DNA of 64,000 bases from an uncultured Lachnospiraceae bacterium (GTDB lineage: Bacteria > Bacillota > Clostridia > Lachnospirales > Lachnospiraceae): assembly GCA_910579615.1 (NCBI GenBank), contig CAJTUA010000005.1, positions 132,135 to 196,134 of the forward strand, written 5' to 3'. The notes beneath the pieces are model-generated. The model was not told the DNA's origin and did no database searches. It saw only the letters and a list, made by a program, of their open reading frames with translations. The position numbers and the translations under genes were made by a program. This document shows, one piece after another, positions 1-64,000 of this stretch (positions within the stretch are counted from its first letter, which is position 1; each line of letters opens with the position of its first letter).

Positions 1-1
1 A

Positions 2-2173
2 TATTGGCTGCTCTCCTGCCTGGGCGGGGAGCAAAAGACAGAAGAAGAATCCGAAGATGACCTTACCTGTGGGGAATTCCGCGATTTGCTGTACGCATTT
101 TGCGTGCAAAAAGCCCTCGATTATGAGCAGATGGTCGGGAAGCTTCCGGAGCGCCTGTTCACCGTGCAGGAGAGCGACGCAATCTATCTTGCGGAATTTC
201 TTGGCATCTATGAAGAATTGCTTTCGGTGTGTATAAAACAGCAGGAGGAATCCGGGGAAGAGGGCGGAAAAATGCCGCAATACCGCGATTTTTATGTACT
301 GCTGCTCGAGAATGGGAAACTTTATGACGAGAAGGGGAAGACATACCAGTATGACCGCTGTGAGGATTACAGCGGGATTTTTGCGGAGGTTGCGGAACAA
401 TATCCGCTCAAGGATTCGGTTGCGGAAAATGCCGCGAAGCAAAAAGGGCAGCGCACAATGCTTGACTACAAAGACCGCACGGTGCGGGCACTTTGTTTTG
501 GCGGTGAGATTCTGTACATAAAAGAAGTGCTGGCGCAGACGGTAACCGTGCCGAATGTATGGGTTACCACGGCGGCGCAAAGCAAGCTTTCCGTATTTCT
601 GCACGGTTATTCCACGGAGTATGAGACCTTGCTTCCGCTTGCGCAGGGGTTTGAGAATACGGTCTGCGATTTAGAGCTTGAGAACGGAAAAGTTGCAGGG
701 ATAACCGTGAAGAAGGACGTGGTTCAGGGGAAAGTGCTGCTGACCTCGGAAAAAGAAATCGAACTGGAGGGTTACGGGAGACTGCCCCTCTCGGAGGATT
801 TCCGAATCTATAAAGTATACGGCGACCTCGCAATGGAGAAGACGAACCGGATTCTGGTCGGATATTCCATCACGGATTTTGTTGTGGAGGATGGGAAAAT
901 ATGCGCAGCGTTAATCAAGGAGAAAATCAAGGCGGATACCATACGCGTCCTGATAAATACAAGCGGGTATGAATCCTATTACCATGATTCGGTTTCTTTG
1001 ACCGCGGACCGGGAATTTACGGTGACAAGGGGCGGAAAGACCCGCACATACGGGGCGGGGGAAGAATTCCGCGTTGTGTTTGAGGACGAGAAAAAAAGCA
1101 CGGACCGCATCTGCATTGAGACGGTCGGCGGGGAGGGTAAGATTACGCTGCTCTCCGTGCAGCGCACATGCGGCAAGCCCGCCTACCGGGGCAGTATGGA
1201 GATTGTGGCCGCAAAGGACGGGCTGATTGTCGTCAATGAACTTTCGATGGAGGAATATCTGTATGCGGTGATTCCGAGCGAGATGCCGACCTCCTACGGG
1301 GATGAGGCGTTAAAAGTGCAGGCGGTCTGTGCGAGGAGCTATGCGTTCAACCAGTTGATGGCGAGCCGTTTCCGCGCCTACGGGGCGCATGTGGATGATA
1401 GCGTGAGCTGTCAGGTATACAATAATGTAGCGGAAAATGACGCATCGATTCTGGCAGTGAAGGAAACGTATGGTTTGGTGGCGGCATACGGCGGTTCCGT
1501 TATTACGGCGTACTATTTTTCAACTTCCTGCGGGCATACGGCAAGCTGTACGGATGTCTGGGAAGGCTCTAGCGCAGTTTCTTACCTGACAGGTTATCTG
1601 CAGAATGAAGAAAAAGAGAAAGTGGATTTTTCAGAGGAGGAAGCGTTCCGGGAGTTTATCCTGAAAGATACAATACAGACATACGACCGGGATTTTTCGT
1701 GGTACCGCTGGAGCGTGGAGCTGCCATACGAACAGTTGGAAAAACAGATGAAAAAGGCAACGGGGCTTGACACGGTCACAAAGGTTTCGGTAACGCAGCG
1801 GGGAAAAAGCGGGATTGCGCTGGAAGTTTCCGTGACCGGGAATAAGAAGGAGAACGGAAAAACGACGGAGCAGACGATTCCGATTCGCTACCAGACGGCA
1901 ATCCGGACGGCGTTTGCACCGAAAGAGACGGTACTTGTGCGTAAGGATGGCAGTGAGGTAAAAAATATGTCGTTACTGCCAAGTGCGTTTGTTGTGATGG
2001 ATGAGGTCAGGGAGAACGGGGAATTAAAGGCTCTTCGGCTTGTGGGCGGAGGTTACGGCCATGGAACCGGCATGAGCCAGAACGGTGTTAAGAAGATGGT
2101 TGAGACCGGAAAGAACTATGAGGAAATCATAGCGCATTATTACACCGGGACAGAATTGATTTTTTTATATTAG
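2..2173 (+). CDS. SpoIID/LytB-domain protein with long N-terminal extension; 5' end probably outside the window
   Basis: The frame is open from nt 2, with no in-frame ATG before the TTG at 86. The C-terminal ~300 aa carry SpoIID-type motifs (ALKVQAVCARSYA, AYYFSTSCGHT, GHGTGMSQNG). Confidence 0.85.
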   Translation, partial: YWLLSCLGGEQKTEEESEDDLTCGEFRDLLYAFCVQKALDYEQMVGKLPERLFTVQESDAIYLAEFLGIYEELLSVCIKQQEESGEEGGKMPQYRDFYVLLLENGKLYDEKGKTYQYDRCEDYSGIFAEVAEQYPLKDSVAENAAKQKGQRTMLDYKDRTVRALCFGGEILYIKEVLAQTVTVPNVWVTTAAQSKLSVFLHGYSTEYETLLPLAQGFENTVCDLELENGKVAGITVKKDVVQGKVLLTSEKEIELEGYGRLPLSEDFRIYKVYGDLAMEKTNRILVGYSITDFVVEDGKICAALIKEKIKADTIRVLINTSGYESYYHDSVSLTADREFTVTRGGKTRTYGAGEEFRVVFEDEKKSTDRICIETVGGEGKITLLSVQRTCGKPAYRGSMEIVAAKDGLIVVNELSMEEYLYAVIPSEMPTSYGDEALKVQAVCARSYAFNQLMASRFRAYGAHVDDSVSCQVYNNVAENDASILAVKETYGLVAAYGGSVITAYYFSTSCGHTASCTDVWEGSSAVSYLTGYLQNEEKEKVDFSEEEAFREFILKDTIQTYDRDFSWYRWSVELPYEQLEKQMKKATGLDTVTKVSVTQRGKSGIALEVSVTGNKKENGKTTEQTIPIRYQTAIRTAFAPKETVLVRKDGSEVKNMSLLPSAFVVMDEVRENGELKALRLVGGGYGHGTGMSQNGVKKMVETGKNYEEIIAHYYTGTELIFLY

Positions 2174-2197
2174 GCATGGATGCAGCCGGATATGGTT

Positions 2198-2249
2198 CCT
2201 GACAGGGGATTGCACGTAAAAAGGGTTTTGCGTGCAATCCCCTGTCAGG
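2198..2249. terminator. Bidirectional hairpin between convergent genes
   Basis: Perfect 19-bp inverted repeat CCTGACAGGGGATTGCACG / CGTGCAATCCCCTGTCAGG with a 14-nt loop. It lies between the SpoIID-domain gene (+) and the yihY-like gene (-). Confidence 0.7.
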
Positions 2250-2347
2250 AAAATGTAACCGGCGGCATCCTTTTGTTTTGCGGGAAATTGGATGTTATGG
2301 GGAATCCGATATTATGGGGAACTGGGGTTGTTAAGCTGGATGCAAGC

Positions 2348-3226
2348 TTAGGGGGTCCTTTTTTTCCTGCGCGCCCTGCGGTTTTCAAGGAGCTTGTGGA
2401 ATGCCTCGTGGATGACCGGGTTGGAAAAGACCTGGTTGAGCTCTGCGCCGATAAACATAATGTACATACACGAGTAAAACCAGAGCATGCACAGTACAAT
2501 TGCGGTCAGGCTGCCGTAAGTGGCGGAATAATTGCTGAAATTATCGATGTAGAACGAAAAAAGGTAGGAAAACCCAATCCAGCCTGCCGATGCGAGGATA
2601 GCGCCCGGAAGCTCAGCAAAAAAGGAAGATTTGCGGTTCGGCATTGTGATAAAAACGAGCGTGAAAAATAAAATCATCAGGCAGAAGCCCACAAGGGTGC
2701 GCACACTGATGATAAGCAGCGCCATCTCTGAGAGGATGGGGATGTGTTTGACGCAAAAAAGGTAAATCTGGTTGCCGAAGACGAAGAAAAAGAGAACCGC
2801 AATGATGAGTACGGCAAAAAGCAGCGTGTAGAGCGCCGCAAGGAGACGTGTCAGGAAATAATTGCGTTTGCCGTTGGAACGGTAGATGGCATCTAAGCCG
2901 CGCACAACGGAATAAAAACCCTTCGAGGCGGTCCACAGCGTTGCGATAACCGTAAGGGAGAGCACCGTGCCGCTTGATTTTTCCAGAAGCTCATCCAGAA
3001 TATCGGAAAGGTAGACCGCGATTGTTTCCGGAAAGACGGATTCAATTGTGGAAAGCAGCTCCGGTTTGGAAAACGGGAGATAGTTTAAAAGTGTCAGCAA
3101 AAACATAGCAAACGGAAAAACGGATATAATCAGGAAAAAAGCCGCCTGCGCGGAAAAGGCGCTGACATTATCGGAACTGAGTTTTTTTGAAAATGAATTG
3201 ATTAAACGCACCAGTGAACGTACCAT
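2348..3226 (-). CDS. YihY/BrkB-family integral membrane protein
   Basis: 292-aa polytopic protein with the family-typical N-terminus (SAQAAFFLIISVFPF) and C-terminal YGSL...LW.Y......GAELN signature. Confidence 0.85.
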   Translation of the reverse strand: MVRSLVRLINSFSKKLSSDNVSAFSAQAAFFLIISVFPFAMFLLTLLNYLPFSKPELLSTIESVFPETIAVYLSDILDELLEKSSGTVLSLTVIATLWTASKGFYSVVRGLDAIYRSNGKRNYFLTRLLAALYTLLFAVLIIAVLFFFVFGNQIYLFCVKHIPILSEMALLIISVRTLVGFCLMILFFTLVFITMPNRKSSFFAELPGAILASAGWIGFSYLFSFYIDNFSNYSATYGSLTAIVLCMLWFYSCMYIMFIGAELNQVFSNPVIHEAFHKLLENRRARRKKRTP

Positions 3227-3541
3227 TTGCTTTCTCCTGTTTTAAAATTCCGCAGAACCTGCTGTGTGCTGGCACCAGCGCAAGCAATTTCCCATCCGCC
3301 CCGCTTTTTGGGAACGGTTTTTGGATTCTGCTGTTTTGGGATTTGTGTGTTTTCCATTATTTTATCAGAAAAGTCCGGAAAAGTACAGCATTCTTTTGTG
3401 TATTTTTGGTGCTGTGGGCAGCGTTTTTTTGGGATGGGTACCTTTAGTATGGAAACTGGTACGCATAATTCGCAAAAAAGAGGGGATTTTAATAGAGAAT
3501 ATTTGGGCTTGTGAAGGTAAATGGAAAGGAGTGAGTGCAGC

Positions 3542-4576
3542 ATGGAAAAACAGGGGACGAAAGCACCCGGTAAGCAGAGTTTTTCCTTTGGGGGAGGTGT
3601 CTATGTTGGCGGCATCGCAAGTGTGGCAGGCAAATTAGAGAGCGAAGGACCGCTCGGGGCATTTTTTGACATAACGGGCGAGGATGATATGTTTGGAGGG
3701 AAAACATGGGAGGAAGCGGAAAGCAACATGCAGCTAGAAGCCGCCAGATACGCAATCAGCGATGCCGGGCTAAAGCCAGGTGATATCCGTTATATGGCAG
3801 GCGGTGATTTGCTTGGGCAGCTTATCGCGACAACTTTTGGCGTAGAAAAACTTGCAATCCCGCTTTTGGGCCTTTACGGCGCGTGTTCCACGATGGGGGA
3901 GGCGCTGCTTGCGGGCGCGGTTCTGGTGGATGGCGGATATGCAAAGCACGCGCTTGCCATCACCTCGAGCCATTTTGCCGGGGCGGAAAAGCAATTTCGC
4001 TTCCCGCTTGCCTACGGGAACCAGAGGCCGATGGCGGCAACATGGACGGTTACGGGGAGCGGCGCAGTAATCCTTTGTGCCGAAAAGGGAAAATACAAGG
4101 TACGCCTTGCGGAAGCGACCATGGGGCGCGTGATTGACTATGGCGTGAAAGATTCCATGAATATGGGGGCGTGCATGGCTCCGGCGGCGTGCGATACGAT
4201 TTACCAGCATTTTGAGGATTTTGGCAGGAAGCCGCAGGATTATGATAAGATTGTTACCGGGGACCTTGGTGTTGTCGGAAAGGAAATCCTGCTTGCATTG
4301 CTGCAGGAGAAAGGGTACGACATCTCGGGGCAGCATATGGACTGCGGCATCGAAATCTATGATGCTGCCACGCAGAAGACGGATGCGGGGGGCAGTGGCT
4401 GTGGGTGTTCTGCAATTACGCTGACGGGGTATCTTATGAAGAAAATATCGGAAGGCGTGTTAAAGCGTATACTTTTTGTGCCAACGGGGGCCCTGTTGTC
4501 CACCGTCAGCTTTAATGAGGGGAACAGTGTGCCGGGAATTGCACACGCGATTGTCTTAGAGCACTGCGGGAATTAG
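3542..4576 (+). CDS. spoVAD: Stage V sporulation protein AD
   Basis: Thiolase/KAS-like fold protein with a SpoVAD-type N-terminus (GKQSFSF...VAGKLESEGPLG). I prefer the second ATG (3542), which follows AAGGAG; the track ORF starts at 3521. Confidence 0.9.
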   Translation: MEKQGTKAPGKQSFSFGGGVYVGGIASVAGKLESEGPLGAFFDITGEDDMFGGKTWEEAESNMQLEAARYAISDAGLKPGDIRYMAGGDLLGQLIATTFGVEKLAIPLLGLYGACSTMGEALLAGAVLVDGGYAKHALAITSSHFAGAEKQFRFPLAYGNQRPMAATWTVTGSGAVILCAEKGKYKVRLAEATMGRVIDYGVKDSMNMGACMAPAACDTIYQHFEDFGRKPQDYDKIVTGDLGVVGKEILLALLQEKGYDISGQHMDCGIEIYDAATQKTDAGGSGCGCSAITLTGYLMKKISEGVLKRILFVPTGALLSTVSFNEGNSVPGIAHAIVLEHCGN

Positions 4577-4665
4577 GAAGGAAAGGGTTCTGCAAAGCTT
4601 GGTGCAAAAAGACCAACGATTCAAAATCAGGCAGAGAATGGAATCTGCAAAAAGGAGTACGGAAA

Positions 4666-5025
4666 ATGGATTATCTGATAGCATTTTTGGTGGGTGGTGC
4701 AATCTGCGCGCTTGTGCAGATTTTGATGGATATGACAAAGCTGCTTCCGGGCAGGATTATGGTGATGCTTGTCTGTATGGGAGCCCTGCTCTCGGCGGTA
4801 GGAATTTATAAACCGTTTTCTGAGTGGGCGGGCGCGGGGGCAACCGTTCCGCTGGCAGGCTTTGGGAATATGTTGTTCCAGGGCGTAAAAAAAGCGGTTG
4901 ATACGGATGGTTTTCTTGGGCTGTTCAGGGGCGGGCTCACGGAAACCGCAGTCGGCATTTCCGGGGCATTGCTGCTTGGTTACCTGGCGGCGCTTATTTT
5001 TAAATCAAAGCCGAAGCTGCCGTAA
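4666..5025 (+). CDS. spoVAE: Stage V sporulation protein AE (SpoVAEB-type, 119 aa)
   Basis: Close match by eye to SpoVAEB (FLVGGAIC...AGAGATVP...FGN). AAGGAG lies 8 nt upstream of the ATG. Confidence 0.9.
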   Translation: MDYLIAFLVGGAICALVQILMDMTKLLPGRIMVMLVCMGALLSAVGIYKPFSEWAGAGATVPLAGFGNMLFQGVKKAVDTDGFLGLFRGGLTETAVGISGALLLGYLAALIFKSKPKLP

Positions 5026-5075
5026 TTTATGGAAATTTTTCATGGCCGCATTTCATCAAATATCCCATTTACAAA

Positions 5076-5106
5076 ACGCAGGATGTGTGCACATCCTGCG
5101 TTTTTG
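5076..5106 (+). terminator. Rho-independent terminator after spoVAE
   Basis: ACGCAGGATGTG..CACATCCTGCGT (12-bp arms) followed by a T-run. Confidence 0.7.
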
Positions 5107-5307
5107 CACCATAATGCATAAAAAGAAAGACATAGATTAGTTTTTCATTAAAATGAAGAGAAGGAATTGAAAAAGAAAGATTATTGTAGTATTATAATTT
5201 GCGGAGCTAAGATATGTCTAAAAACAGCCCCAACAGAAAAAGTACAGGCTGCGCGGCGAGATGAAACGCAAACATGTCTGTACAATAAAGTATGACAGGA
5301 GGATTGT

Positions 5308-6246
5308 ATGGCATTAATAGTAGATGGATTGGTGAAAAAGTATGGTGAAAAAACCGTTGTTGACCATTTGAGCTTTTCGATGGAAAAACCGGGTGTGTAC
5401 GCGCTGCTTGGGACGAACGGCGCGGGGAAGACAACCTCCATCCGCATCATCCTTGGGATGCTTGCAAGCGATGAGGGGAAGGTGACCTGGAAAGGTGCGC
5501 CGCTTGACCCGGTGAGTGCGAACATCGGCTACCTGGCGGAGGAGCGCGGGCTTTACCCGAAGTATTCGCTGCTTGACCAGCTTCTTTATTTCGCGAAGCT
5601 GAAAAAAGTGGGCAAGAAAGAAGCGATGGAGCGCATCAAATACTGGGCGGAGCGACTGGAAGTGACAGAGTACATTTTCCCGCCTGCCACAAAGGGGAAA
5701 AGGAAATCGAAGGCCAACCGTGCCGACCAGCTTTCCAAGGGAAATCAGCAGAAGATTCAGCTGATGGCGGCGCTGATATCCGACCCGGAGCTTTTGGTGC
5801 TGGATGAGCCGTTAAGCGGCCTTGACCCGGTCAATACGGATCTCTTTAAGAGCATTATCCGCGAGGAAATCGGCAAAAACAAATTCCTGATTATGTCGAG
5901 CCACCAGATGCCGGTGATTGAGGAATTCTGCTCCGACATCACAATTTTAACCAGGGGGAAATCCGTCCTGACCGGAAACTTAAACGAGATTAAAAAGAGC
6001 TACGGCAGGGTGAACCTCTTTGTAAAATGCGAGGGGGACATTGAGCGCTATATCAACCAGTTCGGTTTAAAGATAGAGAACCGCACGCCGGAGGAATACC
6101 ACTTAAAAGTGCAGGATGAGGCGCAGGCAATGGCATTCCTTGGCCGCCTGGTGCAAGAGCAGGTGACGGTTATCCGTTTTGAGCTGCGTGAGCCGTCGCT
6201 GCATGAAATCTTTGTTGAAAAGGTAGGAGGCGCACATGAAGAATAG
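5308..6246 (+). CDS. ABC transporter ATP-binding protein (ABC-2/NatA-like)
   Basis: Walker A GTNGAGKTT, degenerate signature LSKGNQQK and Walker B LLVLDEP. AGGAGG RBS. Confidence 0.9.
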   Translation: MALIVDGLVKKYGEKTVVDHLSFSMEKPGVYALLGTNGAGKTTSIRIILGMLASDEGKVTWKGAPLDPVSANIGYLAEERGLYPKYSLLDQLLYFAKLKKVGKKEAMERIKYWAERLEVTEYIFPPATKGKRKSKANRADQLSKGNQQKIQLMAALISDPELLVLDEPLSGLDPVNTDLFKSIIREEIGKNKFLIMSSHQMPVIEEFCSDITILTRGKSVLTGNLNEIKKSYGRVNLFVKCEGDIERYINQFGLKIENRTPEEYHLKVQDEAQAMAFLGRLVQEQVTVIRFELREPSLHEIFVEKVGGAHEE

Positions 6247-7558
6247 GCTTTCCGGATGGAAGGATGTATTTTCATTCACGCTGACGCAGACCTTAAAAAG
6301 CAAGGCGTTCATTGCATCCTTTATCATTATGGCACTTCTCGCCCTGGTCGCATCGCCTGTGATGAGCATGTTATCTGCCACGGACGGGGAGAATGAGAAT
6401 TACACGATTACAAAAATGTATGTATATGATGAGACCGGATATTTTGACGCGGACACCGTAAGCGGGATGCTAAAAGCGGGCGGATGGTCGGTGGCGGTTG
6501 ACATGGGCGGGGCGGCGATGGGCAGCGAAGCCTATGAGGCGCTCTGCGCGCGCGTCGATGAGACAGAAACAAGCGCCGTACTGCTGTCGGTAACTGCGGC
6601 GTTAGGATCTGTGGAGCTGTTTTTGGAATATTCCGGGAATGGGGAGATTGAAAAATCAGAGATTACGGCATTTGAGGAAGTGCTCTACGCAGCCTTTGAG
6701 GAATGCCGCTATAATGCGCTTGGGGTAGATGACCCTCAGAGAGAGCTTTTGTCCGCACAGATTGAAACAAGCATTGCCTATGCGGATTTTGACGGCAATG
6801 TATCGACGGATGAAGATACTTCCATTTCAGGCTTTGAGTATGGTTTTTTGTATGCACTGCTATTTGTCGGCATGATGATTTGCATGATGGCAGGTACACA
6901 GGTGGCGACTTCGGTCGTGGTGGAGAAATCTTCTAAGGTGGTGGAATATCTTCTGACTTCCATCAAACCGCTCGCCATTATTGTCGGCAAGGTATTGGCA
7001 ATGCTCTGCGTGGTCATGACGGAGGTTGTCGGGCTGATTGTCGTTTTTGCTGTCTCCAATGCCATTACCGGGCACAGAACCGGGGAAAATATGCTGGCAC
7101 AGATTGTCTCGCCGGAAATATTGAGCCAGTTAAACCCGCTTAATATTGTGCTTGGGCTTCTTTTCATTGCGCTCGGCATGGTTTTTTATGCGACATTAGC
7201 AGGGCTTGCCGGGGCGACGGTCAGCCGGATGGAGGAGATGGGCGAGGGGCTTACCATGTTTACCATCTCGATGCTCGTCGGTCTTTATATTGGCATTGGT
7301 GCGGCGAGTTCCCTGCTGAGTGCGGGTGATAATCCGTTTGCGGTTTTCGCGATGCTTTTCCCGCTTTCCTCCCCGTTTTTGGTGCCGGGCGCGATTGTGA
7401 TTGGGAAGGCGCCGGTGTGGATTGTCGCGGTGGCATTTGTGCTTTTGGTTGCCCTGATTGCGCTCCTGTTCTGGTTTGTGGCAAGGGTTTATGAAGCGCT
7501 GATTGTTTACAACGGCAACCGGATTGGAATCAAGCAGCTTTTTAAGATGAAAAGCTAG
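6236..7558 (+). CDS. ABC-2 family permease (NatB-like), copy 1
   Basis: N-terminal TM, ~170-aa extracytoplasmic segment, then a C-terminal multi-TM block. Its start overlaps the ATPase stop by 11 nt. Confidence 0.8.
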   Translation: MKNRLSGWKDVFSFTLTQTLKSKAFIASFIIMALLALVASPVMSMLSATDGENENYTITKMYVYDETGYFDADTVSGMLKAGGWSVAVDMGGAAMGSEAYEALCARVDETETSAVLLSVTAALGSVELFLEYSGNGEIEKSEITAFEEVLYAAFEECRYNALGVDDPQRELLSAQIETSIAYADFDGNVSTDEDTSISGFEYGFLYALLFVGMMICMMAGTQVATSVVVEKSSKVVEYLLTSIKPLAIIVGKVLAMLCVVMTEVVGLIVVFAVSNAITGHRTGENMLAQIVSPEILSQLNPLNIVLGLLFIALGMVFYATLAGLAGATVSRMEEMGEGLTMFTISMLVGLYIGIGAASSLLSAGDNPFAVFAMLFPLSSPFLVPGAIVIGKAPVWIVAVAFVLLVALIALLFWFVARVYEALIVYNGNRIGIKQLFKMKS

Positions 7559-7573
7559 GAATGGAGGAATATT

Positions 7574-8902
7574 GTGAAAGAGAGTCGTTTTCGTGGGTGG
7601 AAGGATGTGTTTTCTTTTACGTTCCGCCAGATGACAAAAAAGAAGGGATACAAGGCAGTGACGGCGGTGGTTGCGGTGCTGCTGGTTGTGGCGTTGGTTC
7701 TGGTGGTTGTAATCACAGGAAAGCCGGATGAAAAAGAAGTGGAGAAATCCGGAATCCAGACCGTTTATGTCGCAGGTGAATTTGGTGTGGACTACGCGCA
7801 GATGCTTGCCCTGCTTGACAAGGAAGCCTTTTTGGATGTGGATTTTAAGCAGGTGGCAGACTACGATGCCGCAAAAAAGGCATCCGAGGGCGAGGCGCAG
7901 GGAAATTCCTATGTGATTGTTGAGGTAAGCTATGAGGATGCCACATTCTATATGAATGGGATTTTGCCGGCAAATTCATCGGCAGGAAAAAGCGAAGCGG
8001 AAGACTTGCTCGCCGCGATGTCGGAGTGCTTTGAGTACGCGAAGGTTGGCATGGCGAACCTGAGCGAGGCGCAGGTGGTGGCGCTGGTTATGCCGATTGT
8101 GGCGAGTGACGGAAAAATCGGTGAGGACCACAGCATCGGTGCGATGTTAGTCCGGCTGATGGCACCGATGATTTTTGGGCTGACACTCTACATGATGCTG
8201 ATTTTTTATGGGCAGGATGTCAGCCGCGAGGTTTCGATGGAGAAGGTTTCAAAGCTTACAGAAACACTGCTTACATCCATCAAGCCTTACGCGATGATTA
8301 CCGGGAAGGTGCTTGCGGTGGCACTGGCAGGAATTTTACAGTTTTTCTTCTGGATTGTGTGCGCGGTGGCTGGTCTTGTCATCGGGAACATGATAGCAAA
8401 TTCCATGTATCCGGGCTATGAAAATGTGATTTTTAAGGCGCTTGACTATGTGCGGGAGACGTACAACACATCGGCGTTTTCCCCGGCAGCAGCCCTGCTT
8501 GCGGCATTGATTTTTGTGGTCGGCTTTTTGTTCTACAGCGTGCTTGCGGGCGTGGCAGGCAGCCTGGTCGCAAAACCTGAGGATGCCGCGCAGGTGCAGA
8601 ACATTTTCCAGTTCCCGGTTATCATCAGTTTCTTTGCGTGCTATTTCGGTATCCTTTTGGAGAAGGACGCACTGATTGCCGCGACGAGATTCATTCCGTT
8701 TACGATTCCGTTCGGCATGCCGTGTGACCTTTTGACCGGGACGGCGAGTATTTTGCAGGGCGTGGTTTCGCTTGCCATCCTGCTGATATTTTCGGTGCTC
8801 TGCATTGTTGTTTCCGGCAAGGTGTACGAGGGGCTGATTTTGTACAACGGGCAGAGGATGAACTTGAAAAAGCTTGTGAATGTCCTCCGGGCAAAAAAAT
8901 AA
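7574..8902 (+). CDS. ABC-2 family permease (NatB-like), copy 2 (tandem paralog)
   Basis: Same architecture and a similar N-terminus to copy 1 (RFRGWKDVFSFTFRQ vs RLSGWKDVFSFTLTQ). GTG start 6 nt after GGAGGA. Confidence 0.8.
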   Translation: MKESRFRGWKDVFSFTFRQMTKKKGYKAVTAVVAVLLVVALVLVVVITGKPDEKEVEKSGIQTVYVAGEFGVDYAQMLALLDKEAFLDVDFKQVADYDAAKKASEGEAQGNSYVIVEVSYEDATFYMNGILPANSSAGKSEAEDLLAAMSECFEYAKVGMANLSEAQVVALVMPIVASDGKIGEDHSIGAMLVRLMAPMIFGLTLYMMLIFYGQDVSREVSMEKVSKLTETLLTSIKPYAMITGKVLAVALAGILQFFFWIVCAVAGLVIGNMIANSMYPGYENVIFKALDYVRETYNTSAFSPAAALLAALIFVVGFLFYSVLAGVAGSLVAKPEDAAQVQNIFQFPVIISFFACYFGILLEKDALIAATRFIPFTIPFGMPCDLLTGTASILQGVVSLAILLIFSVLCIVVSGKVYEGLILYNGQRMNLKKLVNVLRAKK

Positions 8903-8918
8903 AAAAGACTTTTTGGTC

Positions 8919-8964
8919 AAAAACCCCTGCAGGGTACCGGTTGCGGTATTTTGCAGGGGTTTTG
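8919..8964 (+). terminator. Rho-independent terminator after the ABC-2 operon
   Basis: AAAAACCCCTGCA ... TGCAGGGGTTTT with an inner TACCG/CGGTA stem. Confidence 0.7.
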
Positions 8965-9150
8965 CTCGTATGGCTGTGGGAGATATTTTTTGTTTGGGCG
9001 GAAATGAGAGGGAGGCAAGGAGGTACTTGAATTCTCCACTGCGTTTTGGTACAATGGTTTTATGGAATGTGACAAAAAACGGGAAAATATTGAAACGGGG
9101 GTTTTACAATCCTTCGCTCGGATATTTTTGCAAAAGGGAAGGTGGGAGAA

Positions 9151-10251
9151 ATGAAAATCATCCATTGTGCAGACCTGCATTTTGATTCGAAACTGAATGC
9201 AAACTTAGAGAAAGAAAGCGCAAAACAGCGCAAGGCGGAAATTCTGCATACCTTTGCGCGCATGGTCGCATATGCCGCGGACAATGAAGTAAAAGCCATT
9301 CTGATTGCCGGGGATTTGTTTGACACGAAAAATACTTCCGCGACCGCAAGAAATGCTTTTCTCCATGAGATGCTACAGCATCCGGACATAAATTTTTACT
9401 ATCTGCGGGGAAACCATGACCAGGATATTTTTCTGTTTGAAAGGGATGAGCTTCCGCAAAATCTCAGGACCTTTGACGCGCAGTGGAAGACTTACACGGA
9501 GGAGGAAGGGAAGATAACGATTTCCGGAATTGAATTCCCGGCGCAGGATACGGATTCCGTTTATCTTGCGTGCGCGCCGGACGCGGAAAAATTTAACATT
9601 GTTATGCTGCACGGACAGGAGGGGACGGGCAGCGCAAAGGACCGGACGGAAATCATCAACCTGAAGGCGCTGCGCAACAAAGGGATTGATTACATAGCCC
9701 TCGGCCATGTCCATGCCTACAAAAAGGAAACGCTCGATGCGCGCGGGGTTTATTGTTATTGTGGATGCCTGGAGGGCAGAGGATTTGACGAGTGCGGGGA
9801 GCACGGTTTCGTGCTGTTGGATGTGGACGCGCAAAGCGGGAAATATACGCATACATTCGTCCCGTTTGCGAAAAGAAGGCTCTATGCGGTGGAAGCGGAT
9901 GTGACGGGCTGCCTTACCACGGCCGAAATGGCAGAAAAGGCCAGGCAGGCTTTGGCGGCGGCAGGCTGCGGGAAAGATGATTTGATAAAAATTGTTTTAA
10001 AGGGAATGGTGGATGTCGCGTGTGAAAAAGATATCGTCTATTTCCAGGCGCGTTTTGCGTCCGATTTCTATTTTGTGAAGGTCTGTGATGAGACAACGCT
10101 GTTGGTCGATGTTGAAGATTATATGCGGGATGCATCCCTGAAAGGGGAATTTGTGCGTCAGGTGATGGAGGATGAATCCATACCGAAAGAGGATAAAAAG
10201 ACCATAATCCGCTATGGCCTGCAGGCAATTGCGGGGGAGGAAATCCAGTAG
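9151..10251 (+). CDS. SbcD/Mre11-like metallophosphoesterase (YhaO-type DNA repair exonuclease)
   Basis: MKIIHCADLHFDS, GDLFD, GNHD and LGHVH calcineurin-like motifs. I prefer the ATG at 9151 to the GTG at 9142. Confidence 0.85.
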   Translation: MKIIHCADLHFDSKLNANLEKESAKQRKAEILHTFARMVAYAADNEVKAILIAGDLFDTKNTSATARNAFLHEMLQHPDINFYYLRGNHDQDIFLFERDELPQNLRTFDAQWKTYTEEEGKITISGIEFPAQDTDSVYLACAPDAEKFNIVMLHGQEGTGSAKDRTEIINLKALRNKGIDYIALGHVHAYKKETLDARGVYCYCGCLEGRGFDECGEHGFVLLDVDAQSGKYTHTFVPFAKRRLYAVEADVTGCLTTAEMAEKARQALAAAGCGKDDLIKIVLKGMVDVACEKDIVYFQARFASDFYFVKVCDETTLLVDVEDYMRDASLKGEFVRQVMEDESIPKEDKKTIIRYGLQAIAGEEIQ

Positions 10252-10308
10252 GGGAAAGCTTTTATTTTTTATCCATGGAAAATATCCGGGTGGAAAAGGA
10301 GGGGGAGT

Positions 10309-12927
10309 ATGAAATTTATTTCCTGCCACATTGAAAATTTCGGGAAGCTGAGCGATTTTTCTTTTGAATTTTCGGAGGGAACCAATGTGATATGTGAAAA
10401 GAACGGTTGGGGGAAAAGCACGTTTGCCGCGTTTATCCGGGCGATGTTTTACGGACTTGAGGGTGGGAGGAAGAGAAACCACCTTGAAAATGAGCGGAAA
10501 AAATACAAGCCCTGGCAGGGAGGGGTTTTTGGCGGATGGCTGATTTTCCAGATTCAGGGAAAGCAGTACCAGATTTCGCGCATTTTCCATGACAAGGATC
10601 TGAATGATGAATTTGAGCTGCGCGATGTGAAAACCAATCTGGTTTCAAGGGATTACAGCAAAAATATCGGGGAGGAAATTTTTCAGATTGACCGGGAATC
10701 GTTTCTGCGGACGGTTTTTATCGGACAGAGTGAATGCGAAACCTCCTCTACGGATGATATCAATGCGAAAATCGGGAACCCGGCAGGTGACGCGAACGAC
10801 CTGAATCATTTTGATGCCGCGTATGCGAGGCTGACGGAAACCGTCAATGCACTGACACCTTCCCGCGCATCGGGTGCCTTAGCAAAGCGCCGGGAGGAGA
10901 TTGCTTACTGCGAGAGGATTTTTAAGGAGGGGGAGAACCTTCCGGAAAACATGGAGATTTATCAGGGCAGGGTGCGCGCGCAGGAGGAAGCTTACAATGC
11001 CTTAAAGGCAGAGCTTTTGGAAAGGGGAAAGGTGCAGGAGGAGTTCTCAAAGCACCAGTCCGCGTTTGCGATGAAATCCGAATGGATGCGGCTTGAGAAT
11101 ATGGCGGAGGAAAAAAGGGAGGAGCAGGAAGCTATCAAGAGGAGGTTCCCGGGCAAAATCCCATCGCTTTCGCAGGTGAAGGCGCAGATTGACCTATGTG
11201 GTGAGCTTGGGAAGGCTTATGAGAGAATGTCGCTGTACCGGATGGGGAAGGAAGAAAAGCAAAAGCTTTTTTTCCTTGAAAAAATTTTTGGGGATGGAAC
11301 GCCGGGGGCGGAGGAACTGGAGGGAAAGAAAAAGGAGGCATTGGAGCTGCTGCGCTTAAAGCGGGAATATGACGCGAAACAGATGAGCGAACAGGAAAGG
11401 GAACGGCTTTTTGCGCTTGCGCCCGGCTTTTTGGATGAAACAAAAGATGCTTCGTTCCTTGCCGCGAACTGGGCGCAGAGAAACCACAAAAAGGCGGCAA
11501 TGCCTTCGAATGAGGCCGCCATGGAGGCTTTCGCGGCACAAAAGAAGCAGGGTGTGCCGTCAAAGGGATACATGGCATTTCTTGTAATGGGAATTTTGCT
11601 TGTGGCAGCAGGCATTGTGGCGGGCGTGTATTCGCTTGTGGCAGGGATGGTGGCTGCGGTAATTGGTGTGGGGATGGTGTTGGCTGGTATCTTAAAGAAA
11701 AAAGGGGGAACATCCGGCTTTCGTGAAGAGAATCCAGAGATTGAGAAGCTTAGGTGCATCATCCGGCAGGACACCGCCTTTATTGCGCAGACGGATGCGG
11801 AAGTTGCTGCTTATCTGAAAGCGCATGGCAGGGGATTTGAAGCGGGCAATGAACATGCCGTGGCGCTTGCCCTGCAGGAGATTGCGATGGAACATGCGGA
11901 GTACCAGGCGCTTCGGAAAAAGGCGCAGAGTGCAAAGGCGGATGCGGGGGCAGGGCAGATTTACCAATATCAGGAGAGCATTGGGGCTTTTCTTTCCCGG
12001 TATGGGGCGGACGCGCCGCAGGAAAATTATATGGAAGAATTATACGCTTTGCGGGAGCGCGCCGTTTCGTATGCCGCCCTTGCGGATAAATGGGAAAGGT
12101 TTCAAAAAGCAGAAGAAGACTACGAGCAAATCCGGGGCGGAATTGCTGCATTTTATAAGGAATATGGCTTCGCGCCCGAACAGAATATTTCTATGCAGCT
12201 AAATGAAATCCGGGATGCGGTAGATGATTACGAGGATGCGGTAAGGGCGTGTGAGCGAGCGGACGATGAGTTGATGCAGTTTGAACAGGAGAATGATATT
12301 TTTTCAGGTTTAAAGGCGGACGGGGAGGAAAACCTGCCATCCCTTGAGCAAATCCACGAAAGAATCCTTGCGCTGAATGAAGAAATGGAGCGGGTGCAAA
12401 CGGAGCGGGCAGAGGATGTAAAGACGCTTGAGGATTTGCGCATAAGGTACGATGAATGGGAGGAGAACCGCGTAAAGTTAGAGCAGCTAAGGCAGGCACA
12501 GGAAATGCAGCAAAAAAAATACGAGCTTGTGGCAAAGGCAAGGGAGAAGCTCGGGCAGGCGAAAGAAGCGATGACAGCAAAATACGCCGCCCCGATTCTT
12601 GCGGCCTTTGGAAAGTATTATGAAATGATTGCGGGGACAAGCGCGAAGAATTTCCATGTGGATGCCAACACACAGGTGACGGTGGAGGAATACGGAAAGC
12701 AGAGGGAGGCAGAAATGCTTAGCCGCGGATGGCGCGATTTGGCAGGGATTTGTCTCAGGGTTGCATTCGTGGATGCGATGTATCCACAAGAAGCCCCGGT
12801 GCTGGTTATGGACGACCCGTTCACGAACCTGGATGATGAAAAGATTGCGGCGGGAAAGAGGTTTCTTGCAGAGACCGCGAAAAAGTACCAGATTGTTTAT
12901 TTTACGTGCAGTGCGGCAAGGGAATAA
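10309..12927 (+). CDS. SbcC/Rad50-like AAA ATPase (YhaN-type) with a central hydrophobic hairpin
   Basis: N-terminal Walker A (NGWGKST), long helical middle and C-terminal Walker B-like VLVMDDPFTNLD. Forms a pair with the upstream nuclease gene. Confidence 0.85.
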   Translation: MKFISCHIENFGKLSDFSFEFSEGTNVICEKNGWGKSTFAAFIRAMFYGLEGGRKRNHLENERKKYKPWQGGVFGGWLIFQIQGKQYQISRIFHDKDLNDEFELRDVKTNLVSRDYSKNIGEEIFQIDRESFLRTVFIGQSECETSSTDDINAKIGNPAGDANDLNHFDAAYARLTETVNALTPSRASGALAKRREEIAYCERIFKEGENLPENMEIYQGRVRAQEEAYNALKAELLERGKVQEEFSKHQSAFAMKSEWMRLENMAEEKREEQEAIKRRFPGKIPSLSQVKAQIDLCGELGKAYERMSLYRMGKEEKQKLFFLEKIFGDGTPGAEELEGKKKEALELLRLKREYDAKQMSEQERERLFALAPGFLDETKDASFLAANWAQRNHKKAAMPSNEAAMEAFAAQKKQGVPSKGYMAFLVMGILLVAAGIVAGVYSLVAGMVAAVIGVGMVLAGILKKKGGTSGFREENPEIEKLRCIIRQDTAFIAQTDAEVAAYLKAHGRGFEAGNEHAVALALQEIAMEHAEYQALRKKAQSAKADAGAGQIYQYQESIGAFLSRYGADAPQENYMEELYALRERAVSYAALADKWERFQKAEEDYEQIRGGIAAFYKEYGFAPEQNISMQLNEIRDAVDDYEDAVRACERADDELMQFEQENDIFSGLKADGEENLPSLEQIHERILALNEEMERVQTERAEDVKTLEDLRIRYDEWEENRVKLEQLRQAQEMQQKKYELVAKAREKLGQAKEAMTAKYAAPILAAFGKYYEMIAGTSAKNFHVDANTQVTVEEYGKQREAEMLSRGWRDLAGICLRVAFVDAMYPQEAPVLVMDDPFTNLDDEKIAAGKRFLAETAKKYQIVYFTCSAARE

Positions 12928-12977
12928 TTCCATAGTTTCTGCCGGGTATTTTTCTGATTTGTTTTTCTGGCAGAAAA

Positions 12978-13018
12978 AACAGAGGGGCAAAATAAATGGC
13001 TTTGCCCCTCTGTTTTTA
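12978..13018. terminator. Hairpin terminator between convergent genes
   Basis: AACAGAGGGGCAAA / TTTGCCCCTCTGTT followed by TTT. It overlaps the stop codon of the minus-strand SGNH gene. Confidence 0.7.
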
Positions 13019-13690
13019 GTCCGCAAGCAGTTCTGCATAGATGCCGCCCAATTCGTGCAACCCCTCGGCTATTAGCGCGCCCATTTGGACCGCGCCGTCG
13101 CAGCGCAGATGGGTGTTGTCTTTTATATCCTCCGGATAGTTTTTATAGGTTCCCGCAGGGAAATACATAAACCATTTGCGGCTGTCTTCCTCCCCGGCCT
13201 GCTCGTAGAGAATTCGGCTTTTTTCGGTCAGGTCAATGGCAGGAACCCCCTCACGCCTTCCGAGTGATAGGATGGCGGCGGGATATTCGCCGTGGCTGTT
13301 TTTGATGGTTCCATCCCCGTTAAACTGGCGGCGGGAGAGGGGCGTAATCAGCACCGGATGCACACCGCGCTCCCTCGCCGCGGATACGTATTTCATCAGC
13401 CATTCCGGAAACGTCGAATGCGGCTTGGTGCGCCGCTCCTCATCTGGCTTCTCGTCGTTGTGGCCGAACTGGATAAAGAGAAAATCGCCTTTTTCCATGG
13501 CTTTTTGGGCAGGGGAAAAGAGCCCTTCGTTGTAAAAGCTTTTGGAGCTTCTGCCGTTTTGGGCGAAATTAAGGACAGGGATATCGGTTTTTAGGTAGCG
13601 GTTGAATTCCTGCCCGATTCCGGTTTGCGGGAAGGTATTGGCATGGTTGAATGCGACGGTGGAGTCACCCACCCAAATGATTTTTGGCAT
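13016..13690 (-). CDS. SGNH/GDSL hydrolase (rhamnogalacturonan acetylesterase-like, CE12-type)
   Basis: Blocks IIWVGDSTV, NGRSSKSF, GHNDE and DNTHL. I prefer the ATG at 13690 (AGGAGAA 6 nt upstream) to 13717. Confidence 0.85.
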   Translation of the reverse strand: MPKIIWVGDSTVAFNHANTFPQTGIGQEFNRYLKTDIPVLNFAQNGRSSKSFYNEGLFSPAQKAMEKGDFLFIQFGHNDEKPDEERRTKPHSTFPEWLMKYVSAARERGVHPVLITPLSRRQFNGDGTIKNSHGEYPAAILSLGRREGVPAIDLTEKSRILYEQAGEEDSRKWFMYFPAGTYKNYPEDIKDNTHLRCDGAVQMGALIAEGLHELGGIYAELLAD

Positions 13691-13736
13691 TGCTGTTCTC
13701 CTGTTTTTGTCCCACAATTCAAAAGAACTGCGGTTT

Positions 13737-14912
13737 TTAATTTTTGCTGTCCAGATATGTTACTTCGTAAGCTTCCCAGGGCATTGGGATTTCCAGTTTT
13801 TTTATCATTTCCTCCAGGACATTTTCCGGAATGTGCCGCGCTCTTGTGCGGTTGCGCAAAAGCAGTTCCTGATAAGGCGCCTCCAGATACAAAATATGCA
13901 CCCTGGCACCGTAACCGGAGAAAAGTGCCACTAGTTTGCGCCGGGTTTCATAAGTAATATTGGTGGCGTTCCAGATAAAGGGTTGTTTGCGGGCAAGAAA
14001 GCCCTGTGCCAATTCCATGGCAACGCGGGCAACTTTGCCGGACTCCTTTGGCGGCGGGATTTTCAATTCATCGCGAATCGCATCGAGGGAAACGACAGGC
14101 AGCGTGCCCCCGTTTTTTTCAATCCAGGAATCCTTCCCCGCAAGAGGGAGCCCGGAGAGCATAACCACGTCAAATTCCGTGCTGTCATAAAGGCTTGCCC
14201 CCTGCCATACATCATCGCGCGCAAAAAAACGCGCTTTCGTGTACGGGTTCGCGAAGGGATAGGGATGTTCCCAGACATGAAGCTCTTTCGCGTATTCCGA
14301 AAACCACTCCACATACTCCCAAAGCTCGTTTGGGTTTTCGGTTTTCCGCCCGTGGACATCCGCGCAGGAGAGCAGGTGCAAAAGCCGCAGCGGGAGGCTC
14401 TCGGCCGCCCGGAACAAATCCAGTTCCGGGCGTGCTTTTTTCCAGAACCACACAGGAAGACCGTGGTAACGGATGGCGCTTGCCACAAATTCCCGCTCAG
14501 AAAATGTCAGGCCAAAGCGCCCTGCCTCCCGGTAGGCGGTTTCACGGAACAGCTTTGCCCCGGTGATTGTGTGCTTTGGCGAAACCCAGTTCCCGTCCTC
14601 TAAGCGCGTGCAGACAGTCTTGCCAATGTCGTGGAATGCGGCGGAAAGAAACAGGAGTGCCATCTCGTCAAAACCGGAACCTGACGGCGCGGAAAGGGAA
14701 TCCTTTGGTTTATTCCGGCAAAATTCCTGCCATGCAGGAAGACTTGTCAACGCCTCGCAAACCATCTGTGTATGGCAATAAACATCGCCCTCGGCATGGT
14801 ACGCCAGATTTTGCGGAACCTGTTTTAGCCGTGAAAGCTCCGGAAAATGCTGCACGAGGGCAGGGAAGGAAAAGCCGTCTTTTCGGATTGCGGCAAGGAT
14901 ATTTTCATGCAT
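13737..14912 (-). CDS. HD-Pnk type bifunctional end-healing enzyme (N-terminal HD phosphoesterase + C-terminal P-loop polynucleotide kinase)
   Basis: HD motifs (YHAEGDVYCH, AAFHDIGK) in the N-terminal half and a P-loop (LSGLPLAGKDS) in the C-terminal half. The ATG at 14912 overlaps the ligase stop (ATGCATGA). Confidence 0.8.
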   Translation of the reverse strand: MHENILAAIRKDGFSFPALVQHFPELSRLKQVPQNLAYHAEGDVYCHTQMVCEALTSLPAWQEFCRNKPKDSLSAPSGSGFDEMALLFLSAAFHDIGKTVCTRLEDGNWVSPKHTITGAKLFRETAYREAGRFGLTFSEREFVASAIRYHGLPVWFWKKARPELDLFRAAESLPLRLLHLLSCADVHGRKTENPNELWEYVEWFSEYAKELHVWEHPYPFANPYTKARFFARDDVWQGASLYDSTEFDVVMLSGLPLAGKDSWIEKNGGTLPVVSLDAIRDELKIPPPKESGKVARVAMELAQGFLARKQPFIWNATNITYETRRKLVALFSGYGARVHILYLEAPYQELLLRNRTRARHIPENVLEEMIKKLEIPMPWEAYEVTYLDSKN

Positions 14913-15720
14913 TGCCAGCACCTGCCTCCCCGGCATCAAACAAATCAGTCCCGTCCGCCAGACAATTTGCCACAATCGGGCGATTCATCCAGTGGCTTTC
15001 CGAGTCGAGGATGGTATTTAGGAAAGAGCCGCGTACATATTTTAAACGCCCGGTCACATAATCCCCGTCCTCCACCTTGATGTAAATCCCTTCCATAATT
15101 CCACTCAAATCTGTTTGTGCCCGCGCTAAATCAAGCCGCACGCCTCCTTTCTTGCACTGCGCCTCAAAATTTTCCTCCCGGTTCTCTGAGATAAAAAGGC
15201 TTGGACCAATCCATTTTGCAATCTCTGCCGTATTCTCGTAATACCCTTGAGACAATACGCGCACGGAGCGGATAAACGGGGCGGACGCGAGGAACTCCCG
15301 GCGCTTTTTCGTGGAGAAAAATTTGCCCACTGCCCGGTCAAAAATGTCAAATTCCATGAAATAGTGGGGCAGTTTGTCATAAAATACGGTGTGTTTGGCG
15401 TAGAGCCATTCCCCGTACAGGATATACCGGTCGCTTAACAGAAAGCGCAGCCTTTCCTCAAAACAGCCCGCCCAGAGCTTAAACAAATCAAACTGCCGCT
15501 CCCCGTAGCCTCCGGTCAGATAATGCCCGCGGCTTTGCAAAAACATTTTTCCGTCCGGGGCAAAGCTGATTCCGCAGTTTGCCCCGTCTACCTTTTCCTC
15601 CAAAACCAGATATTTTCCTGCAAGCTCCGCAAAGCTTACACATGTTAAATCCTCGTCCCCGGCCTGCTCCCTTGAGCCCTCCAGATGAGGGGTGCGGGGA
15701 TATTTTAAAATCTGTTCCAT
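14905..15720 (-). CDS. ATP-dependent RNA/polynucleotide ligase (RNA_ligase/Rnl2-like nucleotidyltransferase)
   Basis: YPRTPHL, motif I EKVDGAN, motif IV EGIYIK and motif V LKYVR. The true start is the ATG at 15720, preceded by GGAGGA; the 421-aa track ORF is a non-protein-like 5' extension. Confidence 0.8.
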   Translation of the reverse strand: MEQILKYPRTPHLEGSREQAGDEDLTCVSFAELAGKYLVLEEKVDGANCGISFAPDGKMFLQSRGHYLTGGYGERQFDLFKLWAGCFEERLRFLLSDRYILYGEWLYAKHTVFYDKLPHYFMEFDIFDRAVGKFFSTKKRREFLASAPFIRSVRVLSQGYYENTAEIAKWIGPSLFISENREENFEAQCKKGGVRLDLARAQTDLSGIMEGIYIKVEDGDYVTGRLKYVRGSFLNTILDSESHWMNRPIVANCLADGTDLFDAGEAGAGNA

Positions 15721-16195
15721 GATATTTCCTCCATTCTGATATCGAAACCTGTCTGTGCACAAGCTTTTTTCGCCAGAAGGGGAAAAGAAAAAATGCCGCG
15801 TGGAACAATCCCTGCACGCCGCATAAAGCGAAAGCCTGCCGCAGAGGAAATTCCTGGCAAAATGCCCGGTAAATCCAGAACATCTCTCCCGTATTCTGAC
15901 CAAAAAAGAAGCACAAAAACAACAGCCCCGGAAAAAAATAGAATCCGGCGCTTTTTGCTTTATTTTTCTGTCAGAATGCGGTTTACATGGGGTCCTCCAA
16001 TCGGCAGCAAAATATGTTTGCTGTATGTTGATGTGATGCATGCGTGGTACAGGTCTGTCTGTATAGCTGCATCGAAAAAAGCATGGAAAAGCGATTTGGA
16101 ACTTTTCTGTTGCTTTTCTGTTCCAAATATAACACTCGGAGGAAGGGATGTCAATATGGAAAATGGGCAAAAAAGGAACAATCTCAAAAAAACGC

Positions 16196-16224
16196 TTGAC
16201 AACTCCGTTCGATTGCGATAGAAT
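16196..16224 (+). promoter_or_regulatory. Sigma-A type promoter of the blaI-like operon
   Basis: TTGACA (16196-16201), 17-nt spacer, TAGAAT (16219-16224). Confidence 0.55.
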
Positions 16225-16253
16225 GAAGTCGTAGTCGTTCTATTGCAATCGAA
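16208..16253. promoter_or_regulatory. Candidate operator dyad for the BlaI-family repressor
   Basis: TTCGATTGCGATAGAA (16208-16223) and TTCTATTGCAATCGAA (16238-16253) are complementary at 15 of 16 positions, 14 nt apart. The left arm overlaps the spacer and -10 of the promoter. Confidence 0.5.
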
Positions 16254-16354
16254 TGGAAGACCGGACTTAAAAGAAGGCCCTTTTAAACTTCGGGCTTCAA
16301 ATCTACACAGCATCCCGGGATGGCCTGCCCGCAGGATGCAGGAAAGAGGGAAAT

Positions 16355-16714
16355 ATGGACATAAAGCTTTATGATTCCGAATTGAGGATTATGCAAGTCC
16401 TCTGGGAGGAAGGTGACAGCACAGCGAAACGAATCGCACAGCGGATGAAGGAGGAGGTCGGCTGGGGCAAGACAACGACCTATACCGTTCTGAAAAAATG
16501 TATTGACAAAGGGGCAATTGAGCGCTCGGAGCCAAATTTTGTCTGCCACGCACAGGTGACGCGGGAACAGGCACAGGAGTATGAGACGGCAGAGCTGCTT
16601 GAGAGGATGTATGACGGCAGGGCGGACCGTTTGGTTGCCTCCCTGCTTGGGAGCAAGCGCCTGAGCAAACAGGAAATCGGGGAATTAAAAAAACTTGTGG
16701 AGGATTTGGAATGA
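16355..16714 (+). CDS. BlaI/MecI/CopY-family winged-helix repressor
   Basis: 119 aa. N-terminus is typical of the family (SELRIMQVLWEEGDSTAKRI...GWGKTTTYTVLKKCIDKGAI). Confidence 0.9.
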   Translation: MDIKLYDSELRIMQVLWEEGDSTAKRIAQRMKEEVGWGKTTTYTVLKKCIDKGAIERSEPNFVCHAQVTREQAQEYETAELLERMYDGRADRLVASLLGSKRLSKQEIGELKKLVEDLE

Positions 16715-19131
16715 TGGGTTTATTGGAGAGGTCACTGTCCGCGGCGGCGGTGATTGTTATCCTGATACTAATCCGGAAATTGTTGATTCACAAACTGCCG
16801 AAATTTACGTTTCACTTAGCGTGGGGCGTGGTGGTTCTGCGGCTGCTGTGCCCGTATTCCGTGCCGGTATTTTCAGCAGATGCCCCGGCAAAAATTCCGG
16901 GCTTTATGGATTTTTTTGCGGGGGATTCGCAGGGGGCGGATGCAGGGAAGACGGCAGCGGATGAAGGTTATTTGCTTCCTGATGGGGATGGCTCTGGCAG
17001 CAGCATCCGGGCAGGAATTGCGGATAGCAGCGTCAGGGAAAGCTTCCATGGAAAAAACAGCCAGCCGACAGGCGGGGATAGTTTAACCGCAGGTTCAAAC
17101 CGTGGAAGTATGCCGCAATCAAACGCTGGTGGGGATATCCATCAAAATATACCGCAGAATTTCGGGAAATCCGATGATTTGCGGACAGATGGCGAGGAAA
17201 CGGCAGCTTTAAATCGAACTGCGGCGACAGTGCGCATCCTGCGAATCCTCTGGCTTGCAGGAGTGCTTTTTCTCCTGTCTTATTTCCTGGTTTCCCATCT
17301 GCGCGCCCGAAAACTTTACGCCACGGCGCTCCCGCTAAACCATTCCCTGCCGGAAATAGATTTTTATCCCGGCTTGGGGCATGGCGGCAGGGGAGCTGGA
17401 AAGTTTCGGCGCAAAGTAACCATAAAAGTGAGTGACCGGATTTTTGCCCCGGTGACTTACGGGTTATTTTCCCATGTCATCCTCCTGCCAAAAACGACGG
17501 ACTGGGAGAATACGGTGCAGCTTCGCATGGTGCTTGCGCATGAGGCGGTGCATATAAGGCGCTTTGATATTCTCTACAAATGGCTTCTGGCGGCGGCTGT
17601 GGCGCTGCATTGGTTTAACCCCTTTGTCTGGGCAATGTATTTTTTGGCGAACCGGGATATCGAGCTTTCCTGCGATGAGACGGTGGTTCGCAGCCTGAGA
17701 AAGGACGGCAAAAAAGACTATGCCCTTGCTTTGTTAAATTATGAGGAAAAGCGGATGTTTTCGCCGACCGTGAGCGGTTTTGGCGGAACCGCAGTCAGAG
17801 AAAGGATAGAAGCAATTATGAAAATAAATAAAACATCAATCGCCAGCATGGCAATGGCAGCAATTTTGGTTGCGGGAACAACGACGGTGTTTGCCGGAGC
17901 AAAGGAAAATAAAACGGTACCTGAAAACGGGCAGGAAAAAATCTTAGGCGGCAATCCATCTGCCGCAGGTGGAAATTCCGGCGAAAAGAAACCGGACAGC
18001 CAAGCCCCGCAGGAGGAAAACCGGAAAAATGAAAATACGGATGCACAGGATTCGGATAAAAAATCCCCGTCCGAAAAAGCGGAGGATGGCAGCACTCCCG
18101 TAAAGCAGTACCTGTGTGAACCGGCTTACTATACTCTCGAGGAATTTGAGGAGATTATGGAAGTTGAGCGGGCGGAGATAGCGTCCATGTTACAGAATGG
18201 TGCCATAACAAAGAAGTATGCCGATGAAATACTTGAAAAAATTGAGAAGGACATTGACGAAGTGCGAAACGGCAAAAAATGTGAAAAACCGTCCCAGGTT
18301 TTTTATGCTGATGGAACGCCGGTTGTCAACAGCCAGGGCGGCTACCTTTATGTGAAGGCTTCCGATATTGAGCAGATGAATGCTTGGTTGCGTGCAAAGG
18401 CGGCAGGGGTGGATGATTATGGGCAGCAGGAAGCCGATAACATTTCCGCAGCGCAGGATGGTACATTGTTTGCGGGAGCGGTCTTAGAAGATATCATTGG
18501 AAACTTTACCGCTTCGGAAATGGATTCTTCCTGGTATACCTACGCAGAGTACATGGAATATATCGAAAAGCAGAAAAATGACTACCGTTCCATGAAGGGA
18601 GAATGGGGCTTTAACTCATCGGACGGGTGGTTTGAATGGGACGATGAAAAAATTGAGGAGGCATGTAAATTACTCGATGAGAACCTTGATTTTATTAAGA
18701 ACGGCGGGATGATTTCGATGCCGACGGAGGATGGAGGCAACCTGATAGGGCAGATGATGATGATGAGTTCATCCGAGTTTTTGGGAAATGCAGAGGAAGC
18801 GCGTTGGGTTATGAGTACGGATGAAATCGAAGCGGACGGATATATCGTCAGCCAGGCGGAGAAAATTACGCAGGAAGGCGGGAAATTTAACCAGGGGCTG
18901 TTAAAGGACTACGAGGCGTTCGGCGTGACGGCGGACGAAAAGGCAGGGAACTATCTTTATCAGGGAAAAAAGATTGCCGGTCTTAGGGATGGTGATTTTT
19001 TGATGATGGATGGAAGCGCGGAGGAAGACGGCGTTTATTTAAAGGGCGTGCGCGAAGACGGCAAATTGGTTGGTCTGGAAAAAATTACGAAGGAGGAATT
19101 CCAGAAGCTGGCGATGCGCAAAGCAAAATAA
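16711..19131 (+). CDS. BlaR1/MecR1-like M56 zinc-metallopeptidase sensor with a long, atypical C-terminal domain
   Basis: TM segments flank the HEAVH zinc motif (VLAHEAVHIRRFD). ATGA start/stop overlap with the repressor gene. The C-terminal ~400 aa are acidic and extracytoplasmic. Confidence 0.85.
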   Translation: MMGLLERSLSAAAVIVILILIRKLLIHKLPKFTFHLAWGVVVLRLLCPYSVPVFSADAPAKIPGFMDFFAGDSQGADAGKTAADEGYLLPDGDGSGSSIRAGIADSSVRESFHGKNSQPTGGDSLTAGSNRGSMPQSNAGGDIHQNIPQNFGKSDDLRTDGEETAALNRTAATVRILRILWLAGVLFLLSYFLVSHLRARKLYATALPLNHSLPEIDFYPGLGHGGRGAGKFRRKVTIKVSDRIFAPVTYGLFSHVILLPKTTDWENTVQLRMVLAHEAVHIRRFDILYKWLLAAAVALHWFNPFVWAMYFLANRDIELSCDETVVRSLRKDGKKDYALALLNYEEKRMFSPTVSGFGGTAVRERIEAIMKINKTSIASMAMAAILVAGTTTVFAGAKENKTVPENGQEKILGGNPSAAGGNSGEKKPDSQAPQEENRKNENTDAQDSDKKSPSEKAEDGSTPVKQYLCEPAYYTLEEFEEIMEVERAEIASMLQNGAITKKYADEILEKIEKDIDEVRNGKKCEKPSQVFYADGTPVVNSQGGYLYVKASDIEQMNAWLRAKAAGVDDYGQQEADNISAAQDGTLFAGAVLEDIIGNFTASEMDSSWYTYAEYMEYIEKQKNDYRSMKGEWGFNSSDGWFEWDDEKIEEACKLLDENLDFIKNGGMISMPTEDGGNLIGQMMMMSSSEFLGNAEEARWVMSTDEIEADGYIVSQAEKITQEGGKFNQGLLKDYEAFGVTADEKAGNYLYQGKKIAGLRDGDFLMMDGSAEEDGVYLKGVREDGKLVGLEKITKEEFQKLAMRKAK

Positions 19132-19260
19132 AAAACAATGGAGAAATGGATGGAAATACAATAAACAGTGTTAAAATATTTATCATGAAACAAGGTGATA
19201 TTAAAAATAGTATGAAAATATTTTAATGCAACAAGATGGTGCTGGGTTTATAATGATTGG

Positions 19261-19319
19261 GAAGGCTGTCGCACGAAGCGGGAAATTTTTCTTCGTGCGG
19301 CAGCCTTCTGGGATTTTTT
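19261..19319 (+). terminator. Rho-independent terminator after the sensor gene
   Basis: GAAGGCTGTCGCACGAAG / CTTCGTGCGGCAGCCTTC (17 of 18 bp) followed by TGGGATTTTTT. Confidence 0.75.
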
Positions 19320-19436
19320 GAAGGTTCGCCTTGAAAAGAAGCCTGTCTTTGGGTATAATAAAGGCGGGGCGCATAGAGGAATGAAATCTGGTTATGGTAT
19401 GCAAAAAATCTGACAATGGGAATGAGGAGGGGAAGC

Positions 19437-19973
19437 ATGGATGCATTAAGACGGGAAGAGGTTTATACCGTGGAGGATATCGAGGCTCTGCCGGAAGGGG
19501 AGAGGGCGGAATTGATTGACGGGCAGATTTATTATATGGCATCGCCGGGGAGAACGCACCAAAAGATAAGCATGTTTTTATCCGGTGAAATATCGGCGTA
19601 TATCAGAAAAAACAATGGGGAATGTGAGGTCTACGCCGCGCCGTTTGCAGTCTTCCTCCGAAACGACAATATGAATTATCTTGAACCGGACCTTTGTGTA
19701 ATCTGTGACCTCTCCAAATTGGATGAAAAAGGCTGTCACGGCGCGCCGGACTGGATGATTGAGATTGTTTCGCCGGGCAGCAGGCAGATGGATTATTACC
19801 GGAAGCTGTTTTTATACCGCGAGGCGGGTGTCCGGGAATACTGGGTGGTTGACCCGGATAAAAATACAACAACCGTCTATCATTTTGAGCGCGATACAAT
19901 GGAGGAATACCCTTTCGGGGCAGAAGTGCCTGTGGGGATATATGAGGGATTTTCGATAAATATCAGGTGTTAG
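19437..19973 (+). CDS. Uma2-family (DUF820) putative endonuclease
   Basis: YTVEDIEALPEG..ELIDG.IY.M.SPG..H N-terminus typical of Uma2. ATG at 19437 after GAGGAGG. Confidence 0.8.
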   Translation: MDALRREEVYTVEDIEALPEGERAELIDGQIYYMASPGRTHQKISMFLSGEISAYIRKNNGECEVYAAPFAVFLRNDNMNYLEPDLCVICDLSKLDEKGCHGAPDWMIEIVSPGSRQMDYYRKLFLYREAGVREYWVVDPDKNTTTVYHFERDTMEEYPFGAEVPVGIYEGFSINIRC

Positions 19974-20014
19974 GGAGAACCACAAGCAAATGGATATCAG
20001 AAATGGGGGAAATT

Positions 20015-20809
20015 ATGAGAGAATTGACATTGCAAGTGATAAGCAAACATGGCACGGTTATTGCAGAGAGCACGGGGGAGGATTTCACCGACCTTGTTGT
20101 GATGCGTGCCTATGAGGAGGGCGACCGGATTATGCTGCGTTCCTCCGAAAAAAATATTCACCTGAACTGGCAGGTGGACGATGCGTTGGGCGCGGCGTTT
20201 GTCTATATTACGGACGATGTTTCGTACCTAATTCCGTTCGGGGAGAAGCGTATCAGCTACTCGCCGAAGGTATTTATGGGGGAGCGCCACTACCTTTATG
20301 TGGAGACGGCAAGGACGGATGAAGTGGCGGCGTACCGAAACCTTGCCTTAAACCCGGCGGACCAGCACTGTGATGTGCCGTGCTATCCGCACGCGAGCGC
20401 GAATGTTGAGACGCGCGGCGAGGCGGTTTTTGCCGCGAAAAACGCGATTGATGGTGTGCGCGCAAATCTTTCCCACGGCGAATGGCCGTATGCGTCCTGG
20501 GGAATCAACCGCCAGGACGATGCCGCGATGACGGTTGACTTTGGCAGGCGGATTGTCACGGATAAGATTGTGCTTTATACGCGCGCGGATTTTCCTCACG
20601 ATAATTGGTGGCGGGAAGTTTCTGTTGATTTTTCGGACGGCAGCAGCGAGACCTTTGCATTGGAAAAAAGCACACGGGCACATGTGCTCACGTTTCCTGC
20701 GCGCGAGATTACGAGTCTGACGTTTTGCCGTTTGATAAAGGCGGATGACCCGTCCCCGTTCCCGGCGCTCAGCCAGATTGAGGTATATGGGAAGGTTGTG
20801 CAATTTTAA
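20015..20809 (+). CDS. Hypothetical protein with a C-terminal discoidin/F5-8-type-C-like carbohydrate-binding domain
   Basis: The C-terminal ~130 aa (AIDG...WASWG...DDAAMTVDFG...IVLYTR...SQIEVYG) resemble galactose-binding-like domains. I chose the ATG at 20015 after GGGGGA. Confidence 0.6.
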   Translation: MRELTLQVISKHGTVIAESTGEDFTDLVVMRAYEEGDRIMLRSSEKNIHLNWQVDDALGAAFVYITDDVSYLIPFGEKRISYSPKVFMGERHYLYVETARTDEVAAYRNLALNPADQHCDVPCYPHASANVETRGEAVFAAKNAIDGVRANLSHGEWPYASWGINRQDDAAMTVDFGRRIVTDKIVLYTRADFPHDNWWREVSVDFSDGSSETFALEKSTRAHVLTFPAREITSLTFCRLIKADDPSPFPALSQIEVYGKVVQF

Positions 20810-21029
20810 GTTGCGCGGTTTGCCGAAAAAGAAACTGTGGGATGGTAGAAGTCCGCACGCGGATTGTTTAAAATAATCCTGTCAAATAAAGCGGCATATG
20901 CCCCGGATGCGCCTTTGCGTGTTCCCGGACGCAGCCTTGCGCTTTGTGCGCTAAGCGGGAAGGGAATTCACGGTTGTGTGTCGGCATGAAGGGGAATGGA
21001 TGCGGAAACAAAGACAGGAGGAAAAACAT

Positions 21030-21491
21030 ATGAGTTTTGGACAGAATCTGCAATTTTTGCGCAAGATGGGCAACGGGATGACGCAGGAGGAGGATGCCAT
21101 CCGCCATGTAAATGAGTGGGCGAAGAGCCTGAAAATTGACGCGCCGAAGGTGATTGGCTGGGATTTCCCGGTGGTCTCGCAGGAGCAGGCAAATGTATTC
21201 GGTATGCACGGCTATGCAGCGGCGCTGGTTTTTGAGGGGGATGTGCCGAAGGTAGATTTGGGAACGGAGGTACTTTTGCAGGAAAAGCAGAAGTATGCCG
21301 CGATTACCGTCCGGCCGTCCGAGCAGTCACCATTTGCCCTGATTCCAAACGCTTACAAGGTTTTGATGGCACATATGAAAGTGAACGGGATGAAGGAGAA
21401 GGTGGATAAGAATGTCATTTCCTGTTTTGAGCGGGAATATGAGGTGGATGGGATTTGGCATATGGATATCTATATTGCATTAGAAAAGTGA
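21030..21491 (+). CDS. GyrI-like effector-binding domain protein with a vestigial HTH N-terminus
   Basis: Begins like an XRE HTH (FGQNLQFLRKMGNGMTQEE) but runs straight into a GyrI-like/SOUL-type domain. AGGAGG RBS before the ATG at 21030. Confidence 0.65.
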   Translation: MSFGQNLQFLRKMGNGMTQEEDAIRHVNEWAKSLKIDAPKVIGWDFPVVSQEQANVFGMHGYAAALVFEGDVPKVDLGTEVLLQEKQKYAAITVRPSEQSPFALIPNAYKVLMAHMKVNGMKEKVDKNVISCFEREYEVDGIWHMDIYIALEK

Positions 21492-21564
21492 AAAGAGCCC
21501 TTGCTTTACCGTGAGGGTTCCCGAGTGCTCCCTTTCGCGTGAAAGCAAAAAGGAAAGATTGCTT

Positions 21565-21666
21565 AAAGAGGCTGTCGCAAAATGTGGTTTCCGGCAAGAT
21601 ATAGATGCATCGATTTGTTCGGTATATCTTCATTGTGGAAAATTAACATTTTGTGACAGCCTCTTT
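21565..21666. repeat. Extended imperfect hairpin (21-bp arms, nested inner stems) between convergent genes
   Basis: AAAGAGGCTGTCGCAAAATGT (21565-21585) pairs with ACATTTTGTGACAGCCTCTTT (21646-21666), 20 of 21 bp. An inner AAGATATA/TATATCTT stem and a GATGCATC palindrome sit in the spacer. Confidence 0.6.
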
Positions 21667-21712
21667 TGGAATTTCTGGATTGCTAAAATTTTACAGTATC
21701 ATTTTTGTCAGC

Positions 21713-24235
21713 TTAGAAGCTTAAGCGGCAGTGGTGCAGATAAGGGCTGCCCGCCGTAACGGTCACACCAGCATCCCCTTTCTTGCGCAGATAAAGCATC
21801 AGCCTGCCATCAAGCGCATTGCGGAAATTGGCGCGGTAATCCGTGACATCGTGCACATCGCCGTTATCAAGCCCAAGGTATTCACAATCGCCGTCAATAT
21901 GGATATGGATGCGGGATTGGTCGGTGGCAACGCGCCGCCCACAGGCGTCAAGCACGGAAATCTCGATCTGGATGATATCCTCATCGCCGACCACCTCCAT
22001 ACCGATTTGCACCGGGGCACCGGTGGTCTCTAAGGTATGGCAGAGAACACTCGTGCCGCTTATTTCCCGGTTCGTATCGGGAACATGATCAAAACGGCAC
22101 GGGAAGTATTCGTAAGGAACCAACTCGGACGGGGAGGTTACGGAATCTGGATTCATTTTTACCAATGCGCCCGCGGTTATTTTTCCGGGTTCAAACGGCA
22201 CAAACCAACGGTAGAATCCCAGTTCTTCCACGTATTCCGCTTCCGCGTTTACCAAAACATCATTGATAAGCAATACCGGGTTTTCGCAGTTTGTATAGCA
22301 GCGCACCTCTATTTCCTCGCCCGGCACATAATTCCAGGATTCATGCATCATTTTCCACTCGCCCAAGTCGTCGTTTTTCCGGTTGGTGCAGATATGGATG
22401 ACTGGTGTTTCGCTCCACCAGCTCTGGCGGCTGTAATAGCGGGATTTTTCGAAACCTGCCGTGGAGAGGTTTCCTGAACCGTGCGTGTGGGACGGCCAAC
22501 CGCTGCACTCGCCAAGGTAGTCAATTCCAATCCAGAGGAATTGCCCTGAAATGTAAGGAAGCTTTTTTACCCATTCCCAGGCGGCATAGCTCGGACTGTT
22601 TTCGCTGCCGACAAACGGTTTATCCGGGAAACGGCGGTGGTCTGGCTCGTACAGATGCTCCTTGTAATTGTAGCCGACAACATCCAGATGGTCGATGTAG
22701 CCAAGGTTCGCGGAGAGTTCCGGGAAAGCGACGGCGGCAGTGACCGGGCGCGTCGGGTCGCTTTGCTTTACAATGTTTGCAAGCCTTCTGGAAATTGTGG
22801 TAAGGCGCTCCATATTCGGGCGGTCAGCGTTAAAGCGGCGTTCCTGCTCCGGTTTGTTTGCATCGTTGTTGCCGGTCATGGTCTGGAAGCTTGGGTGGTT
22901 GTACGGGTCATTCGGGTAGTCAATCTCATTGCCGATGGAAAAGAGCACAATGCTTGGGTGGTTGCGGTCGCGCCGAACCTGTGCGGTCAAATCGCGCTCA
23001 TGCCATTCCGGGAAATCATAGGCGTAGCCCTCATGCTTTGGCGGGTAGACATTGTGGCCGCGCCACCATTTATTTTTGCAGCCCTCCCACTCGTCGAATG
23101 CCTCGTCCATCACAAGGAAGCCCATCTCGTCACAGAGCTCGTAAAGCTCGTTGGCGTGCGGGTTGTGGCTCATTCGGATGGCGTTGCAGCCCATTGCTTT
23201 TAGCTTGGAAAGCCGTCTGCGCCAGGTGCCCTTTGTCATGGCGGCACCAAGCGCGCCGCCGTCGTGGTGCAGGCAGACACCCTTAAAAATGGCAGGTTTT
23301 TCGTTGAGGAAAAAGCCCTTGTCTGCATCAAAGCGGATGGAGCGGATGCCGACCTTTTGTTCGTCCACGGTGCTTGTCTTCCCGTTTGGAAGGACGAGGC
23401 TTGTGCGCAGCGTGTAAAGCGCCGGGCTTTCTGGGGACCACAGGCGCGGGGAGGCGAGCGTGCCGGAGGTTGTTACGGTCTGTGGCTTGCCCTTTGTGAG
23501 AATTGCCGCAGTCTCAAATACGGCCACAGCATGTTCTTCTTCAAAGAGGGTGGACTGCACGGTGACCTCGGCGGTGTTTTCTGGCACAAGCTCGGAGAGT
23601 ACAAGTTCGTTGTCAATGACAATTTCGGCACAGTCCGTGCTGACCTTCGGTGTCTGGAAGAAAATGCCGTATTCCTGCGGATAGACTTCGCCGAACTGCT
23701 GCAGCGTTACTTTGCGTGTGATGCCGGAACCGGTGAACCACCGGGAGTCCGCGATGTCTTCGTGGGAGACTTTGACCGCGATAACGTTTTCTGCGCCGCC
23801 AAAGGAGCTGTGAGATGCTGCATTTCCGGACTCGTTCGTGGACATTACATTGCCCGCAGGAAGGGCAGGGGAGTTCTCTTCTTCCCCGGAAAAATTCAGG
23901 AAATCCGTCACATCGTAACGGAACGATATGTAACCGTTCGGGCGTCTGCCAAGATAGTAGCCGTTAATCCAGACCTGGCTGTTTTTGTACACACCGTCAA
24001 AGCAGAGGAAGAATTTGCTCCCTTTCGCCTCTATTGGCAGGGAAAAATGCTTCCGGTACCAGGCCGTTCCTCCAATGACATAGCCCGTACCACTCGAGCA
24101 GCTGCGGTCTTTTGGGTGTTCGATGGACCAGTCGTGTGGGAGTGTGACTTGTCTCCAGTCTGTGTCAGCGTAGTTTTTTTCAAAAGCATTTTCCAGGTCG
24201 CCAAGGTGGAAGCGCCAGTTTGTGTCAAGCAACAT
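21713..24235 (-). CDS. Glycoside hydrolase family 2 (beta-galactosidase/beta-glucuronidase-like), 840 aa
   Basis: GH2 sugar-binding N-terminus (NWRFHLGD...LPHDW), TIM barrel with SHNPHANELYELCDEMGFLVMDE and the acid/base block FSIGNEI. Confidence 0.9.
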   Translation of the reverse strand: MLLDTNWRFHLGDLENAFEKNYADTDWRQVTLPHDWSIEHPKDRSCSSGTGYVIGGTAWYRKHFSLPIEAKGSKFFLCFDGVYKNSQVWINGYYLGRRPNGYISFRYDVTDFLNFSGEEENSPALPAGNVMSTNESGNAASHSSFGGAENVIAVKVSHEDIADSRWFTGSGITRKVTLQQFGEVYPQEYGIFFQTPKVSTDCAEIVIDNELVLSELVPENTAEVTVQSTLFEEEHAVAVFETAAILTKGKPQTVTTSGTLASPRLWSPESPALYTLRTSLVLPNGKTSTVDEQKVGIRSIRFDADKGFFLNEKPAIFKGVCLHHDGGALGAAMTKGTWRRRLSKLKAMGCNAIRMSHNPHANELYELCDEMGFLVMDEAFDEWEGCKNKWWRGHNVYPPKHEGYAYDFPEWHERDLTAQVRRDRNHPSIVLFSIGNEIDYPNDPYNHPSFQTMTGNNDANKPEQERRFNADRPNMERLTTISRRLANIVKQSDPTRPVTAAVAFPELSANLGYIDHLDVVGYNYKEHLYEPDHRRFPDKPFVGSENSPSYAAWEWVKKLPYISGQFLWIGIDYLGECSGWPSHTHGSGNLSTAGFEKSRYYSRQSWWSETPVIHICTNRKNDDLGEWKMMHESWNYVPGEEIEVRCYTNCENPVLLINDVLVNAEAEYVEELGFYRWFVPFEPGKITAGALVKMNPDSVTSPSELVPYEYFPCRFDHVPDTNREISGTSVLCHTLETTGAPVQIGMEVVGDEDIIQIEISVLDACGRRVATDQSRIHIHIDGDCEYLGLDNGDVHDVTDYRANFRNALDGRLMLYLRKKGDAGVTVTAGSPYLHHCRLSF

Positions 24236-24644
24236 GTTGAAAAACCTCCTTACGTTTCGTTTTGCATACGTCTTTCTGTTACCAATACACGTCAGTAAAA
24301 TTTGTGTCCGCTTTGTTTTTTGGAAATTTCACTGGGCACTGTTGGGGGGCGTATGAGGTTGGTTGGGATTGGTTTGGTTTGAAAGCTTTTGATGCAGGAT
24401 TTTTTCATTTATTTCTGTTTTACTTCAGAAGAAAAATCTACTGCAATCGGTTTCAAAACATTGGTTGCCTTTATCATAGTCGATTTTCGGGCGCACGGCA
24501 ATGGATTTTGTTGGTGTAGTTTTGTCGTTTGTTAGCATGTTGAAATGTGCAGCTGCTTGAGTTCTGGCAGCAGGAAGATTGGTTAATCCGCCCCCTATTG
24601 TGGCTGCGGCTTCTTAATGGTATTTGCAATCTGCATCCCCATAT

Positions 24645-26387
24645 TCATTGTGCCACCATATATAGGGAATAGAACAATCCCTGCCGCTTCATCAGTTCCG
24701 CAAAGCTCCCGCGCTCCGCAAGTTGACCGCCATGCATGACGAGGATTTCATCGCAGCGGGAGAGCAGGGTTTCTTCTAAACGGTGGGTGACGAGGATGCG
24801 GGTCAGGTCTTCTATGTCAAGAATTGAGCCCATGACCGCGGCGGCAGTTACGGCATCCAGCGCGGCGGTTGCTTCGTCCATCAAAAGCACGGGGGCATTG
24901 TTTAAGAGTGCCCTTGCAATGGAAATCCGCTGTTTCTCGCCGCCGGAAAGGGCATTGCCATTCTCGCCGCAGATGTAATCCCCGCCCTTTTGTGCAATGA
25001 GCGCGCTAAGCCCAGACTGGCGCAGCGCTTCCTCGATCCGTTCTTCCGGAAAATCCTTGAACATGGTCACATTGTTGCGGATGGTATCATTGAAAATGAA
25101 AACATTTTGCTGCACAATGGCAAGCAGCTCATACAAGGTGTCTGTGTGGATGTTGCGCAGTTCGTTCCCGTCGTAATAAATTTCGCCATCGTACTGCATA
25201 GAATTCCCGCTAAGGAGATTTAAGAGTGTGGATTTCCCGGAGCCGGAGTTTCCGACGATGGCATAGCTTTTTCCAGCCCGGAATTCCATATTTAAATTTT
25301 GCAGTACCGCCTCGTTTTCCTCATAGGAAAATCCGAGATGGTTTACGCGGATTCCTTCGGAAAGTTTTGCCGGGATGCGCAGTTTTCCCTCTTCGTCCAT
25401 GGTGTTTTGTGCGAGGGCACCGGAGATTTTGTCAATCAGGGCAAGCGCTGCCTTACGGTCAGCAATTAGTTTCGGAAGTGTGCCGACCGGCTGCAAAATC
25501 ATAGCCATGAGCTGTACGAATACGATGACCACGCCGGCGGTGATTTTTCCGTTTATGGCAAGATGGGCGGCAACAAGGAAAATGCCAAGCTGGGAGATGA
25601 GCATGGCGGCAATGGAAAACATCTTGATTCTCTCGGCTTTCAGGAAGCGCCGTGCTTTCGTGCTCTCCAACTGATTGTTTTCGGAGCAGAAAAGCTTTTG
25701 CACCTGTGCTTCTGCTTTAAAGCTTTTAATAACGGAAAATCCGCCGAGCAGGTCCTTGATGGTGCCAACGAAGGTTTCGTTTTGGGTGGAAACCTGTTGC
25801 TCCAGGGCAGGGAGATTGCCGCTGGTAAGAATGGATAAAATCATTGGCAGCAAAGAAAGCAGGATGGAGACGAGAGTAAGGATAGGGCTGTACCAGAGCA
25901 TCAGCGCAATCGAGCCAAAGAAACTGATAAGCTGTCCTAAGAGTTCAAACGTGTTTTCCAGATAATTGCTCTGGATGGAGGCTGTGTCATTGGTGAGTGC
26001 GGAAATATATGTACTGGTATTTTCAGCGGAAAATGTGCCAATGCTTTTGCGGGTCAGCTCCCCAAAGACAAATTCTTTGTACTGTGTCATTGCGCGGCGG
26101 ATAAAGCCTGCCCGCGCGCGCCGAAAGATTTCGAAGATAAGAAGGAAGCCAAGGATGATGGCAGCGCATCCGATGCCGAGGCTTTGCAGAGAGTCCCCGA
26201 CGCCCGATGCGGCATCTAAAATTTTTTGCATCATCACCGAAAGCACGAGGTTGATGGAGTTTACAAGTGCGCCCGTGATGATGGCGGCAACAAAAAGACA
26301 GTGGTTTCCTGCGTAGAGCTTTCTGGTAAAACAACGGCGGTCTTTTTGTGTGTTAGGCGATTTCTTGATAGTCTGTTTCCGATTCAT
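24645..26387 (-). CDS. ABC exporter, fused permease/ATPase (MsbA/type-I exporter-like)
   Basis: Six-TM N-terminal half. Walker A GNSGSGKST, signature LSGGEKQR and Walker B LLMDEATAALD. Confidence 0.9.
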   Translation of the reverse strand: MNRKQTIKKSPNTQKDRRCFTRKLYAGNHCLFVAAIITGALVNSINLVLSVMMQKILDAASGVGDSLQSLGIGCAAIILGFLLIFEIFRRARAGFIRRAMTQYKEFVFGELTRKSIGTFSAENTSTYISALTNDTASIQSNYLENTFELLGQLISFFGSIALMLWYSPILTLVSILLSLLPMILSILTSGNLPALEQQVSTQNETFVGTIKDLLGGFSVIKSFKAEAQVQKLFCSENNQLESTKARRFLKAERIKMFSIAAMLISQLGIFLVAAHLAINGKITAGVVIVFVQLMAMILQPVGTLPKLIADRKAALALIDKISGALAQNTMDEEGKLRIPAKLSEGIRVNHLGFSYEENEAVLQNLNMEFRAGKSYAIVGNSGSGKSTLLNLLSGNSMQYDGEIYYDGNELRNIHTDTLYELLAIVQQNVFIFNDTIRNNVTMFKDFPEERIEEALRQSGLSALIAQKGGDYICGENGNALSGGEKQRISIARALLNNAPVLLMDEATAALDAVTAAAVMGSILDIEDLTRILVTHRLEETLLSRCDEILVMHGGQLAERGSFAELMKRQGLFYSLYMVAQ

Positions 26388-26447
26388 TTTTTTGATTCCT
26401 TTCTGATTTTGAGTTCCGCGGAATCCCTCCCGATTCCGCTGATTTTT

Positions 26448-27365
26448 TTATATTTTCCATCCTGCGACCAAACTGCCGGTTCCGGGAACCTCTGTAAAAA
26501 TCGGCTTTTGGCGCAGGTCGGCGCACATGTCAACGGATTCAACGCATCTCATAAGCTGTCCGCAGAAAAAAAGGAAAACCAATAGGTTGATTTGCGGGTT
26601 CTTCTGATACACGCAGAGTGTTCCGGCGGCATCCGTAACATTGAGTTTTACTACCATTTGATGGAGGGTTAGCTCATCGAGGATTTCCTGTGCCAATGCA
26701 TCCGGGATGCCAAGCTTTGATGCCGCCAGGGAAGCAGTAAAATATTCTGTCTGGGGGCGCATGTCAATGTCAATCAGCATATCAAGATAATGCGGCTTTG
26801 CGAGAAGCTGAAACAAACGAACATATTCCCCGGGGCGTTTTAACATGGAGGCATAACCTCCCTCGCTCTCGGGAAGCACTACGCTAAAGCGCATGTCCCT
26901 GGCTAATCCCTGAAGCATACAGCATGAATCCGTGTTAATGACAATCTGGCCAGGAATGTGTTCCGGGTTTTCCTGCGCACTGCGGTCGGAAATTTCCAGG
27001 GAGGAAAGCATTGTGGATGCAAACTGGTACTCCTGGGATTGGCTTGTGATAGAAGCACGCTGCATAATCCAATTATATTCCAACACTTTTTCTATGCAGC
27101 TTTCTTTTGGCTCGTTTTGTATAGCGCGGTATAGGAGTTCCTTTAAATCGAAAGCTTCACCGCCCTCCCTGCCAAATAATGCGTCAACCGAAACATGCAG
27201 CATGTCGGCAATTGCGGGCAGCAGTTCCACATCCGGCGTTCCGCCGCATTCCCAACGCGAAACAGCCTGGGTTGAGACACCGACGGATTTTCCCAATTCC
27301 TCCTGTGTCATGCCTGCCTCCTTGCGGAATTTTGAGATTTGTTCTCCGAGTATGTTTTTTGTCAT
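26448..27365 (-). CDS. XRE-family HTH transcriptional regulator with ~230-aa C-terminal domain
   Basis: LGEQISKFRKEAGMTQEELGKSVGVSTQAVSRWE HTH. Lies upstream of, and is likely co-transcribed with, the ABC exporter. Confidence 0.85.
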   Translation of the reverse strand: MTKNILGEQISKFRKEAGMTQEELGKSVGVSTQAVSRWECGGTPDVELLPAIADMLHVSVDALFGREGGEAFDLKELLYRAIQNEPKESCIEKVLEYNWIMQRASITSQSQEYQFASTMLSSLEISDRSAQENPEHIPGQIVINTDSCCMLQGLARDMRFSVVLPESEGGYASMLKRPGEYVRLFQLLAKPHYLDMLIDIDMRPQTEYFTASLAASKLGIPDALAQEILDELTLHQMVVKLNVTDAAGTLCVYQKNPQINLLVFLFFCGQLMRCVESVDMCADLRQKPIFTEVPGTGSLVAGWKI

Positions 27366-27627
27366 AGATGAAAAACTCCTTTCAACGGTTGTTTGTATTA
27401 TATATCATCCAATACTTGAATTCCATGCATTTGTATTGGAAGAAAATCAAGCGGTGTTTGAATTGTGGCAGAATGTTGCGCAGATTTTACAAAAACCTTT
27501 CAAAAATTTTAAAAATTCTAAACTTTATGGTTTTATTCTTGCGCTTTTTTGGCTTTGTGATAAACTGGGAGGTGCGAAAAAATAGCAAAGCGAAGATTTT
27601 TGAAGAGGAATCGGAGGAGAGAGTGAA

Positions 27628-28437
27628 ATGCAGAAAAGAAAAAGAAAATGGATTGGAGCAGCGCTGCTTTGTGCGTTTACGATTGCGGCGTGCGGAAAGG
27701 AGGCAGGTACAAAAACGCCGGGCGGCGGAACAGGAACGGAAATACCCGGTGGGGATTCCGGTACTGTTACGGCAGTGCCCGGAAATGGTACCAGTAACGA
27801 CGCAGAGGCTGCCCCAAAGATTTCCTTTGAGATTCTTACGGAATCGGAGAAGGATGCGCAGGGCGGCGAGTTTATCCGCGCACAATACCCTGTGTTTTCG
27901 GTTTCGGGTGAGGGGTATGAAGCCTTAGCGGCAGCGCTTGCTTTCCTGAATGAGGAGTGGAAGGGGCAGGCAGATACATTTCTTGCTGATATGAAGGAGG
28001 CTGCACAAGAATACCAGAAATCCGTGGATTCTTCCTATCTGTTCCGGCAGGATATCAATGCAAATATCACGCGCTGTGACCAGGAAATCGTTAGCATCCT
28101 GGTTACAAGGAGCGTGGAGGAAGGCGGACCGCACCCGAATAATGATTTTCATTCCCGCAATTTTGATGCAAAAACAGGGGAGGTTTTAAGGCTTTCGGAT
28201 GTGGTGGCAGTGGACGATGCGTTAAAGGAAAAAATTAAGGCAGAACTTTATGCTAATTATTCGGAACTGGAATTTGATGAGGCGCTGTTGGAGGCGGATA
28301 TCCAGGGGGCGCTCACGGACAGTGAGTTGGAATGGTATTTCATGGACGGACAGATTTGCATCGGTTTTAAGGAGGGCTCGTTTGGTTTCGGGCATGCGGA
28401 AGGAAGCCTTGGGGTGTTGATTCCGGTTGAGAAGTAA
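27628..28437 (+). CDS. Lipoprotein with DUF3298/RsiV-like extracytoplasmic domain
   Basis: Lipobox FTIAAC after a basic N-terminus. The EGGPHPNNDFHSRNFDAKTGEVLRLSDV block is typical of the DUF4163/DUF3298 family. Confidence 0.7.
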   Translation: MQKRKRKWIGAALLCAFTIAACGKEAGTKTPGGGTGTEIPGGDSGTVTAVPGNGTSNDAEAAPKISFEILTESEKDAQGGEFIRAQYPVFSVSGEGYEALAAALAFLNEEWKGQADTFLADMKEAAQEYQKSVDSSYLFRQDINANITRCDQEIVSILVTRSVEEGGPHPNNDFHSRNFDAKTGEVLRLSDVVAVDDALKEKIKAELYANYSELEFDEALLEADIQGALTDSELEWYFMDGQICIGFKEGSFGFGHAEGSLGVLIPVEK

Positions 28438-28583
28438 GGAGAACTATGATAGTGTAAACATATTCAAAAGAATGCCACAGGAAGGCCGACGGTATGGATG
28501 GGAAAGACTGCGGACTCTGTGATGCCAGCCAGAAATAAAAAGTAGTTTTCAAACACACCTTGGCGGCGGAAAGCGAGGAGAAA

Positions 28584-29011
28584 ATGATAGAGGTCAGGTT
28601 TTACGAGGATGTGGACGATGCCCTGCTCAGGTTTGCAGTAATTCTTGCGAAAACACAGGGAAAATGGGTGTTCTGCAAGCACCGGGAAAGGAATACTTAT
28701 GAGATACCGGGCGGGCACCGGGAGGTAGGGGAGACCATTTTAGAAACGGCAAAACGGGAGCTTTATGAGGAAACAGGGGCGGTTGATTTTGACATGGAAA
28801 AGCTTTGCGTTTATTCCGTTGTGCGGGATAAAAATGTAGCGGAGGAATCCTTTGGCATGCTATATTTTGCGCAAATCAGGAATTTGAGGAGGAGTTGCAC
28901 AGCGAGATTGAAAAGATTATTCTGACGGATGAACCAGTGGAGTCCTGGACATATCCGGAAATTCAGCCGAAGCTGATGGAGGAGTATGAAAGGCGGATAG
29001 GGAAAAAATAG
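28584..29011 (+). pseudogene. NUDIX hydrolase interrupted by a -1 frameshift near 28870
   Basis: Nudix box GGHREVGETILETAKRELYEETG in frame 0. That frame stops at 28925, while the protein-like C-terminus (EFEEELHSEIEKIILTDEPVESWTYPEIQPKLMEEYERRIGKK) continues in the -1 frame to the TAG at 29009-29011. Confidence 0.75.
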
Positions 29012-29042
29012 GGATGTGGCGGTTGCTATGCCCTATTTTTTT
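29003..29042 (+). terminator. AT-rich hairpin terminator after the NUDIX gene
   Basis: AAAAAATAGGG ... CCCTATTTTTT. Confidence 0.55.
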
Positions 29043-29119
29043 GTGGCAAATTAGAAATAAAAGTGGTATAATCAGACATATTGTTGTAGAGTTTTAGATG
29101 AATAATGGGAGAAATGTAG

Positions 29120-29644
29120 TTGTCAAAACAAAAATTGATTATTATAGCAGGCTCTCCGTGTGTGGGGAAAACGACAGTGACACAGAAACTTTATACTTCT
29201 TATGAAAACAGTGCTTATTTTGATGGTGATTGGGCATGGTGTGTCAATCCGTTTTCGGTTGATGATTCGAGACTGAGAAATGGTGATAAAACAATGTCAT
29301 TTGCGTTATCAACATATTTAAACTCTAGTTTTGATTATGTCTTTTTTTCATCGGTGGTTGTTGTGGATAAAACAATTCGGGAAGTGATATTAAAAGATAT
29401 AACAGCAAAAGATTATTCTGTTATTGGCATTACTTTGACCTGTTCAGAAGAAACTTTGCGTGAACGTCATAAAAAGCGTGGAGATCAAAATGAATGCTCC
29501 TTTTTCTGGCTGCATTTAAAGCCATATGAAGGCGATTATGTTATCAATACAGATAATAAAAGTGTTCAGCAAATAGTTGATGAAATAAAAGCTATTGTAG
29601 ATAGTGAGGTAAATGAATCGTGGAAATTAAAACAAATGATATAA
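29120..29644 (+). CDS. P-loop NTPase/kinase-like protein (AAA_33-like), in the AT-rich islet
   Basis: Walker A IIIAGSPCVGKTTV at the N-terminus. 174 aa, TTG start, very low G+C. Confidence 0.7.
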   Translation: MSKQKLIIIAGSPCVGKTTVTQKLYTSYENSAYFDGDWAWCVNPFSVDDSRLRNGDKTMSFALSTYLNSSFDYVFFSSVVVVDKTIREVILKDITAKDYSVIGITLTCSEETLRERHKKRGDQNECSFFWLHLKPYEGDYVINTDNKSVQQIVDEIKAIVDSEVNESWKLKQMI

Positions 29645-29655
29645 TATTGTGAACT

Positions 29656-30123
29656 GTGACTGAAAACGACATTGAGGAAATAGCAAGAATGTGGGAGTAT
29701 CCACATGAAACAACGATAGATAAGGCATACGAAGCATTAAAGTGCATGGAAGATACCCATAGTAAGAATCGAAAAAAGTCAATCTGTCATTTATGTTTAG
29801 GTGTTTTCCAAAAGCAAGAAACAAATATTATAATAGGATGGTGCGGGTTAGACGGAGAAGCCGAAATAGGAAAAACAGTTCTTTTTTATATGATTGATGA
29901 GAAATACCGTAATCAAGGTTATGCTACACAATGCGCTATGGAATTGATAAATTATGCGTTTGAAAAGATGGAATATGACATAATTTATGGAGGATGTGCA
30001 AAGAGCAATGCAGAATCATTTAAAGTAATGAAAAAGGCTGGAATGGTTCAAAATTCCTTTTATGAAAATGGAGATTATATTTTTGCGATTGATAAAGAAA
30101 CATTTTTAAATTTCAAAAGGTGA
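29656..30123 (+). CDS. GNAT-family N-acetyltransferase
   Basis: Acetyl-CoA binding block YRNQGYATQCAMELINYAF plus the C-terminal SNAESFKVMKKAGM motif. GTG start. Confidence 0.85.
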   Translation: MTENDIEEIARMWEYPHETTIDKAYEALKCMEDTHSKNRKKSICHLCLGVFQKQETNIIIGWCGLDGEAEIGKTVLFYMIDEKYRNQGYATQCAMELINYAFEKMEYDIIYGGCAKSNAESFKVMKKAGMVQNSFYENGDYIFAIDKETFLNFKR

Positions 30124-30362
30124 ACGGGGTGCAAGTTTTTTAAATACAGTCTGTCCCCTAGTTTCTTTAGTAATAAGAAATACATGGTGTTAGCAGCATG
30201 TAACAAGGACGATAAGGAGAAAATATGTGTGGGCTTTGTTACACATTATCATTTTAGAATATCTTATTTTACAAGGCATTTAAGATATAAACATGGCGCG
30301 GAGGTTATTTTATGTCTTTATCCTCAAAAACGGTTTTTACTGTGTAACATTTCAAAAATGAG

Positions 30363-30390
30363 TTGCCAAATTGCCGGGATTTGCTATAAT
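30363..30390 (+). promoter_or_regulatory. Strong sigma-A type promoter with no ORF behind it
   Basis: TTGCCA (30363-30368), 16-nt spacer, extended -10 TGCTATAAT (30382-30390). Confidence 0.5.
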
Positions 30391-30396
30391 AAATGT

Positions 30397-30575
30397 GCGG
30401 CAACATTTTGGCAACAGAAAATCAGCAAGCCATTATAAATGATGTAATTGAAGTTTAAACAGGTGTGTATTTGCACAAAAATTAACAAATATAGTTAAGA
30501 ACAACAAAGAACACGCCGAGAAGTTACAAGGGGCTGCTGCAGGGAAGGTTCTCCTTTTGCAGCAACCTCTTTTTG
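30397..30575 (+). ncRNA. Candidate ~180-nt small RNA (promoter-to-terminator unit)
   Basis: Bounded by the promoter at 30363-30390 and the hairpin GGCTGCTGCA...TGCAGCAACC + CTCTTTTT (30532-30575). No SD-preceded ORF inside. Confidence 0.25.
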
Positions 30576-30605
30576 GCAATTTACAACAGCATTTTCCGGG
30601 TTGGC

Positions 30606-31391
30606 TTACTTGCTGAATTGCCTTCCTTCATGGTCGATATCGAAATTTTCCCGTATAATCAGTTCTGAAATCGGTACGAATTCATACCCTTTTTCCTTTA
30701 AAATCGTGATGACCGAGTCCAGGGCATCGGCGGTGTATTTTGCGCCGTTATGCATCAGGATGATGGAGCCGTCGCCAAGGTGTTTGTGCTCAGTGACGGT
30801 CTTGATGATGGAATCAACGCCGTAATCTTTCCAGTCGAGGGAATCGACATCCCATTGGATGGTGTAGTAGCCGCATTCCTCGGCAGCCTGGATTACCGTG
30901 TCGTTGTAATCGCCATAAGGCGGACGGAAGAGTATCATTTCTTCCCCGGTCAGTTCCTTGATGTATTCGTGTGGTTTGGTGAGTTCTTCCTTGCACTGGG
31001 ACAGGGAGAGTGTGGACATCTGCTTGTGGTTCTGGCTGTGGTTGCCAAGGTCGTGCCCGGCGGCAAGGATGGCTTTGACATCGTCCGGGTATTTGTTCAT
31101 CCATCCGCCCGTCATGAAGAAGGTTACGCGCACGTCATGTTTGGCAAGGATTTCGAGGATGCGGGAGGTGTCCTCGTTGCCCCACGCAGCATCAAAACTA
31201 AGCGCAATCTGAGGTTTATCCGTTTTTACACAGTAAATCGGCAATCGTTTTTCGGAGATTGCATTTCCAATCGTATCAACCGCTTTTGGTATGTAAGTAA
31301 AGAGCGCTGCAAACAGCAAAAAGAAGCAGGCACACAGAAAAACGGTCTTGGCAGTTGCATAAAATAAATCTTTTTTATTGGATTCCGGCAT
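30606..31391 (-). CDS. Polysaccharide deacetylase (NodB domain, PdaB-like), N-terminal membrane anchor
   Basis: IALSFDAAWGNEDT, TFFMTGGW, GHDLGNHSQNH and LMHNG blocks. I prefer the ATG at 31391 (MPESNKK) to 31490. Confidence 0.85.
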   Translation of the reverse strand: MPESNKKDLFYATAKTVFLCACFFLLFAALFTYIPKAVDTIGNAISEKRLPIYCVKTDKPQIALSFDAAWGNEDTSRILEILAKHDVRVTFFMTGGWMNKYPDDVKAILAAGHDLGNHSQNHKQMSTLSLSQCKEELTKPHEYIKELTGEEMILFRPPYGDYNDTVIQAAEECGYYTIQWDVDSLDWKDYGVDSIIKTVTEHKHLGDGSIILMHNGAKYTADALDSVITILKEKGYEFVPISELIIRENFDIDHEGRQFSK

Positions 31392-31519
31392 GGAGGTACC
31401 CCCGGCTTTTTTCTTTTTTACAGGATATGCGGCAGGAGTTGTCCGGTAGAATCTTAAAAAACATTGTAACATTTCCGGAAGTTTTTTCACGGTAAAAGGA
31501 ATGGAAGAAGAAGTGGAAA

Positions 31520-31561
31520 GAATAAAAATATAACCGGGCAGAAGAATATCTCCTGCCCGGT
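31520..31561 (-). terminator. Rho-independent terminator after the CBM lipoprotein gene
   Basis: ACCGGGCAG / CTGCCCGGT stem, followed on the minus strand by TTATATTTTTATT. Confidence 0.6.
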
Positions 31562-31586
31562 CTAGGATGGAAAATTATGAGAAAGC

Positions 31587-33419
31587 TTATTCAACAACCT
31601 TTAACTGCATCTCATCCATGTAGTAAGAAGTCAGATATCCGGTCGCGGACTCCTCGCCCTGCGTGCCGACTAAGAGCATACCATTGTCGATACCATCTGC
31701 AATCTCAAGGGTAGCGACAAGCTGTACCCACTCGCCTTTGTTTACAACCTGCTCCAGGGCAATCTCGTAAGTCGTATTGCCGGCATCGTCTGTGCCGATG
31801 GCTTTCTGGCGGTTCCAGATTGTGAAGTTGATGGAATCCGGGGCAGCGCTGAAAGCGCCATCTTCATACATTACCCATACCGAGAACTCTACCGTATGAC
31901 CCTTTAATGTTTCCGCGGAAAGACCGTTTACGGCAGAAATGCGAAGCCCGCAACCGGAGTCATCATGTTCGCGACCTTTTACCAGGACACATTCATTGCC
32001 ATTGTGGGCAATGCCGACAGCATTTTCATTGGTAGCGTAGTTATAAGAATTGCTCCCGTCAAGGTAATTGCCGAGCTCGCTCTCGAAGTTGTTGTAGTAT
32101 ACAATGGAACCTGGCTCAACCGGGGCATCTGCAACCTCGTTTGCACCGCCGCCCGTCGTGGCAGGTGCTTCGCCCCCTTAGTTGTTCCCCTCATTTGCGC
32201 CAGCAACAGCTTCGCCTGCAAAGGAAATCACAACCTCATCCACCGTAAAGCTTGCGGTCTCGGAAGGAGACTCAAAATACAGAACCGGCTTGGAGGTAGC
32301 AGCGCCAACCTCGATTGTGCCAGAAACCTGTGTCCATTCGCCCGGAGTTAAGTCGCCGGAACTTGCAATGCGGTTGTAGGCAGTGGAAGAACCATCCGAG
32401 AAATCTTCCTGGAGCGTAACGTTTACTTCGGTCGCCTCTTCAACCTTTACCCAGTAGGAAATGCTGATCGTCCTGCCTGCCAGATTATAGGAGGAAAGGT
32501 CAACCTCCGCGCCGTTCCAGTTAGAAGTGCGTCCGGTTACCTGCATTGCGAAATCATCGTCGTGCCCGCCTGAAACAATGGCAGGGGTACCGTCGCCACG
32601 GCTGCCAAAGAAAAGATTGTCATCGTTAAAGGTGAGGGAAATGCTCTCAACATTCGATAAATCCGGAGTGTTGACAACGATATCCTGATAATGCGCCTCG
32701 GCTACGGCGCCCTCTACGATGGTAGCTACAACATCATCAATATAAAAATCATAAGTATCGGTTGCTTCCCAGTAAATCAACGGGGAAGTTGCATCCGGGT
32801 AAATCGGGATATCTCCTTCAATCAATACCCATTCGCCCGAAGGTACCGCTTCGTTATTCGCTCTTTCCGGCCAGTCTGAACTGCCGTCCGGCTTGTTTAC
32901 CTGCAAAGTACACGAGATGGTAATCGGCTCGCCGACTTCATGCTTTGCCCAGTAAGAAATATGGATGACCTTTCCGATACATTCATCCGGGATGCTTAAG
33001 GATGTACCATGCCAGCCATCGGTACGTCCGGTTACCATAAAGCATTCGTTGCTGTCATGTCCGTCGGTCTTAATCCATCTTGCATTGCCGCTTCCTCTGT
33101 CCTGGAAATATAAGGACTGGGATTTTTGGGATGCATCATAGGAGAAAAGAAGATTTGGGTCAGCTTCCGGTGTCGGTGTCGGAGCCTCGCTTGGTGCCTC
33201 CGTCGGGGCATTGGTCGGAGCCTCGCTTGGTGCCTCCGTCGGGGCATCGGTCGGAACCTCGGTTGGAACATCTGTCGGTTGCGTGGCTGTGGTTGGTGTC
33301 GGGGTAGAATCTGCATTTGTCTCTTTGTCCTTGCCACATGCGGCAAGAGAACCAACAGCAAGGGTAGAAACAAGAGCCATCCCCATCAATCTTTTTAATT
33401 TCATAAAAAACCTCCTCAA
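31587..33419 (-). pseudogene. Lipoprotein with three CBM_4_9-like carbohydrate-binding modules, split by one in-frame TAA (32178-32180)
   Basis: Lipobox LAAC, Pro/Thr linker and two CBM modules in the 413-aa ORF. The same frame stays open past the TAA through a third module to 31587; only one stop interrupts 610 codons. Confidence 0.8.
33181..33252. repeat. Tandem 36-bp coding repeat (x2, plus degenerate flanking copies) in the Pro/Thr linker
   Basis: GGAGCCTCGCTTGGTGCCTCCGTCGGGGCATTGGTC is repeated with one mismatch. It encodes APTEAPSEAPTN-type units on the minus strand. Confidence 0.9.
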
Positions 33420-33760
33420 GTTTTTCTGTCATGATGCATTTTCCGGTAACGGCTCTGCAAATGGCAGAACTGTTACTTTTTGAATGTAACATCACTGTCA
33501 TAAATATAGCATGGATTATGCATTATGTCAATTATATGAACGGCCAAGAGAGCAAATTTTGTGCAAAATACACAAAAAACAGGGTGTTCTTTTTATGTAT
33601 CGGCTACTCAAATATTGTGATTTGTAAAATTAAGGAAAAAATTTCACGGATGCAGGGCGGTGGGAAGGTGGAAGAGCTTTCATTTAAGTACAAATTCTTC
33701 CCGGAAAGCTTTATAAAAGATTGTATTGAAGACGAACAAAGTTACATTGCAAAAAAATAC

Positions 33761-33789
33761 TTGACAAGATTGTTTGGGTGCGTTAAGAT
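33761..33789 (+). promoter_or_regulatory. Promoter of the leuS leader
   Basis: TTGACA (33761-33766), 17-nt spacer, TAAGAT (33784-33789). Confidence 0.6.
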
Positions 33790-33795
33790 GAAAAG

Positions 33796-34080
33796 CAGTT
33801 ATATTCCGGCGCAGATGCCGGGTTGGGAACAACAGTGAAGGGGAGTAGTAGAATGGAAGCCCTGACAGAGAGCGGTTGGTTTGGTGGAAAACCGCAGGTG
33901 CAGAAGTTTGAACTCGCCCCGGAGTTCCGGAGCTGAAAGGCGCTAGGATGCGCAGATAGGTTTCGGCGGGATTTCCCGTTACAGAAAATTGAGGGCATGC
34001 GCTTAGGGCGCGTGAACTGGAGTGGTACCGCGAGGATTGCCTCGTCTCTGGAAGATGAAGAGACGGGGTTTTTTTGTGCA
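33796..34080 (+). promoter_or_regulatory. T-box leader (Leu specifier) with terminator/antiterminator
   Basis: AGAGAG box, GGTGGAAAACCG distal-loop motif, putative specifier GAA-CUC-G (CTC at 33913-33915) and the T-box sequence AACTGGAGTGGTACCGCGAGG (~34014-34034). The terminator is CCTCGTCTCT...AGAGACGGGG + T7 (34040-34075). Confidence 0.85.
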
Positions 34081-34148
34081 CAGGGGCGCGAATGGAATCT
34101 TGCACAAAGCCACAACACCAAGAACCACTACACTAAATTAAGAAAGGG

Positions 34149-36575
34149 ATGACACAAAAAATGAGCACAGCATATTCACCGAAGGATATCGAAAAAAAAT
34201 GGCAGGATATCTGGGAGGACGAGGAGGCCTTTAAGGTAGGGGAGGATTACACGAAGCCAAAATATTATGCGCTCGTGGAATTCCCGTACCCGTCAGGGCA
34301 GGGGCTGCATGTCGGCCACCCAAGGCCGTATACGGCGCTTGACATTATTTCAAGGAAAAGAAGGATGCAGGGCTACAATGTCCTCTTCCCGATGGGTTGG
34401 GACGCATTTGGCCTGCCGACCGAGAACTACGCGATTAAGAACCACATCCACCCGAAAATCGTAACAGAAAATAACGTGGAGCATTTTAAGGCGCAGTTAA
34501 AAGCGCTCGGCTACTCGTTTGACTGGAGCCGGGAAGTAAACACAACGGACCCGGAATATTACAAGTGGACGCAGTGGATTTTCTTAAAGCTTTTTAAGAA
34601 AGGACTGGCGTACAAGACACAGATGCCGATTAACTGGTGCACCTCCTGCAAGGTCGGTCTTGCAAACGAGGAAGTGGTAAACGGCGTGTGTGAGCGCTGC
34701 GGCGGCGAGGTTGTGCGCAAGGTAAAGAGCCAGTGGATGTTAAAAATTACCGAGTACGCGGACAAACTCCTTGACGGGCTTGACCATGTGGATTATATCG
34801 AGCGCGTCAAGGTTTCCCAGAAAAACTGGATTGGGCGTTCCGTCGGCGCGGAGGTGGATTTTAAGCTTGCGGACAGGGAGGATACGCTGCGCATTTTCAC
34901 GACGCGCCCGGACACCCTGTTTGGTGCGACGTATATGGTAATTTCCCCGGAACATCCGCTGATTGAAAAATATAAGGAAGAAATTACAAATTATGATGAG
35001 GTCGTGGCATACCGTGAGCAGGCAGCAAAGAAATCCGATTTCGAGCGCACGGAGCTGGCAAAGGAGAAGACGGGTGTCATTTTAGGCGGCATCATGGCTG
35101 TAAATCCGGTGAACGGCAAACAGATTCCAATCTGGATTTCTGATTATGTCCTGATGACCTATGGCACGGGCGCGATTATGGCGGTTCCGGCGCACGACGA
35201 GCGCGACTGGGAATTTGCGAAGAAATTCGGTCTTCCAATCGTTGAAGTCGTGGCGGGCGGCAATGTGCAGGAAGCTGCATTTACGGATGTGGCGGCTGGC
35301 AAGCTTGTCAATTCCGATTTCCTTGACGGGCTTGAGGTAAAGGACGCGAAAGCAAAGATAATCGAGTGGCTCACCGAAAAAGGCATCGGCAAGCAGAAGG
35401 TCAACTACAAGCTGCGCGACTGGGTATTTTCCCGTCAGCGTTACTGGGGGGAGCCAATCCCGATTGTGCACTGTGAGAAATGCGGCTATGTGCCGTTGCC
35501 GGAGAGCGAGCTGCCGCTGATGCTGCCGGAGGTGGACAGTTATATGCCGACGGACAACGGCGAATCTCCGCTTGCCGCGATGACGGATTGGTTAAATACG
35601 GTCTGCCCGTGCTGCGGCGGACCGGCAAAACGCGAGTCGGACACCATGCCACAGTGGGCGGGTTCGTCCTGGTACTTCCTGCGCTATATTGACCCCAAAA
35701 ATAAGGGGGCATTTGCCGGGGAGGAAGCATTGAAATACTGGCTTCCGGTCGATTGGTATAACGGCGGGATGGAGCACACGACGCTCCATCTGCTTTACTC
35801 GCGTTTCTGGCATAAATTCCTGTACGATGAGGGGCTTGTGCCGACGGATGAGCCGTACCAGAAGCGCACCTCCCACGGGATGATTCTTGGGGAGAACGGC
35901 GAGAAAATGAGCAAATCGCGCGGCAATGTTGTCAACCCAGATGAGATTGTGGCGGAATTTGGGGCGGATACGCTGCGCACCTACGAGATGTTTATCGGAG
36001 CCTTCGATTTGAGCGCATCCTGGTCGCAGGAGGGCGTGCGCGGCTGCCGCCGTTTCCTTGACCGGGTATGGAAGCTTCAGGACAGCCTGACGGATGAGGA
36101 GGGCTATAGCAAAGAGCTTGAGACGAAAATGCATCAGACCATCAAGAAGGTCAGCCTGGATTTTGAGGCATTAAAGTTCAACACGGCAATCGCGGCGATG
36201 ATGAGCCTTGTCAATGATTTCTACAAGGCAGGCAAGGTAACAAAGGGCGAATTCTCCACGTTAGTTCTGCTTTTAAGCCCGGTAGCACCGCATATGTGCG
36301 AAGAACTCTGGCAGTTAATTGGAAAGGCTGGCAGGGTGTACCAACAGGCATGGCCGGAGTACGATGAGGCAAAAACCATCGAGGATGAGGTGGAGATTGC
36401 CGTGCAGATAAACGGCAAAGTAAAAGCAACCGTGAAGGTCGGTACCGAGGACGCGCAGGAGACTGCCCGCGAAAAGGTAATGGCGGACAAGGCAGTGGAA
36501 GGGCTGCTTGCCGGGAAAAACATTGTAAAGGAAATCTATGTAAAAGGAAGAATTTACAATATTGTGGTAAAATAA
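34149..36575 (+). CDS. leuS: Leucine--tRNA ligase
   Basis: HVGHPRPY (HIGH) and KMSKSRGN (KMSKS) motifs; ~805 aa class Ia synthetase. The start could be 34149 or 34161. Confidence 0.97.
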
Positions 36576-36604
36576 TAAATTTTTGGAAGCTGCTTTTTGA
36601 TGGG

Positions 36605-36702
36605 CTGCCGCACAAAGCGGAAGCGGGCACAAAATATAGAAAAGCCTGGGAGTTCTATGGATGCTATATTTTGCCGGATTTCTTCTTTGTGCGGCAGTTT
36701 TT
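36605..36702 (+). terminator. Extended hairpin terminator after leuS
   Basis: CTGCCGCACAAAG (36605-36617) / CTTTGTGCGGCAG (36685-36697), with an inner GGCA(C)AAAATATAG / CTATATTTTGCC stem, followed by TTTTT. Confidence 0.6.
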
Positions 36703-36984
36703 GCGCATTTGCCGATGCGGTGGATAATGTATTTTTTATACAGATGTTTTGTGCGGCTTGCGCAGGCTGCCATGCCCGTAAAATATGCCATATCCCCAAA
36801 ACCACAAAAATCAGCGCCGCGCTGACTTGATTTTTTGTGCCATATCTGGTAAAATAAGATGACCGCTTGGTCACAGGTTACATAGGATGTGTGGGAAACT
36901 TTTGTTCCCGCGTTCTGTCTGTAAGGGCAGTTTTGTCCAGGCACATCCGGAAAAGATGGTTCGAAAAAGCGTGCGGAGGCAGCG

Positions 36985-38322
36985 ATGGGAAAGTGGCAAA
37001 TCGGAGAGATTGAGTTTTCCACGAAGGAAGATTATAAGGCAGGCTGCCGGGATTTGAAGCGCATCCAGACGCTTGCGGCAGGTGTGGATCTTGACGAGTC
37101 CAGGGAAGCGGATGAGCTCTATCAGATGCTGCGCAAACAGCCATTTTTGTTTGAGAGTGAGCTTGGCGTGGCGTTCCGCGGTTATCTGAACGATAAAGCG
37201 GACGGCATAAAGCACCCGCGGAGCAGTTTCCCGGAAGAATGCCTGTACGCTGGCAAGGGCGCACCGAAAAAAAAGAAACTGGCGGGCAAGAAAAAAGCTT
37301 CCGCTGACCGGAAAAGCGCGAATGGCGGGAAGAATGTGATGCGTTCCGAGCGGATGAAACTGCGCGAGCGCGATATCATGGGCAGCGAGAAGGAAGCGGA
37401 GGCGTTTGAGGACGAGGATTTGTCCGATGTGCTGCCTGTACCCAAAAAGAAAAAGGGCAGGCGCGGGCGCAGAGTGTTAAAACCGTTGTGCATCACGGCG
37501 GGTGTGCTGCTGGTTCTGTTTGCGCTGTACCGGATTTTTTCGTATGATATCCTCAGCTACATCAGTGAGCGCAAGATGGAAGAGCTGGCTTCCTGCATTC
37601 TTACGCCGATTGAGCCGGAGGTCTCGGAGGCGCACCGGATTGCGGATTTGATTGCGAGCGGCCTGTACACGGAGGAGGAAGCAGTTGCGATTGCAAAGGA
37701 AGAACAGAAAACACATCCGCAGGAAAGTGTGGACGAGAATGGAATCCTGCACCGCTACAGTGTGCTTTACGGGCGCAACGATGAGATGGCGGGCTGGATA
37801 CAGCTTGTGGGTACCGTCATCAATTACCCGGTCATGCTGACACCGCAGGATGAGGAATATTATCTGAAGAAAGGTTTTGACAAGAAATATGACATCAATG
37901 GGATACCGTTTATGGACATAAGGTGCAGCGTAAAAGAGCCGACGACGAATTTTCTGATTTACGGGCACAATATGAAAAACGGGTCGATGTTTTCGGCGCT
38001 GCTGGAATATGAGCAGGAAGCTTTCTATAAGGAGCATCCGGTGATTCGGTTTGATACGGTTTATGAGCGGGGGGAATATGAGATTGTCGGCGCGTTCCGC
38101 ACGCAGGTTCCGTATGAGACGGACGAGGAGGCTTATCGGTATTATTCGTTTATTGATACCGCAAGTGAGCAGGAATATGACGCATATATCCGCTATGTGA
38201 AGGAGCAGTCTTTTTATGAAACCGGAATTACAGCGGAATATGGAACGCAGCTTTTGACGCTATCGACATGTGACCGCTCGGTTGAGGCGGGGCGTTTTGT
38301 CGTGGTGGCAAGAAAGAAATAG
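36985..38322 (+). CDS. srtB: Class B sortase with ~190-aa N-terminal cytoplasmic extension
   Basis: The C-terminal ~230 aa carry SrtB blocks (INYPVM, IYGHNMKNGSMF, TLSTCD, RFVVVARK). One TM (ITAGVLLVLFALYRIF) follows a Lys-rich region. Confidence 0.85.
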   Translation: MGKWQIGEIEFSTKEDYKAGCRDLKRIQTLAAGVDLDESREADELYQMLRKQPFLFESELGVAFRGYLNDKADGIKHPRSSFPEECLYAGKGAPKKKKLAGKKKASADRKSANGGKNVMRSERMKLRERDIMGSEKEAEAFEDEDLSDVLPVPKKKKGRRGRRVLKPLCITAGVLLVLFALYRIFSYDILSYISERKMEELASCILTPIEPEVSEAHRIADLIASGLYTEEEAVAIAKEEQKTHPQESVDENGILHRYSVLYGRNDEMAGWIQLVGTVINYPVMLTPQDEEYYLKKGFDKKYDINGIPFMDIRCSVKEPTTNFLIYGHNMKNGSMFSALLEYEQEAFYKEHPVIRFDTVYERGEYEIVGAFRTQVPYETDEEAYRYYSFIDTASEQEYDAYIRYVKEQSFYETGITAEYGTQLLTLSTCDRSVEAGRFVVVARKK

Positions 38323-38337
38323 TCAGGGCTTGAGCGC

Positions 38338-39324
38338 ATGGCGCAGGAAATGAGGAGTGTTATGGGATATTTGAAAATGAGGGCAGGCAGGGGAGTATGT
38401 GCCGTAGTTACGGCCGCGGTGGCATTTACTTTGTGTATGGATGGGAATGCAATGTCTGTGGGCGCGGCGGAAACCGTGCGCGTTTCCGGGCAGGAATATA
38501 ATCTTACGGTGGAGGATTTGCCGGATGGTGTGGAAAGAGCATATGCGAAATTCCATGACGGCACGTTGGACGCGGGCAATTATATGCTGTCGCTTTTTGA
38601 TGGCTACGACGCGATGATTCAGATGGAGGAAGCGCTGACGGCAGCGGGGGAGGATATCTCCGATATTGAGTACCAGGCGTTTGAGGCAACGGTCTATGAG
38701 ATGGACGAGGATGAGGATTACTACCCGCTTGACGGAATGCAGGGGATTACGCTGATTTGTCCGCTGCCGGAGGGCTTTGCGGAAAATTCCGGGAAGGTGC
38801 AGATTACGGCGGTTGATGCAAATGGGGCGCTCTGCCGCGTTGATTCGAAAATTGTGCAGGCAAACGGGCAGGATTGTGTGATGTTCGACCTTTCTGTCTT
38901 TACGACGTATGCATTTTTGTATAAGAGCAGTGGGGCGCTGACATCAGGAAAGCACCCGACCCCAACCCCGGTTCTGGCGAAAGCGACACCGACACCGACG
39001 CCAAGACCGACCCAGGCGGCGGAGAAGACACCGACGCCAAGGCCGACCCAGGCGGCGGAAAAGACACCAACGCCAAGGCCGACCCAGGCGGCAGGAAAGA
39101 CCCCGACACCAAAGCTGAGCCAGGCGGCGGAGAAAACACCGACGAAAGCGCCAGCAAAAGCAGGGGCGGCGTCCGGGGGTTCCTCAGCGGCTGCCACGGC
39201 GCCACAGCGTGACAAGACACCGCAGACAGGGGATTCCTTCACGCCGGACCGCTATTTTGCGATGCTTGCCGCAGGCGGGATGCTTGTGGGGCTTGGGTTT
39301 TTTCTTGGACATAAAAAGAAGTAG
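38338..39324 (+). CDS. Cell-wall-sorted surface protein (PQTG sorting signal) with Pro/Thr tandem repeats
   Basis: N-terminal signal-like segment. The C-terminus KTPQTGD + hydrophobic stretch + HKKK is a sortase signal. Lies immediately downstream of srtB. Confidence 0.75.
   Translation: MAQEMRSVMGYLKMRAGRGVCAVVTAAVAFTLCMDGNAMSVGAAETVRVSGQEYNLTVEDLPDGVERAYAKFHDGTLDAGNYMLSLFDGYDAMIQMEEALTAAGEDISDIEYQAFEATVYEMDEDEDYYPLDGMQGITLICPLPEGFAENSGKVQITAVDANGALCRVDSKIVQANGQDCVMFDLSVFTTYAFLYKSSGALTSGKHPTPTPVLAKATPTPTPRPTQAAEKTPTPRPTQAAEKTPTPRPTQAAGKTPTPKLSQAAEKTPTKAPAKAGAASGGSSAAATAPQRDKTPQTGDSFTPDRYFAMLAAGGMLVGLGFFLGHKKK
38992..39135. repeat. Four tandem 36-bp coding repeats (TPTPRPTQAAEK units)
   Basis: ACACCGACGCCAAGACCGACCCAGGCGGCGGAGAAG and three successively more diverged copies. 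Confidence 0.9.
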
Positions 39325-39340
39325 TGATATTGTGTGATAC

Positions 39341-39374
39341 AAAAAGATGCTGCTATTTTAGCAGCATCTTTTTT
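39341..39374. terminator. Bidirectional terminator between convergent genes
   Basis: AAAAAGATGCTGC-TATTTTA-GCAGCATCTTTTTT. It overlaps the last codons of the minus-strand 88-aa ORF. Confidence 0.7.
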
Positions 39375-39619
39375 ACGGCATCGAACCGCTTGCGGTCGTC
39401 CGCGGACATCTGGGATTCAAGAATCTCGGAAAGCAGCGCAGACTCCTCCGGGGAGAATTTAAGCCGCAATGCGTTCATCTTGCTGATGGCTTTCATATAA
39501 AGCGTCGGCATGTTCTTCTGCGTTGTCTTTTGGGACTCCTCCATCAGTTCCATGAGAAACTGTTTTTTGATTGGCTCAAGCTTTGCAAGCTCCGGGCGGT
39601 TTAACCAATTTGCATCCAT
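39353..39619 (-). CDS. Hypothetical 88-aa helical protein
   Basis: ATG at 39619 preceded by GAGGTG. Charged, helical-looking composition. No family recognised. Confidence 0.5.
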   Translation of the reverse strand: MDANWLNRPELAKLEPIKKQFLMELMEESQKTTQKNMPTLYMKAISKMNALRLKFSPEESALLSEILESQMSADDRKRFDAVKKMLLK

Positions 39620-39661
39620 TAAAAGCACCTCGTATGTCAAATGAAAAAATATCATTCTATT

Positions 39662-40069
39662 CTATTCCGCAGGTGGCTCTGACATGACAGTTTTCAGGTT
39701 TTCAAACATCTCTTTTTGGTCTGGGGAAAGCATGGAAAAGAGCATGTCGGCCATACCACCACCATCCGCTTGGTTGTTGTCCGAAAAATTGTTGGCCATA
39801 TTTGCAAACGCAGCGCCCATATCCGGTGCAGCGCCTGCGCCCGCGTCACCGCCCATATTCATCATCGGGGCGAGCTCCTGAAACGTCTGGTAGAGCTTTA
39901 ACATCTGCATCATATTCTGCATCTGGGAAAATTGTGCACGCTCCTGCTCGCTCAAAAAAGGCGAGAGCTTCGCGAAAATCTCGGACATGGCATCCGCGGA
40001 ATCCGCAGATGCTGCCTGCCCAAAATCAAAGCGCTTCTTCGGGCAGCTCATGCACTCTTTTAATTCCAT
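39662..40069 (-). CDS. Hypothetical Met/Gly/Ala/Asp-rich protein, start uncertain
   Basis: ORF with a plausible C-terminal part (SPFLSEQERAQFSQMQNMMQML...SPDQKEMFENLK). None of the candidate ATGs (40102, 40069, 40051) has a good RBS. Confidence 0.35.
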   Translation of the reverse strand: MELKECMSCPKKRFDFGQAASADSADAMSEIFAKLSPFLSEQERAQFSQMQNMMQMLKLYQTFQELAPMMNMGGDAGAGAAPDMGAAFANMANNFSDNNQADGGGMADMLFSMLSPDQKEMFENLKTVMSEPPAE

Positions 40070-40343
40070 GAATTTTGTAAAGAGAAGCAGGGGCTGGCGC
40101 ATGGGAAAAGGAATGTAGGGAAGCAGGATGCTGCAAAAAAAAGAAAGCCGGCAAAAGCCTGTTGATTGCCGGAAAATGGAATCGGTTGTGTTTCCATGTG
40201 ATAAATCCATAGCCTACCTCCATACAATAAGGAACTGTTGGCAGGCTTGGGCGATATAATTGTAAGCGCCGGATTGCAAACGGCTCTATATCAAATCGTC
40301 TGCCTGCCATACATTGTATGCGGGAGAAAGGAAAAAATAACCT

Positions 40344-40823
40344 TTACTGTGGATAGTTTAGGCGGTCCGGTGTAATTTTATCAAGAACCTCATCGAGATA
40401 TTTTCTGGCGAGAAAGCGCGCCATCGGCAGGTTCATGTCAAGATAATTGCCGCAGGCGGCGGCGGAGGCACCCGGCACTTCATCACAAAAGGACGCGATG
40501 AAGGAAAACATCTCCCGCAAAAGCGGAACCATGTCCTCGGAGGTATGCTCCCCGGAAAGCAGCAGGTAAAAACCGGTGCGGCATCCCATCGGACCAAAAT
40601 ATACAATTTTTTCGCCATACTGGGCATGGTTGCGCAAAAAGGTGGCACCAAGGTGCTCAATGGTGTGGATTTCCGCGGTATTCATGACCGGCTCATAATT
40701 TGGGCGCGTCATGCGGATGTCAAAGGTGGTGATGGTTTCGCTGCCGATGCTGTCCTTGCGGGAAACATAGACTCCCGGTAAAAGGCGCAGATGGTCAACC
40801 GTAAAGCTTGCGATTGTTTTCAT
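40344..40823 (-). CDS. luxS: S-ribosylhomocysteine lyase
   Basis: HTIEHL metal motif and GPMGCRTGFY block. ATG at 40823 after GGAGG; the track ORF is 10 codons longer. Confidence 0.95.
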   Translation of the reverse strand: MKTIASFTVDHLRLLPGVYVSRKDSIGSETITTFDIRMTRPNYEPVMNTAEIHTIEHLGATFLRNHAQYGEKIVYFGPMGCRTGFYLLLSGEHTSEDMVPLLREMFSFIASFCDEVPGASAAACGNYLDMNLPMARFLARKYLDEVLDKITPDRLNYPQ

Positions 40824-41012
40824 GGTAAAAGACCTCCATTCTAAGTTCTGCAAATTCCCACAAAACCTGTATCTGCGGTGGAATTATCATCCGTTCCACT
40901 TCCTAAGGCTGCACTGGGTCTGTGCGGGAATCTGCGGCTGAGAAAATAATGAAATTGCTATGCGTTTATTATAGCCAATACTTTATAGAAAGGCAAGAAA
41001 AAATCTTCCTGC

Positions 41013-41040
41013 TTGACAGGGCGGGTGGGTATATTATAAT
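41013..41040 (+). promoter_or_regulatory. Promoter of the HAD-fusion gene
   Basis: TTGACA (41013-41018), 16-nt spacer, TATAAT (41035-41040). Confidence 0.6.
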
Positions 41041-41084
41041 AGAGGAAAGCGCGAAAAGCGGAGTGGAGAAAAACAGGAGGGAAT

Positions 41085-42308
41085 ATGATTAAGAATATTA
41101 TTTTTGATGTTGGGAACGTACTGGCACATTTTCGGTGGAAAGATTATATCAATGAGCGTTTCGGGGAGGATGTGCGCCAGAAAATCGTGGACGCCACCGT
41201 GCGCGGGCCATACTGGGACGAGGTGGACAGAGGGGCGCTTCCGATAGAGGAAATCGTGCGGATGTGCGCCGCGCTTGTGCCGGGGTTTGAGGCGGAAATC
41301 GAGGCATTTTTCGCAAACCGTGAACAGCTTGTGGAGGAATATGCTTATTCGGCTGCCTTGGTCCGGAGCCTGAAGGCGGCGGGCTACCATGTTTATCTGC
41401 TCTCAAACTACGCAGGAGACCTCTTTGACTATGCGCGCAGGCATTTTCAATTTATTCCGCTTACGGACGGGGGCGTAATTTCCTATGAGATTCATAAGGT
41501 GAAGCCGGAGCCGGAAATTTATGAGGAGCTGCTGCACCGCTATCATCTGGTGCCGGAGGAATGCGTATTTTTGGACGACCTTGCCCGCAATCTGGAAGGC
41601 GCGAAGAAATTCGGCATCCACACGGTTTTGTTTACCGGGCTTACGGATGCGCTTGAAAGCCTGAAGGAGCTTGGGGTAACCCCGGTTCAGGCAATGATTT
41701 TTGATGTGGACGGAACACTCTGGGATACGACAGAGGCCGCCGCAAAAATATGGAGCGATGTGGCGGCGAAATACCCGGAAATAAAAGATACCGTCACGCC
41801 AGAAAAATTAAAGAGGCTTTACGGGCTGCCGTTAGAAGACATTGCGAAAAAACTCTTTGTATCGGTGCCGGAGGAGACTGCCATCCGGGTGATGGAGGAA
41901 TGTGTGCGGGTGCAGTGCCCGGTTCTGGCAAAGGGCGGTGCGTCCCTGATTGGCGATGTGGCGGGCGCGTTTGAAAAGCTCCGGGAAAAATACCGTATTT
42001 TTATCGTTAGCAACTGCCGCAGCGGCTATATCGAGGCAATGCTGCAGGCACATCAGCTTTCCGGCCTGGTCGATGATTTTACCTGCCCGGGCGATACAGG
42101 GCTGTTGAAAGCGGACAATATCAAGCTTATCTGTGAGAGGAACCATATACCGCTTTCTAAGGCGGTTTACATCGGGGATACGCTTCCGGATGAGGTAGCT
42201 GCACATGAAGCGGGCGTGCCATTTGTATTTGCGGAGTACGGTTTCGGGGAATGCAGGAATCCGGATTACCGGATTGGGAATATTGCAGAGTTGGCGGAGC
42301 TGTTCTGA
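41085..42308 (+). CDS. Fusion of two HAD-superfamily hydrolase domains
   Basis: Two motif-I sites: IIFDVGNVL (N-terminal) and MIFDVDGTLWDT (residue ~205). Each is followed by its own motif II/III region (LLSN.., IVSNC.., GDT..D). Confidence 0.8.
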   Translation: MIKNIIFDVGNVLAHFRWKDYINERFGEDVRQKIVDATVRGPYWDEVDRGALPIEEIVRMCAALVPGFEAEIEAFFANREQLVEEYAYSAALVRSLKAAGYHVYLLSNYAGDLFDYARRHFQFIPLTDGGVISYEIHKVKPEPEIYEELLHRYHLVPEECVFLDDLARNLEGAKKFGIHTVLFTGLTDALESLKELGVTPVQAMIFDVDGTLWDTTEAAAKIWSDVAAKYPEIKDTVTPEKLKRLYGLPLEDIAKKLFVSVPEETAIRVMEECVRVQCPVLAKGGASLIGDVAGAFEKLREKYRIFIVSNCRSGYIEAMLQAHQLSGLVDDFTCPGDTGLLKADNIKLICERNHIPLSKAVYIGDTLPDEVAAHEAGVPFVFAEYGFGECRNPDYRIGNIAELAELF

Positions 42309-42457
42309 AAATGATGAGAATGGAACATGACAAAAACCAAAGGCGTGCCAGAGAAAAGCATGTGAAAAGCCCAAAAATCCGAAACGGGTGCGGCAGCAGA
42401 ATTCAACATGCGGTCAGGGAATTTTAAGATTGCAGAAATCATAAACGGGGGATTGGT

Positions 42458-43417
42458 ATGAAAATCGTATTTATGGAAGCGGATACCTTGGGCAAGGATG
42501 TGGATTTGAGCGCATTTGATGCATATGGAGAGGTTGTAGTGTACGAAAAATCCGTGCCGGAGGAAAACGCGGCGCGCATCAGGGACGCGGATATTATTAT
42601 CGTAAATAAAATCCAGTTAAATGAGACGCTGCTGAAAGATTGCGCGAAGCTGAAATTTATCGCGCTGACAGCGACCGGGACAAACAATGTGGATTTTGCT
42701 TATGTGGACGGGCGCGGCATCCGGGTGGCAAATGTCAGCGGCTACTCGACAGATTCGGTGGCGCAGCACACGTTCGCACTGTTGTTTTATGTGTATGAAA
42801 AGATGCATTTTTATGACCATTATGTCAAGTCGGGCGAATATGTAAAATGCGATATTTTCAGCAAATTTGATGTGCATTTCCACGAGCTTGCCGGGAAGCG
42901 CTTCGGCATTGTAGGGCTTGGCAATATCGGCAGGCGGGTCGCAGGAATTGCCCGCGCGTTTGGCTGTGATGTCGTTTATTATTCAACGAGCGGTGTCCAT
43001 GAGGACAAAGAATACCGGCGCGTGGACAAGGAGACATTGTTCCGGGAATCGGATATTATCTCCATCCATGCCCCACTAAATGGCGCAACAAAAGATTTCG
43101 TCGGGGAGAAGGAGCTTTCGTGGATGAAAAAGGATGCCGTGCTTTTAAATCTTGGGCGCGGACCAATTGTGAACCAGAAGGCATTGGCGAAAGCGTTGTT
43201 GGAGGAGCGCATCGGCGGCGCGGCGCTGGATGTGCTGACACAGGAGCCGATGGCAGCGGACAATCCGCTCCTTGCAGTGCAGGACTCCACGCGCCTGATT
43301 ATTACACCGCACATTGCCTGGGCGACGACCGAGGCGAGACAGCGCTGCGTTGATGAGGTGGCGCTGAATGTGAAGGCATATCTGGCGGGGAAGGAGAGAA
43401 ATCTCGTGACGGGATGA
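42458..43417 (+). CDS. D-isomer-specific 2-hydroxyacid dehydrogenase (glycerate/hydroxypyruvate reductase-like)
   Basis: NAD-binding GIVGLGNIGRRVA and the catalytic region LLNLGRG...ITPHIAW. Confidence 0.9.
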   Translation: MKIVFMEADTLGKDVDLSAFDAYGEVVVYEKSVPEENAARIRDADIIIVNKIQLNETLLKDCAKLKFIALTATGTNNVDFAYVDGRGIRVANVSGYSTDSVAQHTFALLFYVYEKMHFYDHYVKSGEYVKCDIFSKFDVHFHELAGKRFGIVGLGNIGRRVAGIARAFGCDVVYYSTSGVHEDKEYRRVDKETLFRESDIISIHAPLNGATKDFVGEKELSWMKKDAVLLNLGRGPIVNQKALAKALLEERIGGAALDVLTQEPMAADNPLLAVQDSTRLIITPHIAWATTEARQRCVDEVALNVKAYLAGKERNLVTG

Positions 43418-43559
43418 CTTGAGGGGAAATGTTAAGAAAAGCGTTTCCTGCCTGGCATCGCATCCGGGCAATAAAAACACCCGCGGTAAAGCGGAAATGC
43501 AGCCTTGAAATTATGCATTATGACATAAAACATAATACGACAAAAAAGGAAAAATAAGA

Positions 43560-45467
43560 ATGGATATCAAAGAATATTTGAAGGCGCACCGCCTGATTAC
43601 GGACGGCGCGATGGGAACCTATTACGCGGAGTTAAAAAGGCAGGAGAGCCTGATTTCAGAATGGGCGAATCTAATAGAGCCGGAAACCGTAGCGGGCATC
43701 CACCGCGCATACCTTGCGGCGGGGGCGGTACTGCTTCGGACAAACACCTTTGCGGCGGGCAGGCAGGCGCTTGGCATCGGCGCGGAAAAACAGGAAGAAA
43801 TCGTGCGGGCAGCGTGCCGGATTGCGAAGGCGGAAATTGCGGCGCATGCTGACCGCACGGGAAAAATCGGTTTTCTGGCAGGCGATATCGGACCGCTGCG
43901 GGAGTTTTCTGAAAACGGCGAGACGGCGGATGTGGGAGCGGAATACCGCGCACTGATTGACTTGTTTTTGGAGGAGGGCGTGGATGCACTTTGGTTTGAG
44001 ACCTTTCCGGATATGGAAGGGATGGCAGAAGCGGCAGCCTACGCGAAAGAAAAACGTCCGGGCATTTTCTGCGCGGGCTTGTTTGCGGTAAACCAAAACG
44101 GATACTCGGCGGCGGGAATCCGCGCAAACCGCCTGGTTGCGCAGGCGGCGCAATTGGACGTGCTTGATGCGCTCGGATTAAACTGTGGTATTGGTTCGGG
44201 GCATATGCTGCATATCGTGGAAAATTTGCATCTGCCGGAAAATAAATATTTTTGCGTCCTGCCAAATGCGGGTTACCCGGAGCAGCTGCACAGCCGGATG
44301 GTGTTTGTGCGGAATGAGAATTATTTCCGGCAGAACATGGAAAAAATTGCGGCATACGGCGTTTCGGTGCTTGGGGCATGCTGTGGTTCGTCGCCGGAAT
44401 ATATTAAGGAGCTGGCGGGGGATGGGATTGGTACAGGGATTGGCTGCATAGAAAAAAGGTCTGTGCCAGTATCGGAGACAAAACAAGGCAGTGCCCCAAA
44501 AACCCCTGCACCGGACATAACCGTGAAAAACGCGGGAATTATGAACGCGGACGGCGGGATTTTCCCACCGCAAATCCACGTTGAAAACAACCCCGTTATG
44601 CAATTATTTTCCCGCAAGAAAGTCATTGCGGTCGAGCTTGACCCTCCTTACGATGCGGACGACGCAAAAATCATTTCCGCATCACAGCGCCTGAAAGAAC
44701 TTGGCGCAGACCTTATCACCATAGCGGATTCCCCGCAGGGGCGCAGCCGCATGGATTCTGTCCTGACGGCAGTAAAGCTTACCGGTATCACGGGGCTGCC
44801 CGTCATGCCCCACATCTGCTGCCGGGATAAAAATATGATTGCCATGCGCTCGGTGCTGCTTGGCGCTTATGCAAATGAAATCCGCAATCTTTTGATTGTC
44901 ACCGGAGACCCCGTGCCGGGGGAACTGCGCAGCAGCGCGACGGGCGTGTTTGACTATAATTCCATGAAGCTGATGAATTTCGTGCGGGAAATGAATCTGG
45001 AGCATTTTTCGGCGGAGCCTTTTGTCTATGGGGGAGCGCTGAACCAGGGGCGCGCAAATTTTGATAAGGAGTTGGAGCGCACGCAGAAGAAAATTGACGC
45101 TGGGGCTTCCTATTTCCTGACACAGCCCGTCTATGGCGGGGAGGATGTGGAGAGGCTGCGCCGTTTGAAGCGGACGCTTGACACAAAACTCTTTGCCGGG
45201 ATTATGCCGCTTGTCAGCTACCGCAATGCCAATTTCGTAAAAAATGAATTGGTCGGCATCCATGTGCCGGATGAGGTGCTCCATGCATACCACCCGGATA
45301 TGAGCAGGGAGGAAGGCGAGGATACCGGGGTTAGGGTAGCACTCTCGGTGATGGAGAAATTGGAAGATTTTGTGGACGGGTATTATTTTATGCTGCCGTT
45401 TAACCGGGTGGGGCTGATGGAAAAGATTATGGCAGCAAAAAAGTACGGCGTACCGGATTTGCAGTGA
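43560..45467 (+). CDS. yitJ: Bifunctional homocysteine S-methyltransferase / 5,10-methylenetetrahydrofolate reductase (YitJ-type fusion)
   Basis: N-terminal Hcy-binding domain (DGAMGT..., GLNCG, GACCGS) fused to a C-terminal MTHFR domain (VELDPP..., TQPVY). Confidence 0.9.
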   Translation: MDIKEYLKAHRLITDGAMGTYYAELKRQESLISEWANLIEPETVAGIHRAYLAAGAVLLRTNTFAAGRQALGIGAEKQEEIVRAACRIAKAEIAAHADRTGKIGFLAGDIGPLREFSENGETADVGAEYRALIDLFLEEGVDALWFETFPDMEGMAEAAAYAKEKRPGIFCAGLFAVNQNGYSAAGIRANRLVAQAAQLDVLDALGLNCGIGSGHMLHIVENLHLPENKYFCVLPNAGYPEQLHSRMVFVRNENYFRQNMEKIAAYGVSVLGACCGSSPEYIKELAGDGIGTGIGCIEKRSVPVSETKQGSAPKTPAPDITVKNAGIMNADGGIFPPQIHVENNPVMQLFSRKKVIAVELDPPYDADDAKIISASQRLKELGADLITIADSPQGRSRMDSVLTAVKLTGITGLPVMPHICCRDKNMIAMRSVLLGAYANEIRNLLIVTGDPVPGELRSSATGVFDYNSMKLMNFVREMNLEHFSAEPFVYGGALNQGRANFDKELERTQKKIDAGASYFLTQPVYGGEDVERLRRLKRTLDTKLFAGIMPLVSYRNANFVKNELVGIHVPDEVLHAYHPDMSREEGEDTGVRVALSVMEKLEDFVDGYYFMLPFNRVGLMEKIMAAKKYGVPDLQ

Positions 45468-45561
45468 CGGGATGGGGTAATTTTGGCAATGGGCATGACA
45501 GGGATTGAAACAGTATGGCTACATGAAGGAAATTTGAACATAAACAGAAACGGAGAAAATT

Positions 45562-48237
45562 ATGACAAGACAGGAATTTAGGGAATTGGTTTCAAAAAAA
45601 CGCATCATCCTTGACGGGGCAACGGGCAGCTGCCTGTTTTCGGCAGGGATGCCGCGCGGTGTCTGCCCGGAGCAGTGGATATTGGAAAATCCCAAAGTGC
45701 TCATCCGGCTGCAGGAGGATTACCTTATGGCAGGCACGGATATTTTATACGCGCCAACATTTTCCGGCAACCGCATAAAACTGGAAGAATACGGGCTTGC
45801 TGCGCACGCGCAAAAAATGAACCGGGAGCTGGTCGCACTCTCAAGGGAAGCCATCCGCCGCGCCGGGCGGGAGAACGATGCCTTTGTGGCAGCAGACCTT
45901 ACCATGACCGGAAGGCAGCTTACCCCGGTCGGAACAATGGATTTTGAAGAGCTCGTAGAGGTGTATAAGGAACAGGCGCGCTATTGTGTGGAGGCGGGGG
46001 CAGACCTCTTTGTCGTGGAGACGATGATGAGCCTGCCAGAATGCCGCGCCGCGCTGCTTGCCATCAAGGAAACCTGCGACCTTCCGGTGATGGTAACGCT
46101 CACCTTCCGCGAGGACGGTCGAACCTTTAACGGGAATTCCCCGGAAACGGCTGCAGTTATCCTTGGGAAAATGGGCGCGGATGCGGTCGGCATGAACTGC
46201 TCGACAGGACCGGATAAGCTCCTGCCGTTTGTAAAGCGCATGGCGGCAGTTTCTGATGTGCCCGTGGTGGTAAAGCCAAATGCCGGGCTTCCGGTGCTAA
46301 AGGACGGGGAAACCGTCTACGATATGGGGGCGGCAGAATTTGCGGAGCATATGAAAGCAGTGCTTGGTGCGGGCGCTGCAATTGTAGGCGGCTGCTGCGG
46401 CACGACACCGGAGTACATTAAGCGATTGTCGGAAGCGGCGGCAGAATTTGCGCCGGCAGCTTGCACAGACAAGCATCTTCGGGTGCTTGCGACGGAGCGC
46501 AGCATATTGAACATTGATTTGGACGGGAAATTCCTCGTGATTGGCGAGCGCATCAACCCGACCGGGAAAAAGGCGCTGCAGGCAGAACTTCGTGAGGGCA
46601 GCTTTGATATGGTTGAGGAGATGGCGCAGGCGCAGGTGGAGGACGGTGCGGATATCCTTGACATCAATATGGGAATGAACGGCATTGACGAAAAGGCGAT
46701 GATGCTTGCCGCCATCGAGACCGTTTCGGGGCTTGTGGATGTGCCGCTGTGCATTGATTCAAGCCATCCGGAAATTATCGAGGCGGCGCTGCGGCGCTAT
46801 CCGGGGCGCGCGCTCATCAATTCGATTTCGCTTGAGGCGGGGAAGATGGAAAAACTTCTTCCGGCGGCGAAAAAATACGGCGCGATGTTCATCCTCCTTC
46901 CGCTTTCGCAGACAGGTCTGCCAAAGGATATGGAGGAGAAAAAGCAGATTATCCGCACGATTCTTGCCGAGGCGGAGAAATGTGGGCTGGCGAGGGAGGA
47001 TATTTTCGTGGATGGCCTGGTCAATACGGTCGGCGCGAACCGTGACGCGGCACTTGCCGCGGCGGAGACAATCCGGTACTGCAAGGAAGAACTTGGCGTG
47101 GCGACCATGTGCGGGCTGTCCAATATTTCCTTTGGCCTGCCGGAGCGGCAGTTTGTCAATGCGGCGTTTTTAGCGTTTGCGATTCAGGCAGGGATTACGG
47201 CGGCAATCGTGAACCCGGCGCAAAGGCTGTTAATGAATATGGCGGCGGCATCCGATTTGTTATGCGGCAGGGAGGAGGCGGATATCCGCTATATTGACCG
47301 GGTAACGGGAAAGCCGATGACGCTTGTGGAGACGGCGTATTTGGAGGAACTAAAGGAAAAAGCTGCCGGGAGCGCGGTAACAAGCAAAGGAAGGACAGAT
47401 GCGGGGAACGGGAGCAGAGCAGTCGGTGGGGCAGGGAATGTTACAGGGAATGGGAACGGAGAAGCCGGTGGGGCAGGGAATGTTGCAGGAAATGGAAGCA
47501 GCGGGAGCGGTGAAAATGGAACCGTTGCAGGAAATGCAGGAACCGCCGGAGCGGGGAATACCGCCGGAAGTGGGGGGAAAGCCACAGGTGGAAATGCGGC
47601 AGTGGATGGCGCCGCCCAAAAGATTTATGAGGCGGTGCTCAAAGGCAACCGCAAGGGGATTGTGGCGCTGACAAAGGACGGGCTTGCCGCAGGGCATTTG
47701 CCGCAGGATATTTTAAATGGCCAGCTCATTCCCGCCATCAACGAGGTCGGCGAGCTGTTCAACTGCCAGAAATATTTCCTGCCACAGCTGATTGCTTCGG
47801 CGGAGGCAATGAAAACGGCGGTGGAATATCTGGAACCATTGCTTTCCTCGGATGCACAGATGGAAAAACTCGGCGTGGTCGTTATCGCAACGGTTGCGGG
47901 CGATATCCACGATATCGGAAAAAACCTCGTTGCCCTGATGCTAAAAAATTACGGCTTTGACGTACATGACCTCGGCAAGGATGTGGCGACCACGGACATC
48001 ATCCGCGCGGCGAAGGAGACGGATGCGGACATCATCGCAGTCTCGGCGCTTATGACGACAACGATGCTTGAGATGAAGGAGATTGTAAAGCAGCGCAATG
48101 AGGCAGGGCTGCGCGCAAAGGTTATGATTGGCGGCGCGGTGATTACGCAAAGTTATTGCGATGAAATCCATGCGGACGGATATTCGAAGGACGCGCAGGA
48201 AGCCGTAGCAGTGGCGAGGCGACTGGTTGGGAAATAA
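45562..48237 (+). CDS. metH: Cobalamin-dependent methionine synthase (Hcy-, pterin- and B12-binding modules, no AdoMet reactivation domain) with a Gly/Asn-rich insertion
   Basis: LDGATGS, GMNCS and GGCCGTTPE (Hcy domain); pterin-binding INPTG..., DINMG; B12 motif GDIHDIGKN...SALMTTT. Confidence 0.9.
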   Translation: MTRQEFRELVSKKRIILDGATGSCLFSAGMPRGVCPEQWILENPKVLIRLQEDYLMAGTDILYAPTFSGNRIKLEEYGLAAHAQKMNRELVALSREAIRRAGRENDAFVAADLTMTGRQLTPVGTMDFEELVEVYKEQARYCVEAGADLFVVETMMSLPECRAALLAIKETCDLPVMVTLTFREDGRTFNGNSPETAAVILGKMGADAVGMNCSTGPDKLLPFVKRMAAVSDVPVVVKPNAGLPVLKDGETVYDMGAAEFAEHMKAVLGAGAAIVGGCCGTTPEYIKRLSEAAAEFAPAACTDKHLRVLATERSILNIDLDGKFLVIGERINPTGKKALQAELREGSFDMVEEMAQAQVEDGADILDINMGMNGIDEKAMMLAAIETVSGLVDVPLCIDSSHPEIIEAALRRYPGRALINSISLEAGKMEKLLPAAKKYGAMFILLPLSQTGLPKDMEEKKQIIRTILAEAEKCGLAREDIFVDGLVNTVGANRDAALAAAETIRYCKEELGVATMCGLSNISFGLPERQFVNAAFLAFAIQAGITAAIVNPAQRLLMNMAAASDLLCGREEADIRYIDRVTGKPMTLVETAYLEELKEKAAGSAVTSKGRTDAGNGSRAVGGAGNVTGNGNGEAGGAGNVAGNGSSGSGENGTVAGNAGTAGAGNTAGSGGKATGGNAAVDGAAQKIYEAVLKGNRKGIVALTKDGLAAGHLPQDILNGQLIPAINEVGELFNCQKYFLPQLIASAEAMKTAVEYLEPLLSSDAQMEKLGVVVIATVAGDIHDIGKNLVALMLKNYGFDVHDLGKDVATTDIIRAAKETDADIIAVSALMTTTMLEMKEIVKQRNEAGLRAKVMIGGAVITQSYCDEIHADGYSKDAQEAVAVARRLVGK

Positions 48238-48248
48238 TGGGATGAAAG

Positions 48249-48291
48249 AACCGGGAAGGAATCTGTGTGCGGATTTCTTCCCGGTTTTTTT
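48249..48291 (+). terminator. Rho-independent terminator after metH
   Basis: AACCGGGAAGGAATC...GGATTTCTTCCCGGTT followed by T7. Confidence 0.75.
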
Positions 48292-48391
48292 GTGATGCGA
48301 TTTTTTTGCTTTTGGATAGGATAGATATGTTATAAAATCTACTGATTTATAGAAAAAAGCTGGGAAAATAAACGAATAATACCAAAAAAAC

Positions 48392-48420
48392 TTGATATCG
48401 TGCCTGCGTTATGTTATAAT
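48392..48420 (+). promoter_or_regulatory. Promoter of the duplicated HTH-TPR regulator gene
   Basis: TTGATA (48392-48397), 17-nt spacer, TATAAT (48415-48420). The dyad ATGTTAT-N7-ATAACAT (48411-48431) overlaps the -10. Confidence 0.6.
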
Positions 48421-48559
48421 TGTAATAACATAGTACAGAAAATGATTTGGTATATTTTGCAATGAGAGGTAGAAAGAAGGATATATTGGCGGGAACGGGA
48501 GAAACGGAATTTATTGAAAACAAGGTTCGGATAAGAAACCATAACAGGAAGGATTCTAT

Positions 48560-50425
48560 ATGGGAAAGACACAGGAGCAGAACAGGCAGACGGGAATATT
48601 TGGACAGTTAATTCGCAACATCCGGGAATTGCAGGGAATCAGCCCGGAGGAACTTGCAAGGGGAATCTGCAGCACAAAAGCGTTGGAAAAATATGAAACG
48701 GGGGAGCGGGAACCAGACATATTGACAGCGGAAGCATTATTCGGGCGGCTAAAGAAATCAATGGAAAAATTTGAAGCGATGTTAAGCTGCACGGAACATA
48801 AGCAGCTAAAACAGCGCATGGGAATCCAGCTATTGCTGCGGGAGGGAAAGCTCGCGGAAGCGGAAAAGAAAATTGAAGATTATGCAAAAATAAACCTTGC
48901 ATTGCATTATCAGTATGCATGTTTTCTGAGGGCAGAATTCCTGCGGAAAACGCACGCGTCGTTAAAAGAGCAGATTTGCAATGTGGTGGATGGGATATAC
49001 CAGACATCAGAGGCCCGAAAGGAAAATACCATCCGGAAGGTGACGGCGGAAGAAATGGCAGGGAATGCCCTGAAACCGGAAATGCTGCTAACAGGACGTT
49101 ATTCAAAAATGGAACTGTACTTATTGGAGCGCTATGCGATTTTGTTGGAGGAAAATGGGGAACCGGAGCGGGCAGTCCTCTGGTATCAGGCAATCGTGGA
49201 TTATTTAGAGGATGAGAGATATGATCGTTCCGAACAGTACAGCATTTATCCGATTATGGCTTATAAATTGGCAGGATATTACGAAACACAATGTCTGTAT
49301 ACCATAGCGATGGAGTGGATTGGGCGCGGCTGTGAGATGTTGAGGAAGAGAAAGAGCCAGCTTCCCCTGTTTTGTAAGCTGATGGAGCTGAAATTTAAGA
49401 TAGAGGATTGTCCGGGGGCAGGGAGAAATCCTGATTTCGCGGAGAGGGAGGCATACCGGAAGATGTGTGACAGCGTGGCAGGCTGTACAGAGGATTGGAA
49501 GGAAAACTGGTATCCGATGTACCGTGAGGTACACCGAGTATGTTTTAATGACATTATCCGGGAGCGCAGGATAGCAAAGGGGATGTCAAGAATGGAACTG
49601 GCATACGGAATCTGTGATGTGCGGACACTGGAACGTATGGAAGCCTGCCAGAATACGCCGAGGGCATGGATAAGGGAAAGGCTTTTGGAAAAGCTAGGGC
49701 TGCCATTGGAAAAATATAATGGCGGTATCGTGACAAAGCAGTATGCGGATTATCGGAGATTTTCACAAATGCGGGAATCTTGCCGGAAAGGTGAATATCA
49801 GGAAGCAAAATCCATATATGAAGAATTAAAAAAGGGAATGGATATGAAAAATATTACGAACGAACAGTGGGCGGAATATTGGGATATCCGGATTGAAGGA
49901 GGATTGGGGCATATTCTGCCAAAAGTGAAAGAGGAACGGCTCTGGGCACTTTTAAGAAAGACAGTACCAATCAAAAGGGATTGTCCGCAGTTTGAGTGTC
50001 AGTTGATGGAGCATGAGAGGAATATTTGGAACCAGATTGCGGAAGGTGGAGCACCAGAAGATGGAAAAATAAGAAAATTTCAGTTAAAGCAGATATGGAT
50101 TTATTATCAGGAGAGGGAAAAGAGGTTGATAGAACCACAGTATTTGGTTCAATTACTTACACTTTTCGGAGACCTCACCAGACGGGAAGGGAAGGCTACC
50201 TTGGCGTTACGATATTTACATATAGCAGAGAAAAAGATGGTACTGATGGATGAATGGCATTTTTGGGAATACATTCTATGTCATAAACAGATAGCAATAA
50301 TAGAAACGGGCACAGAGAAAAATGATTTTCAGTGTGCCAGGCAAGCATATGCAGTGAGTTGTCTCTATGCAAAAAATCCGATGATGTGCGATTATCTTAT
50401 CGAGTGTTTTGAAGAAAACATATGA
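48560..50425 (+). CDS. Tandemly duplicated XRE-HTH + helical-repeat (RNPP/Rgg-like) regulator, 621 aa
   Basis: Two HTH domains (residues ~13-65 and ~328-380), each followed by ~240 aa of TPR-like helical sequence. AGGAAGGA RBS. Confidence 0.75.
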   Translation: MGKTQEQNRQTGIFGQLIRNIRELQGISPEELARGICSTKALEKYETGEREPDILTAEALFGRLKKSMEKFEAMLSCTEHKQLKQRMGIQLLLREGKLAEAEKKIEDYAKINLALHYQYACFLRAEFLRKTHASLKEQICNVVDGIYQTSEARKENTIRKVTAEEMAGNALKPEMLLTGRYSKMELYLLERYAILLEENGEPERAVLWYQAIVDYLEDERYDRSEQYSIYPIMAYKLAGYYETQCLYTIAMEWIGRGCEMLRKRKSQLPLFCKLMELKFKIEDCPGAGRNPDFAEREAYRKMCDSVAGCTEDWKENWYPMYREVHRVCFNDIIRERRIAKGMSRMELAYGICDVRTLERMEACQNTPRAWIRERLLEKLGLPLEKYNGGIVTKQYADYRRFSQMRESCRKGEYQEAKSIYEELKKGMDMKNITNEQWAEYWDIRIEGGLGHILPKVKEERLWALLRKTVPIKRDCPQFECQLMEHERNIWNQIAEGGAPEDGKIRKFQLKQIWIYYQEREKRLIEPQYLVQLLTLFGDLTRREGKATLALRYLHIAEKKMVLMDEWHFWEYILCHKQIAIIETGTEKNDFQCARQAYAVSCLYAKNPMMCDYLIECFEENI

Positions 50426-50443
50426 GTGAGAAAAATAAAAAAC

Positions 50444-50632
50444 TTAATCCTTTTCGATAGGTACCGGTTCGGGAAGTGGTGGAGGCGGAGGAAGTGTTCC
50501 CGGACTTTGAAAAATGATAGAAATACTTGGAGAAAGCAGTTCATCGCTTGGCGGTAGTGGTTTCGCTGCGGAAGAGACGAACAGTGCTGTGACAAGCATA
50601 AGGGTGTAAAATTGCTGAAATAGTTTCTTCAT
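50444..50632 (-). CDS. 62-aa secreted Pro-rich pro-peptide (candidate signalling peptide precursor)
   Basis: ATG at 50632 lies 7 nt after AAAGGAG. Sequence MKKLFQQFYTLMLVTALFVSSAA | KPLPPSDELLSPSISIIFQSPGTLPPPPPLPEPVPIEKD. The upstream 82 codons of the track ORF are not protein-like. Confidence 0.55.
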   Translation of the reverse strand: MKKLFQQFYTLMLVTALFVSSAAKPLPPSDELLSPSISIIFQSPGTLPPPPPLPEPVPIEKD

Positions 50633-50715
50633 AGGTACTCCTTTCTTCTCTTTGCGAGAAAATAATATAATGGATGGGTAACAAATACAGTATATCATAA
50701 AGTTCCCCTGTCCGA

Positions 50716-50755
50716 CCGACAAAAGTGGGGGAAAAATTTCCCCCACTTTTGTCGG
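50716..50755. promoter_or_regulatory. Perfect 16-bp palindrome (candidate operator) centred between divergent promoters
   Basis: CCGACAAAAGTGGGGG-AAAAATTT-CCCCCACTTTTGTCGG. Each arm supplies a TTGTCG -35-like hexamer: 17 nt from TATGAT on the minus strand (peptide gene) and 21 nt from the extended -10 TGCTATAAT (50773-50781) on the plus strand. Confidence 0.5.
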
Positions 50756-50889
50756 AATAATTGGAAAAAGGCTGCTATAATGTGAGTGAACATGTTCAGA
50801 ACACGTAGGTAAATGCCTTACAGGCTTCTTTGGACGCTTGGACGCAGAGAGCTTGTAAGGCAAACTTTCAAAAAACATGGAGGTATGTT

Positions 50890-52107
50890 ATGAAATATTT
50901 GAAGGAAAAGATGTGTATGTTGCTGGTGCTCGCCCTGCTTGTAACCGGTTTGGGCAGCGTTGAGCCGATGGTAGCAAAAGCAGAGGAAACGTGGAAACAA
51001 CAATCGGAGGATGATGTACCAGTGCTAGTCTCAGATTGTTTTGAAGATGTTTTGGGATATGCTGAATACTATTTTTACTATGATAAACCAGACATGCCGC
51101 TTGCTGTCTCAGATAGCGATTTTTCACAGTTGCTAATTTCCAAGTCGGAGATTGTTCTGGAGACAAATACCTGCATTGATTATGTTGATGTCGTAGGTGT
51201 TACAGCCAATGGACAGTATATTAATCTATCGAATGTGGTTGATGTGGTTGCTGAGGATGAAGATATCGCTACATATTGGGATGGCAGGATTTACGGTGTT
51301 GGGGAAGGAACGACAGAAATCCGTCTTCGTTATGGTTCGTTGGAAGTAGGGGTTTCGGTAACAGTGAAATCAAATTTTGATTTTGAGGCAATGGTTCAAG
51401 CGATGATTTCTGGGGAAGAAGGGATTTCCTCATATTCTGTTCCAGGACCAGAAATGCAGGACGTGATGACCCGGGCATTTGAAATGGATACGGTGGAATG
51501 GGTGACAAAACAGGAATTCATACTGAATGATGGAACGGAGGTTGCTCTGGGTACGACTTTGCAGGGATTGCCGTATACACAGGAAAACCGCTGTACAGTC
51601 AAAGAATTTGAAACGTTTCACAAAAACTGGGAAAGCAATAAGTTCTATTCGTTTGAACGTCAGGAAAATGGTCATTATTGGTGTAAATATGGAATTGATT
51701 GCAGTGGATTTATTTGTGCAGCATGGAATCTTCCAGTGAGTGGAAAGTATACATATGGCACATCTGATTTTTGGCGAGAAATAAAAGATGAGAATTCCAC
51801 TAAATTTGAGAAGGTTGGGGATTATAAAATTGCGGCAAATGCTACAACAACCAGCGGGGGAGTGCAGCAGCATGAAATATATGCATCTTATCAATACCTA
51901 AATGTTGGTGATGCAGTTGTTCAGAGGAGGAGTGGTGGTGGGCATGCCCGTCTGGTTATGACAAATAATCGTAATACGGAAATGATATCGTTTTATGAAG
52001 CGTATGGAAATTTTCCTACGATAATAACCGTTAGTTATGACCGACTGACTTATGATTATTATTGCCCATTCACAATTAAGACAGATTTTTATAATCAGTA
52101 TAATTAA
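50890..52107 (+). CDS. Secreted Big_2 + NlpC/P60-like (papain-fold) cell-wall hydrolase candidate, 405 aa
   Basis: Signal peptide MKYLKEKMCMLLVLALLVTGLGSVEPMVAKA, an Ig-like block (GVGEGTTEIRLRYGSLEVGVSVTV) and catalytic-type motifs GIDCSGFICAAW and GGGHARLV. GGAGG RBS before the ATG at 50890. Confidence 0.75.
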   Translation: MKYLKEKMCMLLVLALLVTGLGSVEPMVAKAEETWKQQSEDDVPVLVSDCFEDVLGYAEYYFYYDKPDMPLAVSDSDFSQLLISKSEIVLETNTCIDYVDVVGVTANGQYINLSNVVDVVAEDEDIATYWDGRIYGVGEGTTEIRLRYGSLEVGVSVTVKSNFDFEAMVQAMISGEEGISSYSVPGPEMQDVMTRAFEMDTVEWVTKQEFILNDGTEVALGTTLQGLPYTQENRCTVKEFETFHKNWESNKFYSFERQENGHYWCKYGIDCSGFICAAWNLPVSGKYTYGTSDFWREIKDENSTKFEKVGDYKIAANATTTSGGVQQHEIYASYQYLNVGDAVVQRRSGGGHARLVMTNNRNTEMISFYEAYGNFPTIITVSYDRLTYDYYCPFTIKTDFYNQYN

Positions 52108-52159
52108 AGCTTTATTGTTATAATAATAGTTGCTCATTATGTTGTAATTATGGAGGATT

Positions 52160-52864
52160 ATGAAGCGATATTACATTATATTTATAGCATTACTATTCTG
52201 CCTAAGCCTGCTTTCCTGTGGAAAGCAGACCGGGCAGGTGGTAGGGGATTCCCCGGTTTTGTCGGATGCCCCATCCCCATCCATTGTTATGGAAACATTT
52301 CCAACGGACGTGGTACAGGCGGAGTCACCGACAACCACCCCTGTTCTGACCCCGACAGAAATTCTGTCCTGCACGCCGTCACCCGTGCCATCCCCAATCT
52401 CTCCAGAGCCTACCCTGCCGCCGCTTGACATTACGCTGGTGGATGACGGTCTCCCGTGGGATGAGGAGGCATTGCCGGAAACGGATTATGTATATATTGT
52501 CCGCTTTATCCCTACCGACAGGGATGATTTGCTTGTGGCATATAAGGTGTGCGTGGATGTACAATGGGACATGAACGATTTCTATGACGATCAAAAACGT
52601 CCGAAAAAGCTTTATACATGGTGGCTGCAGGAGGATGCTTTTTGTTTTGTGCGCTGTAATGGGAGCTCTCCGGTCGGATATAATGAAAAAACAACACCGG
52701 ACTATATCGCGCAGGATTTATCCCGTTGGAAGGATGTGGAACCAGGGATGTACAATATTTCCCATGATTTATTCCGCTGGCTGATTAAATGGTATGAGAT
52801 CAATTGGTGGTGTGGTGTGAAGGACGGAGAAATTGTTTATGTACGGCAGCATATAGAAGGATGA
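52160..52864 (+). CDS. Lipoprotein of unknown family (candidate cognate inhibitor/immunity protein)
   Basis: Lipobox LSLLSC, Pro/Ser/Thr linker and a Trp-rich ~150-aa globular C-terminus. Lies 52 nt after the hydrolase gene; GGAGGA RBS. Confidence 0.75.
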   Translation: MKRYYIIFIALLFCLSLLSCGKQTGQVVGDSPVLSDAPSPSIVMETFPTDVVQAESPTTTPVLTPTEILSCTPSPVPSPISPEPTLPPLDITLVDDGLPWDEEALPETDYVYIVRFIPTDRDDLLVAYKVCVDVQWDMNDFYDDQKRPKKLYTWWLQEDAFCFVRCNGSSPVGYNEKTTPDYIAQDLSRWKDVEPGMYNISHDLFRWLIKWYEINWWCGVKDGEIVYVRQHIEG

Positions 52865-52876
52865 TTGAATTAGTCA

Positions 52877-53122
52877 GTGCAAAGACATGATGTTTATGAT
52901 GCTGCGTATCTGTCATTAACTGTAGGAGATGCGATAGTGAATGGTGAACATTGCAGACTGATATCCTCTAATGATACAGCGAGAAAGAAAGTAATTGTTA
53001 ATGAAGCAAGCGGAAATACACCAAGTATACATTCTTATACATATGATGATTTGGCGAATGAAGGATATTTGCTGTTTACTATAACGGAAGGCTACTTTAA
53101 TTCTTTTGACAAGAATAAGTAG
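52877..53122 (+). pseudogene. Orphan 3' fragment of a second NlpC/P60-like paralog
   Basis: From its first codon it aligns with the last ~80 aa of the 405-aa enzyme: VQRHDVYDAAYLSLTVGDAIV..EHCRLI...YTYDDL...LFTI vs VQQHEIYASYQYLNVGDAVV..GHARLV...VSYDRL...PFTI. It lacks the Cys-containing N-terminal part. The frame opens only 1 codon upstream. Confidence 0.65.
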
Positions 53123-53130
53123 AGTTAAGA

Positions 53131-53166
53131 AAAGGGGGATTGCGATTTTTAACGCAATCCCTTTTG
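53131..53166 (+). terminator. Rho-independent terminator after the hydrolase-lipoprotein-fragment unit
   Basis: GGGATTGCG (53136-53144) / CGCAATCCC (53153-53161), flanked by an A-run and TTTT. Confidence 0.7.
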
Positions 53167-53252
53167 GAGAATTTTTAATATTGATATAACGGTTTATTAA
53201 CAAAAAATATATGATTTTAGAAGAATTATTTATGCAGTAAAAGGAGGAAGCC

Positions 53253-53657
53253 ATAAAAAAGAAAAAGATTATTTTATTTTGTGGGGGCATTTTGGTATGT
53301 ATATTAGCATTATCTCTGTTTTTTAGGAACGCAGGGCAGGATGCTTTAGATGCTGCAAACCGAATCACCACATTTTCCTGTTCTGAGACATTGACGCAAA
53401 AGCTTGGCGAAACGGATAGTGAAGCCTTGAAAGAACAATTGGCAGAAATGCTTATCGTGGAGATTTTTGAACAGGAGCAGGAAAGCATTTCCATCAAAAT
53501 TGTTTCGGATTATGCGGAGGCAGCTTTCTGCTTTGGAACGGAGCGGGAGGTTACGGAAAAGGAGTGCGGTATCTTTTTGGAGATTCCGGGATTTGAGTAC
53601 CGGTTTTATGGTGAAGACCATTTGGTGGATTTGGGTAGATGGCTGGGAAAGAGATGA
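53253..53657 (+). CDS. Hypothetical N-terminally anchored protein; start codon unclear (ATA at SD distance, or TTG at 53292)
   Basis: AAGGAGG (53241-53247) lies 5 nt before an in-frame ATA. The encoded (I)KKKKIILFCGGILVCILALSLFF looks like a signal/anchor. The track ORF begins at TTG 53292, inside the hydrophobic segment. Confidence 0.4.
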   Translation: MKKKKIILFCGGILVCILALSLFFRNAGQDALDAANRITTFSCSETLTQKLGETDSEALKEQLAEMLIVEIFEQEQESISIKIVSDYAEAAFCFGTEREVTEKECGIFLEIPGFEYRFYGEDHLVDLGRWLGKR

Positions 53658-53664
53658 TACACTT

Positions 53665-53925
53665 TTGGTACGAAGTGCGCAGGAAGTAGTCTCAGAACTG
53701 CCGGGAAGGGGATGGGAGGCAGCGGAAGGGAGCGAGAAAGAGATTTTGTTGGATGAGGAGACAAGGATTATTTGCCTGGATTTAAAAGATGGACACGAAG
53801 AAGGATATTGTGAAACGTCACTTAAAAATTTCCACAGTATTTTGAAGGAAGAGGGGAGTAATGTTTATTTTGTTGGTTGGAAAGATGGGAAAGTGAAATG
53901 TATGATAAATATATTTATTTCTTGA
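53665..53925 (+). CDS. Hypothetical acidic ORF in the +1 frame (separate small gene, or the frameshifted continuation of the previous ORF)
   Basis: The frame-1 ORF (track 53467..53925) becomes protein-like only after ~53630. TTG at 53665 with a weak AAAGAG upstream. Confidence 0.3.
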   Translation: MVRSAQEVVSELPGRGWEAAEGSEKEILLDEETRIICLDLKDGHEEGYCETSLKNFHSILKEEGSNVYFVGWKDGKVKCMINIFIS

Positions 53926-54022
53926 TATCATAATTTTTTAGTTTGGTTATTTGAATGGTTGATGGAACAGGGATTCATTTCATAACAGGATTCTGTATTC
54001 GATAACAGAGGGAAATTAGTAA

Positions 54023-54706
54023 ATGCAAACCAAAAAAATCATTCTCCAATGTACAAATCTCTGCAAAAGCTACGAAGACGGAGAGAATCAGCGGGAGATA
54101 TTAAAAAATGTAAATCTGGAAATTTCCGCAGGAAGCATCTGCCAAATCTGCGGAAAAAGCGGGAGCGGAAAGACAACGCTGTTAAATCTCTTAGCGGGCT
54201 TGGACTGTGCCACGTTAGGAACTATCCGTTTTTCCGGGAAAACTTATGGAACGATGTCCGAAGAAGAACACGCGAAGCTGCGCGGCGAATCTTTTGGATT
54301 TGTTTTCCAGTCGTTTCATCTGCTAAGAAATGTTTCTGTCGAGGAAAATATCAAAGCTCCGGCATATGTAAACGGCAGAAAAGTTGATTCTGAGTATATG
54401 GGTTATCTTGTGGAAATGCTCGGATTAAAAGATTTACGAAAGCAGATGGTCTGCAAGCTGTCCGGCGGGGAACAACAAAGAACTGCGATTGCGCGGGCAA
54501 TGCTTTTAAAGCCACAGATTGTTTTTGCGGATGAGCCGACGGGAAACCTGGATTCTGCCAATACAGAATTGATTGTGGAATTGTTTCGGAAAATTAACAA
54601 GGAACAGGGAACGACATTTGTTGTCGTGACACACGAGGAAGATTTGTTAAAACCATGTGCAAAACAGATATGGATAAAGGATGGCGAGGTGCAGCTTGAA
54701 GAATAA
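54023..54706 (+). CDS. ABC transporter ATP-binding protein (MacB/LolD/FtsE-like)
   Basis: Walker A GKSGSGKTTLLN, signature LSGGEQQR and Walker B VFADEPTGNLD. Confidence 0.9.
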   Translation: MQTKKIILQCTNLCKSYEDGENQREILKNVNLEISAGSICQICGKSGSGKTTLLNLLAGLDCATLGTIRFSGKTYGTMSEEEHAKLRGESFGFVFQSFHLLRNVSVEENIKAPAYVNGRKVDSEYMGYLVEMLGLKDLRKQMVCKLSGGEQQRTAIARAMLLKPQIVFADEPTGNLDSANTELIVELFRKINKEQGTTFVVVTHEEDLLKPCAKQIWIKDGEVQLEE

Positions 54707-56840
54707 CAGAAAAAATTATAAAAAATTAGCTGAGTTTTTATTTTCGGACAGTAAAAAACTCGTACTGCTTGCAGGGGGAGTTTTGTTGGCAGCATTGAGT
54801 TTCTCACTTTTTTTCATTTCGGTAAACAGCACCATCGTTGCGTCAAGGAGGCAGACGGCGGTAGAGACACACGGAAGGTTTTTGGCGGTATTTACAGATA
54901 TTGATAAAGAAATAGCCGATGAAATTATGGAAAAAGAGCCGATGTTTGACTATCAGGTGTTTCAGGTGCAGGACGAGATGTATTATGGCAGCAGCCGTTT
55001 TTTTTCTGGTTGGGTAACTGAGGAAACAGGAAAAAACATGGGGATATTTTTAAAGGAGGGAGCCTGGCCGGAGAGGGAAAATGAGATTTTGCTGGAAAAA
55101 TATTTAGCATACCGTTTGGGGATTTCCGAATTTCCGCAAAATGCTATTTTTATGGTGGATGGCGAAGAAAGGGAATACCTTGTGTGCGGTACCATCCGGA
55201 ATTATTCTGGCAATCTTGTAACGTCGAATCGGGATTTGAATCTAAGAAAAGATTATCCTTCTGCAATCACGCCGGGTTACAGGGAAAATGCAGAGGTTTC
55301 CCTCCTTATTTTACAGAAACGGCTGAATTTGGGAACATCAACAGAAGATATGTACGATGTCATGGATTTGCGCAATGAATATGGGATTAGCCCATACTTT
55401 TCTGCTTTAAATAAATATATGGATGAAACCTATCAAAATACCATAGATTTCGAAAGGTTTGGTCTGGTTTATATGATGGCAGTGCTTCTTGTGCTTCTGC
55501 TTGTTGAGGCTGTGATTTTTCGGGCGGTTGTCCTGAAAAATAAGTGTTCGGAACGCAGTCTTAGGGAGCTGGGGCTGACGAAGAAGGAGGTCATGCTGGC
55601 GTATGGCCTGCGGTTTGGAAAGGTTTTTTTGGAAACAATAGGATTCCAGGTAGTTATAGGTGTTCTTTGGGCAAAAATAGGGGGATATCTTACGGGGTAT
55701 GGAAAACTTTTGGAAAAGCATGTCTGGTACACGTTGCTGAAAGAATTTGCAGTCCTGGTTCTGCTTTTACTGATTCTTGCCGTTATGGCATGGGACCGTA
55801 AAACGTGGGAAAAAACGGCTGACGTAAAACAGAAAAAAAATTCCCGGTATTTATTTCGCAAATTGAATGAAATGCAGGAAGCTTACGGTCTTTCAGTATT
55901 TGATATCGGCGGAGGGGAGCGGTGGGAAGAATGGGAGGATATATTGGAGGGGGAGGAAGCAAGACGCTATGAGCCGCTGCCGTGGGATACTTTCGAAGTG
56001 CTGATTTTGCCGGAACAACAATACCAGCTGTTTTTAAATGAGAATGGTATCCCATGGGAGGACTCGCCTTCCGCGATGCCGGAATGTATTATGGTATTGC
56101 CCATGTTTGCTGAGGACGAGGAAATCGTTGGCGTAAGTGATGGTTCTGCCATCACCGTCGGCAGGGTTTTTTTGCAGGATGGAAAACTGTTATTTGAGAA
56201 GGAAGAATATTGCGCATGGAAGGTATTGAAAAATGCAAAAGGCATGGAAGAATCTTTTTCGGCAAGATGTCTGTGCGGGTTGGTATTTTCCGCAGCGCAG
56301 GCAGAGAAAAGTAAGCTGATTTCCGGATACAGCCATCTTTATTTCCGGCTGCGGGGGGATGCGACAAAGCAACAGCAGGAAGAAATCGACAATGCGATTG
56401 CCATGCTTGCCGCGTCCGCGCAGGGGGGAGGTTCGTTTTCGACGATTGAGGAACAAAAGGACGATGCACTTTTTGAAAGTTATGCAGCGTTTATGGGCAC
56501 TACCATGTTTGTTTTTGCATTGTTTGCTATGGGTGCATTTGTTTTTATGCATTACTATGTCAGCTGGGAGAAAAACAAATATGTATATGGGGTGTTCCGC
56601 AGTATGGGGATGCCGTACCGCACGCTCTGCGGCAAGCTTTTTGTGCAGTATGTAACGGGAATTGTTTTCGCGTGGTTTTTTGCGTGCTATATTGTGGAGA
56701 ATGTTTTCGGATATCGATTTACGGCGGGGCAGGTTGCCTTGTGCACGGGATTTTTGCTGCTTTTCATTGAAAGCTGTTATGCGGTGCTGTATGGCGTGTA
56801 TAAAAAGACTGCCATATGTAAAATGCTGCAGGAAGAATGA
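54681..56840 (+). CDS. FtsX/MacB-type ABC permease with two large soluble domains, 719 aa
   Basis: By eye: TM1, ~220-aa domain, three TMs, a ~230-aa acidic domain, then three C-terminal TMs. The start is either ATG 54681 or TTG 54696 (after GAGGTG). Confidence 0.8.
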   Translation: MARCSLKNNRKNYKKLAEFLFSDSKKLVLLAGGVLLAALSFSLFFISVNSTIVASRRQTAVETHGRFLAVFTDIDKEIADEIMEKEPMFDYQVFQVQDEMYYGSSRFFSGWVTEETGKNMGIFLKEGAWPERENEILLEKYLAYRLGISEFPQNAIFMVDGEEREYLVCGTIRNYSGNLVTSNRDLNLRKDYPSAITPGYRENAEVSLLILQKRLNLGTSTEDMYDVMDLRNEYGISPYFSALNKYMDETYQNTIDFERFGLVYMMAVLLVLLLVEAVIFRAVVLKNKCSERSLRELGLTKKEVMLAYGLRFGKVFLETIGFQVVIGVLWAKIGGYLTGYGKLLEKHVWYTLLKEFAVLVLLLLILAVMAWDRKTWEKTADVKQKKNSRYLFRKLNEMQEAYGLSVFDIGGGERWEEWEDILEGEEARRYEPLPWDTFEVLILPEQQYQLFLNENGIPWEDSPSAMPECIMVLPMFAEDEEIVGVSDGSAITVGRVFLQDGKLLFEKEEYCAWKVLKNAKGMEESFSARCLCGLVFSAAQAEKSKLISGYSHLYFRLRGDATKQQQEEIDNAIAMLAASAQGGGSFSTIEEQKDDALFESYAAFMGTTMFVFALFAMGAFVFMHYYVSWEKNKYVYGVFRSMGMPYRTLCGKLFVQYVTGIVFAWFFACYIVENVFGYRFTAGQVALCTGFLLLFIESCYAVLYGVYKKTAICKMLQEE

Positions 56841-56983
56841 TTGGGCTGCCGCGGGATGGGGCGGCTGTTCCTGACCTGAAATGTCGGCATAAAATGTGAT
56901 AAGGTCATTGACAACGATACTTTTTTGATATAAAATATCCTTAGTAGCTTTCAACATGCATTTTACTTTGAGGAGGGGAAAGA

Positions 56984-57661
56984 ATGAGAAAAAAATTATA
57001 TGGGATTGCCGCATTGCTATCCATCTTTTGCATTGCAATTTTATTTTTTGCAATATTATCCGTTGGCAGGAGGCAAGCTGCCCCTTCCTATGAAGGGGAA
57101 TGGCTTACAGCAGAAGGAAACTATACATACCCGATGACACCGTACAAGGAAGAATGGGCGCAGCTGGATATTCTGGAAAGGCGGGAGAGCTGCAATATGC
57201 CGCAGGAACTGGTGGATATGCTTACAACCGAGGAACTTGTGAATGCTGCTTTGGATTATCCGCTAAAGATGGATTATATAGGATTTTCCAGTCCGGAAAA
57301 AGGTCTGGAGCATTTGAAAGGAAGTTCGAATGTTTACCGGGAGCTATTTAAAAGAGAAGATATCATAGAGAATTTATTGAAGGCTTATCGGGATTTGCAA
57401 GTTGATTATGATTTGCTTGTTTCTGAAACGGTTTCAAATCCGTGGGAGAAAAGTGGCTATGCCAAAGAATTAATATTGCAATTGTTGATTGGGTGCGATG
57501 AAATATTTGACCAACTGACAGAGGCACAGATGGAAGAGCTTCTTACAGTCGTGGATGAGCGATATGCTGCAAAACAGGGAACGGGCGATGATTTTACAAT
57601 GGCATGGAGCCGAAACAATCCGTTTTTACTTGGCAGGGAGGGAATTTTGGATTTGGAATGA
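56984..57661 (+). CDS. Hypothetical N-terminally anchored protein, 225 aa
   Basis: GAGGAGGGG RBS, one N-terminal TM (IAALLSIFCIAILFFAILSV) and a helical acidic remainder. No family recognised. Confidence 0.6.
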   Translation: MRKKLYGIAALLSIFCIAILFFAILSVGRRQAAPSYEGEWLTAEGNYTYPMTPYKEEWAQLDILERRESCNMPQELVDMLTTEELVNAALDYPLKMDYIGFSSPEKGLEHLKGSSNVYRELFKREDIIENLLKAYRDLQVDYDLLVSETVSNPWEKSGYAKELILQLLIGCDEIFDQLTEAQMEELLTVVDERYAAKQGTGDDFTMAWSRNNPFLLGREGILDLE

Positions 57662-57740
57662 TTGCGGGTTGCTTTTATCTGGCCTGGATTTTCTCTTTTT
57701 GTGCGTCTTGTCAGGATTCTATATTTGAGAGGGAGGTATT

Positions 57741-58631
57741 ATGGGTAAAAAAAGATTGACACGGATACTGGTTCTCCTTTTTTGTCTTGTGCTTTGCATC
57801 GGAAGCATCCTTGCGCGAAACATTCGTCCCTTTGCGCAGGAACAGGCAGAACCAATGCAGGCAGACCTAGAATGGCTTGAGGAAATCAGGAAAATCATGT
57901 CGGAGGGTACTTCCCCGTACATGGCCATCCCATGGTCAGAACAAAAACCCTGTGAACAATACCCATATGCCGACTGGGATGGCGGCACTTATGTTTCTTC
58001 CGGCCAAAAAATTGGGGAAGAAAAGACAGGCGAATATCTTGGCAGTGCCATTGCCTATGGACGGGAGTCCCTGGATGCTTTGAGCCAAACAAAAAATATC
58101 CGGTATATCCGGCATGAGAAAAAGGCGGAATTATACCGCATCCATGAAATATCGGAACGTTTTGCGGTGGCGGTTCGCCTGGAGGGTGAGCAGAAATATT
58201 ATGTATATGCGAGGGAGGATTATGTACCGGAAACACTGGGAGATTTTGTGGAAGATTCCAATTTAAAAGAATATCTGGAAATCTCTGTGGAGTTTGAATG
58301 TGGAAACAATCCGGAGGAAACATACCGGGGGGATATCGCGGATGCTTTGTGGGATATCCTCCTGTCGCAAAAAGAGGTAAAAAGCCAGAAAAAACCGCAC
58401 CATAGCGTTTTTGTCTCCGATGAGGAGGTGGGTGATATTGTATTTTCGGCCGCGATTCTCTATGAACTGACGAGATGGGGGCATATCACGTTTTATGTGT
58501 CGGAGCATGGGTACATTGGAATCAACGGACCGCTTTTGAATCCGGAATATATTTTCCCGGTGGGGGAGAATGCGGCGGAAGAATTTTTGGAATACATTTA
58601 TGCAAATTGTAAGAAGATAGAGGAGAAATAA
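57741..58631 (+). CDS. Hypothetical secreted/anchored protein, 296 aa
   Basis: GGGAGG RBS and a signal/anchor (ILVLLFCLVLCIGSILA). No family recognised. Confidence 0.6.
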   Translation: MGKKRLTRILVLLFCLVLCIGSILARNIRPFAQEQAEPMQADLEWLEEIRKIMSEGTSPYMAIPWSEQKPCEQYPYADWDGGTYVSSGQKIGEEKTGEYLGSAIAYGRESLDALSQTKNIRYIRHEKKAELYRIHEISERFAVAVRLEGEQKYYVYAREDYVPETLGDFVEDSNLKEYLEISVEFECGNNPEETYRGDIADALWDILLSQKEVKSQKKPHHSVFVSDEEVGDIVFSAAILYELTRWGHITFYVSEHGYIGINGPLLNPEYIFPVGENAAEEFLEYIYANCKKIEEK

Positions 58632-58634
58632 AAA

Positions 58635-58686
58635 AATGAGGTACTCTGTAAAGCAAAAGCTTTCATGGAGCACCTCATTCTTTTTT
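58635..58686. terminator. Bidirectional terminator at the right edge of the island
   Basis: AATGAGGTACTC...GAGCACCTCATT (11 of 12 bp) + CTTTTTT, between convergent genes. Confidence 0.7.
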
Positions 58687-58698
58687 ACAAATCCCTGC

Positions 58699-61600
58699 CT
58701 ATTCCGCTACAAACTGAAACCATTTAAAATCAAACTCGCATCCCGGCAGGAATACAAACGTCACTTTATTGCACCCCTTCACACTATCAAGTGCAAATTC
58801 CTGCACCGTGTAGTCATCTGAATGCACAAACTCCGCAATTTGCTTGATTTCCGTGCCGTTTTCGTCCAGGAAGCGAACATGGATGGTATTTTTCTCAAGC
58901 GGCGTGCGCCCGCAGACCAAAAGCCTTGCAAAGCCCTTTTCGCCGAAATCCATCGCGTCATACTCCAACGAGACATTGTTCCCGATGCCGACAATCGCGT
59001 CCTCCTGCACCGTGAAGGTATCCCCGTAAATGCGGCTGTTTTCCAGTGCAGTAAGCTTTGCCCACGCTTTCCTTGGCGGGGCAAAGGCAAAGCCCTTGAC
59101 ATGGATTTTATTGTGCGCGGTAAAACAAAGTGTTGTAAGCCCCCGGACGCGGCGGTTTAAGTGGAAGGTCTCCTCCTGGTATACATTCCAGATGGAAGGT
59201 TTTTGGTAAACCACATCCGCAAGCAGTTCGCAATGCTCCGAATCCGGAACGCCCTCCCAAATCTGAATCGGGTACGGTGCGCCGTCCAGGGCAAAAATCG
59301 GGATGGTCACTTCATCCGAGCCGAAATCGCCGAAATCCACGTTCGTAAAGCCGAAGGTTGTCTTAGCATCGCGCAGCGTCGCAACCCCGCGCTCGTTGCC
59401 GTTGGTGAGTGTGCCGATGGCAACATCGTAAAGCCCGGCGGAAACGAACTGGTATGGGTTGAGTGTAGCACTCCCAAGCCCGTCTGCCGTAAAGACAAGC
59501 TGGGAGATGATGCGCACTTTGTCCGTGTTGTTTTTTGTCATGCAGCGGACGCAGAATTCGCCGTCACCCTGGGCTGTAATGACGGCCTGGTTGCCGGAAA
59601 CCGAAAGGGTTGCAAGGTTGGAATCGATGCCGATGTCAGTCGTTACCTTCCAGATAAGCTCAGCAGGGGAGGCATTTTCCGGCAAAGGCTTTGCCGTGAC
59701 GGTGATTTGCTTTTTCTCCGGGGAGAAGGAAAGACCTTTGTCGGTGGTAAGCTCCAGTTTGCGGATTGGGATGGAAGCGTCCGCAGAGGATGGTGGCGTT
59801 ACAATGTTGCACGGGCAGGGAGAACCTGCAGAAAGGTCTTTTGCAGGCACGAACGCCGCCCCGTTTTTTGTCACGGTAAGCATTGTGGCATTTTCCGGCA
59901 CGCGGATTCCGCAGGCTTTTTCTAAAGCAGCTTCCTGCGCAGTCAGCGCGTTTGCCCGCAGCGTAATTTGTGCATCCGGCAAGCCTGCTGCGCTCACCCT
60001 TACGAAAATATCCCCCTCTGTGAGCCCCGCGCCGATTACCGCCAGAAGTTTTCCGGAAAACAGGCGGCGGCTCGTGCATTTGTACTGTTCAAAATCCGTG
60101 CTGTCGCCATTGTCAAGCCCCAAAAGACGCCCGGCACCGGATACGGAAACCTCCACGCGCGTGTTCGCGTTCTCAACCGGGTGCCCGTCCTTATCCACCG
60201 CGTGGATGGCAAGGAAAATCAAATCCCTGCCGTCGGCGCGCAGCGTGCCGCGGTCAGGGGAAAGCACCAGGGCTACCGCCTCACCAAAGGAATCATGCCT
60301 GTCCTCGGCAATCACATTGCCCTTCTCATCGTATGCCACCGCGTGGATGCTTCCCTTTTCATATGGAATCTGCCAGTGGGCGAGCAGGTCATCATGCCCG
60401 TTTACATGGTCAAGGTCATGCGTGCCAAGCGATTTCCCGTTGACAAAAAGTTCTACCTTCGGCGCGTTGGAACAAATCAGCACATCGATTGGCTGCCCCT
60501 CGTTGAAATCCCAGTACGGGAACAAATGCACCATCGGCGCTTTCTTATAATCCGTCCACTCCGCCTGGAAAATGTAGAAGGAGTCCTTCGGGAAGCCCGC
60601 AGTGTCAATCTGTCCGAAATAGGAATTTTTCGTGTGGTACGGGGTCGGCTCGCCAATGTAGTCAAAGCCCGTCCAGATAAACTGTCCGGCGCTGTAAGGC
60701 GTATCGCGGTCGTCGGTGATGCAGGCGAGGGTGTTTTTTGCACCCCAGCTTGTGGAGCTGTTGCCAAGCGCAGAGCACTGCTCATCGTCATCCGCAAGGA
60801 TGGATTTTGCATACGGGAAATGGTAAATGCCGCGGCTCTGCACGACGGAAGCCGTCTCGCTGCCGTAAATCACCCAGTCCGGATGCTTTTTATGGTGCTC
60901 GTCATAGTAGCGCTCAGAATAATTGTAGCCAGCATATTTGACGATATCCGCGCAGTTCTGTGCGCCCTCCCATGGCATAAAATTGGAGCCGATGGTGATT
61001 GGCGCATTGCCCTTCGGGTCATTTTCGCGGACATAATCGCAGAGGTAGCGCGTGATTTCCTCCCCGTGTGCGTCCGCGTGCGTGTCGTAGATTTCGTTGC
61101 CGATGCTCCACATAATGACGCTGACATGGTTGCGGTCGCGGCGAATCCAGGAGGCAACGTCGCGGCGGCTCCACTCTGCGAAAAAGCGGGCGTAATCGTA
61201 GGTTGTCTTCGGGCGCTCCCACATGTCAAATGCCTCGGAATCAATGAGGATTCCCATCTCGTCCGCAAGCTCCATCAGCTCGACGGCAGGCATATTGTGT
61301 GAGGTGCGGATGGCGTTGACCCCCATTTCTTTTAAAAGGGTAAGCTGGCGGCGCAGTGCGGTTTTGTTGACCGCGGAGCCCAAAGCGCCCAAATCGTGGT
61401 GCTCGCAGGCACCATTTAAGCGAAGCTTGCGCCCGTTGAGCAAAAAACCCTCCTCCGGCGTGAATTCCTTGGTACAAAAACCGATGCGGCAAATGGCGGT
61501 ATCGATGATGGTTCCATCCGCAATCAGCTCGCTTGTCAGGGTGTATAACGTCGGGGAATCAATATCCCAAAGGGAGGGGTTGATGACCTGGAGTTTTTGC

Positions 61601-62325
61601 GAATTGGCGAACACGCGGATATTTTTATTTTGGTACGGGCAGAAAGCATCCGCCGGGAAAAAGGCAGCATCCATCGCGCCGGAAAGCAGCGTGCCGTCCT
61701 CACCGGTAATCTGATGGCGGATGCTAAAAGCGGTGGAATCCATGCCCTCGGGCAACACAACCGCGGCATCAATTTCGGCGCTCCACTGGTCGTCGTTTTT
61801 GCGGATTGCTGTGTAAATACCGTCGGTATTAAAATGTGCATTGTTTTTTATATTCAGCCAGACATTGCGGTAAATCCCCGCGCCGGAATACCAGCGGGAA
61901 TTCGGGCTCTGGTGGATGACGCGCACGACAATCTCATTTTCCCCTTCGGCTATGTATGGCGTGATGTCAAGGGGAAAGCCGGAATAACCGTATTTCCAGG
62001 TAAATGCTTCTTTGCCGTTGATGTAGATGGTGGAGTTCATGTAGATGCCCTCGAAATCCAAAAGGGCGCATTCTGTCCCGCCGATGAAAACCGTCTCGGT
62101 ATCCCCAGCTTTGTCAGGGTGTCCTGACGCGGTTTCCCGTATGCAGAAAAAGCGTTTGCGGTACCATCCCTCGGCGGTTTCATAGAGGTCATGGGAATTA
62201 AAAATCAGCCAGTCATGCGGCAGCTCAACCGGTGAAAAATCATTATCTTTTAACACGGCGGCAAGGGAAATGCCAAGTGGTTTTTTGCAGAATTCCCAGC
62301 CAAAATTGAATAATTTGCGGTTCAT
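58699..62325 (-). CDS. Glycoside hydrolase family 2 with a long C-terminal Ig-like/carbohydrate-binding extension, 1208 aa
   Basis: FNFGWEF...LPHDW N-terminus, TIM barrel (NAIRTSHNMPAVELMELADEMGILIDSE, WSIGNEI), then ~550 aa of beta-rich domains. Confidence 0.9.
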   Translation of the reverse strand: MNRKLFNFGWEFCKKPLGISLAAVLKDNDFSPVELPHDWLIFNSHDLYETAEGWYRKRFFCIRETASGHPDKAGDTETVFIGGTECALLDFEGIYMNSTIYINGKEAFTWKYGYSGFPLDITPYIAEGENEIVVRVIHQSPNSRWYSGAGIYRNVWLNIKNNAHFNTDGIYTAIRKNDDQWSAEIDAAVVLPEGMDSTAFSIRHQITGEDGTLLSGAMDAAFFPADAFCPYQNKNIRVFANSQKLQVINPSLWDIDSPTLYTLTSELIADGTIIDTAICRIGFCTKEFTPEEGFLLNGRKLRLNGACEHHDLGALGSAVNKTALRRQLTLLKEMGVNAIRTSHNMPAVELMELADEMGILIDSEAFDMWERPKTTYDYARFFAEWSRRDVASWIRRDRNHVSVIMWSIGNEIYDTHADAHGEEITRYLCDYVRENDPKGNAPITIGSNFMPWEGAQNCADIVKYAGYNYSERYYDEHHKKHPDWVIYGSETASVVQSRGIYHFPYAKSILADDDEQCSALGNSSTSWGAKNTLACITDDRDTPYSAGQFIWTGFDYIGEPTPYHTKNSYFGQIDTAGFPKDSFYIFQAEWTDYKKAPMVHLFPYWDFNEGQPIDVLICSNAPKVELFVNGKSLGTHDLDHVNGHDDLLAHWQIPYEKGSIHAVAYDEKGNVIAEDRHDSFGEAVALVLSPDRGTLRADGRDLIFLAIHAVDKDGHPVENANTRVEVSVSGAGRLLGLDNGDSTDFEQYKCTSRRLFSGKLLAVIGAGLTEGDIFVRVSAAGLPDAQITLRANALTAQEAALEKACGIRVPENATMLTVTKNGAAFVPAKDLSAGSPCPCNIVTPPSSADASIPIRKLELTTDKGLSFSPEKKQITVTAKPLPENASPAELIWKVTTDIGIDSNLATLSVSGNQAVITAQGDGEFCVRCMTKNNTDKVRIISQLVFTADGLGSATLNPYQFVSAGLYDVAIGTLTNGNERGVATLRDAKTTFGFTNVDFGDFGSDEVTIPIFALDGAPYPIQIWEGVPDSEHCELLADVVYQKPSIWNVYQEETFHLNRRVRGLTTLCFTAHNKIHVKGFAFAPPRKAWAKLTALENSRIYGDTFTVQEDAIVGIGNNVSLEYDAMDFGEKGFARLLVCGRTPLEKNTIHVRFLDENGTEIKQIAEFVHSDDYTVQEFALDSVKGCNKVTFVFLPGCEFDFKWFQFVAE

Positions 62326-62473
62326 GGAATACCTTTTCCTTTCACTTTTTCTTTAGTATACCATAAAGGAAGGTGGAAAGAAAGAAATTTTACATGGATT
62401 TTACATAACCGGCATTTCAATTTTACATACTAATGGTAAAGTATGAATAGCACAGATAAGAAAGGGGAAGAAG

Positions 62474-64000
62474 ATGAACATATTTGATGTACTTACCATG
62501 TTTGGGGGACTGGCATTTTTTCTTTATGGGATGAACTGCATGGAGGAAGGTCTGTCCAAGCTCTCAGGAGGGCGTCTGGAACAGCTTTTGGAAAAATTTA
62601 CAAGCGGGAAACTTCGTGCCGTGGCGCTTGGAGCCGTAGTAACCGCCCTGATTCAGTCTTCCTCGGCGACAACGGTCATGACGGTGGGGCTGGTCAATTC
62701 CGGGCTTTTGCGGCTCTCGCAGGCGGTCGGTATCATTATGGGCGCGAATATCGGAACGACCGTTACTTCGTGGATATTGAGCCTTTCCGGGCTTGAAAGT
62801 GACAGTTTTATTGTGCAGATGCTAAAACCGACTGCGTTTTCACCGGTGCTTGCGGTGGTTGGGGTCAGTTTTTTGATGTTTTCTAAGAAGGATAAAAAGC
62901 GCGACCTCGGCACTATTTTTATCGGTTTTGCGCTGCTGATGTTCGGGATGAATACGATGAGTAAGGCGGTGGCGCCATTGGCGGATGTGCCGGAGTTTAC
63001 GCAGATTCTGACCATGTTTTCCAATCCGCTGTTGGGGCTTTTGGCGGGGGCTTTTCTGACGGCGGTAATCCAAAGCTCCTCCGCTTCGGTCGGGATTTTG
63101 CAGACACTTTGTTCCACCGGGGCGGTTACGGTTGGCAGCGCCGTGCCAATCATTATGGGGCAAAATATCGGAACCTGTGTGACAGCGCTGCTTTCCGGGA
63201 TTGGCGCGACCAAAAATGCAAGGCGTGCGGCCTTGATTCATCTGTATTTTAATGTTGTCGGAACTTTGCTTTTTATGGTATTATTTTATGCGGGGGATGC
63301 CGTGTTTGATTTTGGATTCCTGGGCGATACGGCAAAAGCATCCTCCGTTGCGGTAATCCATACGGTTTTCAATCTCACGGCAACCTTTATCCTGCTGCCT
63401 TTTTCCGGTCTTTTAGAGAAGCTTGCGGCAGTAACGGTGCGTGCTCGAAACCGGATGGAAAATGGGAAAATTTCCGGGGAAAACAATAGTTCAAAAGAAA
63501 AAAAATACTCCGAAGAAAAATTGCGGATTCTTGACGAGCGGTTCTTAGAACGCCCTTCGCTTGCAACCGAGCATTGCCGCGAGGCGGCGGTGCGCATGGC
63601 AGAGCTGGCGAAATCAAGCGTATTCCATGCGCTGGAGCTTCTTAAGGAATATTCGGAAGACGGGTTTGGCGATGTACAGGGGATGGAGGAAACGGTGGAT
63701 TGCTATGAGGATGAGCTTGGCACTTATCTGGTGCGTTTAAGCCGTAGGGAGCTCTCGGAAAAAAACAGCCAGGAACTGAGTGAACTGCTGCACTGCATCG
63801 GGGATTTTGAGCGGATTGCCGACCACTCCTTAAACATTGCGCAGGCGGCGCGGGAAATGTACCGAAAGGCACTATCGTTCTCGGGGGAAGCACGCGCGGA
63901 GCTTGAGGTTTACGCAGGGGCAGTCCGCGATATCCTGACGCTCTCCATGCAGGTGTTTGAGGAGGAGGACGCGCTGCGCGCAAAGAAAGTGGAGCCGCTT
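62474..64000 (+). CDS. Na/Pi cotransporter family protein with PhoU-like C-terminal domain (3' end outside the window)
   Basis: Not in the ORF track because no stop is reached. The ATG at 62474 opens 509 codons: MNIFDVLTMFGGLAFFLYGM..., duplicated QSSSA(T/S) motifs and a PhoU-like helical tail. Confidence 0.9.
   Translation, partial: MNIFDVLTMFGGLAFFLYGMNCMEEGLSKLSGGRLEQLLEKFTSGKLRAVALGAVVTALIQSSSATTVMTVGLVNSGLLRLSQAVGIIMGANIGTTVTSWILSLSGLESDSFIVQMLKPTAFSPVLAVVGVSFLMFSKKDKKRDLGTIFIGFALLMFGMNTMSKAVAPLADVPEFTQILTMFSNPLLGLLAGAFLTAVIQSSSASVGILQTLCSTGAVTVGSAVPIIMGQNIGTCVTALLSGIGATKNARRAALIHLYFNVVGTLLFMVLFYAGDAVFDFGFLGDTAKASSVAVIHTVFNLTATFILLPFSGLLEKLAAVTVRARNRMENGKISGENNSSKEKKYSEEKLRILDERFLERPSLATEHCREAAVRMAELAKSSVFHALELLKEYSEDGFGDVQGMEETVDCYEDELGTYLVRLSRRELSEKNSQELSELLHCIGDFERIADHSLNIAQAAREMYRKALSFSGEARAELEVYAGAVRDILTLSMQVFEEEDALRAKKVEPL

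Follow-up and report, generated by a model that had tools for sequence, protein, structure and literature searches.

A putative peptide quorum-sensing cassette with a double-length receptor and a hydrolase-lipoprotein operon in a low-G+C island of a gut Lachnospiraceae bacterium

With moderate confidence, we read the left 4.9 kb (~48.39-53.17 kb) of a low-G+C island as a PlcR/RRNPP-type cassette for peptide quorum sensing, with a two-gene output operon under its control. The island lies at 48300-58690 of the window, that is, the whole 64-kb stretch of DNA analyzed here. The remaining 5.5 kb holds separate accessory units of the same variable locus: small ORFs, an ABC pair and two anchored proteins. 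The limits of the island and the features of its left part are as follows.

~48248-48291, plus strand: intrinsic terminator of metH, left limit of the island (hairpin dG -30.3 kcal/mol, z -7.4, then U7)
48392-48420, plus strand: sigma-70-type promoter-like site before the receptor gene (TTGATA-17-TATAAT, upstream TG)
48560-50425, plus strand: gene of the cytoplasmic receptor/regulator, 621 aa, two PlcR-like HTH-TPR units in tandem
50632-50444, minus strand: propeptide gene, 62 aa, convergent with the receptor gene; Sec-type N-terminus, Pro-rich C-terminus
50689-50697, minus strand: putative extended -10 element of the peptide promoter, TGATATACT, 21 nt from the left palindrome arm, without a -35 box
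50716-50755, unstranded: perfect palindrome of 40 bp, candidate operator (two fully complementary arms of 19 nt around a 2-nt spacer)
50773-50781, plus strand: extended -10 element of the hydrolase operon, TGCTATAAT, 20 nt from the right palindrome arm
50788-50797, unstranded: conserved mini-palindrome near the transcription start, GAACATGTTC
50890-52107, plus strand: secreted enzyme hyd405, 405 aa (signal peptide, Big_2, CHAP/NlpC-P60-like domain)
52160-52864, plus strand: lipoprotein lipo234, 234 aa (lipobox LLSC, Pro/Ser/Thr linker, C-terminal domain of ~140 aa)
52877-53122, plus strand: 3' relic of a second hydrolase allele, 81 aa, with the His region and without the Cys region
53132-53165, plus strand: terminator-like hairpin (13-bp stem, dG -19 to -21 kcal/mol, z -4.9), then UUUUGGAGAAUUUUU
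~58636-58686, both strands: bidirectional terminator, right limit of the island (dG -22.5 and -28.4 kcal/mol by strand)

The G+C content of the island was 42.7%, against 50.4% across the remaining window. When all 10.4-kb windows of the 64 kb were compared, the one with the lowest G+C began at 48301. The sharp drop in composition claimed in the original prediction was thus reproduced, and its single-line counts were recovered as 31.7%, 46.7% and 61.7%. The fall coincides with the metH terminator. Both boundary terminators of that prediction were recognized from their hairpin energies and their U- or A-runs, the right-hand hairpin lying between an A-run and a U-run. All genes listed in the prediction were present, together with the 40-bp palindrome. 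The island derives from an uncultured gut Lachnospiraceae bacterium. Its ORFs gave zero matches to integrase and transposase families, a search for flanking direct repeats around it found none, and it contained no tRNA, plasmid match or phage match. That is, the earlier negative statement on mobility genes and repeats holds in the repeat and family searches.

The receptor consists of an N half (~residues 1-310) and a C half (~311-621). These halves align with each other over the HTH and the first helices (28% identity, E 7e-9). A profile of the whole receptor matched residues 2-239 of PlcR (2qfc; HTH and TPR regions) with an E value of 4.9e-7, and a profile of the C half matched PlcR residues 8-255 (E 5.6e-6) and also ComR. 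Because both halves match PlcR in HTH and TPR, we regard the 621-aa regulator as a predicted tandem-fused receptor of the RRNPP type, and the duplicated HTH-TPR regulator described previously is borne out by these alignments. In Pfam, the window receptor itself matched only HTH models (HTH_3 at residues 18-70), its TPR matches being weak (E 0.27-0.74), and without a profile it had no match among PDB sequences. Full-length orthologues of 616-646 aa are known. In locus L006 the halves are encoded as separate genes, and the second of these, the orthologue of the C half, exceeded the Pfam RNPP_C threshold (31.4 bits; cut-off 26.5). Validated RRNPP receptors span 285-473 aa; the receptor described here lies beyond that range. 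Its promoter-like site fits 11 of the 12 consensus positions, which is a consensus match only.

The 62-aa propeptide begins with MKK, a hydrophobic core and SSA/A, and ends in the Pro-rich LPPPPPLPEPVPIEKD. Its stop codon is separated by 18 nt from that of the receptor gene. Every complete receptor with readable downstream DNA was accompanied at the same position by a peptide orthologue with a common C-terminal motif; these genes are convergent and lie 0-20 nt from the receptor stop codon. Seven orthologues combine a signal-like N-terminus with a Pro-rich C-terminus that is conserved, and more distant double receptors (L024) have the same peptide arrangement. The Shine-Dalgarno region of the peptide gene is invariant over four loci. 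Two loci of one lineage, L002 and L016, share 6.9 kb at 100% identity, apart from ~400 nt at 73%; this divergent part holds the gene of the peptide and residues 582-642 of the receptor, where all amino-acid differences of the receptor fall (24 of 24). Since the two loci differ solely in the peptide gene and the last 60 residues of the receptor, this mosaic looks like a pherotype switch.

The palindrome at 50716-50755 occurs once in the window, and by rough estimate such a repeat is expected by chance ~1e-7 times per 550-nt stretch. The perfect palindrome of the earlier claim is confirmed. L009, L012 and L014 each carry one copy, in which the outermost 12-13 nt of both arms are unchanged. The four loci with invariant arms have receptors of 59-76% identity, and other lineages carry a long inverted repeat of their own at the equivalent site. 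No U-run follows the palindrome on either strand. The hydrolase promoter has no -35 box: CGGAAT occupies the -35 position and shares bases with the end of the palindrome. The -10 element of this promoter and the 20-nt distance to the arm are kept without gaps in four loci. The peptide element TGATATACT is likewise conserved in four loci and was also picked up by the promoter scan, so that we take it as the putative promoter of the peptide gene. The distance from arm to -10 is conserved for both divergent promoters. In L012 and L009 the mini-palindrome is the same as in the window, and L014 has GAATATGTTC in its place. These features suggest the 40-bp palindrome as a candidate operator common to both promoters. 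The spacing between the conserved arms differs by locus (33, 36 and 39 nt), which is odd for a dimer operator.

In hyd405, a Big_2 Ig-like domain (~residues 77-160) precedes a catalytic domain (~186-405) with C271, H352 and E370. The earlier Big_2 assignment stands, given PDB profile matches to LigA and LigB and a Foldseek match; among the top Foldseek matches listed, only the Big_2 domain was represented. The AF2 model (pLDDT 88.5) shows a predicted papain-like placement, in which C271 sits at the N-terminal end of a helix and two consecutive strands carry H352 and E370. Among 50 relatives, C271 and H352 never vary, and E370 has a conservation of at least 90%. The catalytic domain of hyd405 itself was captured by no model of Pfam, NCBIfam or PHROG, and its best PDB sequence matches, NlpC/P60 LytE and 8er5, were not significant (E 0.17-0.94). 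In relatives, the homologous domain gives matches to CHAP and Amidase_6 and is found fused to choline-binding repeats, SH3_3 and GH25. The earlier label "NlpC/P60-type" is acceptable only at the superfamily level, and no Pfam or NCBIfam model covers the window protein. We think that the domain is probably a divergent CHAP/NlpC-P60-like cysteine peptidase or amidase of the Cys-His-Glu kind, and its activity would be muralytic.

In all eight lineages (8 of 8), the gene directly 3' of that for the hydrolase encodes a lipoprotein. Across these lineages the hydrolases are 31-68% identical, and the lipoproteins are mostly unrelated to one another; a search of 5.8 billion proteins gave just two homologues of lipo234. 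Most likely, lipo234 is a dedicated partner of the hydrolase and a candidate for self-protection, as an inhibitor or an immunity factor. The pair may be read as a bacteriolysin plus immunity.

The 81-aa relic is 37% identical to hyd405 residues 325-405 (E 1e-14) and corresponds to positions 130-196 of the 197-position catalytic-domain profile, in agreement with the predicted 3' remnant of a second paralog. Its identity to the L006-type hydrolase is 51%, compared with 37% to the resident enzyme, and this difference points to cassette replacement by recombination. The hairpin that follows is the probable end of the peptide-controlled operon.

Conservation of the neighborhood had been proposed as a check, and the order regulator-peptide-hydrolase-lipoprotein was found in three lineages, with hydrolases only 37-43% identical. 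The regulators next to the hydrolase vary: they are RRNPP-like in three lineages, and one lineage each has an AgrC-like kinase with a LytTR regulator, a two-component system, or an ECF sigma factor together with its anti-sigma. The closest hydrolase homologue (68% identical) has no receptor-peptide module. Sister genomes have the same receptor-peptide module followed by other secreted proteins instead of the hydrolase.

The homologies, the gene order, the conservation of repeat and -10 elements, and the localized mosaic of peptide and receptor tail were computed; the processing and re-import of the peptide, the DNA binding and the sign of regulation we infer as follows. The sigma-70-type promoter would supply the cytoplasmic receptor of two fused PlcR-like HTH-TPR units. 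The propeptide would be exported by Sec, and its Pro-rich C-terminus, cut outside the cell, would be the signal that is then re-imported. The receptor with its peptide would bind the inverted repeat, 20-21 nt upstream of both divergent promoters, and thereby activate the peptide gene as positive feedback and, by the same binding, the operon hyd405-lipo234(-relic) as far as the hairpin. Since the extended -10 boxes of both promoters are good, the receptor could equally act as a repressor. The output would be a secreted peptidoglycan amidase or endopeptidase with Big_2 and the CHAP/NlpC-P60-like Cys-His-Glu domain, and the lipoprotein always paired with it would shield the producer's own wall.

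The genes downstream of the hairpin are the following.

53255-53925, plus strand: a pair of small ORFs that overlap, 121 and 152 aa in the ORF list, outside the core module
54023-54706, plus strand: ABC ATPase, 227 aa, LolD/MacB/FtsE-type by family matches
54681-56840, plus strand: ABC permease, 719 aa, partner of the 227-aa ATPase
56908-56936, plus strand: strong promoter-like site of anch225 itself (promoter scan)
56984-57661, plus strand: anch225, N-terminally anchored or secreted by hydropathy, 225 aa, family unassigned
57741-58631, plus strand: second N-terminally anchored or secreted protein by hydropathy, 296 aa, family unassigned

As called, the small ORFs span 53292-53925, and the first possibly has a non-ATG start after a good Shine-Dalgarno sequence. 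The small ORFs matched no protein family, and their homologues are paired in L014. In the permease, a 215-aa loop lies between TM1 and TM2-4, and a hydrophilic region of 233 aa separates these from three further TM segments; the protein had no Pfam FtsX match, and the earlier term "FtsX-type" is not upheld. The ABC pair was absent from all related loci examined, and in these loci no gene 3' of the hairpin was co-conserved with the hydrolase. Relatives of anch225 are encoded directly after the palindrome in sister genomes. The hairpin, the promoter-like site of anch225 and this lack of co-conservation argue against one ten-gene system. Of the original hypothesis, the co-occurrence of the genes, the Big_2 domain and the RNPP-like logic remain, the last through the PlcR matches of both halves and the recurrence of the convergent exported Pro-rich peptide and the inverted repeat in several lineages; the single system and FtsX do not.

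The statement that no described system has this composition was overstated, because streptococcal fratricins are CHAP murein hydrolases that are under quorum-sensing control and come with dedicated immunity (bioRxiv 10.1101/2024.09.27.615381). The closest known analogues are the fratricins CbpD/ComM and ScrM/ScrI. This kind of system is already known, and the architecture with its unusual double-length receptor is new.

The block at positions 48300-58690 had been singled out in the original prediction as a low-G+C island framed by two terminators, and this outline held. The G+C content was 42.7% in the block versus 50.4% in the remaining window, and the lowest-G+C 10.4-kb segment of the whole 64 kb begins at 48301. 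The three single-line G+C counts made earlier were reproduced as 31.7%, 46.7%, and 61.7%. The hairpin behind metH (-30.3 kcal/mol) is followed by U7, and the bidirectional terminator lies at about 58636-58686. All of the ORFs that had been named were found in the island. Its parts treated here are the following.

Parts of the island
48560-50425, plus strand: double receptor, a 621-aa regulator with two HTH-TPR units (N half and C half)
50632-50444, minus strand: 62-aa ORF, the candidate propeptide
50716-50755: palindrome
50890-52107: 405-aa protein, the candidate hydrolase
52160-52864: 234-aa lipoprotein
52877-53122: 81-aa relic of another hydrolase allele
54023-56840: ABC pair
from 56984: anch225, an anchored 225-aa protein

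We also examined whether the island is a mobile element. There were no flanking direct repeats, as had been stated, and no tRNA was found. Matches to plasmids and phages were sought and were absent, and no integrase or transposase family was matched by the island ORFs. The receptor-peptide module of sister genomes is likewise located downstream of metH, at the same site. A mobile element was rejected because its hallmarks are absent and the site is syntenic in relatives; low G+C was the only island-like trait.

Two observations concern the surroundings of the island. MetH (45562-48237) contains a low-complexity insert of about 75 residues at 47350-47600, which is rich in Gly, Asn, and Ala (GNGSRAVGGAGNVTGNGNGEAGG...) and is placed between the pterin-binding and the B12-binding parts. 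A second, smaller low-G+C patch (0.37-0.41) lies at 28-31 kb of the window, in the region 26448-31490. This region also carries several small enzymes, and the enzyme names come from reading of the translations alone.

Features of the second low-G+C patch
26448-27365, minus strand: XRE-type regulator, a weak match to the double-receptor profile (E 6.5e-4)
27628-28437: lipoprotein
30606-31490, minus strand: polysaccharide-deacetylase-like gene, named by reading the translation

With the sequence of the double receptor alone, only HTH models were matched above threshold, the TPR matches were weak, and no solved structure was found. The two halves of the receptor align with each other over the HTH and the first helices (28% identity, E 7e-9). 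When a profile of the receptor and seven relatives was used, the best solved structure was PlcR (E 4.9e-7), with profile positions 10-261 aligned to PlcR residues 2-239. The profile of the C half alone aligned with PlcR residues 8-255 (E 5.6e-6), and it also matched Lmo0325 and ComR, the latter at the HTH with an E of 8.7e-7. In L006 and L007, two of the related loci from other genomes and metagenomes, each half has a gene of its own, with the two genes overlapping (profile positions 7-279 and 314-525), and the second-half gene of L006 passes the gathering threshold of Pfam RNPP_C (31.4 vs 26.5 bits) and also matches TPR_1. Full-length orthologues of 592-646 aa were present in several metagenomes. 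Judging from these alignments, the regulator is most probably a fused pair of PlcR-like receptors.

The peptide-binding TPR region that characterizes RRNPP receptors was detected in both halves at the level of profiles only, against PlcR. The total length of 621 aa (about 310 aa for each half) is outside the range of about 250-500 aa that is usual for such receptors. Proteins outside 250-500 aa are discarded by a published detector (PMC10075063), and the fused architecture is therefore outside what that census samples. The accessible portion of the supplementary text of that paper contains no Lachnospiraceae names.

Receptor and peptide genes are convergently oriented, and their stop codons lie 18 nt apart; the peptide gene is preceded by a strong Shine-Dalgarno sequence. 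Its product of 62 aa, like the orthologues of 44-72 aa, falls within the 10-100 aa of RRNPP propeptides. Receptor and propeptide genes are direct neighbors in the window and in all related loci, and an orthologous small gene stands in this position beside every complete receptor relative with readable downstream DNA. By inspection, the N-terminus consists of MKK, about 16 hydrophobic residues, and SSA/A, and this pattern recurs in seven orthologues; the hydrophobic stretch is not long enough to be scored as a membrane helix. The orthologues share the MK(K) start and the core, followed by a variable middle and a Pro-rich C-terminal motif, the variants of which are PPPLPEPVPIEKD, PSPPFPEPVPIEKD, PPPPLPEPSPIEIL, PPPPLPPSPKPIDKE, LPPFPFPPKPY, and LPDFPSFPFPG. 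The distant receptor of L024 (26% identical) has a convergent gene for a signal-bearing 44-aa peptide, which overlaps the receptor stop codon. A role of the 62-aa peptide as a RiPP precursor was rejected, since the peptide is free of Cys and genes for modification enzymes are absent from its surroundings.

The strongest single result came from the comparison of L002 with L016, loci that belong to a single lineage. Over 6.9 kb their identity is 100%, apart from a stretch of about 400 nt with 73% identity, and this divergent stretch holds the peptide gene and the codons of the last 60 receptor residues. All of the amino acid differences between the two receptors (24 of 24) fall within residues 582-642. 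Such a mosaic is the pattern expected of a pherotype switch. The confinement of the divergence to these two places speaks for a joint function of peptide and receptor tail. The proposal that the mature peptide is re-imported, binds the receptor, and alters its activity has indirect support only, from the localized co-variation of the peptide gene and the receptor tail. As far as the comparison of loci can tell, the 62-aa ORF behaves like a cognate propeptide, and we consider it probable that receptor and peptide constitute a peptide-receptor signaling module.

The perfect palindrome that had been predicted was present at 50716-50755, with 19-nt arms 2 nt apart and as one copy in the window; the site is single-copy in each sister locus as well. 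In three sister loci, the receptors of which are 59-76% identical, each arm keeps its outer 12-13 nt (CCGACAAAAGTG / CACTTTTGTCGG) without any change, and the surrounding intergenic DNA has diverged. Extended -10 boxes stand on both sides of the site: TGCTATAAT at 50773-50781, directed toward the hydrolase gene and 20 nt from the right arm, and TGATATACT at 50697-50689, directed toward the peptide gene and 21 nt from the left arm. Both boxes are conserved, and neither of the divergent promoters has a -35 box. The distances from the arms to the -10 boxes are also conserved; the arm-to-arm span varies (33, 36, or 39 nt). The palindrome is best read as a candidate operator shared by the two promoters. 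Exact scans of JGI metagenomes and viral contigs for the palindrome gave no match. Every other double-receptor lineage has a long inverted repeat of its own.

Inverted repeats between the peptide and cargo genes of other double-receptor loci
L002: 32-nt arms, 81% complementary
L006: 23-nt arms, 83% complementary
L024: 20-nt arms, 95% complementary
L023: 24-nt arms, 100% complementary

Some further features were noted at these sites. A perfect mini-palindrome, GAACATGTTC, lies at 50788-50797, at approximately the predicted transcription start (+1) of the hydrolase operon. Three sister loci share it, one of them with a single substitution, and it could be a second operator; a LexA-type box was rejected because of the wrong spacing. 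The hydrolase leader of about 100 nt contains an inverted repeat at 50814-50862 (13 nt, 92% complementary, 23 nt apart). In L023 (6001-11129), a 592-aa double receptor with 22% identity to that of the window is followed by the perfect inverted repeat with 24-nt arms (8271-8327) and then by PqqD and two radical-SAM genes. This cluster looks like a RiPP cluster, and therefore the same kind of double-receptor switch may control peptide natural products too.

We then turn to the 405-aa protein. Its signal peptide has a hydrophobic core at residues 10-28, followed by AKA/E. The original prediction had described a Big_2 domain joined to an NlpC/P60-type enzyme. The Big_2 Ig-like domain was borne out by profile matches to LigA and LigB (down to E 1e-9) and by a Foldseek match to LigA (E 7.8e-7). 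The catalytic domain, on the other hand, was matched by no Pfam, NCBIfam, or PHROG model, and its fold was not assigned by Foldseek against PDB and viral structures, where the matches listed covered the Ig/Big_2 domain only. A word-indexed search of 5.8 billion proteins yielded only 4 homologues, and 766 relatives were obtained by exhaustive profile searching, of which 47 had E values below 1e-30; the 4-sequence alignment retrieved only two loci from 185,579 species genomes.

The AlphaFold (AF2) model built with 50 sequences had a pLDDT of 88.5 (60.9 with 4 sequences, which was too poor). In this model, the invariant Cys271, within the motif YGxDCSGF, is at the N-terminus of the helix 271-278, the invariant His352 is on the strand 350-360, and Glu370, conserved in at least 90% of the relatives, is on the next strand (365-372). 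The order Cys, His, Glu is conserved across the 50 relatives and likewise in a 30-sequence domain alignment. As modeled, this layout would be papain-like, as in CHAP and NlpC/P60 enzymes. Among 34 relatives, CHAP was matched by 7 and Amidase_6 by 3, exactly on the homologous domain, and one relative exceeded the CHAP threshold (28.5 bits, cut-off 26). A domain profile trimmed of the neighboring domains, since the untrimmed one picked up choline-binding repeats, had LytE and 8er5 (NlpC/P60) as its best PDB matches, which were aligned on the Cys and His motifs at non-significant E values of 0.17-0.94. The relatives fuse the catalytic domain to choline-binding repeats, SH3_3, GH25 muramidase, Cu_amine_oxidN1, and dockerin, and these fusion partners point to the cell wall as the substrate. 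We think it rather likely that the enzyme cleaves peptidoglycan. The relic is 51% identical to the L006-type allele and 37% identical to the resident hydrolase, which points to replacement of the cassette by recombination.

To see which genes accompany the hydrolase, eight hydrolase lineages were compared, including that of the window; their hydrolases are pairwise 31-68% identical. A lipoprotein gene lies immediately downstream of the hydrolase gene in 8/8 lineages, which amounts to a fixed partnership, whatever the action of the partner is. The lipoproteins have no detectable similarity to one another across the lineages except for two homologous pairs and one weak match.

Lipobox of the lipoprotein in each hydrolase lineage
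Window: LLSC
L001/L015: LTSC; 50-53% identical to the window lipoprotein
L002/L016: GNAC; 34% identical to the L017 lipoprotein
L006-L008: LSGC
L017/L018: LNSC
L019: FVGC
L020/L021: LCGC
L022: FAAC

The window lipoprotein has only two homologues in the database of 5.8 billion proteins and no sequence similarity to described inhibitors. PHROGs and PADLOC gave only generic HTH and ATPase matches to the island proteins. As to the regulators, the neighborhood foreseen earlier is conserved in part. The double receptor and the peptide adjoin the hydrolase in the window, L002/L016, and L006-L008, and other regulators are found elsewhere: a HAMP-HisKA kinase with an OmpR-type regulator in L001/L015, and an ECF sigma factor with a DUF4367 anti-sigma factor in L020/L021. 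In L017, an AgrC-like histidine kinase (HATPase_c_5) and a LytTR regulator flank the hydrolase and lipoprotein genes (2239-9956), an arrangement that may link the enzyme-lipoprotein module to a different peptide-signaling system. Thus, the constant partner of the hydrolase is the lipoprotein, not the regulator, and we therefore think that the pair is a module captured by different signaling inputs. That the lipoprotein is an immunity factor can be put forward tentatively.

A terminator-like hairpin (53132-53165) lies 3' of the relic, and anch225 is preceded by a promoter-like site of its own, which agrees with the consensus at 11/12 positions. The ABC pair was looked for in the related loci and was absent from the other hydrolase lineages and from all receptor loci. 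In sister genomes, anch225-like proteins come directly after the receptor-peptide module, in place of the hydrolase. The rest of the island is separate from the hydrolase operon, and the locus is therefore a variable site in which a quorum-sensing-like module fronts interchangeable secreted cargo. As to the assignment of the ABC pair to the MacB/FtsX type, the best NCBIfam matches of the ATPase were of the LolD, MacB, and FtsE types, all under their cut-offs, and the permease had no Pfam FtsX match at E <= 0.1. According to hydropathy, the first half of the permease has the topology expected of the MacB/FtsX type (TM1, a large loop, and TM2-4).

Two observations were made on the small ORFs of this part. 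A strong Shine-Dalgarno sequence (AAAGGAGG) within 53241-53300 is followed by ATA AAA AAG AAA AAG..., the translation of which resembles an N-terminal signal anchor; for the ORF listed from 53292, the true start may be a non-ATG codon, or the ATG may have been lost. In L014, a 39-residue fragment (7018-7134) with 79% identity to receptor residues 13-51 lies upstream of homologues of the window small ORFs 53292-53925 and looks like a recombination scar in the variable locus.

The most likely reading of the regulatory part is a PlcR-type autoinducing circuit, in which the double receptor, once loaded with peptide, would act from a single shared site to switch on both the hydrolase-lipoprotein operon and the peptide gene. 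The sign might be the opposite; that is, the double receptor on the palindrome would repress both divergent promoters, and the peptide would relieve or modulate the repression, as is known for PrgX, some Rgg proteins, and AimR. We consider this unlikely. The near-consensus extended -10 boxes of both promoters can function unaided, the palindrome extends as far as the -35 position of either promoter, and the second conserved mini-palindrome lies at about +1, all of which suits a repressor. However, the closest structural relative by sequence is PlcR, the PDB titles of which say 'transcriptional activator', and a missing -35 box with a site abutting that position is typical of activated promoters. 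It is much less probable still that no signaling takes place, with an ordinary XRE-family regulator, an unrelated secreted protein or an unexpressed ORF of 62 aa, and a palindrome that serves as an insulating or terminating hairpin. The hairpin would be very stable as RNA (dG -37 kcal/mol), a terminator scan flagged the inner stem followed by CACUUUUGUC on both strands, the inter-arm spacing varies like a loop, and the receptor and peptide genes leave no room for a terminator between them. But no U-run follows the full hairpin on either strand, and in L012 and L009 the inner G5/C5 stem has lost its pairing with no compensatory change, the sequence of the outer arms being invariant; both observations speak against a terminator. 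The PlcR-like TPR regions in both halves of the regulator, the conservation of the Shine-Dalgarno sequence, signal region, and C-terminal motif of the peptide, and the mosaic limited to the peptide gene and the receptor tail also oppose a locus without signaling.

As for the output of the autoinducing circuit, the hydrolase might be the cell's own autolysin, acting in cell separation, wall turnover, sporulation, or programmed lysis for biofilm DNA, with the lipoprotein as its anchor, chaperone, or activator and no competitor as a target. CHAP and NlpC/P60 enzymes are, as a matter of general knowledge, mostly housekeeping autolysins; stress-type regulators (the ECF sigma factor and the two-component system) adjoin the family in some lineages; and the lipoproteins are mutually unrelated beside enzymes of 31-68% identity, whereas specific inhibitors are expected to track their target. 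We nevertheless judge this reading somewhat unlikely. The enzyme family is very rare and patchy, as the 4 close homologues and 2 loci indicate, and the gene is located in a low-G+C variable locus beside the relic of a displaced allele; for these reasons an accessory weapon suits the data better than a core autolysin. The full model drawn from the original prediction takes all ten genes as one system, with the ABC pair exporting the enzyme or the peptide and the anchored proteins as accessories. The genes do share one strand and one low-G+C block, a putative bacteriocin-export ABC family is among the NCBIfam matches of the ATPase (186 bits against a cut-off of 255 bits) besides the three types already named, and FtsEX-type complexes are known regulators of CHAP and NlpC/P60 hydrolases, examples being PcsB, CwlO, and RipC. 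This model was not supported, however, in view of the hairpin after the relic, the separate promoter-like site of anch225, and the ABC genes missing from the related loci. The apparent Sec-type signals of the enzyme and the peptide and the permease without an FtsX match also oppose it, and we regard it as highly improbable.

The autoinducing circuit can be compared with known systems. PlcR-PapR of the Bacillus cereus group, an RRNPP system, has a cytoplasmic HTH + TPR receptor, of which each window half aligns with about 240 residues. It resembles the window locus also in the adjacent small propeptide, putatively Sec-type in the window, with its informative part at the C-terminus, in the palindromic box at target promoters including that of the peptide gene itself, and in a pherotype-like co-variation of peptide and receptor. 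In contrast, the window box has arms of 12-19 nt with variable spacing (CCGACAAAAGTG..CACTTTTGTCGG), and the PlcR box has the consensus TATGNAN4TNCATA. In the window, the peptide gene points toward the receptor gene and almost touches it, whereas papR is downstream in the same orientation; neither a PlcR box nor a co-oriented papR, which define the PlcR subfamily, was found at the window locus. The peptide is Pro-rich, the host is a member of the Lachnospiraceae, and the output is a single small operon. Finally, the window receptor has two units in one chain of 621 aa, versus 285-473 aa for validated RRNPP receptors (PMC10075063). The properties of PlcR-PapR used here are from that paper and general knowledge.

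The streptococcal group III Rgg-SHP and ComR-XIP systems are likewise RRNPP receptors with an adjacent small peptide gene, and the C-half profile matches the ComR HTH. Convergent orientation has been described for group III shp genes. Their receptors are single-unit, unlike that of the window, and the window-type peptides have a signal-like N-terminus, whereas SHP and XIP have no Sec signals and exit via PptAB (PMC10075063).

The closest functional analogue would be the streptococcal fratricin systems (CbpD/ComM, ScrM/ScrI, LytF, CrfP), in which peptide quorum sensing switches on a secreted CHAP murein hydrolase carried on a wall- or surface-binding module and paired with a dedicated self-protection gene (bioRxiv 10.1101/2024.09.27.615381). 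The fratricins differ in that control runs via competence (ComCDE, or ComRS through ComX), not via a receptor encoded next door, and in that the producer is protected by a polytopic membrane protein (ComM) or by a Fem-type transferase (ScrI) instead of a candidate lipoprotein. In addition, the window catalytic domain is below the CHAP threshold, and its binding module is Big_2. A model for the proposed role of the lipoprotein may be found in IseA (YoeB), which inhibits D,L-endopeptidases of Bacillus subtilis, and in lipoprotein immunity to secreted amidase effectors; in these cases, by general knowledge, a dedicated extracytoplasmic protein neutralizes an NlpC/P60-type hydrolase at the cell surface. 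Unlike these, the window lipoprotein is dissimilar to described inhibitors, and the partners are mutually unrelated across lineages.

Two elements of this locus are known, RRNPP signaling and wall hydrolases under signal control. New are the fusion of two receptor units in one chain, the convergent propeptide rich in Pro, the great length of the candidate operator, the Lachnospiraceae host, and an unmodeled CHAP-like family with an obligatory lipoprotein. Much work exists on peptide quorum sensing in bacilli, streptococci, and a few clostridia, and, to our knowledge, hardly any in the Lachnospiraceae, which are dominant in the gut. A census that filters receptors to 250-500 aa (PMC10075063) would miss a fused double receptor, and similar systems may therefore be under-counted. 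The fusion also makes one ask how a single chain with two HTH-TPR units recognizes one peptide, or two, together with a long symmetric site.

The rare CHAP-like enzymes, always found with a fast-changing lipoprotein, may form with it a new pair of enzyme and inhibitor, or of effector and immunity protein, directed at Gram-positive walls; a possible use would be as a narrow-spectrum lytic agent. We propose, with considerable reservation, that the locus represents an unrecognized RRNPP branch, with a fused PlcR-like pair, a convergent Pro-rich Sec propeptide, and a long palindromic operator, joined to a fratricin-like hydrolase with lipoprotein immunity. If this is true, the switch in this strain would arm the hydrolase and give rise to pherotype-specific kin discrimination among gut Lachnospiraceae.

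Follow-up and report, generated by a model that had tools for sequence, protein, structure and literature searches.

The 64,000-nt stretch of DNA analysed here, referred to as the window, contains a short open reading frame (ORF) which lies tail to tail with the gene of a large regulator and is oriented towards it, and the question arises whether this ORF encodes a peptide that is sensed by the adjacent regulator. Taken together, our analysis makes it likely that the product of the 62-codon ORF is the pre-pro-peptide in a signalling pair of the RRNPP type (PlcR/PapR-like), whose receptor has an unusual tandem build. The locus comprises the following elements:

48560-50425, plus strand: gene of a 621-aa regulator with two HTH and helical-repeat modules in one chain, the presumed receptor (Pfam, alignment of the two halves, predicted fold)
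50444-50632, minus strand: gene of the propeptide (62 codons and a TAA stop), retained at five orthologous loci
50638-50644, minus strand: Shine-Dalgarno sequence AAAGGAG
50890-52107, plus strand: gene of a 405-aa secreted protein, divergent from the peptide gene and, by its position, the presumed target (cargo)

The peptide frame runs on the minus strand from the ATG at 50632-50630 to the TAA at 50446-50444 and gives the 62-aa product MKKLFQQFYTLMLVTALFVSSAAKPLPPSDELLSPSISIIFQSPGTLPPPPPLPEPVPIEKD, which lacks cysteine and has 15 prolines within its last 39 residues. The peptide gene and the regulator gene converge without overlap, their stop codons being 18 nt apart. A first, sequence-only reading of this DNA had described the same ORF and the same stop-to-stop distance, and both its coordinates and its translation agree with ours; however, the gap of 7 nt that it gave between AAAGGAG and the ATG is in fact a spacer of 5 nt (AAAGGAG at 50644-50638, then TACCT). 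The Shine-Dalgarno sequence GAAAGGAG is present in four of the five orthologs, and the locus L070 has GAAAGGAA. The 62-codon frame forms the 3' portion of a 144-aa ORF (50444-50878), and the start at 50632, which had been preferred over the longer ORF from the beginning, is kept across the orthologs. The 82 codons upstream of it are open in the window and are closed by in-frame stops in the orthologous loci L066, L068 and L070; the 144-aa reading was therefore rejected, and the longer frame is, as judged from the orthologs, an accident of the window's genome with 50632 as the conserved start. Gene callers annotated the peptide ORF in some assemblies only, its exact sequence occurs once, without a name, in a collection of 15 billion proteins, and a Pfam search with the 62-aa peptide returned no family.

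A protein search with the regulator identified five close relatives with 55 to 76% identity and one near-identical sequence. The orthologous loci were taken from contigs of four relatives, while the fifth comes from a genome of the same genus and is identical to one of those; the regulators of the five loci show 59 to 76% identity. At the orthologous loci, an ORF of 61 to 63 codons is found on the opposite strand, positioned between 17 nt of overlap with and 17 nt past the regulator stop, and all of the encoded peptides begin with MK(K/N). The five distinct peptides can be aligned end to end with gaps of whole codons, and pairwise Nei-Gojobori comparisons yielded dN/dS values of 0.22 to 0.69 at pS values of 0.44 to 0.69, at which synonymous sites are near saturation. 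This conservation is not a by-product of the regulator coding sequence because the window ORF is separated from it by the 18-nt gap. The alignments thus indicate that the 62-codon frame is a real, conserved gene. A profile built from the five orthologous peptides retrieved only four true relatives from 1.84 billion representatives, and the Pro-rich peptide type appears to be restricted to close kin. A search of the window's own genome with the peptide produced no paralog detectable by sequence, and paralogous peptides were located by position instead.

Within the peptide, two parts can be distinguished:

50564-50632, minus strand: residues 1-23, signal-peptide-like as read from the sequence, with MKK, the hydrophobic core FYTLMLVTALFV and the small-residue site SSAA before K24
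50447-50503, minus strand: residues 44-62, PGTLPPPPPLPEPVPIEKD, the best-conserved stretch in the alignment of orthologous peptides and the candidate source of the mature signal

The hydrophobic core of the window peptide comprises 12 residues and its uncharged segment 20 residues, and the n/h/c layout is common to all orthologs and to the paralogous peptides. The N-terminus was called Sec-type by eye on the basis of this layout; alternatively, the segment could be a membrane anchor. The last 39 residues are Pro-rich and acidic rather than hydrophobic. Residues P44, P49, P51, P52, P54, P56, P58 and I59 are invariant in the ortholog alignment, the best-conserved block of the peptide is the C-terminal P-x-P-x-P-I-[E/D], and the sequence PEPVPIEKD is identical in the window and in L066, whose regulator is 76% identical. 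The PapR-like layout proposed earlier, with the active part at the C-terminus, is borne out insofar as the C-terminus is indeed the best-conserved part among the orthologs.

The regulator contains an XRE-type HTH (HTH_3, PF01381) at residues 18-70 (E 3.2e-9) and a second, degenerate HTH at about residues 329-378, and its first half can be aligned to its second over the HTH and the initial helices (E 7e-9). Neither a Pfam TPR model nor, in a PDB sequence search with the regulator profile, any structure matched the protein, and NCBIfam gave nothing above cut-off for the regulator and three single-module relatives. An AlphaFold2 model calculated from 14 sequences is all-helical with a mean pLDDT of 88.7 and a pTM of 0.89. 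When the whole model was compared with the PDB using Foldseek, the PlcR-PapR7-DNA complex (3U3W) came out on top, followed by PlcR-PapR (2QFC), Rgg2, ComR and PrgX; the list also includes long eukaryotic TPR scaffolds such as APC/C subunits, which align to the double-length model. For the N-terminal half, which was folded alone with a pLDDT of 88.7, the first 41 Foldseek entries are all RRNPP receptors, namely PlcR, Rgg2/3, NrpR, ComR, PrgX, a putative Listeria regulator and Rap, with PlcR leading the list (E 2e-6, TM 0.54). TM-scores between the regulator and PlcR are moderate at about 0.5, and the predicted fold suggests that the regulator is a PlcR/Rgg-type receptor.

The next question is whether peptide and regulator belong together. 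The genome (4.15 Mb in 44 contigs) encodes three full-length paralogs of the regulator with 31 to 33% identity, and all three have at their 3' end a convergent small ORF that combines a strong Shine-Dalgarno sequence and an ATG start with a Lys-rich N-terminus and a hydrophobic core. The encoded peptides consist of 58, 60 and 56 aa; the first of the three ORFs overlaps the regulator stop by 4 nt, and the other two lie 3 nt and 158 nt from it. These peptides resemble the window peptide in position and layout, but not in detectable sequence. Using a fixed heuristic score of our own, which considers the Shine-Dalgarno sequence, the start codon, a basic N-terminus and a hydrophobic window, we rated all small ORFs that are possible downstream of homologous regulators in other Lachnospiraceae. 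A convincing candidate on the convergent strand was found for 29 of 41 double-length regulators, which stem from related genomes and are not independent samples, and about 12 of the 41 have no convincing peptide ORF. The conservation of small signal-like ORFs beside regulator homologs, which had been put forward as a check on the original proposal, was thus observed in 3/3 paralogs, 5/5 orthologs and 29/41 double-length homologs. As a control, the same strand behind the regulator homologs was scored, and no candidate of comparable quality was obtained. In a second control, the region behind each of the genome's 1898 ORFs of 300 aa or more was scored in the same way, and 19 of these ORFs passed: three are the regulator and its close paralogs, nine show similarity to the regulator in one half or in both (E 2e-14 to 7e-4), one encodes a protein with an HTH-like N-terminus without significant similarity, and six are unrelated. 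The genome-wide background for a convergent signal-like ORF is hence about 0.3% (6 unrelated out of 1898), compared to 12 such ORFs behind regulator homologs. These controls argue that the pairing of peptide and regulator is not due to chance; the synteny, which extends over paralogs and genera, looks obligate. Furthermore, a maximum-likelihood tree of the 41 regulators revealed that the peptide type tracks the regulator clade: the peptides of the window clade carry the Pro-rich pattern ...FQxPG...PPPPLPEPxPI[E/D], those of a second clade ...WGDGxCQTLDEDDPP... and those of a third ...ECSVCGDEDD....

Several observations were made on the side at these loci. At least nine further regulators of the HTH and helical-repeat type in the genome have a convergent small signal-like ORF, five of them being single-module (306-339 aa) and four double-module proteins (632-745 aa); they are located at C1:229924-232161, C2:60235-61155, C2:7664-8623, C7:167289-168224, C17:34414-36414, C20:24154-26094, C20:65468-67366, C29:11571-12590 and C29:29384-30313. 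The genome seems to contain at least a dozen pairs of this kind. At G000:C15 (about 33331-33513, plus strand), a similarly built orphan peptide gene (MKQKFQKIKCC...EICSDESREVTLPADPTPPERY) has no regulator; an ABC exporter gene converges on it instead, and divergent genes for secreted proteins lie upstream. In L058 (G210:C76), the regulator homolog contains two in-frame TAG codons and the peptide ORF is absent, and in L052 (G204:C39) the peptide slot has, as its best-scoring ORF, an 84-aa frame without a signal-like N-terminus, which by eye resembles the C-terminus of a transposase; both loci look like decayed cassettes.

On its other side, the peptide gene lies back to back with the gene of the 405-aa cargo protein, for which no Pfam match was found and a PDB sequence search gave chance-level results only. 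A secreted protein or a lipoprotein is encoded in the divergent position at every orthologous locus (L066, L068, L069 and L070 as well), and these proteins are mutually non-homologous. Because the cargo genes differ in this way between orthologous loci, the regulator, the peptide and the promoter block appear to behave as a conserved module placed before exchangeable cargo. The module lies just downstream of metH in the window and in at least two orthologous loci. The spacer between the peptide gene and the cargo gene contains the following elements:

50689-50697, minus strand: extended -10-like element TGATATACT, the predicted peptide promoter as suggested by conservation, overlapping TATGAT
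50716-50755, no strand: perfect inverted repeat of 40 bp, CCGACAAAAGTGGGGGAAA-tt-TTTCCCCCACTTTTGTCGG
50773-50781, plus strand: extended -10 element TGCTATAAT, the predicted divergent cargo promoter, reverse complement of the block attatagca, which is largely kept in five orthologs

The 40-bp palindrome occurs once in the genome, and its outer 12-mers are invariant in the five orthologs; a TGnTATACT-like element follows about 20 nt past its right arm in the orthologs and in the clade-A paralogs, and the remainder of the intergenic spacer has diverged among the orthologs. This anatomy is the one expected for an activator site that stands in for the -35 element of two divergent promoters, and the palindrome is probably a binding site of the regulator. 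Inverted repeats with a CAAAA core were found 50 to 125 nt before most, but not all, of the paralogous peptide genes examined; besides the window type CCGACAAAAGTG, the types CCACGGCAAAAA, CAAGCAAAAATGGG and CCATGACAAAAC occur. Among relatives, the palindrome arms are separated by an A/T-rich spacer of anywhere between 2 and 33 nt; such variation is odd for a fixed dimeric operator. As a second or alternative role, the palindrome could possibly act as a bidirectional A-tract/hairpin/U-tract terminator against read-through from the regulator gene, since its inner stem together with CACTTTTGTC is flagged on both strands. That it is a plain terminator is less likely, however, as relatives keep the spacing between the right arm and the -10 element, the outer 12-mers are invariant in sequence and the loops reach up to 33 nt in relatives. 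The inner arm sequences co-vary among L002, L015, L055, L060, L063 and further relatives, and the outer CCACGGCAAAAA arms are fixed. In addition, a 10-bp palindrome, GAACATGTTC, is located at 50788-50797, just downstream of the cargo promoter TGCTATAAT, and is kept in five orthologous loci (with one substitution in L069) despite their differing cargo genes; it could serve as an additional operator or belong to the 5' leader of the cargo gene. Rfam did not recognize any family over positions 50300-51000, where only meaningless hairpin matches to miRNA models were obtained.

The product of the peptide gene might also serve a purpose other than signalling. It could be a small exported or membrane-anchored protein that is co-regulated with its secreted neighbours and not sensed by the regulator, for instance a Pro-rich peptide associated with the surface or wall, or a cargo partner anchored in the membrane. 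The hydrophobic segment could serve as the anchor, the adjacent genes all encode secreted proteins or lipoproteins, and the orphan at G000:C15 lies beside secreted-protein genes in the absence of a regulator. However, the cargo is non-homologous between loci at which peptide and regulator remain together, the peptide type follows the regulator clade and not the cargo, and the partner is predicted to have the fold of a peptide pheromone receptor; we therefore regard this explanation as unlikely, albeit as the one that deserves most attention besides signalling. It is improbable that the ORF encodes the precursor of a ribosomal antimicrobial or modified peptide (bacteriocin/RiPP), the production of which is merely controlled by the regulator. 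A small exported peptide with an ABC transporter further downstream (54023-56840) would suit a bacteriocin, as would the conserved Cys motifs in the peptides of the two sister clades (ECSVCGDEDD and CQTLDEDDPP), but the window peptide is free of cysteine, Pfam recognised neither a modification enzyme nor an immunity gene next to it, its leader is signal-peptide-like and not of the double-glycine type, and the peptide-regulator pair recurs with differing neighbours. Finally, although the genes are convergent with no terminator between them and a strong hairpin is present upstream, it is highly improbable that the frame is untranslated and conserved for an RNA or DNA function of the regulator 3' region, such as an antisense RNA or a terminator, given the strong Shine-Dalgarno sequence at the correct distance, the concentration of substitutions at synonymous sites, five diverged orthologs that are free of stops and have all indels in frame, the lack of an Rfam family match, and paralogous loci which are unrelated in sequence and nevertheless retain the layout at the protein level.

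Among known systems, the signalling pair favoured here is closest to PlcR-PapR of the Bacillus cereus group (RRNPP; PDB 3U3W, 2QFC). PlcR is the best structural match of the regulator; both systems have a small propeptide with an N-terminal signal sequence, which is predicted from the layout in the window peptide, and a conserved C-terminal part, the peptide gene directly adjoins the receptor gene in both, and a palindromic site is found before an auto-induced peptide gene and a secreted-protein target, although the regulation is a prediction in our case. In contrast to PlcR, which has 285 aa, the receptor of the window consists of 621 aa and carries two HTH and repeat modules in one chain, and its profile shows no sequence-level similarity to structures in the PDB. 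The peptide, with 62 aa, is Pro-rich, and its gene is convergent with the receptor gene, whereas papR lies downstream of plcR in the same direction. Moreover, a match to the PlcR box TATGNAN4TNCATA was absent from the intergenic region (50633-50889) even when one mismatch was allowed.

The convergent arrangement has a precedent in the Group III Rgg/SHP systems, where the peptide gene likewise points at the 3' end of its receptor gene and the two abut or overlap (PMC13361665); convergent pairs had already been mentioned for some Rgg/SHP loci in the sequence-only reading. The window pair and its relatives display the same layout. Rgg2 and Rgg3 are among the top fold matches of the regulator, and genomes with Group III Rgg/SHP systems (e.g. 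rgg1299 of S. thermophilus) likewise contain many paralogous systems. SHPs, however, are shorter, have a hydrophobic mature C-terminal end, are exported via PptAB and are processed by Eep, whereas a signal-like region of classical n/h/c layout is followed by a hydrophilic, Pro- and acid-rich tail in the peptide described here.

Candidates of RRNPP_detector (PMC10075063) are defined by a propeptide of 10 to 100 aa, either with a Sec signal sequence called by SignalP or SHP-like, at a distance of -60 to 400 bp from a receptor which combines an HTH with a peptide-binding repeat fold, has a length of 250 to 500 aa and matches a TPR HMM. The window pair shares with them the size of the propeptide (62 aa; 61 to 63 aa in the orthologs), the adjacency (18 nt; -17 to +25 nt in most relatives) and the N-terminal HTH; the modelled fold of its receptor resembles the peptide-binding repeat fold of PlcR, Rgg2/3, ComR, PrgX and Rap. 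The receptor itself would be skipped by RRNPP_detector, as it is a duplication of two modules of about 310 aa and thereby exceeds the length range, and lacks a TPR HMM match. Such cassettes have been missed so far because their receptors fail both the length rule and the TPR-HMM rule. In the text and supplements of PMC10075063 that were searched, no Lachnospiraceae entry was found, and a literature search for RRNPP or PlcR-type systems in Lachnospiraceae retrieved no paper.

How might the system work? Conservation indicates that the peptide is translated from the ATG at 50632. As its layout suggests, the N-terminal 23 or so residues would direct Sec export and be cut off near SSAA|K, and the 39-residue Pro-rich pro-part would then be trimmed extracellularly to a short peptide around PEPVPIE of the C-terminal block. 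Re-import could be accomplished by an oligopeptide permease; the genome encodes two OppA-type binding proteins. Inside the cell, the peptide is expected from fold and synteny to bind the helical-repeat groove or grooves of the adjacent 621-aa regulator. The anatomy of the promoters suggests that the regulator would act on the 40-bp palindrome, located at the -35 place of the two divergent extended -10 promoters, and would switch on both the peptide gene, thereby leading to auto-induction, and the neighbouring secreted-protein gene. Since the peptide and regulator genes are arranged tail to tail and no terminator was found between them, we speculate that transcripts of the peptide gene probably extend into the regulator gene as antisense RNA.

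What is understood of quorum sensing by peptides and cytoplasmic receptors of the RRNPP type comes almost exclusively from bacilli, streptococci, enterococci and their phages. The Lachnospiraceae, for which our literature search retrieved no such paper, are a dominant family of the mammalian gut. The chances are about even that gut Lachnospiraceae possess a large, undescribed branch of such quorum sensing, characterized by a single-chain double-module receptor, a tail-to-tail gene for a Sec-type propeptide and a CAAAA-core palindrome that drives the peptide gene together with freely swappable secreted cargo; the window's genome would then contain a dozen or more private channels with single- or double-module receptors, and the PEPVPIE-type peptide would be one dialect among them. 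The peptide half of the pair is a conserved gene that gene callers missed in part of the assemblies, its receptor is excluded by standard detection rules on account of its length, and the genome seems to harbour roughly a dozen pairs of this kind. If the signalling role proves true, searches for RRNPP systems should abandon the 500-aa limit for receptors, the control of variable secreted proteins would find an explanation, and communication between cells of gut commensals could be studied with a concrete set of candidates for the peptides, the receptors and their DNA sites.
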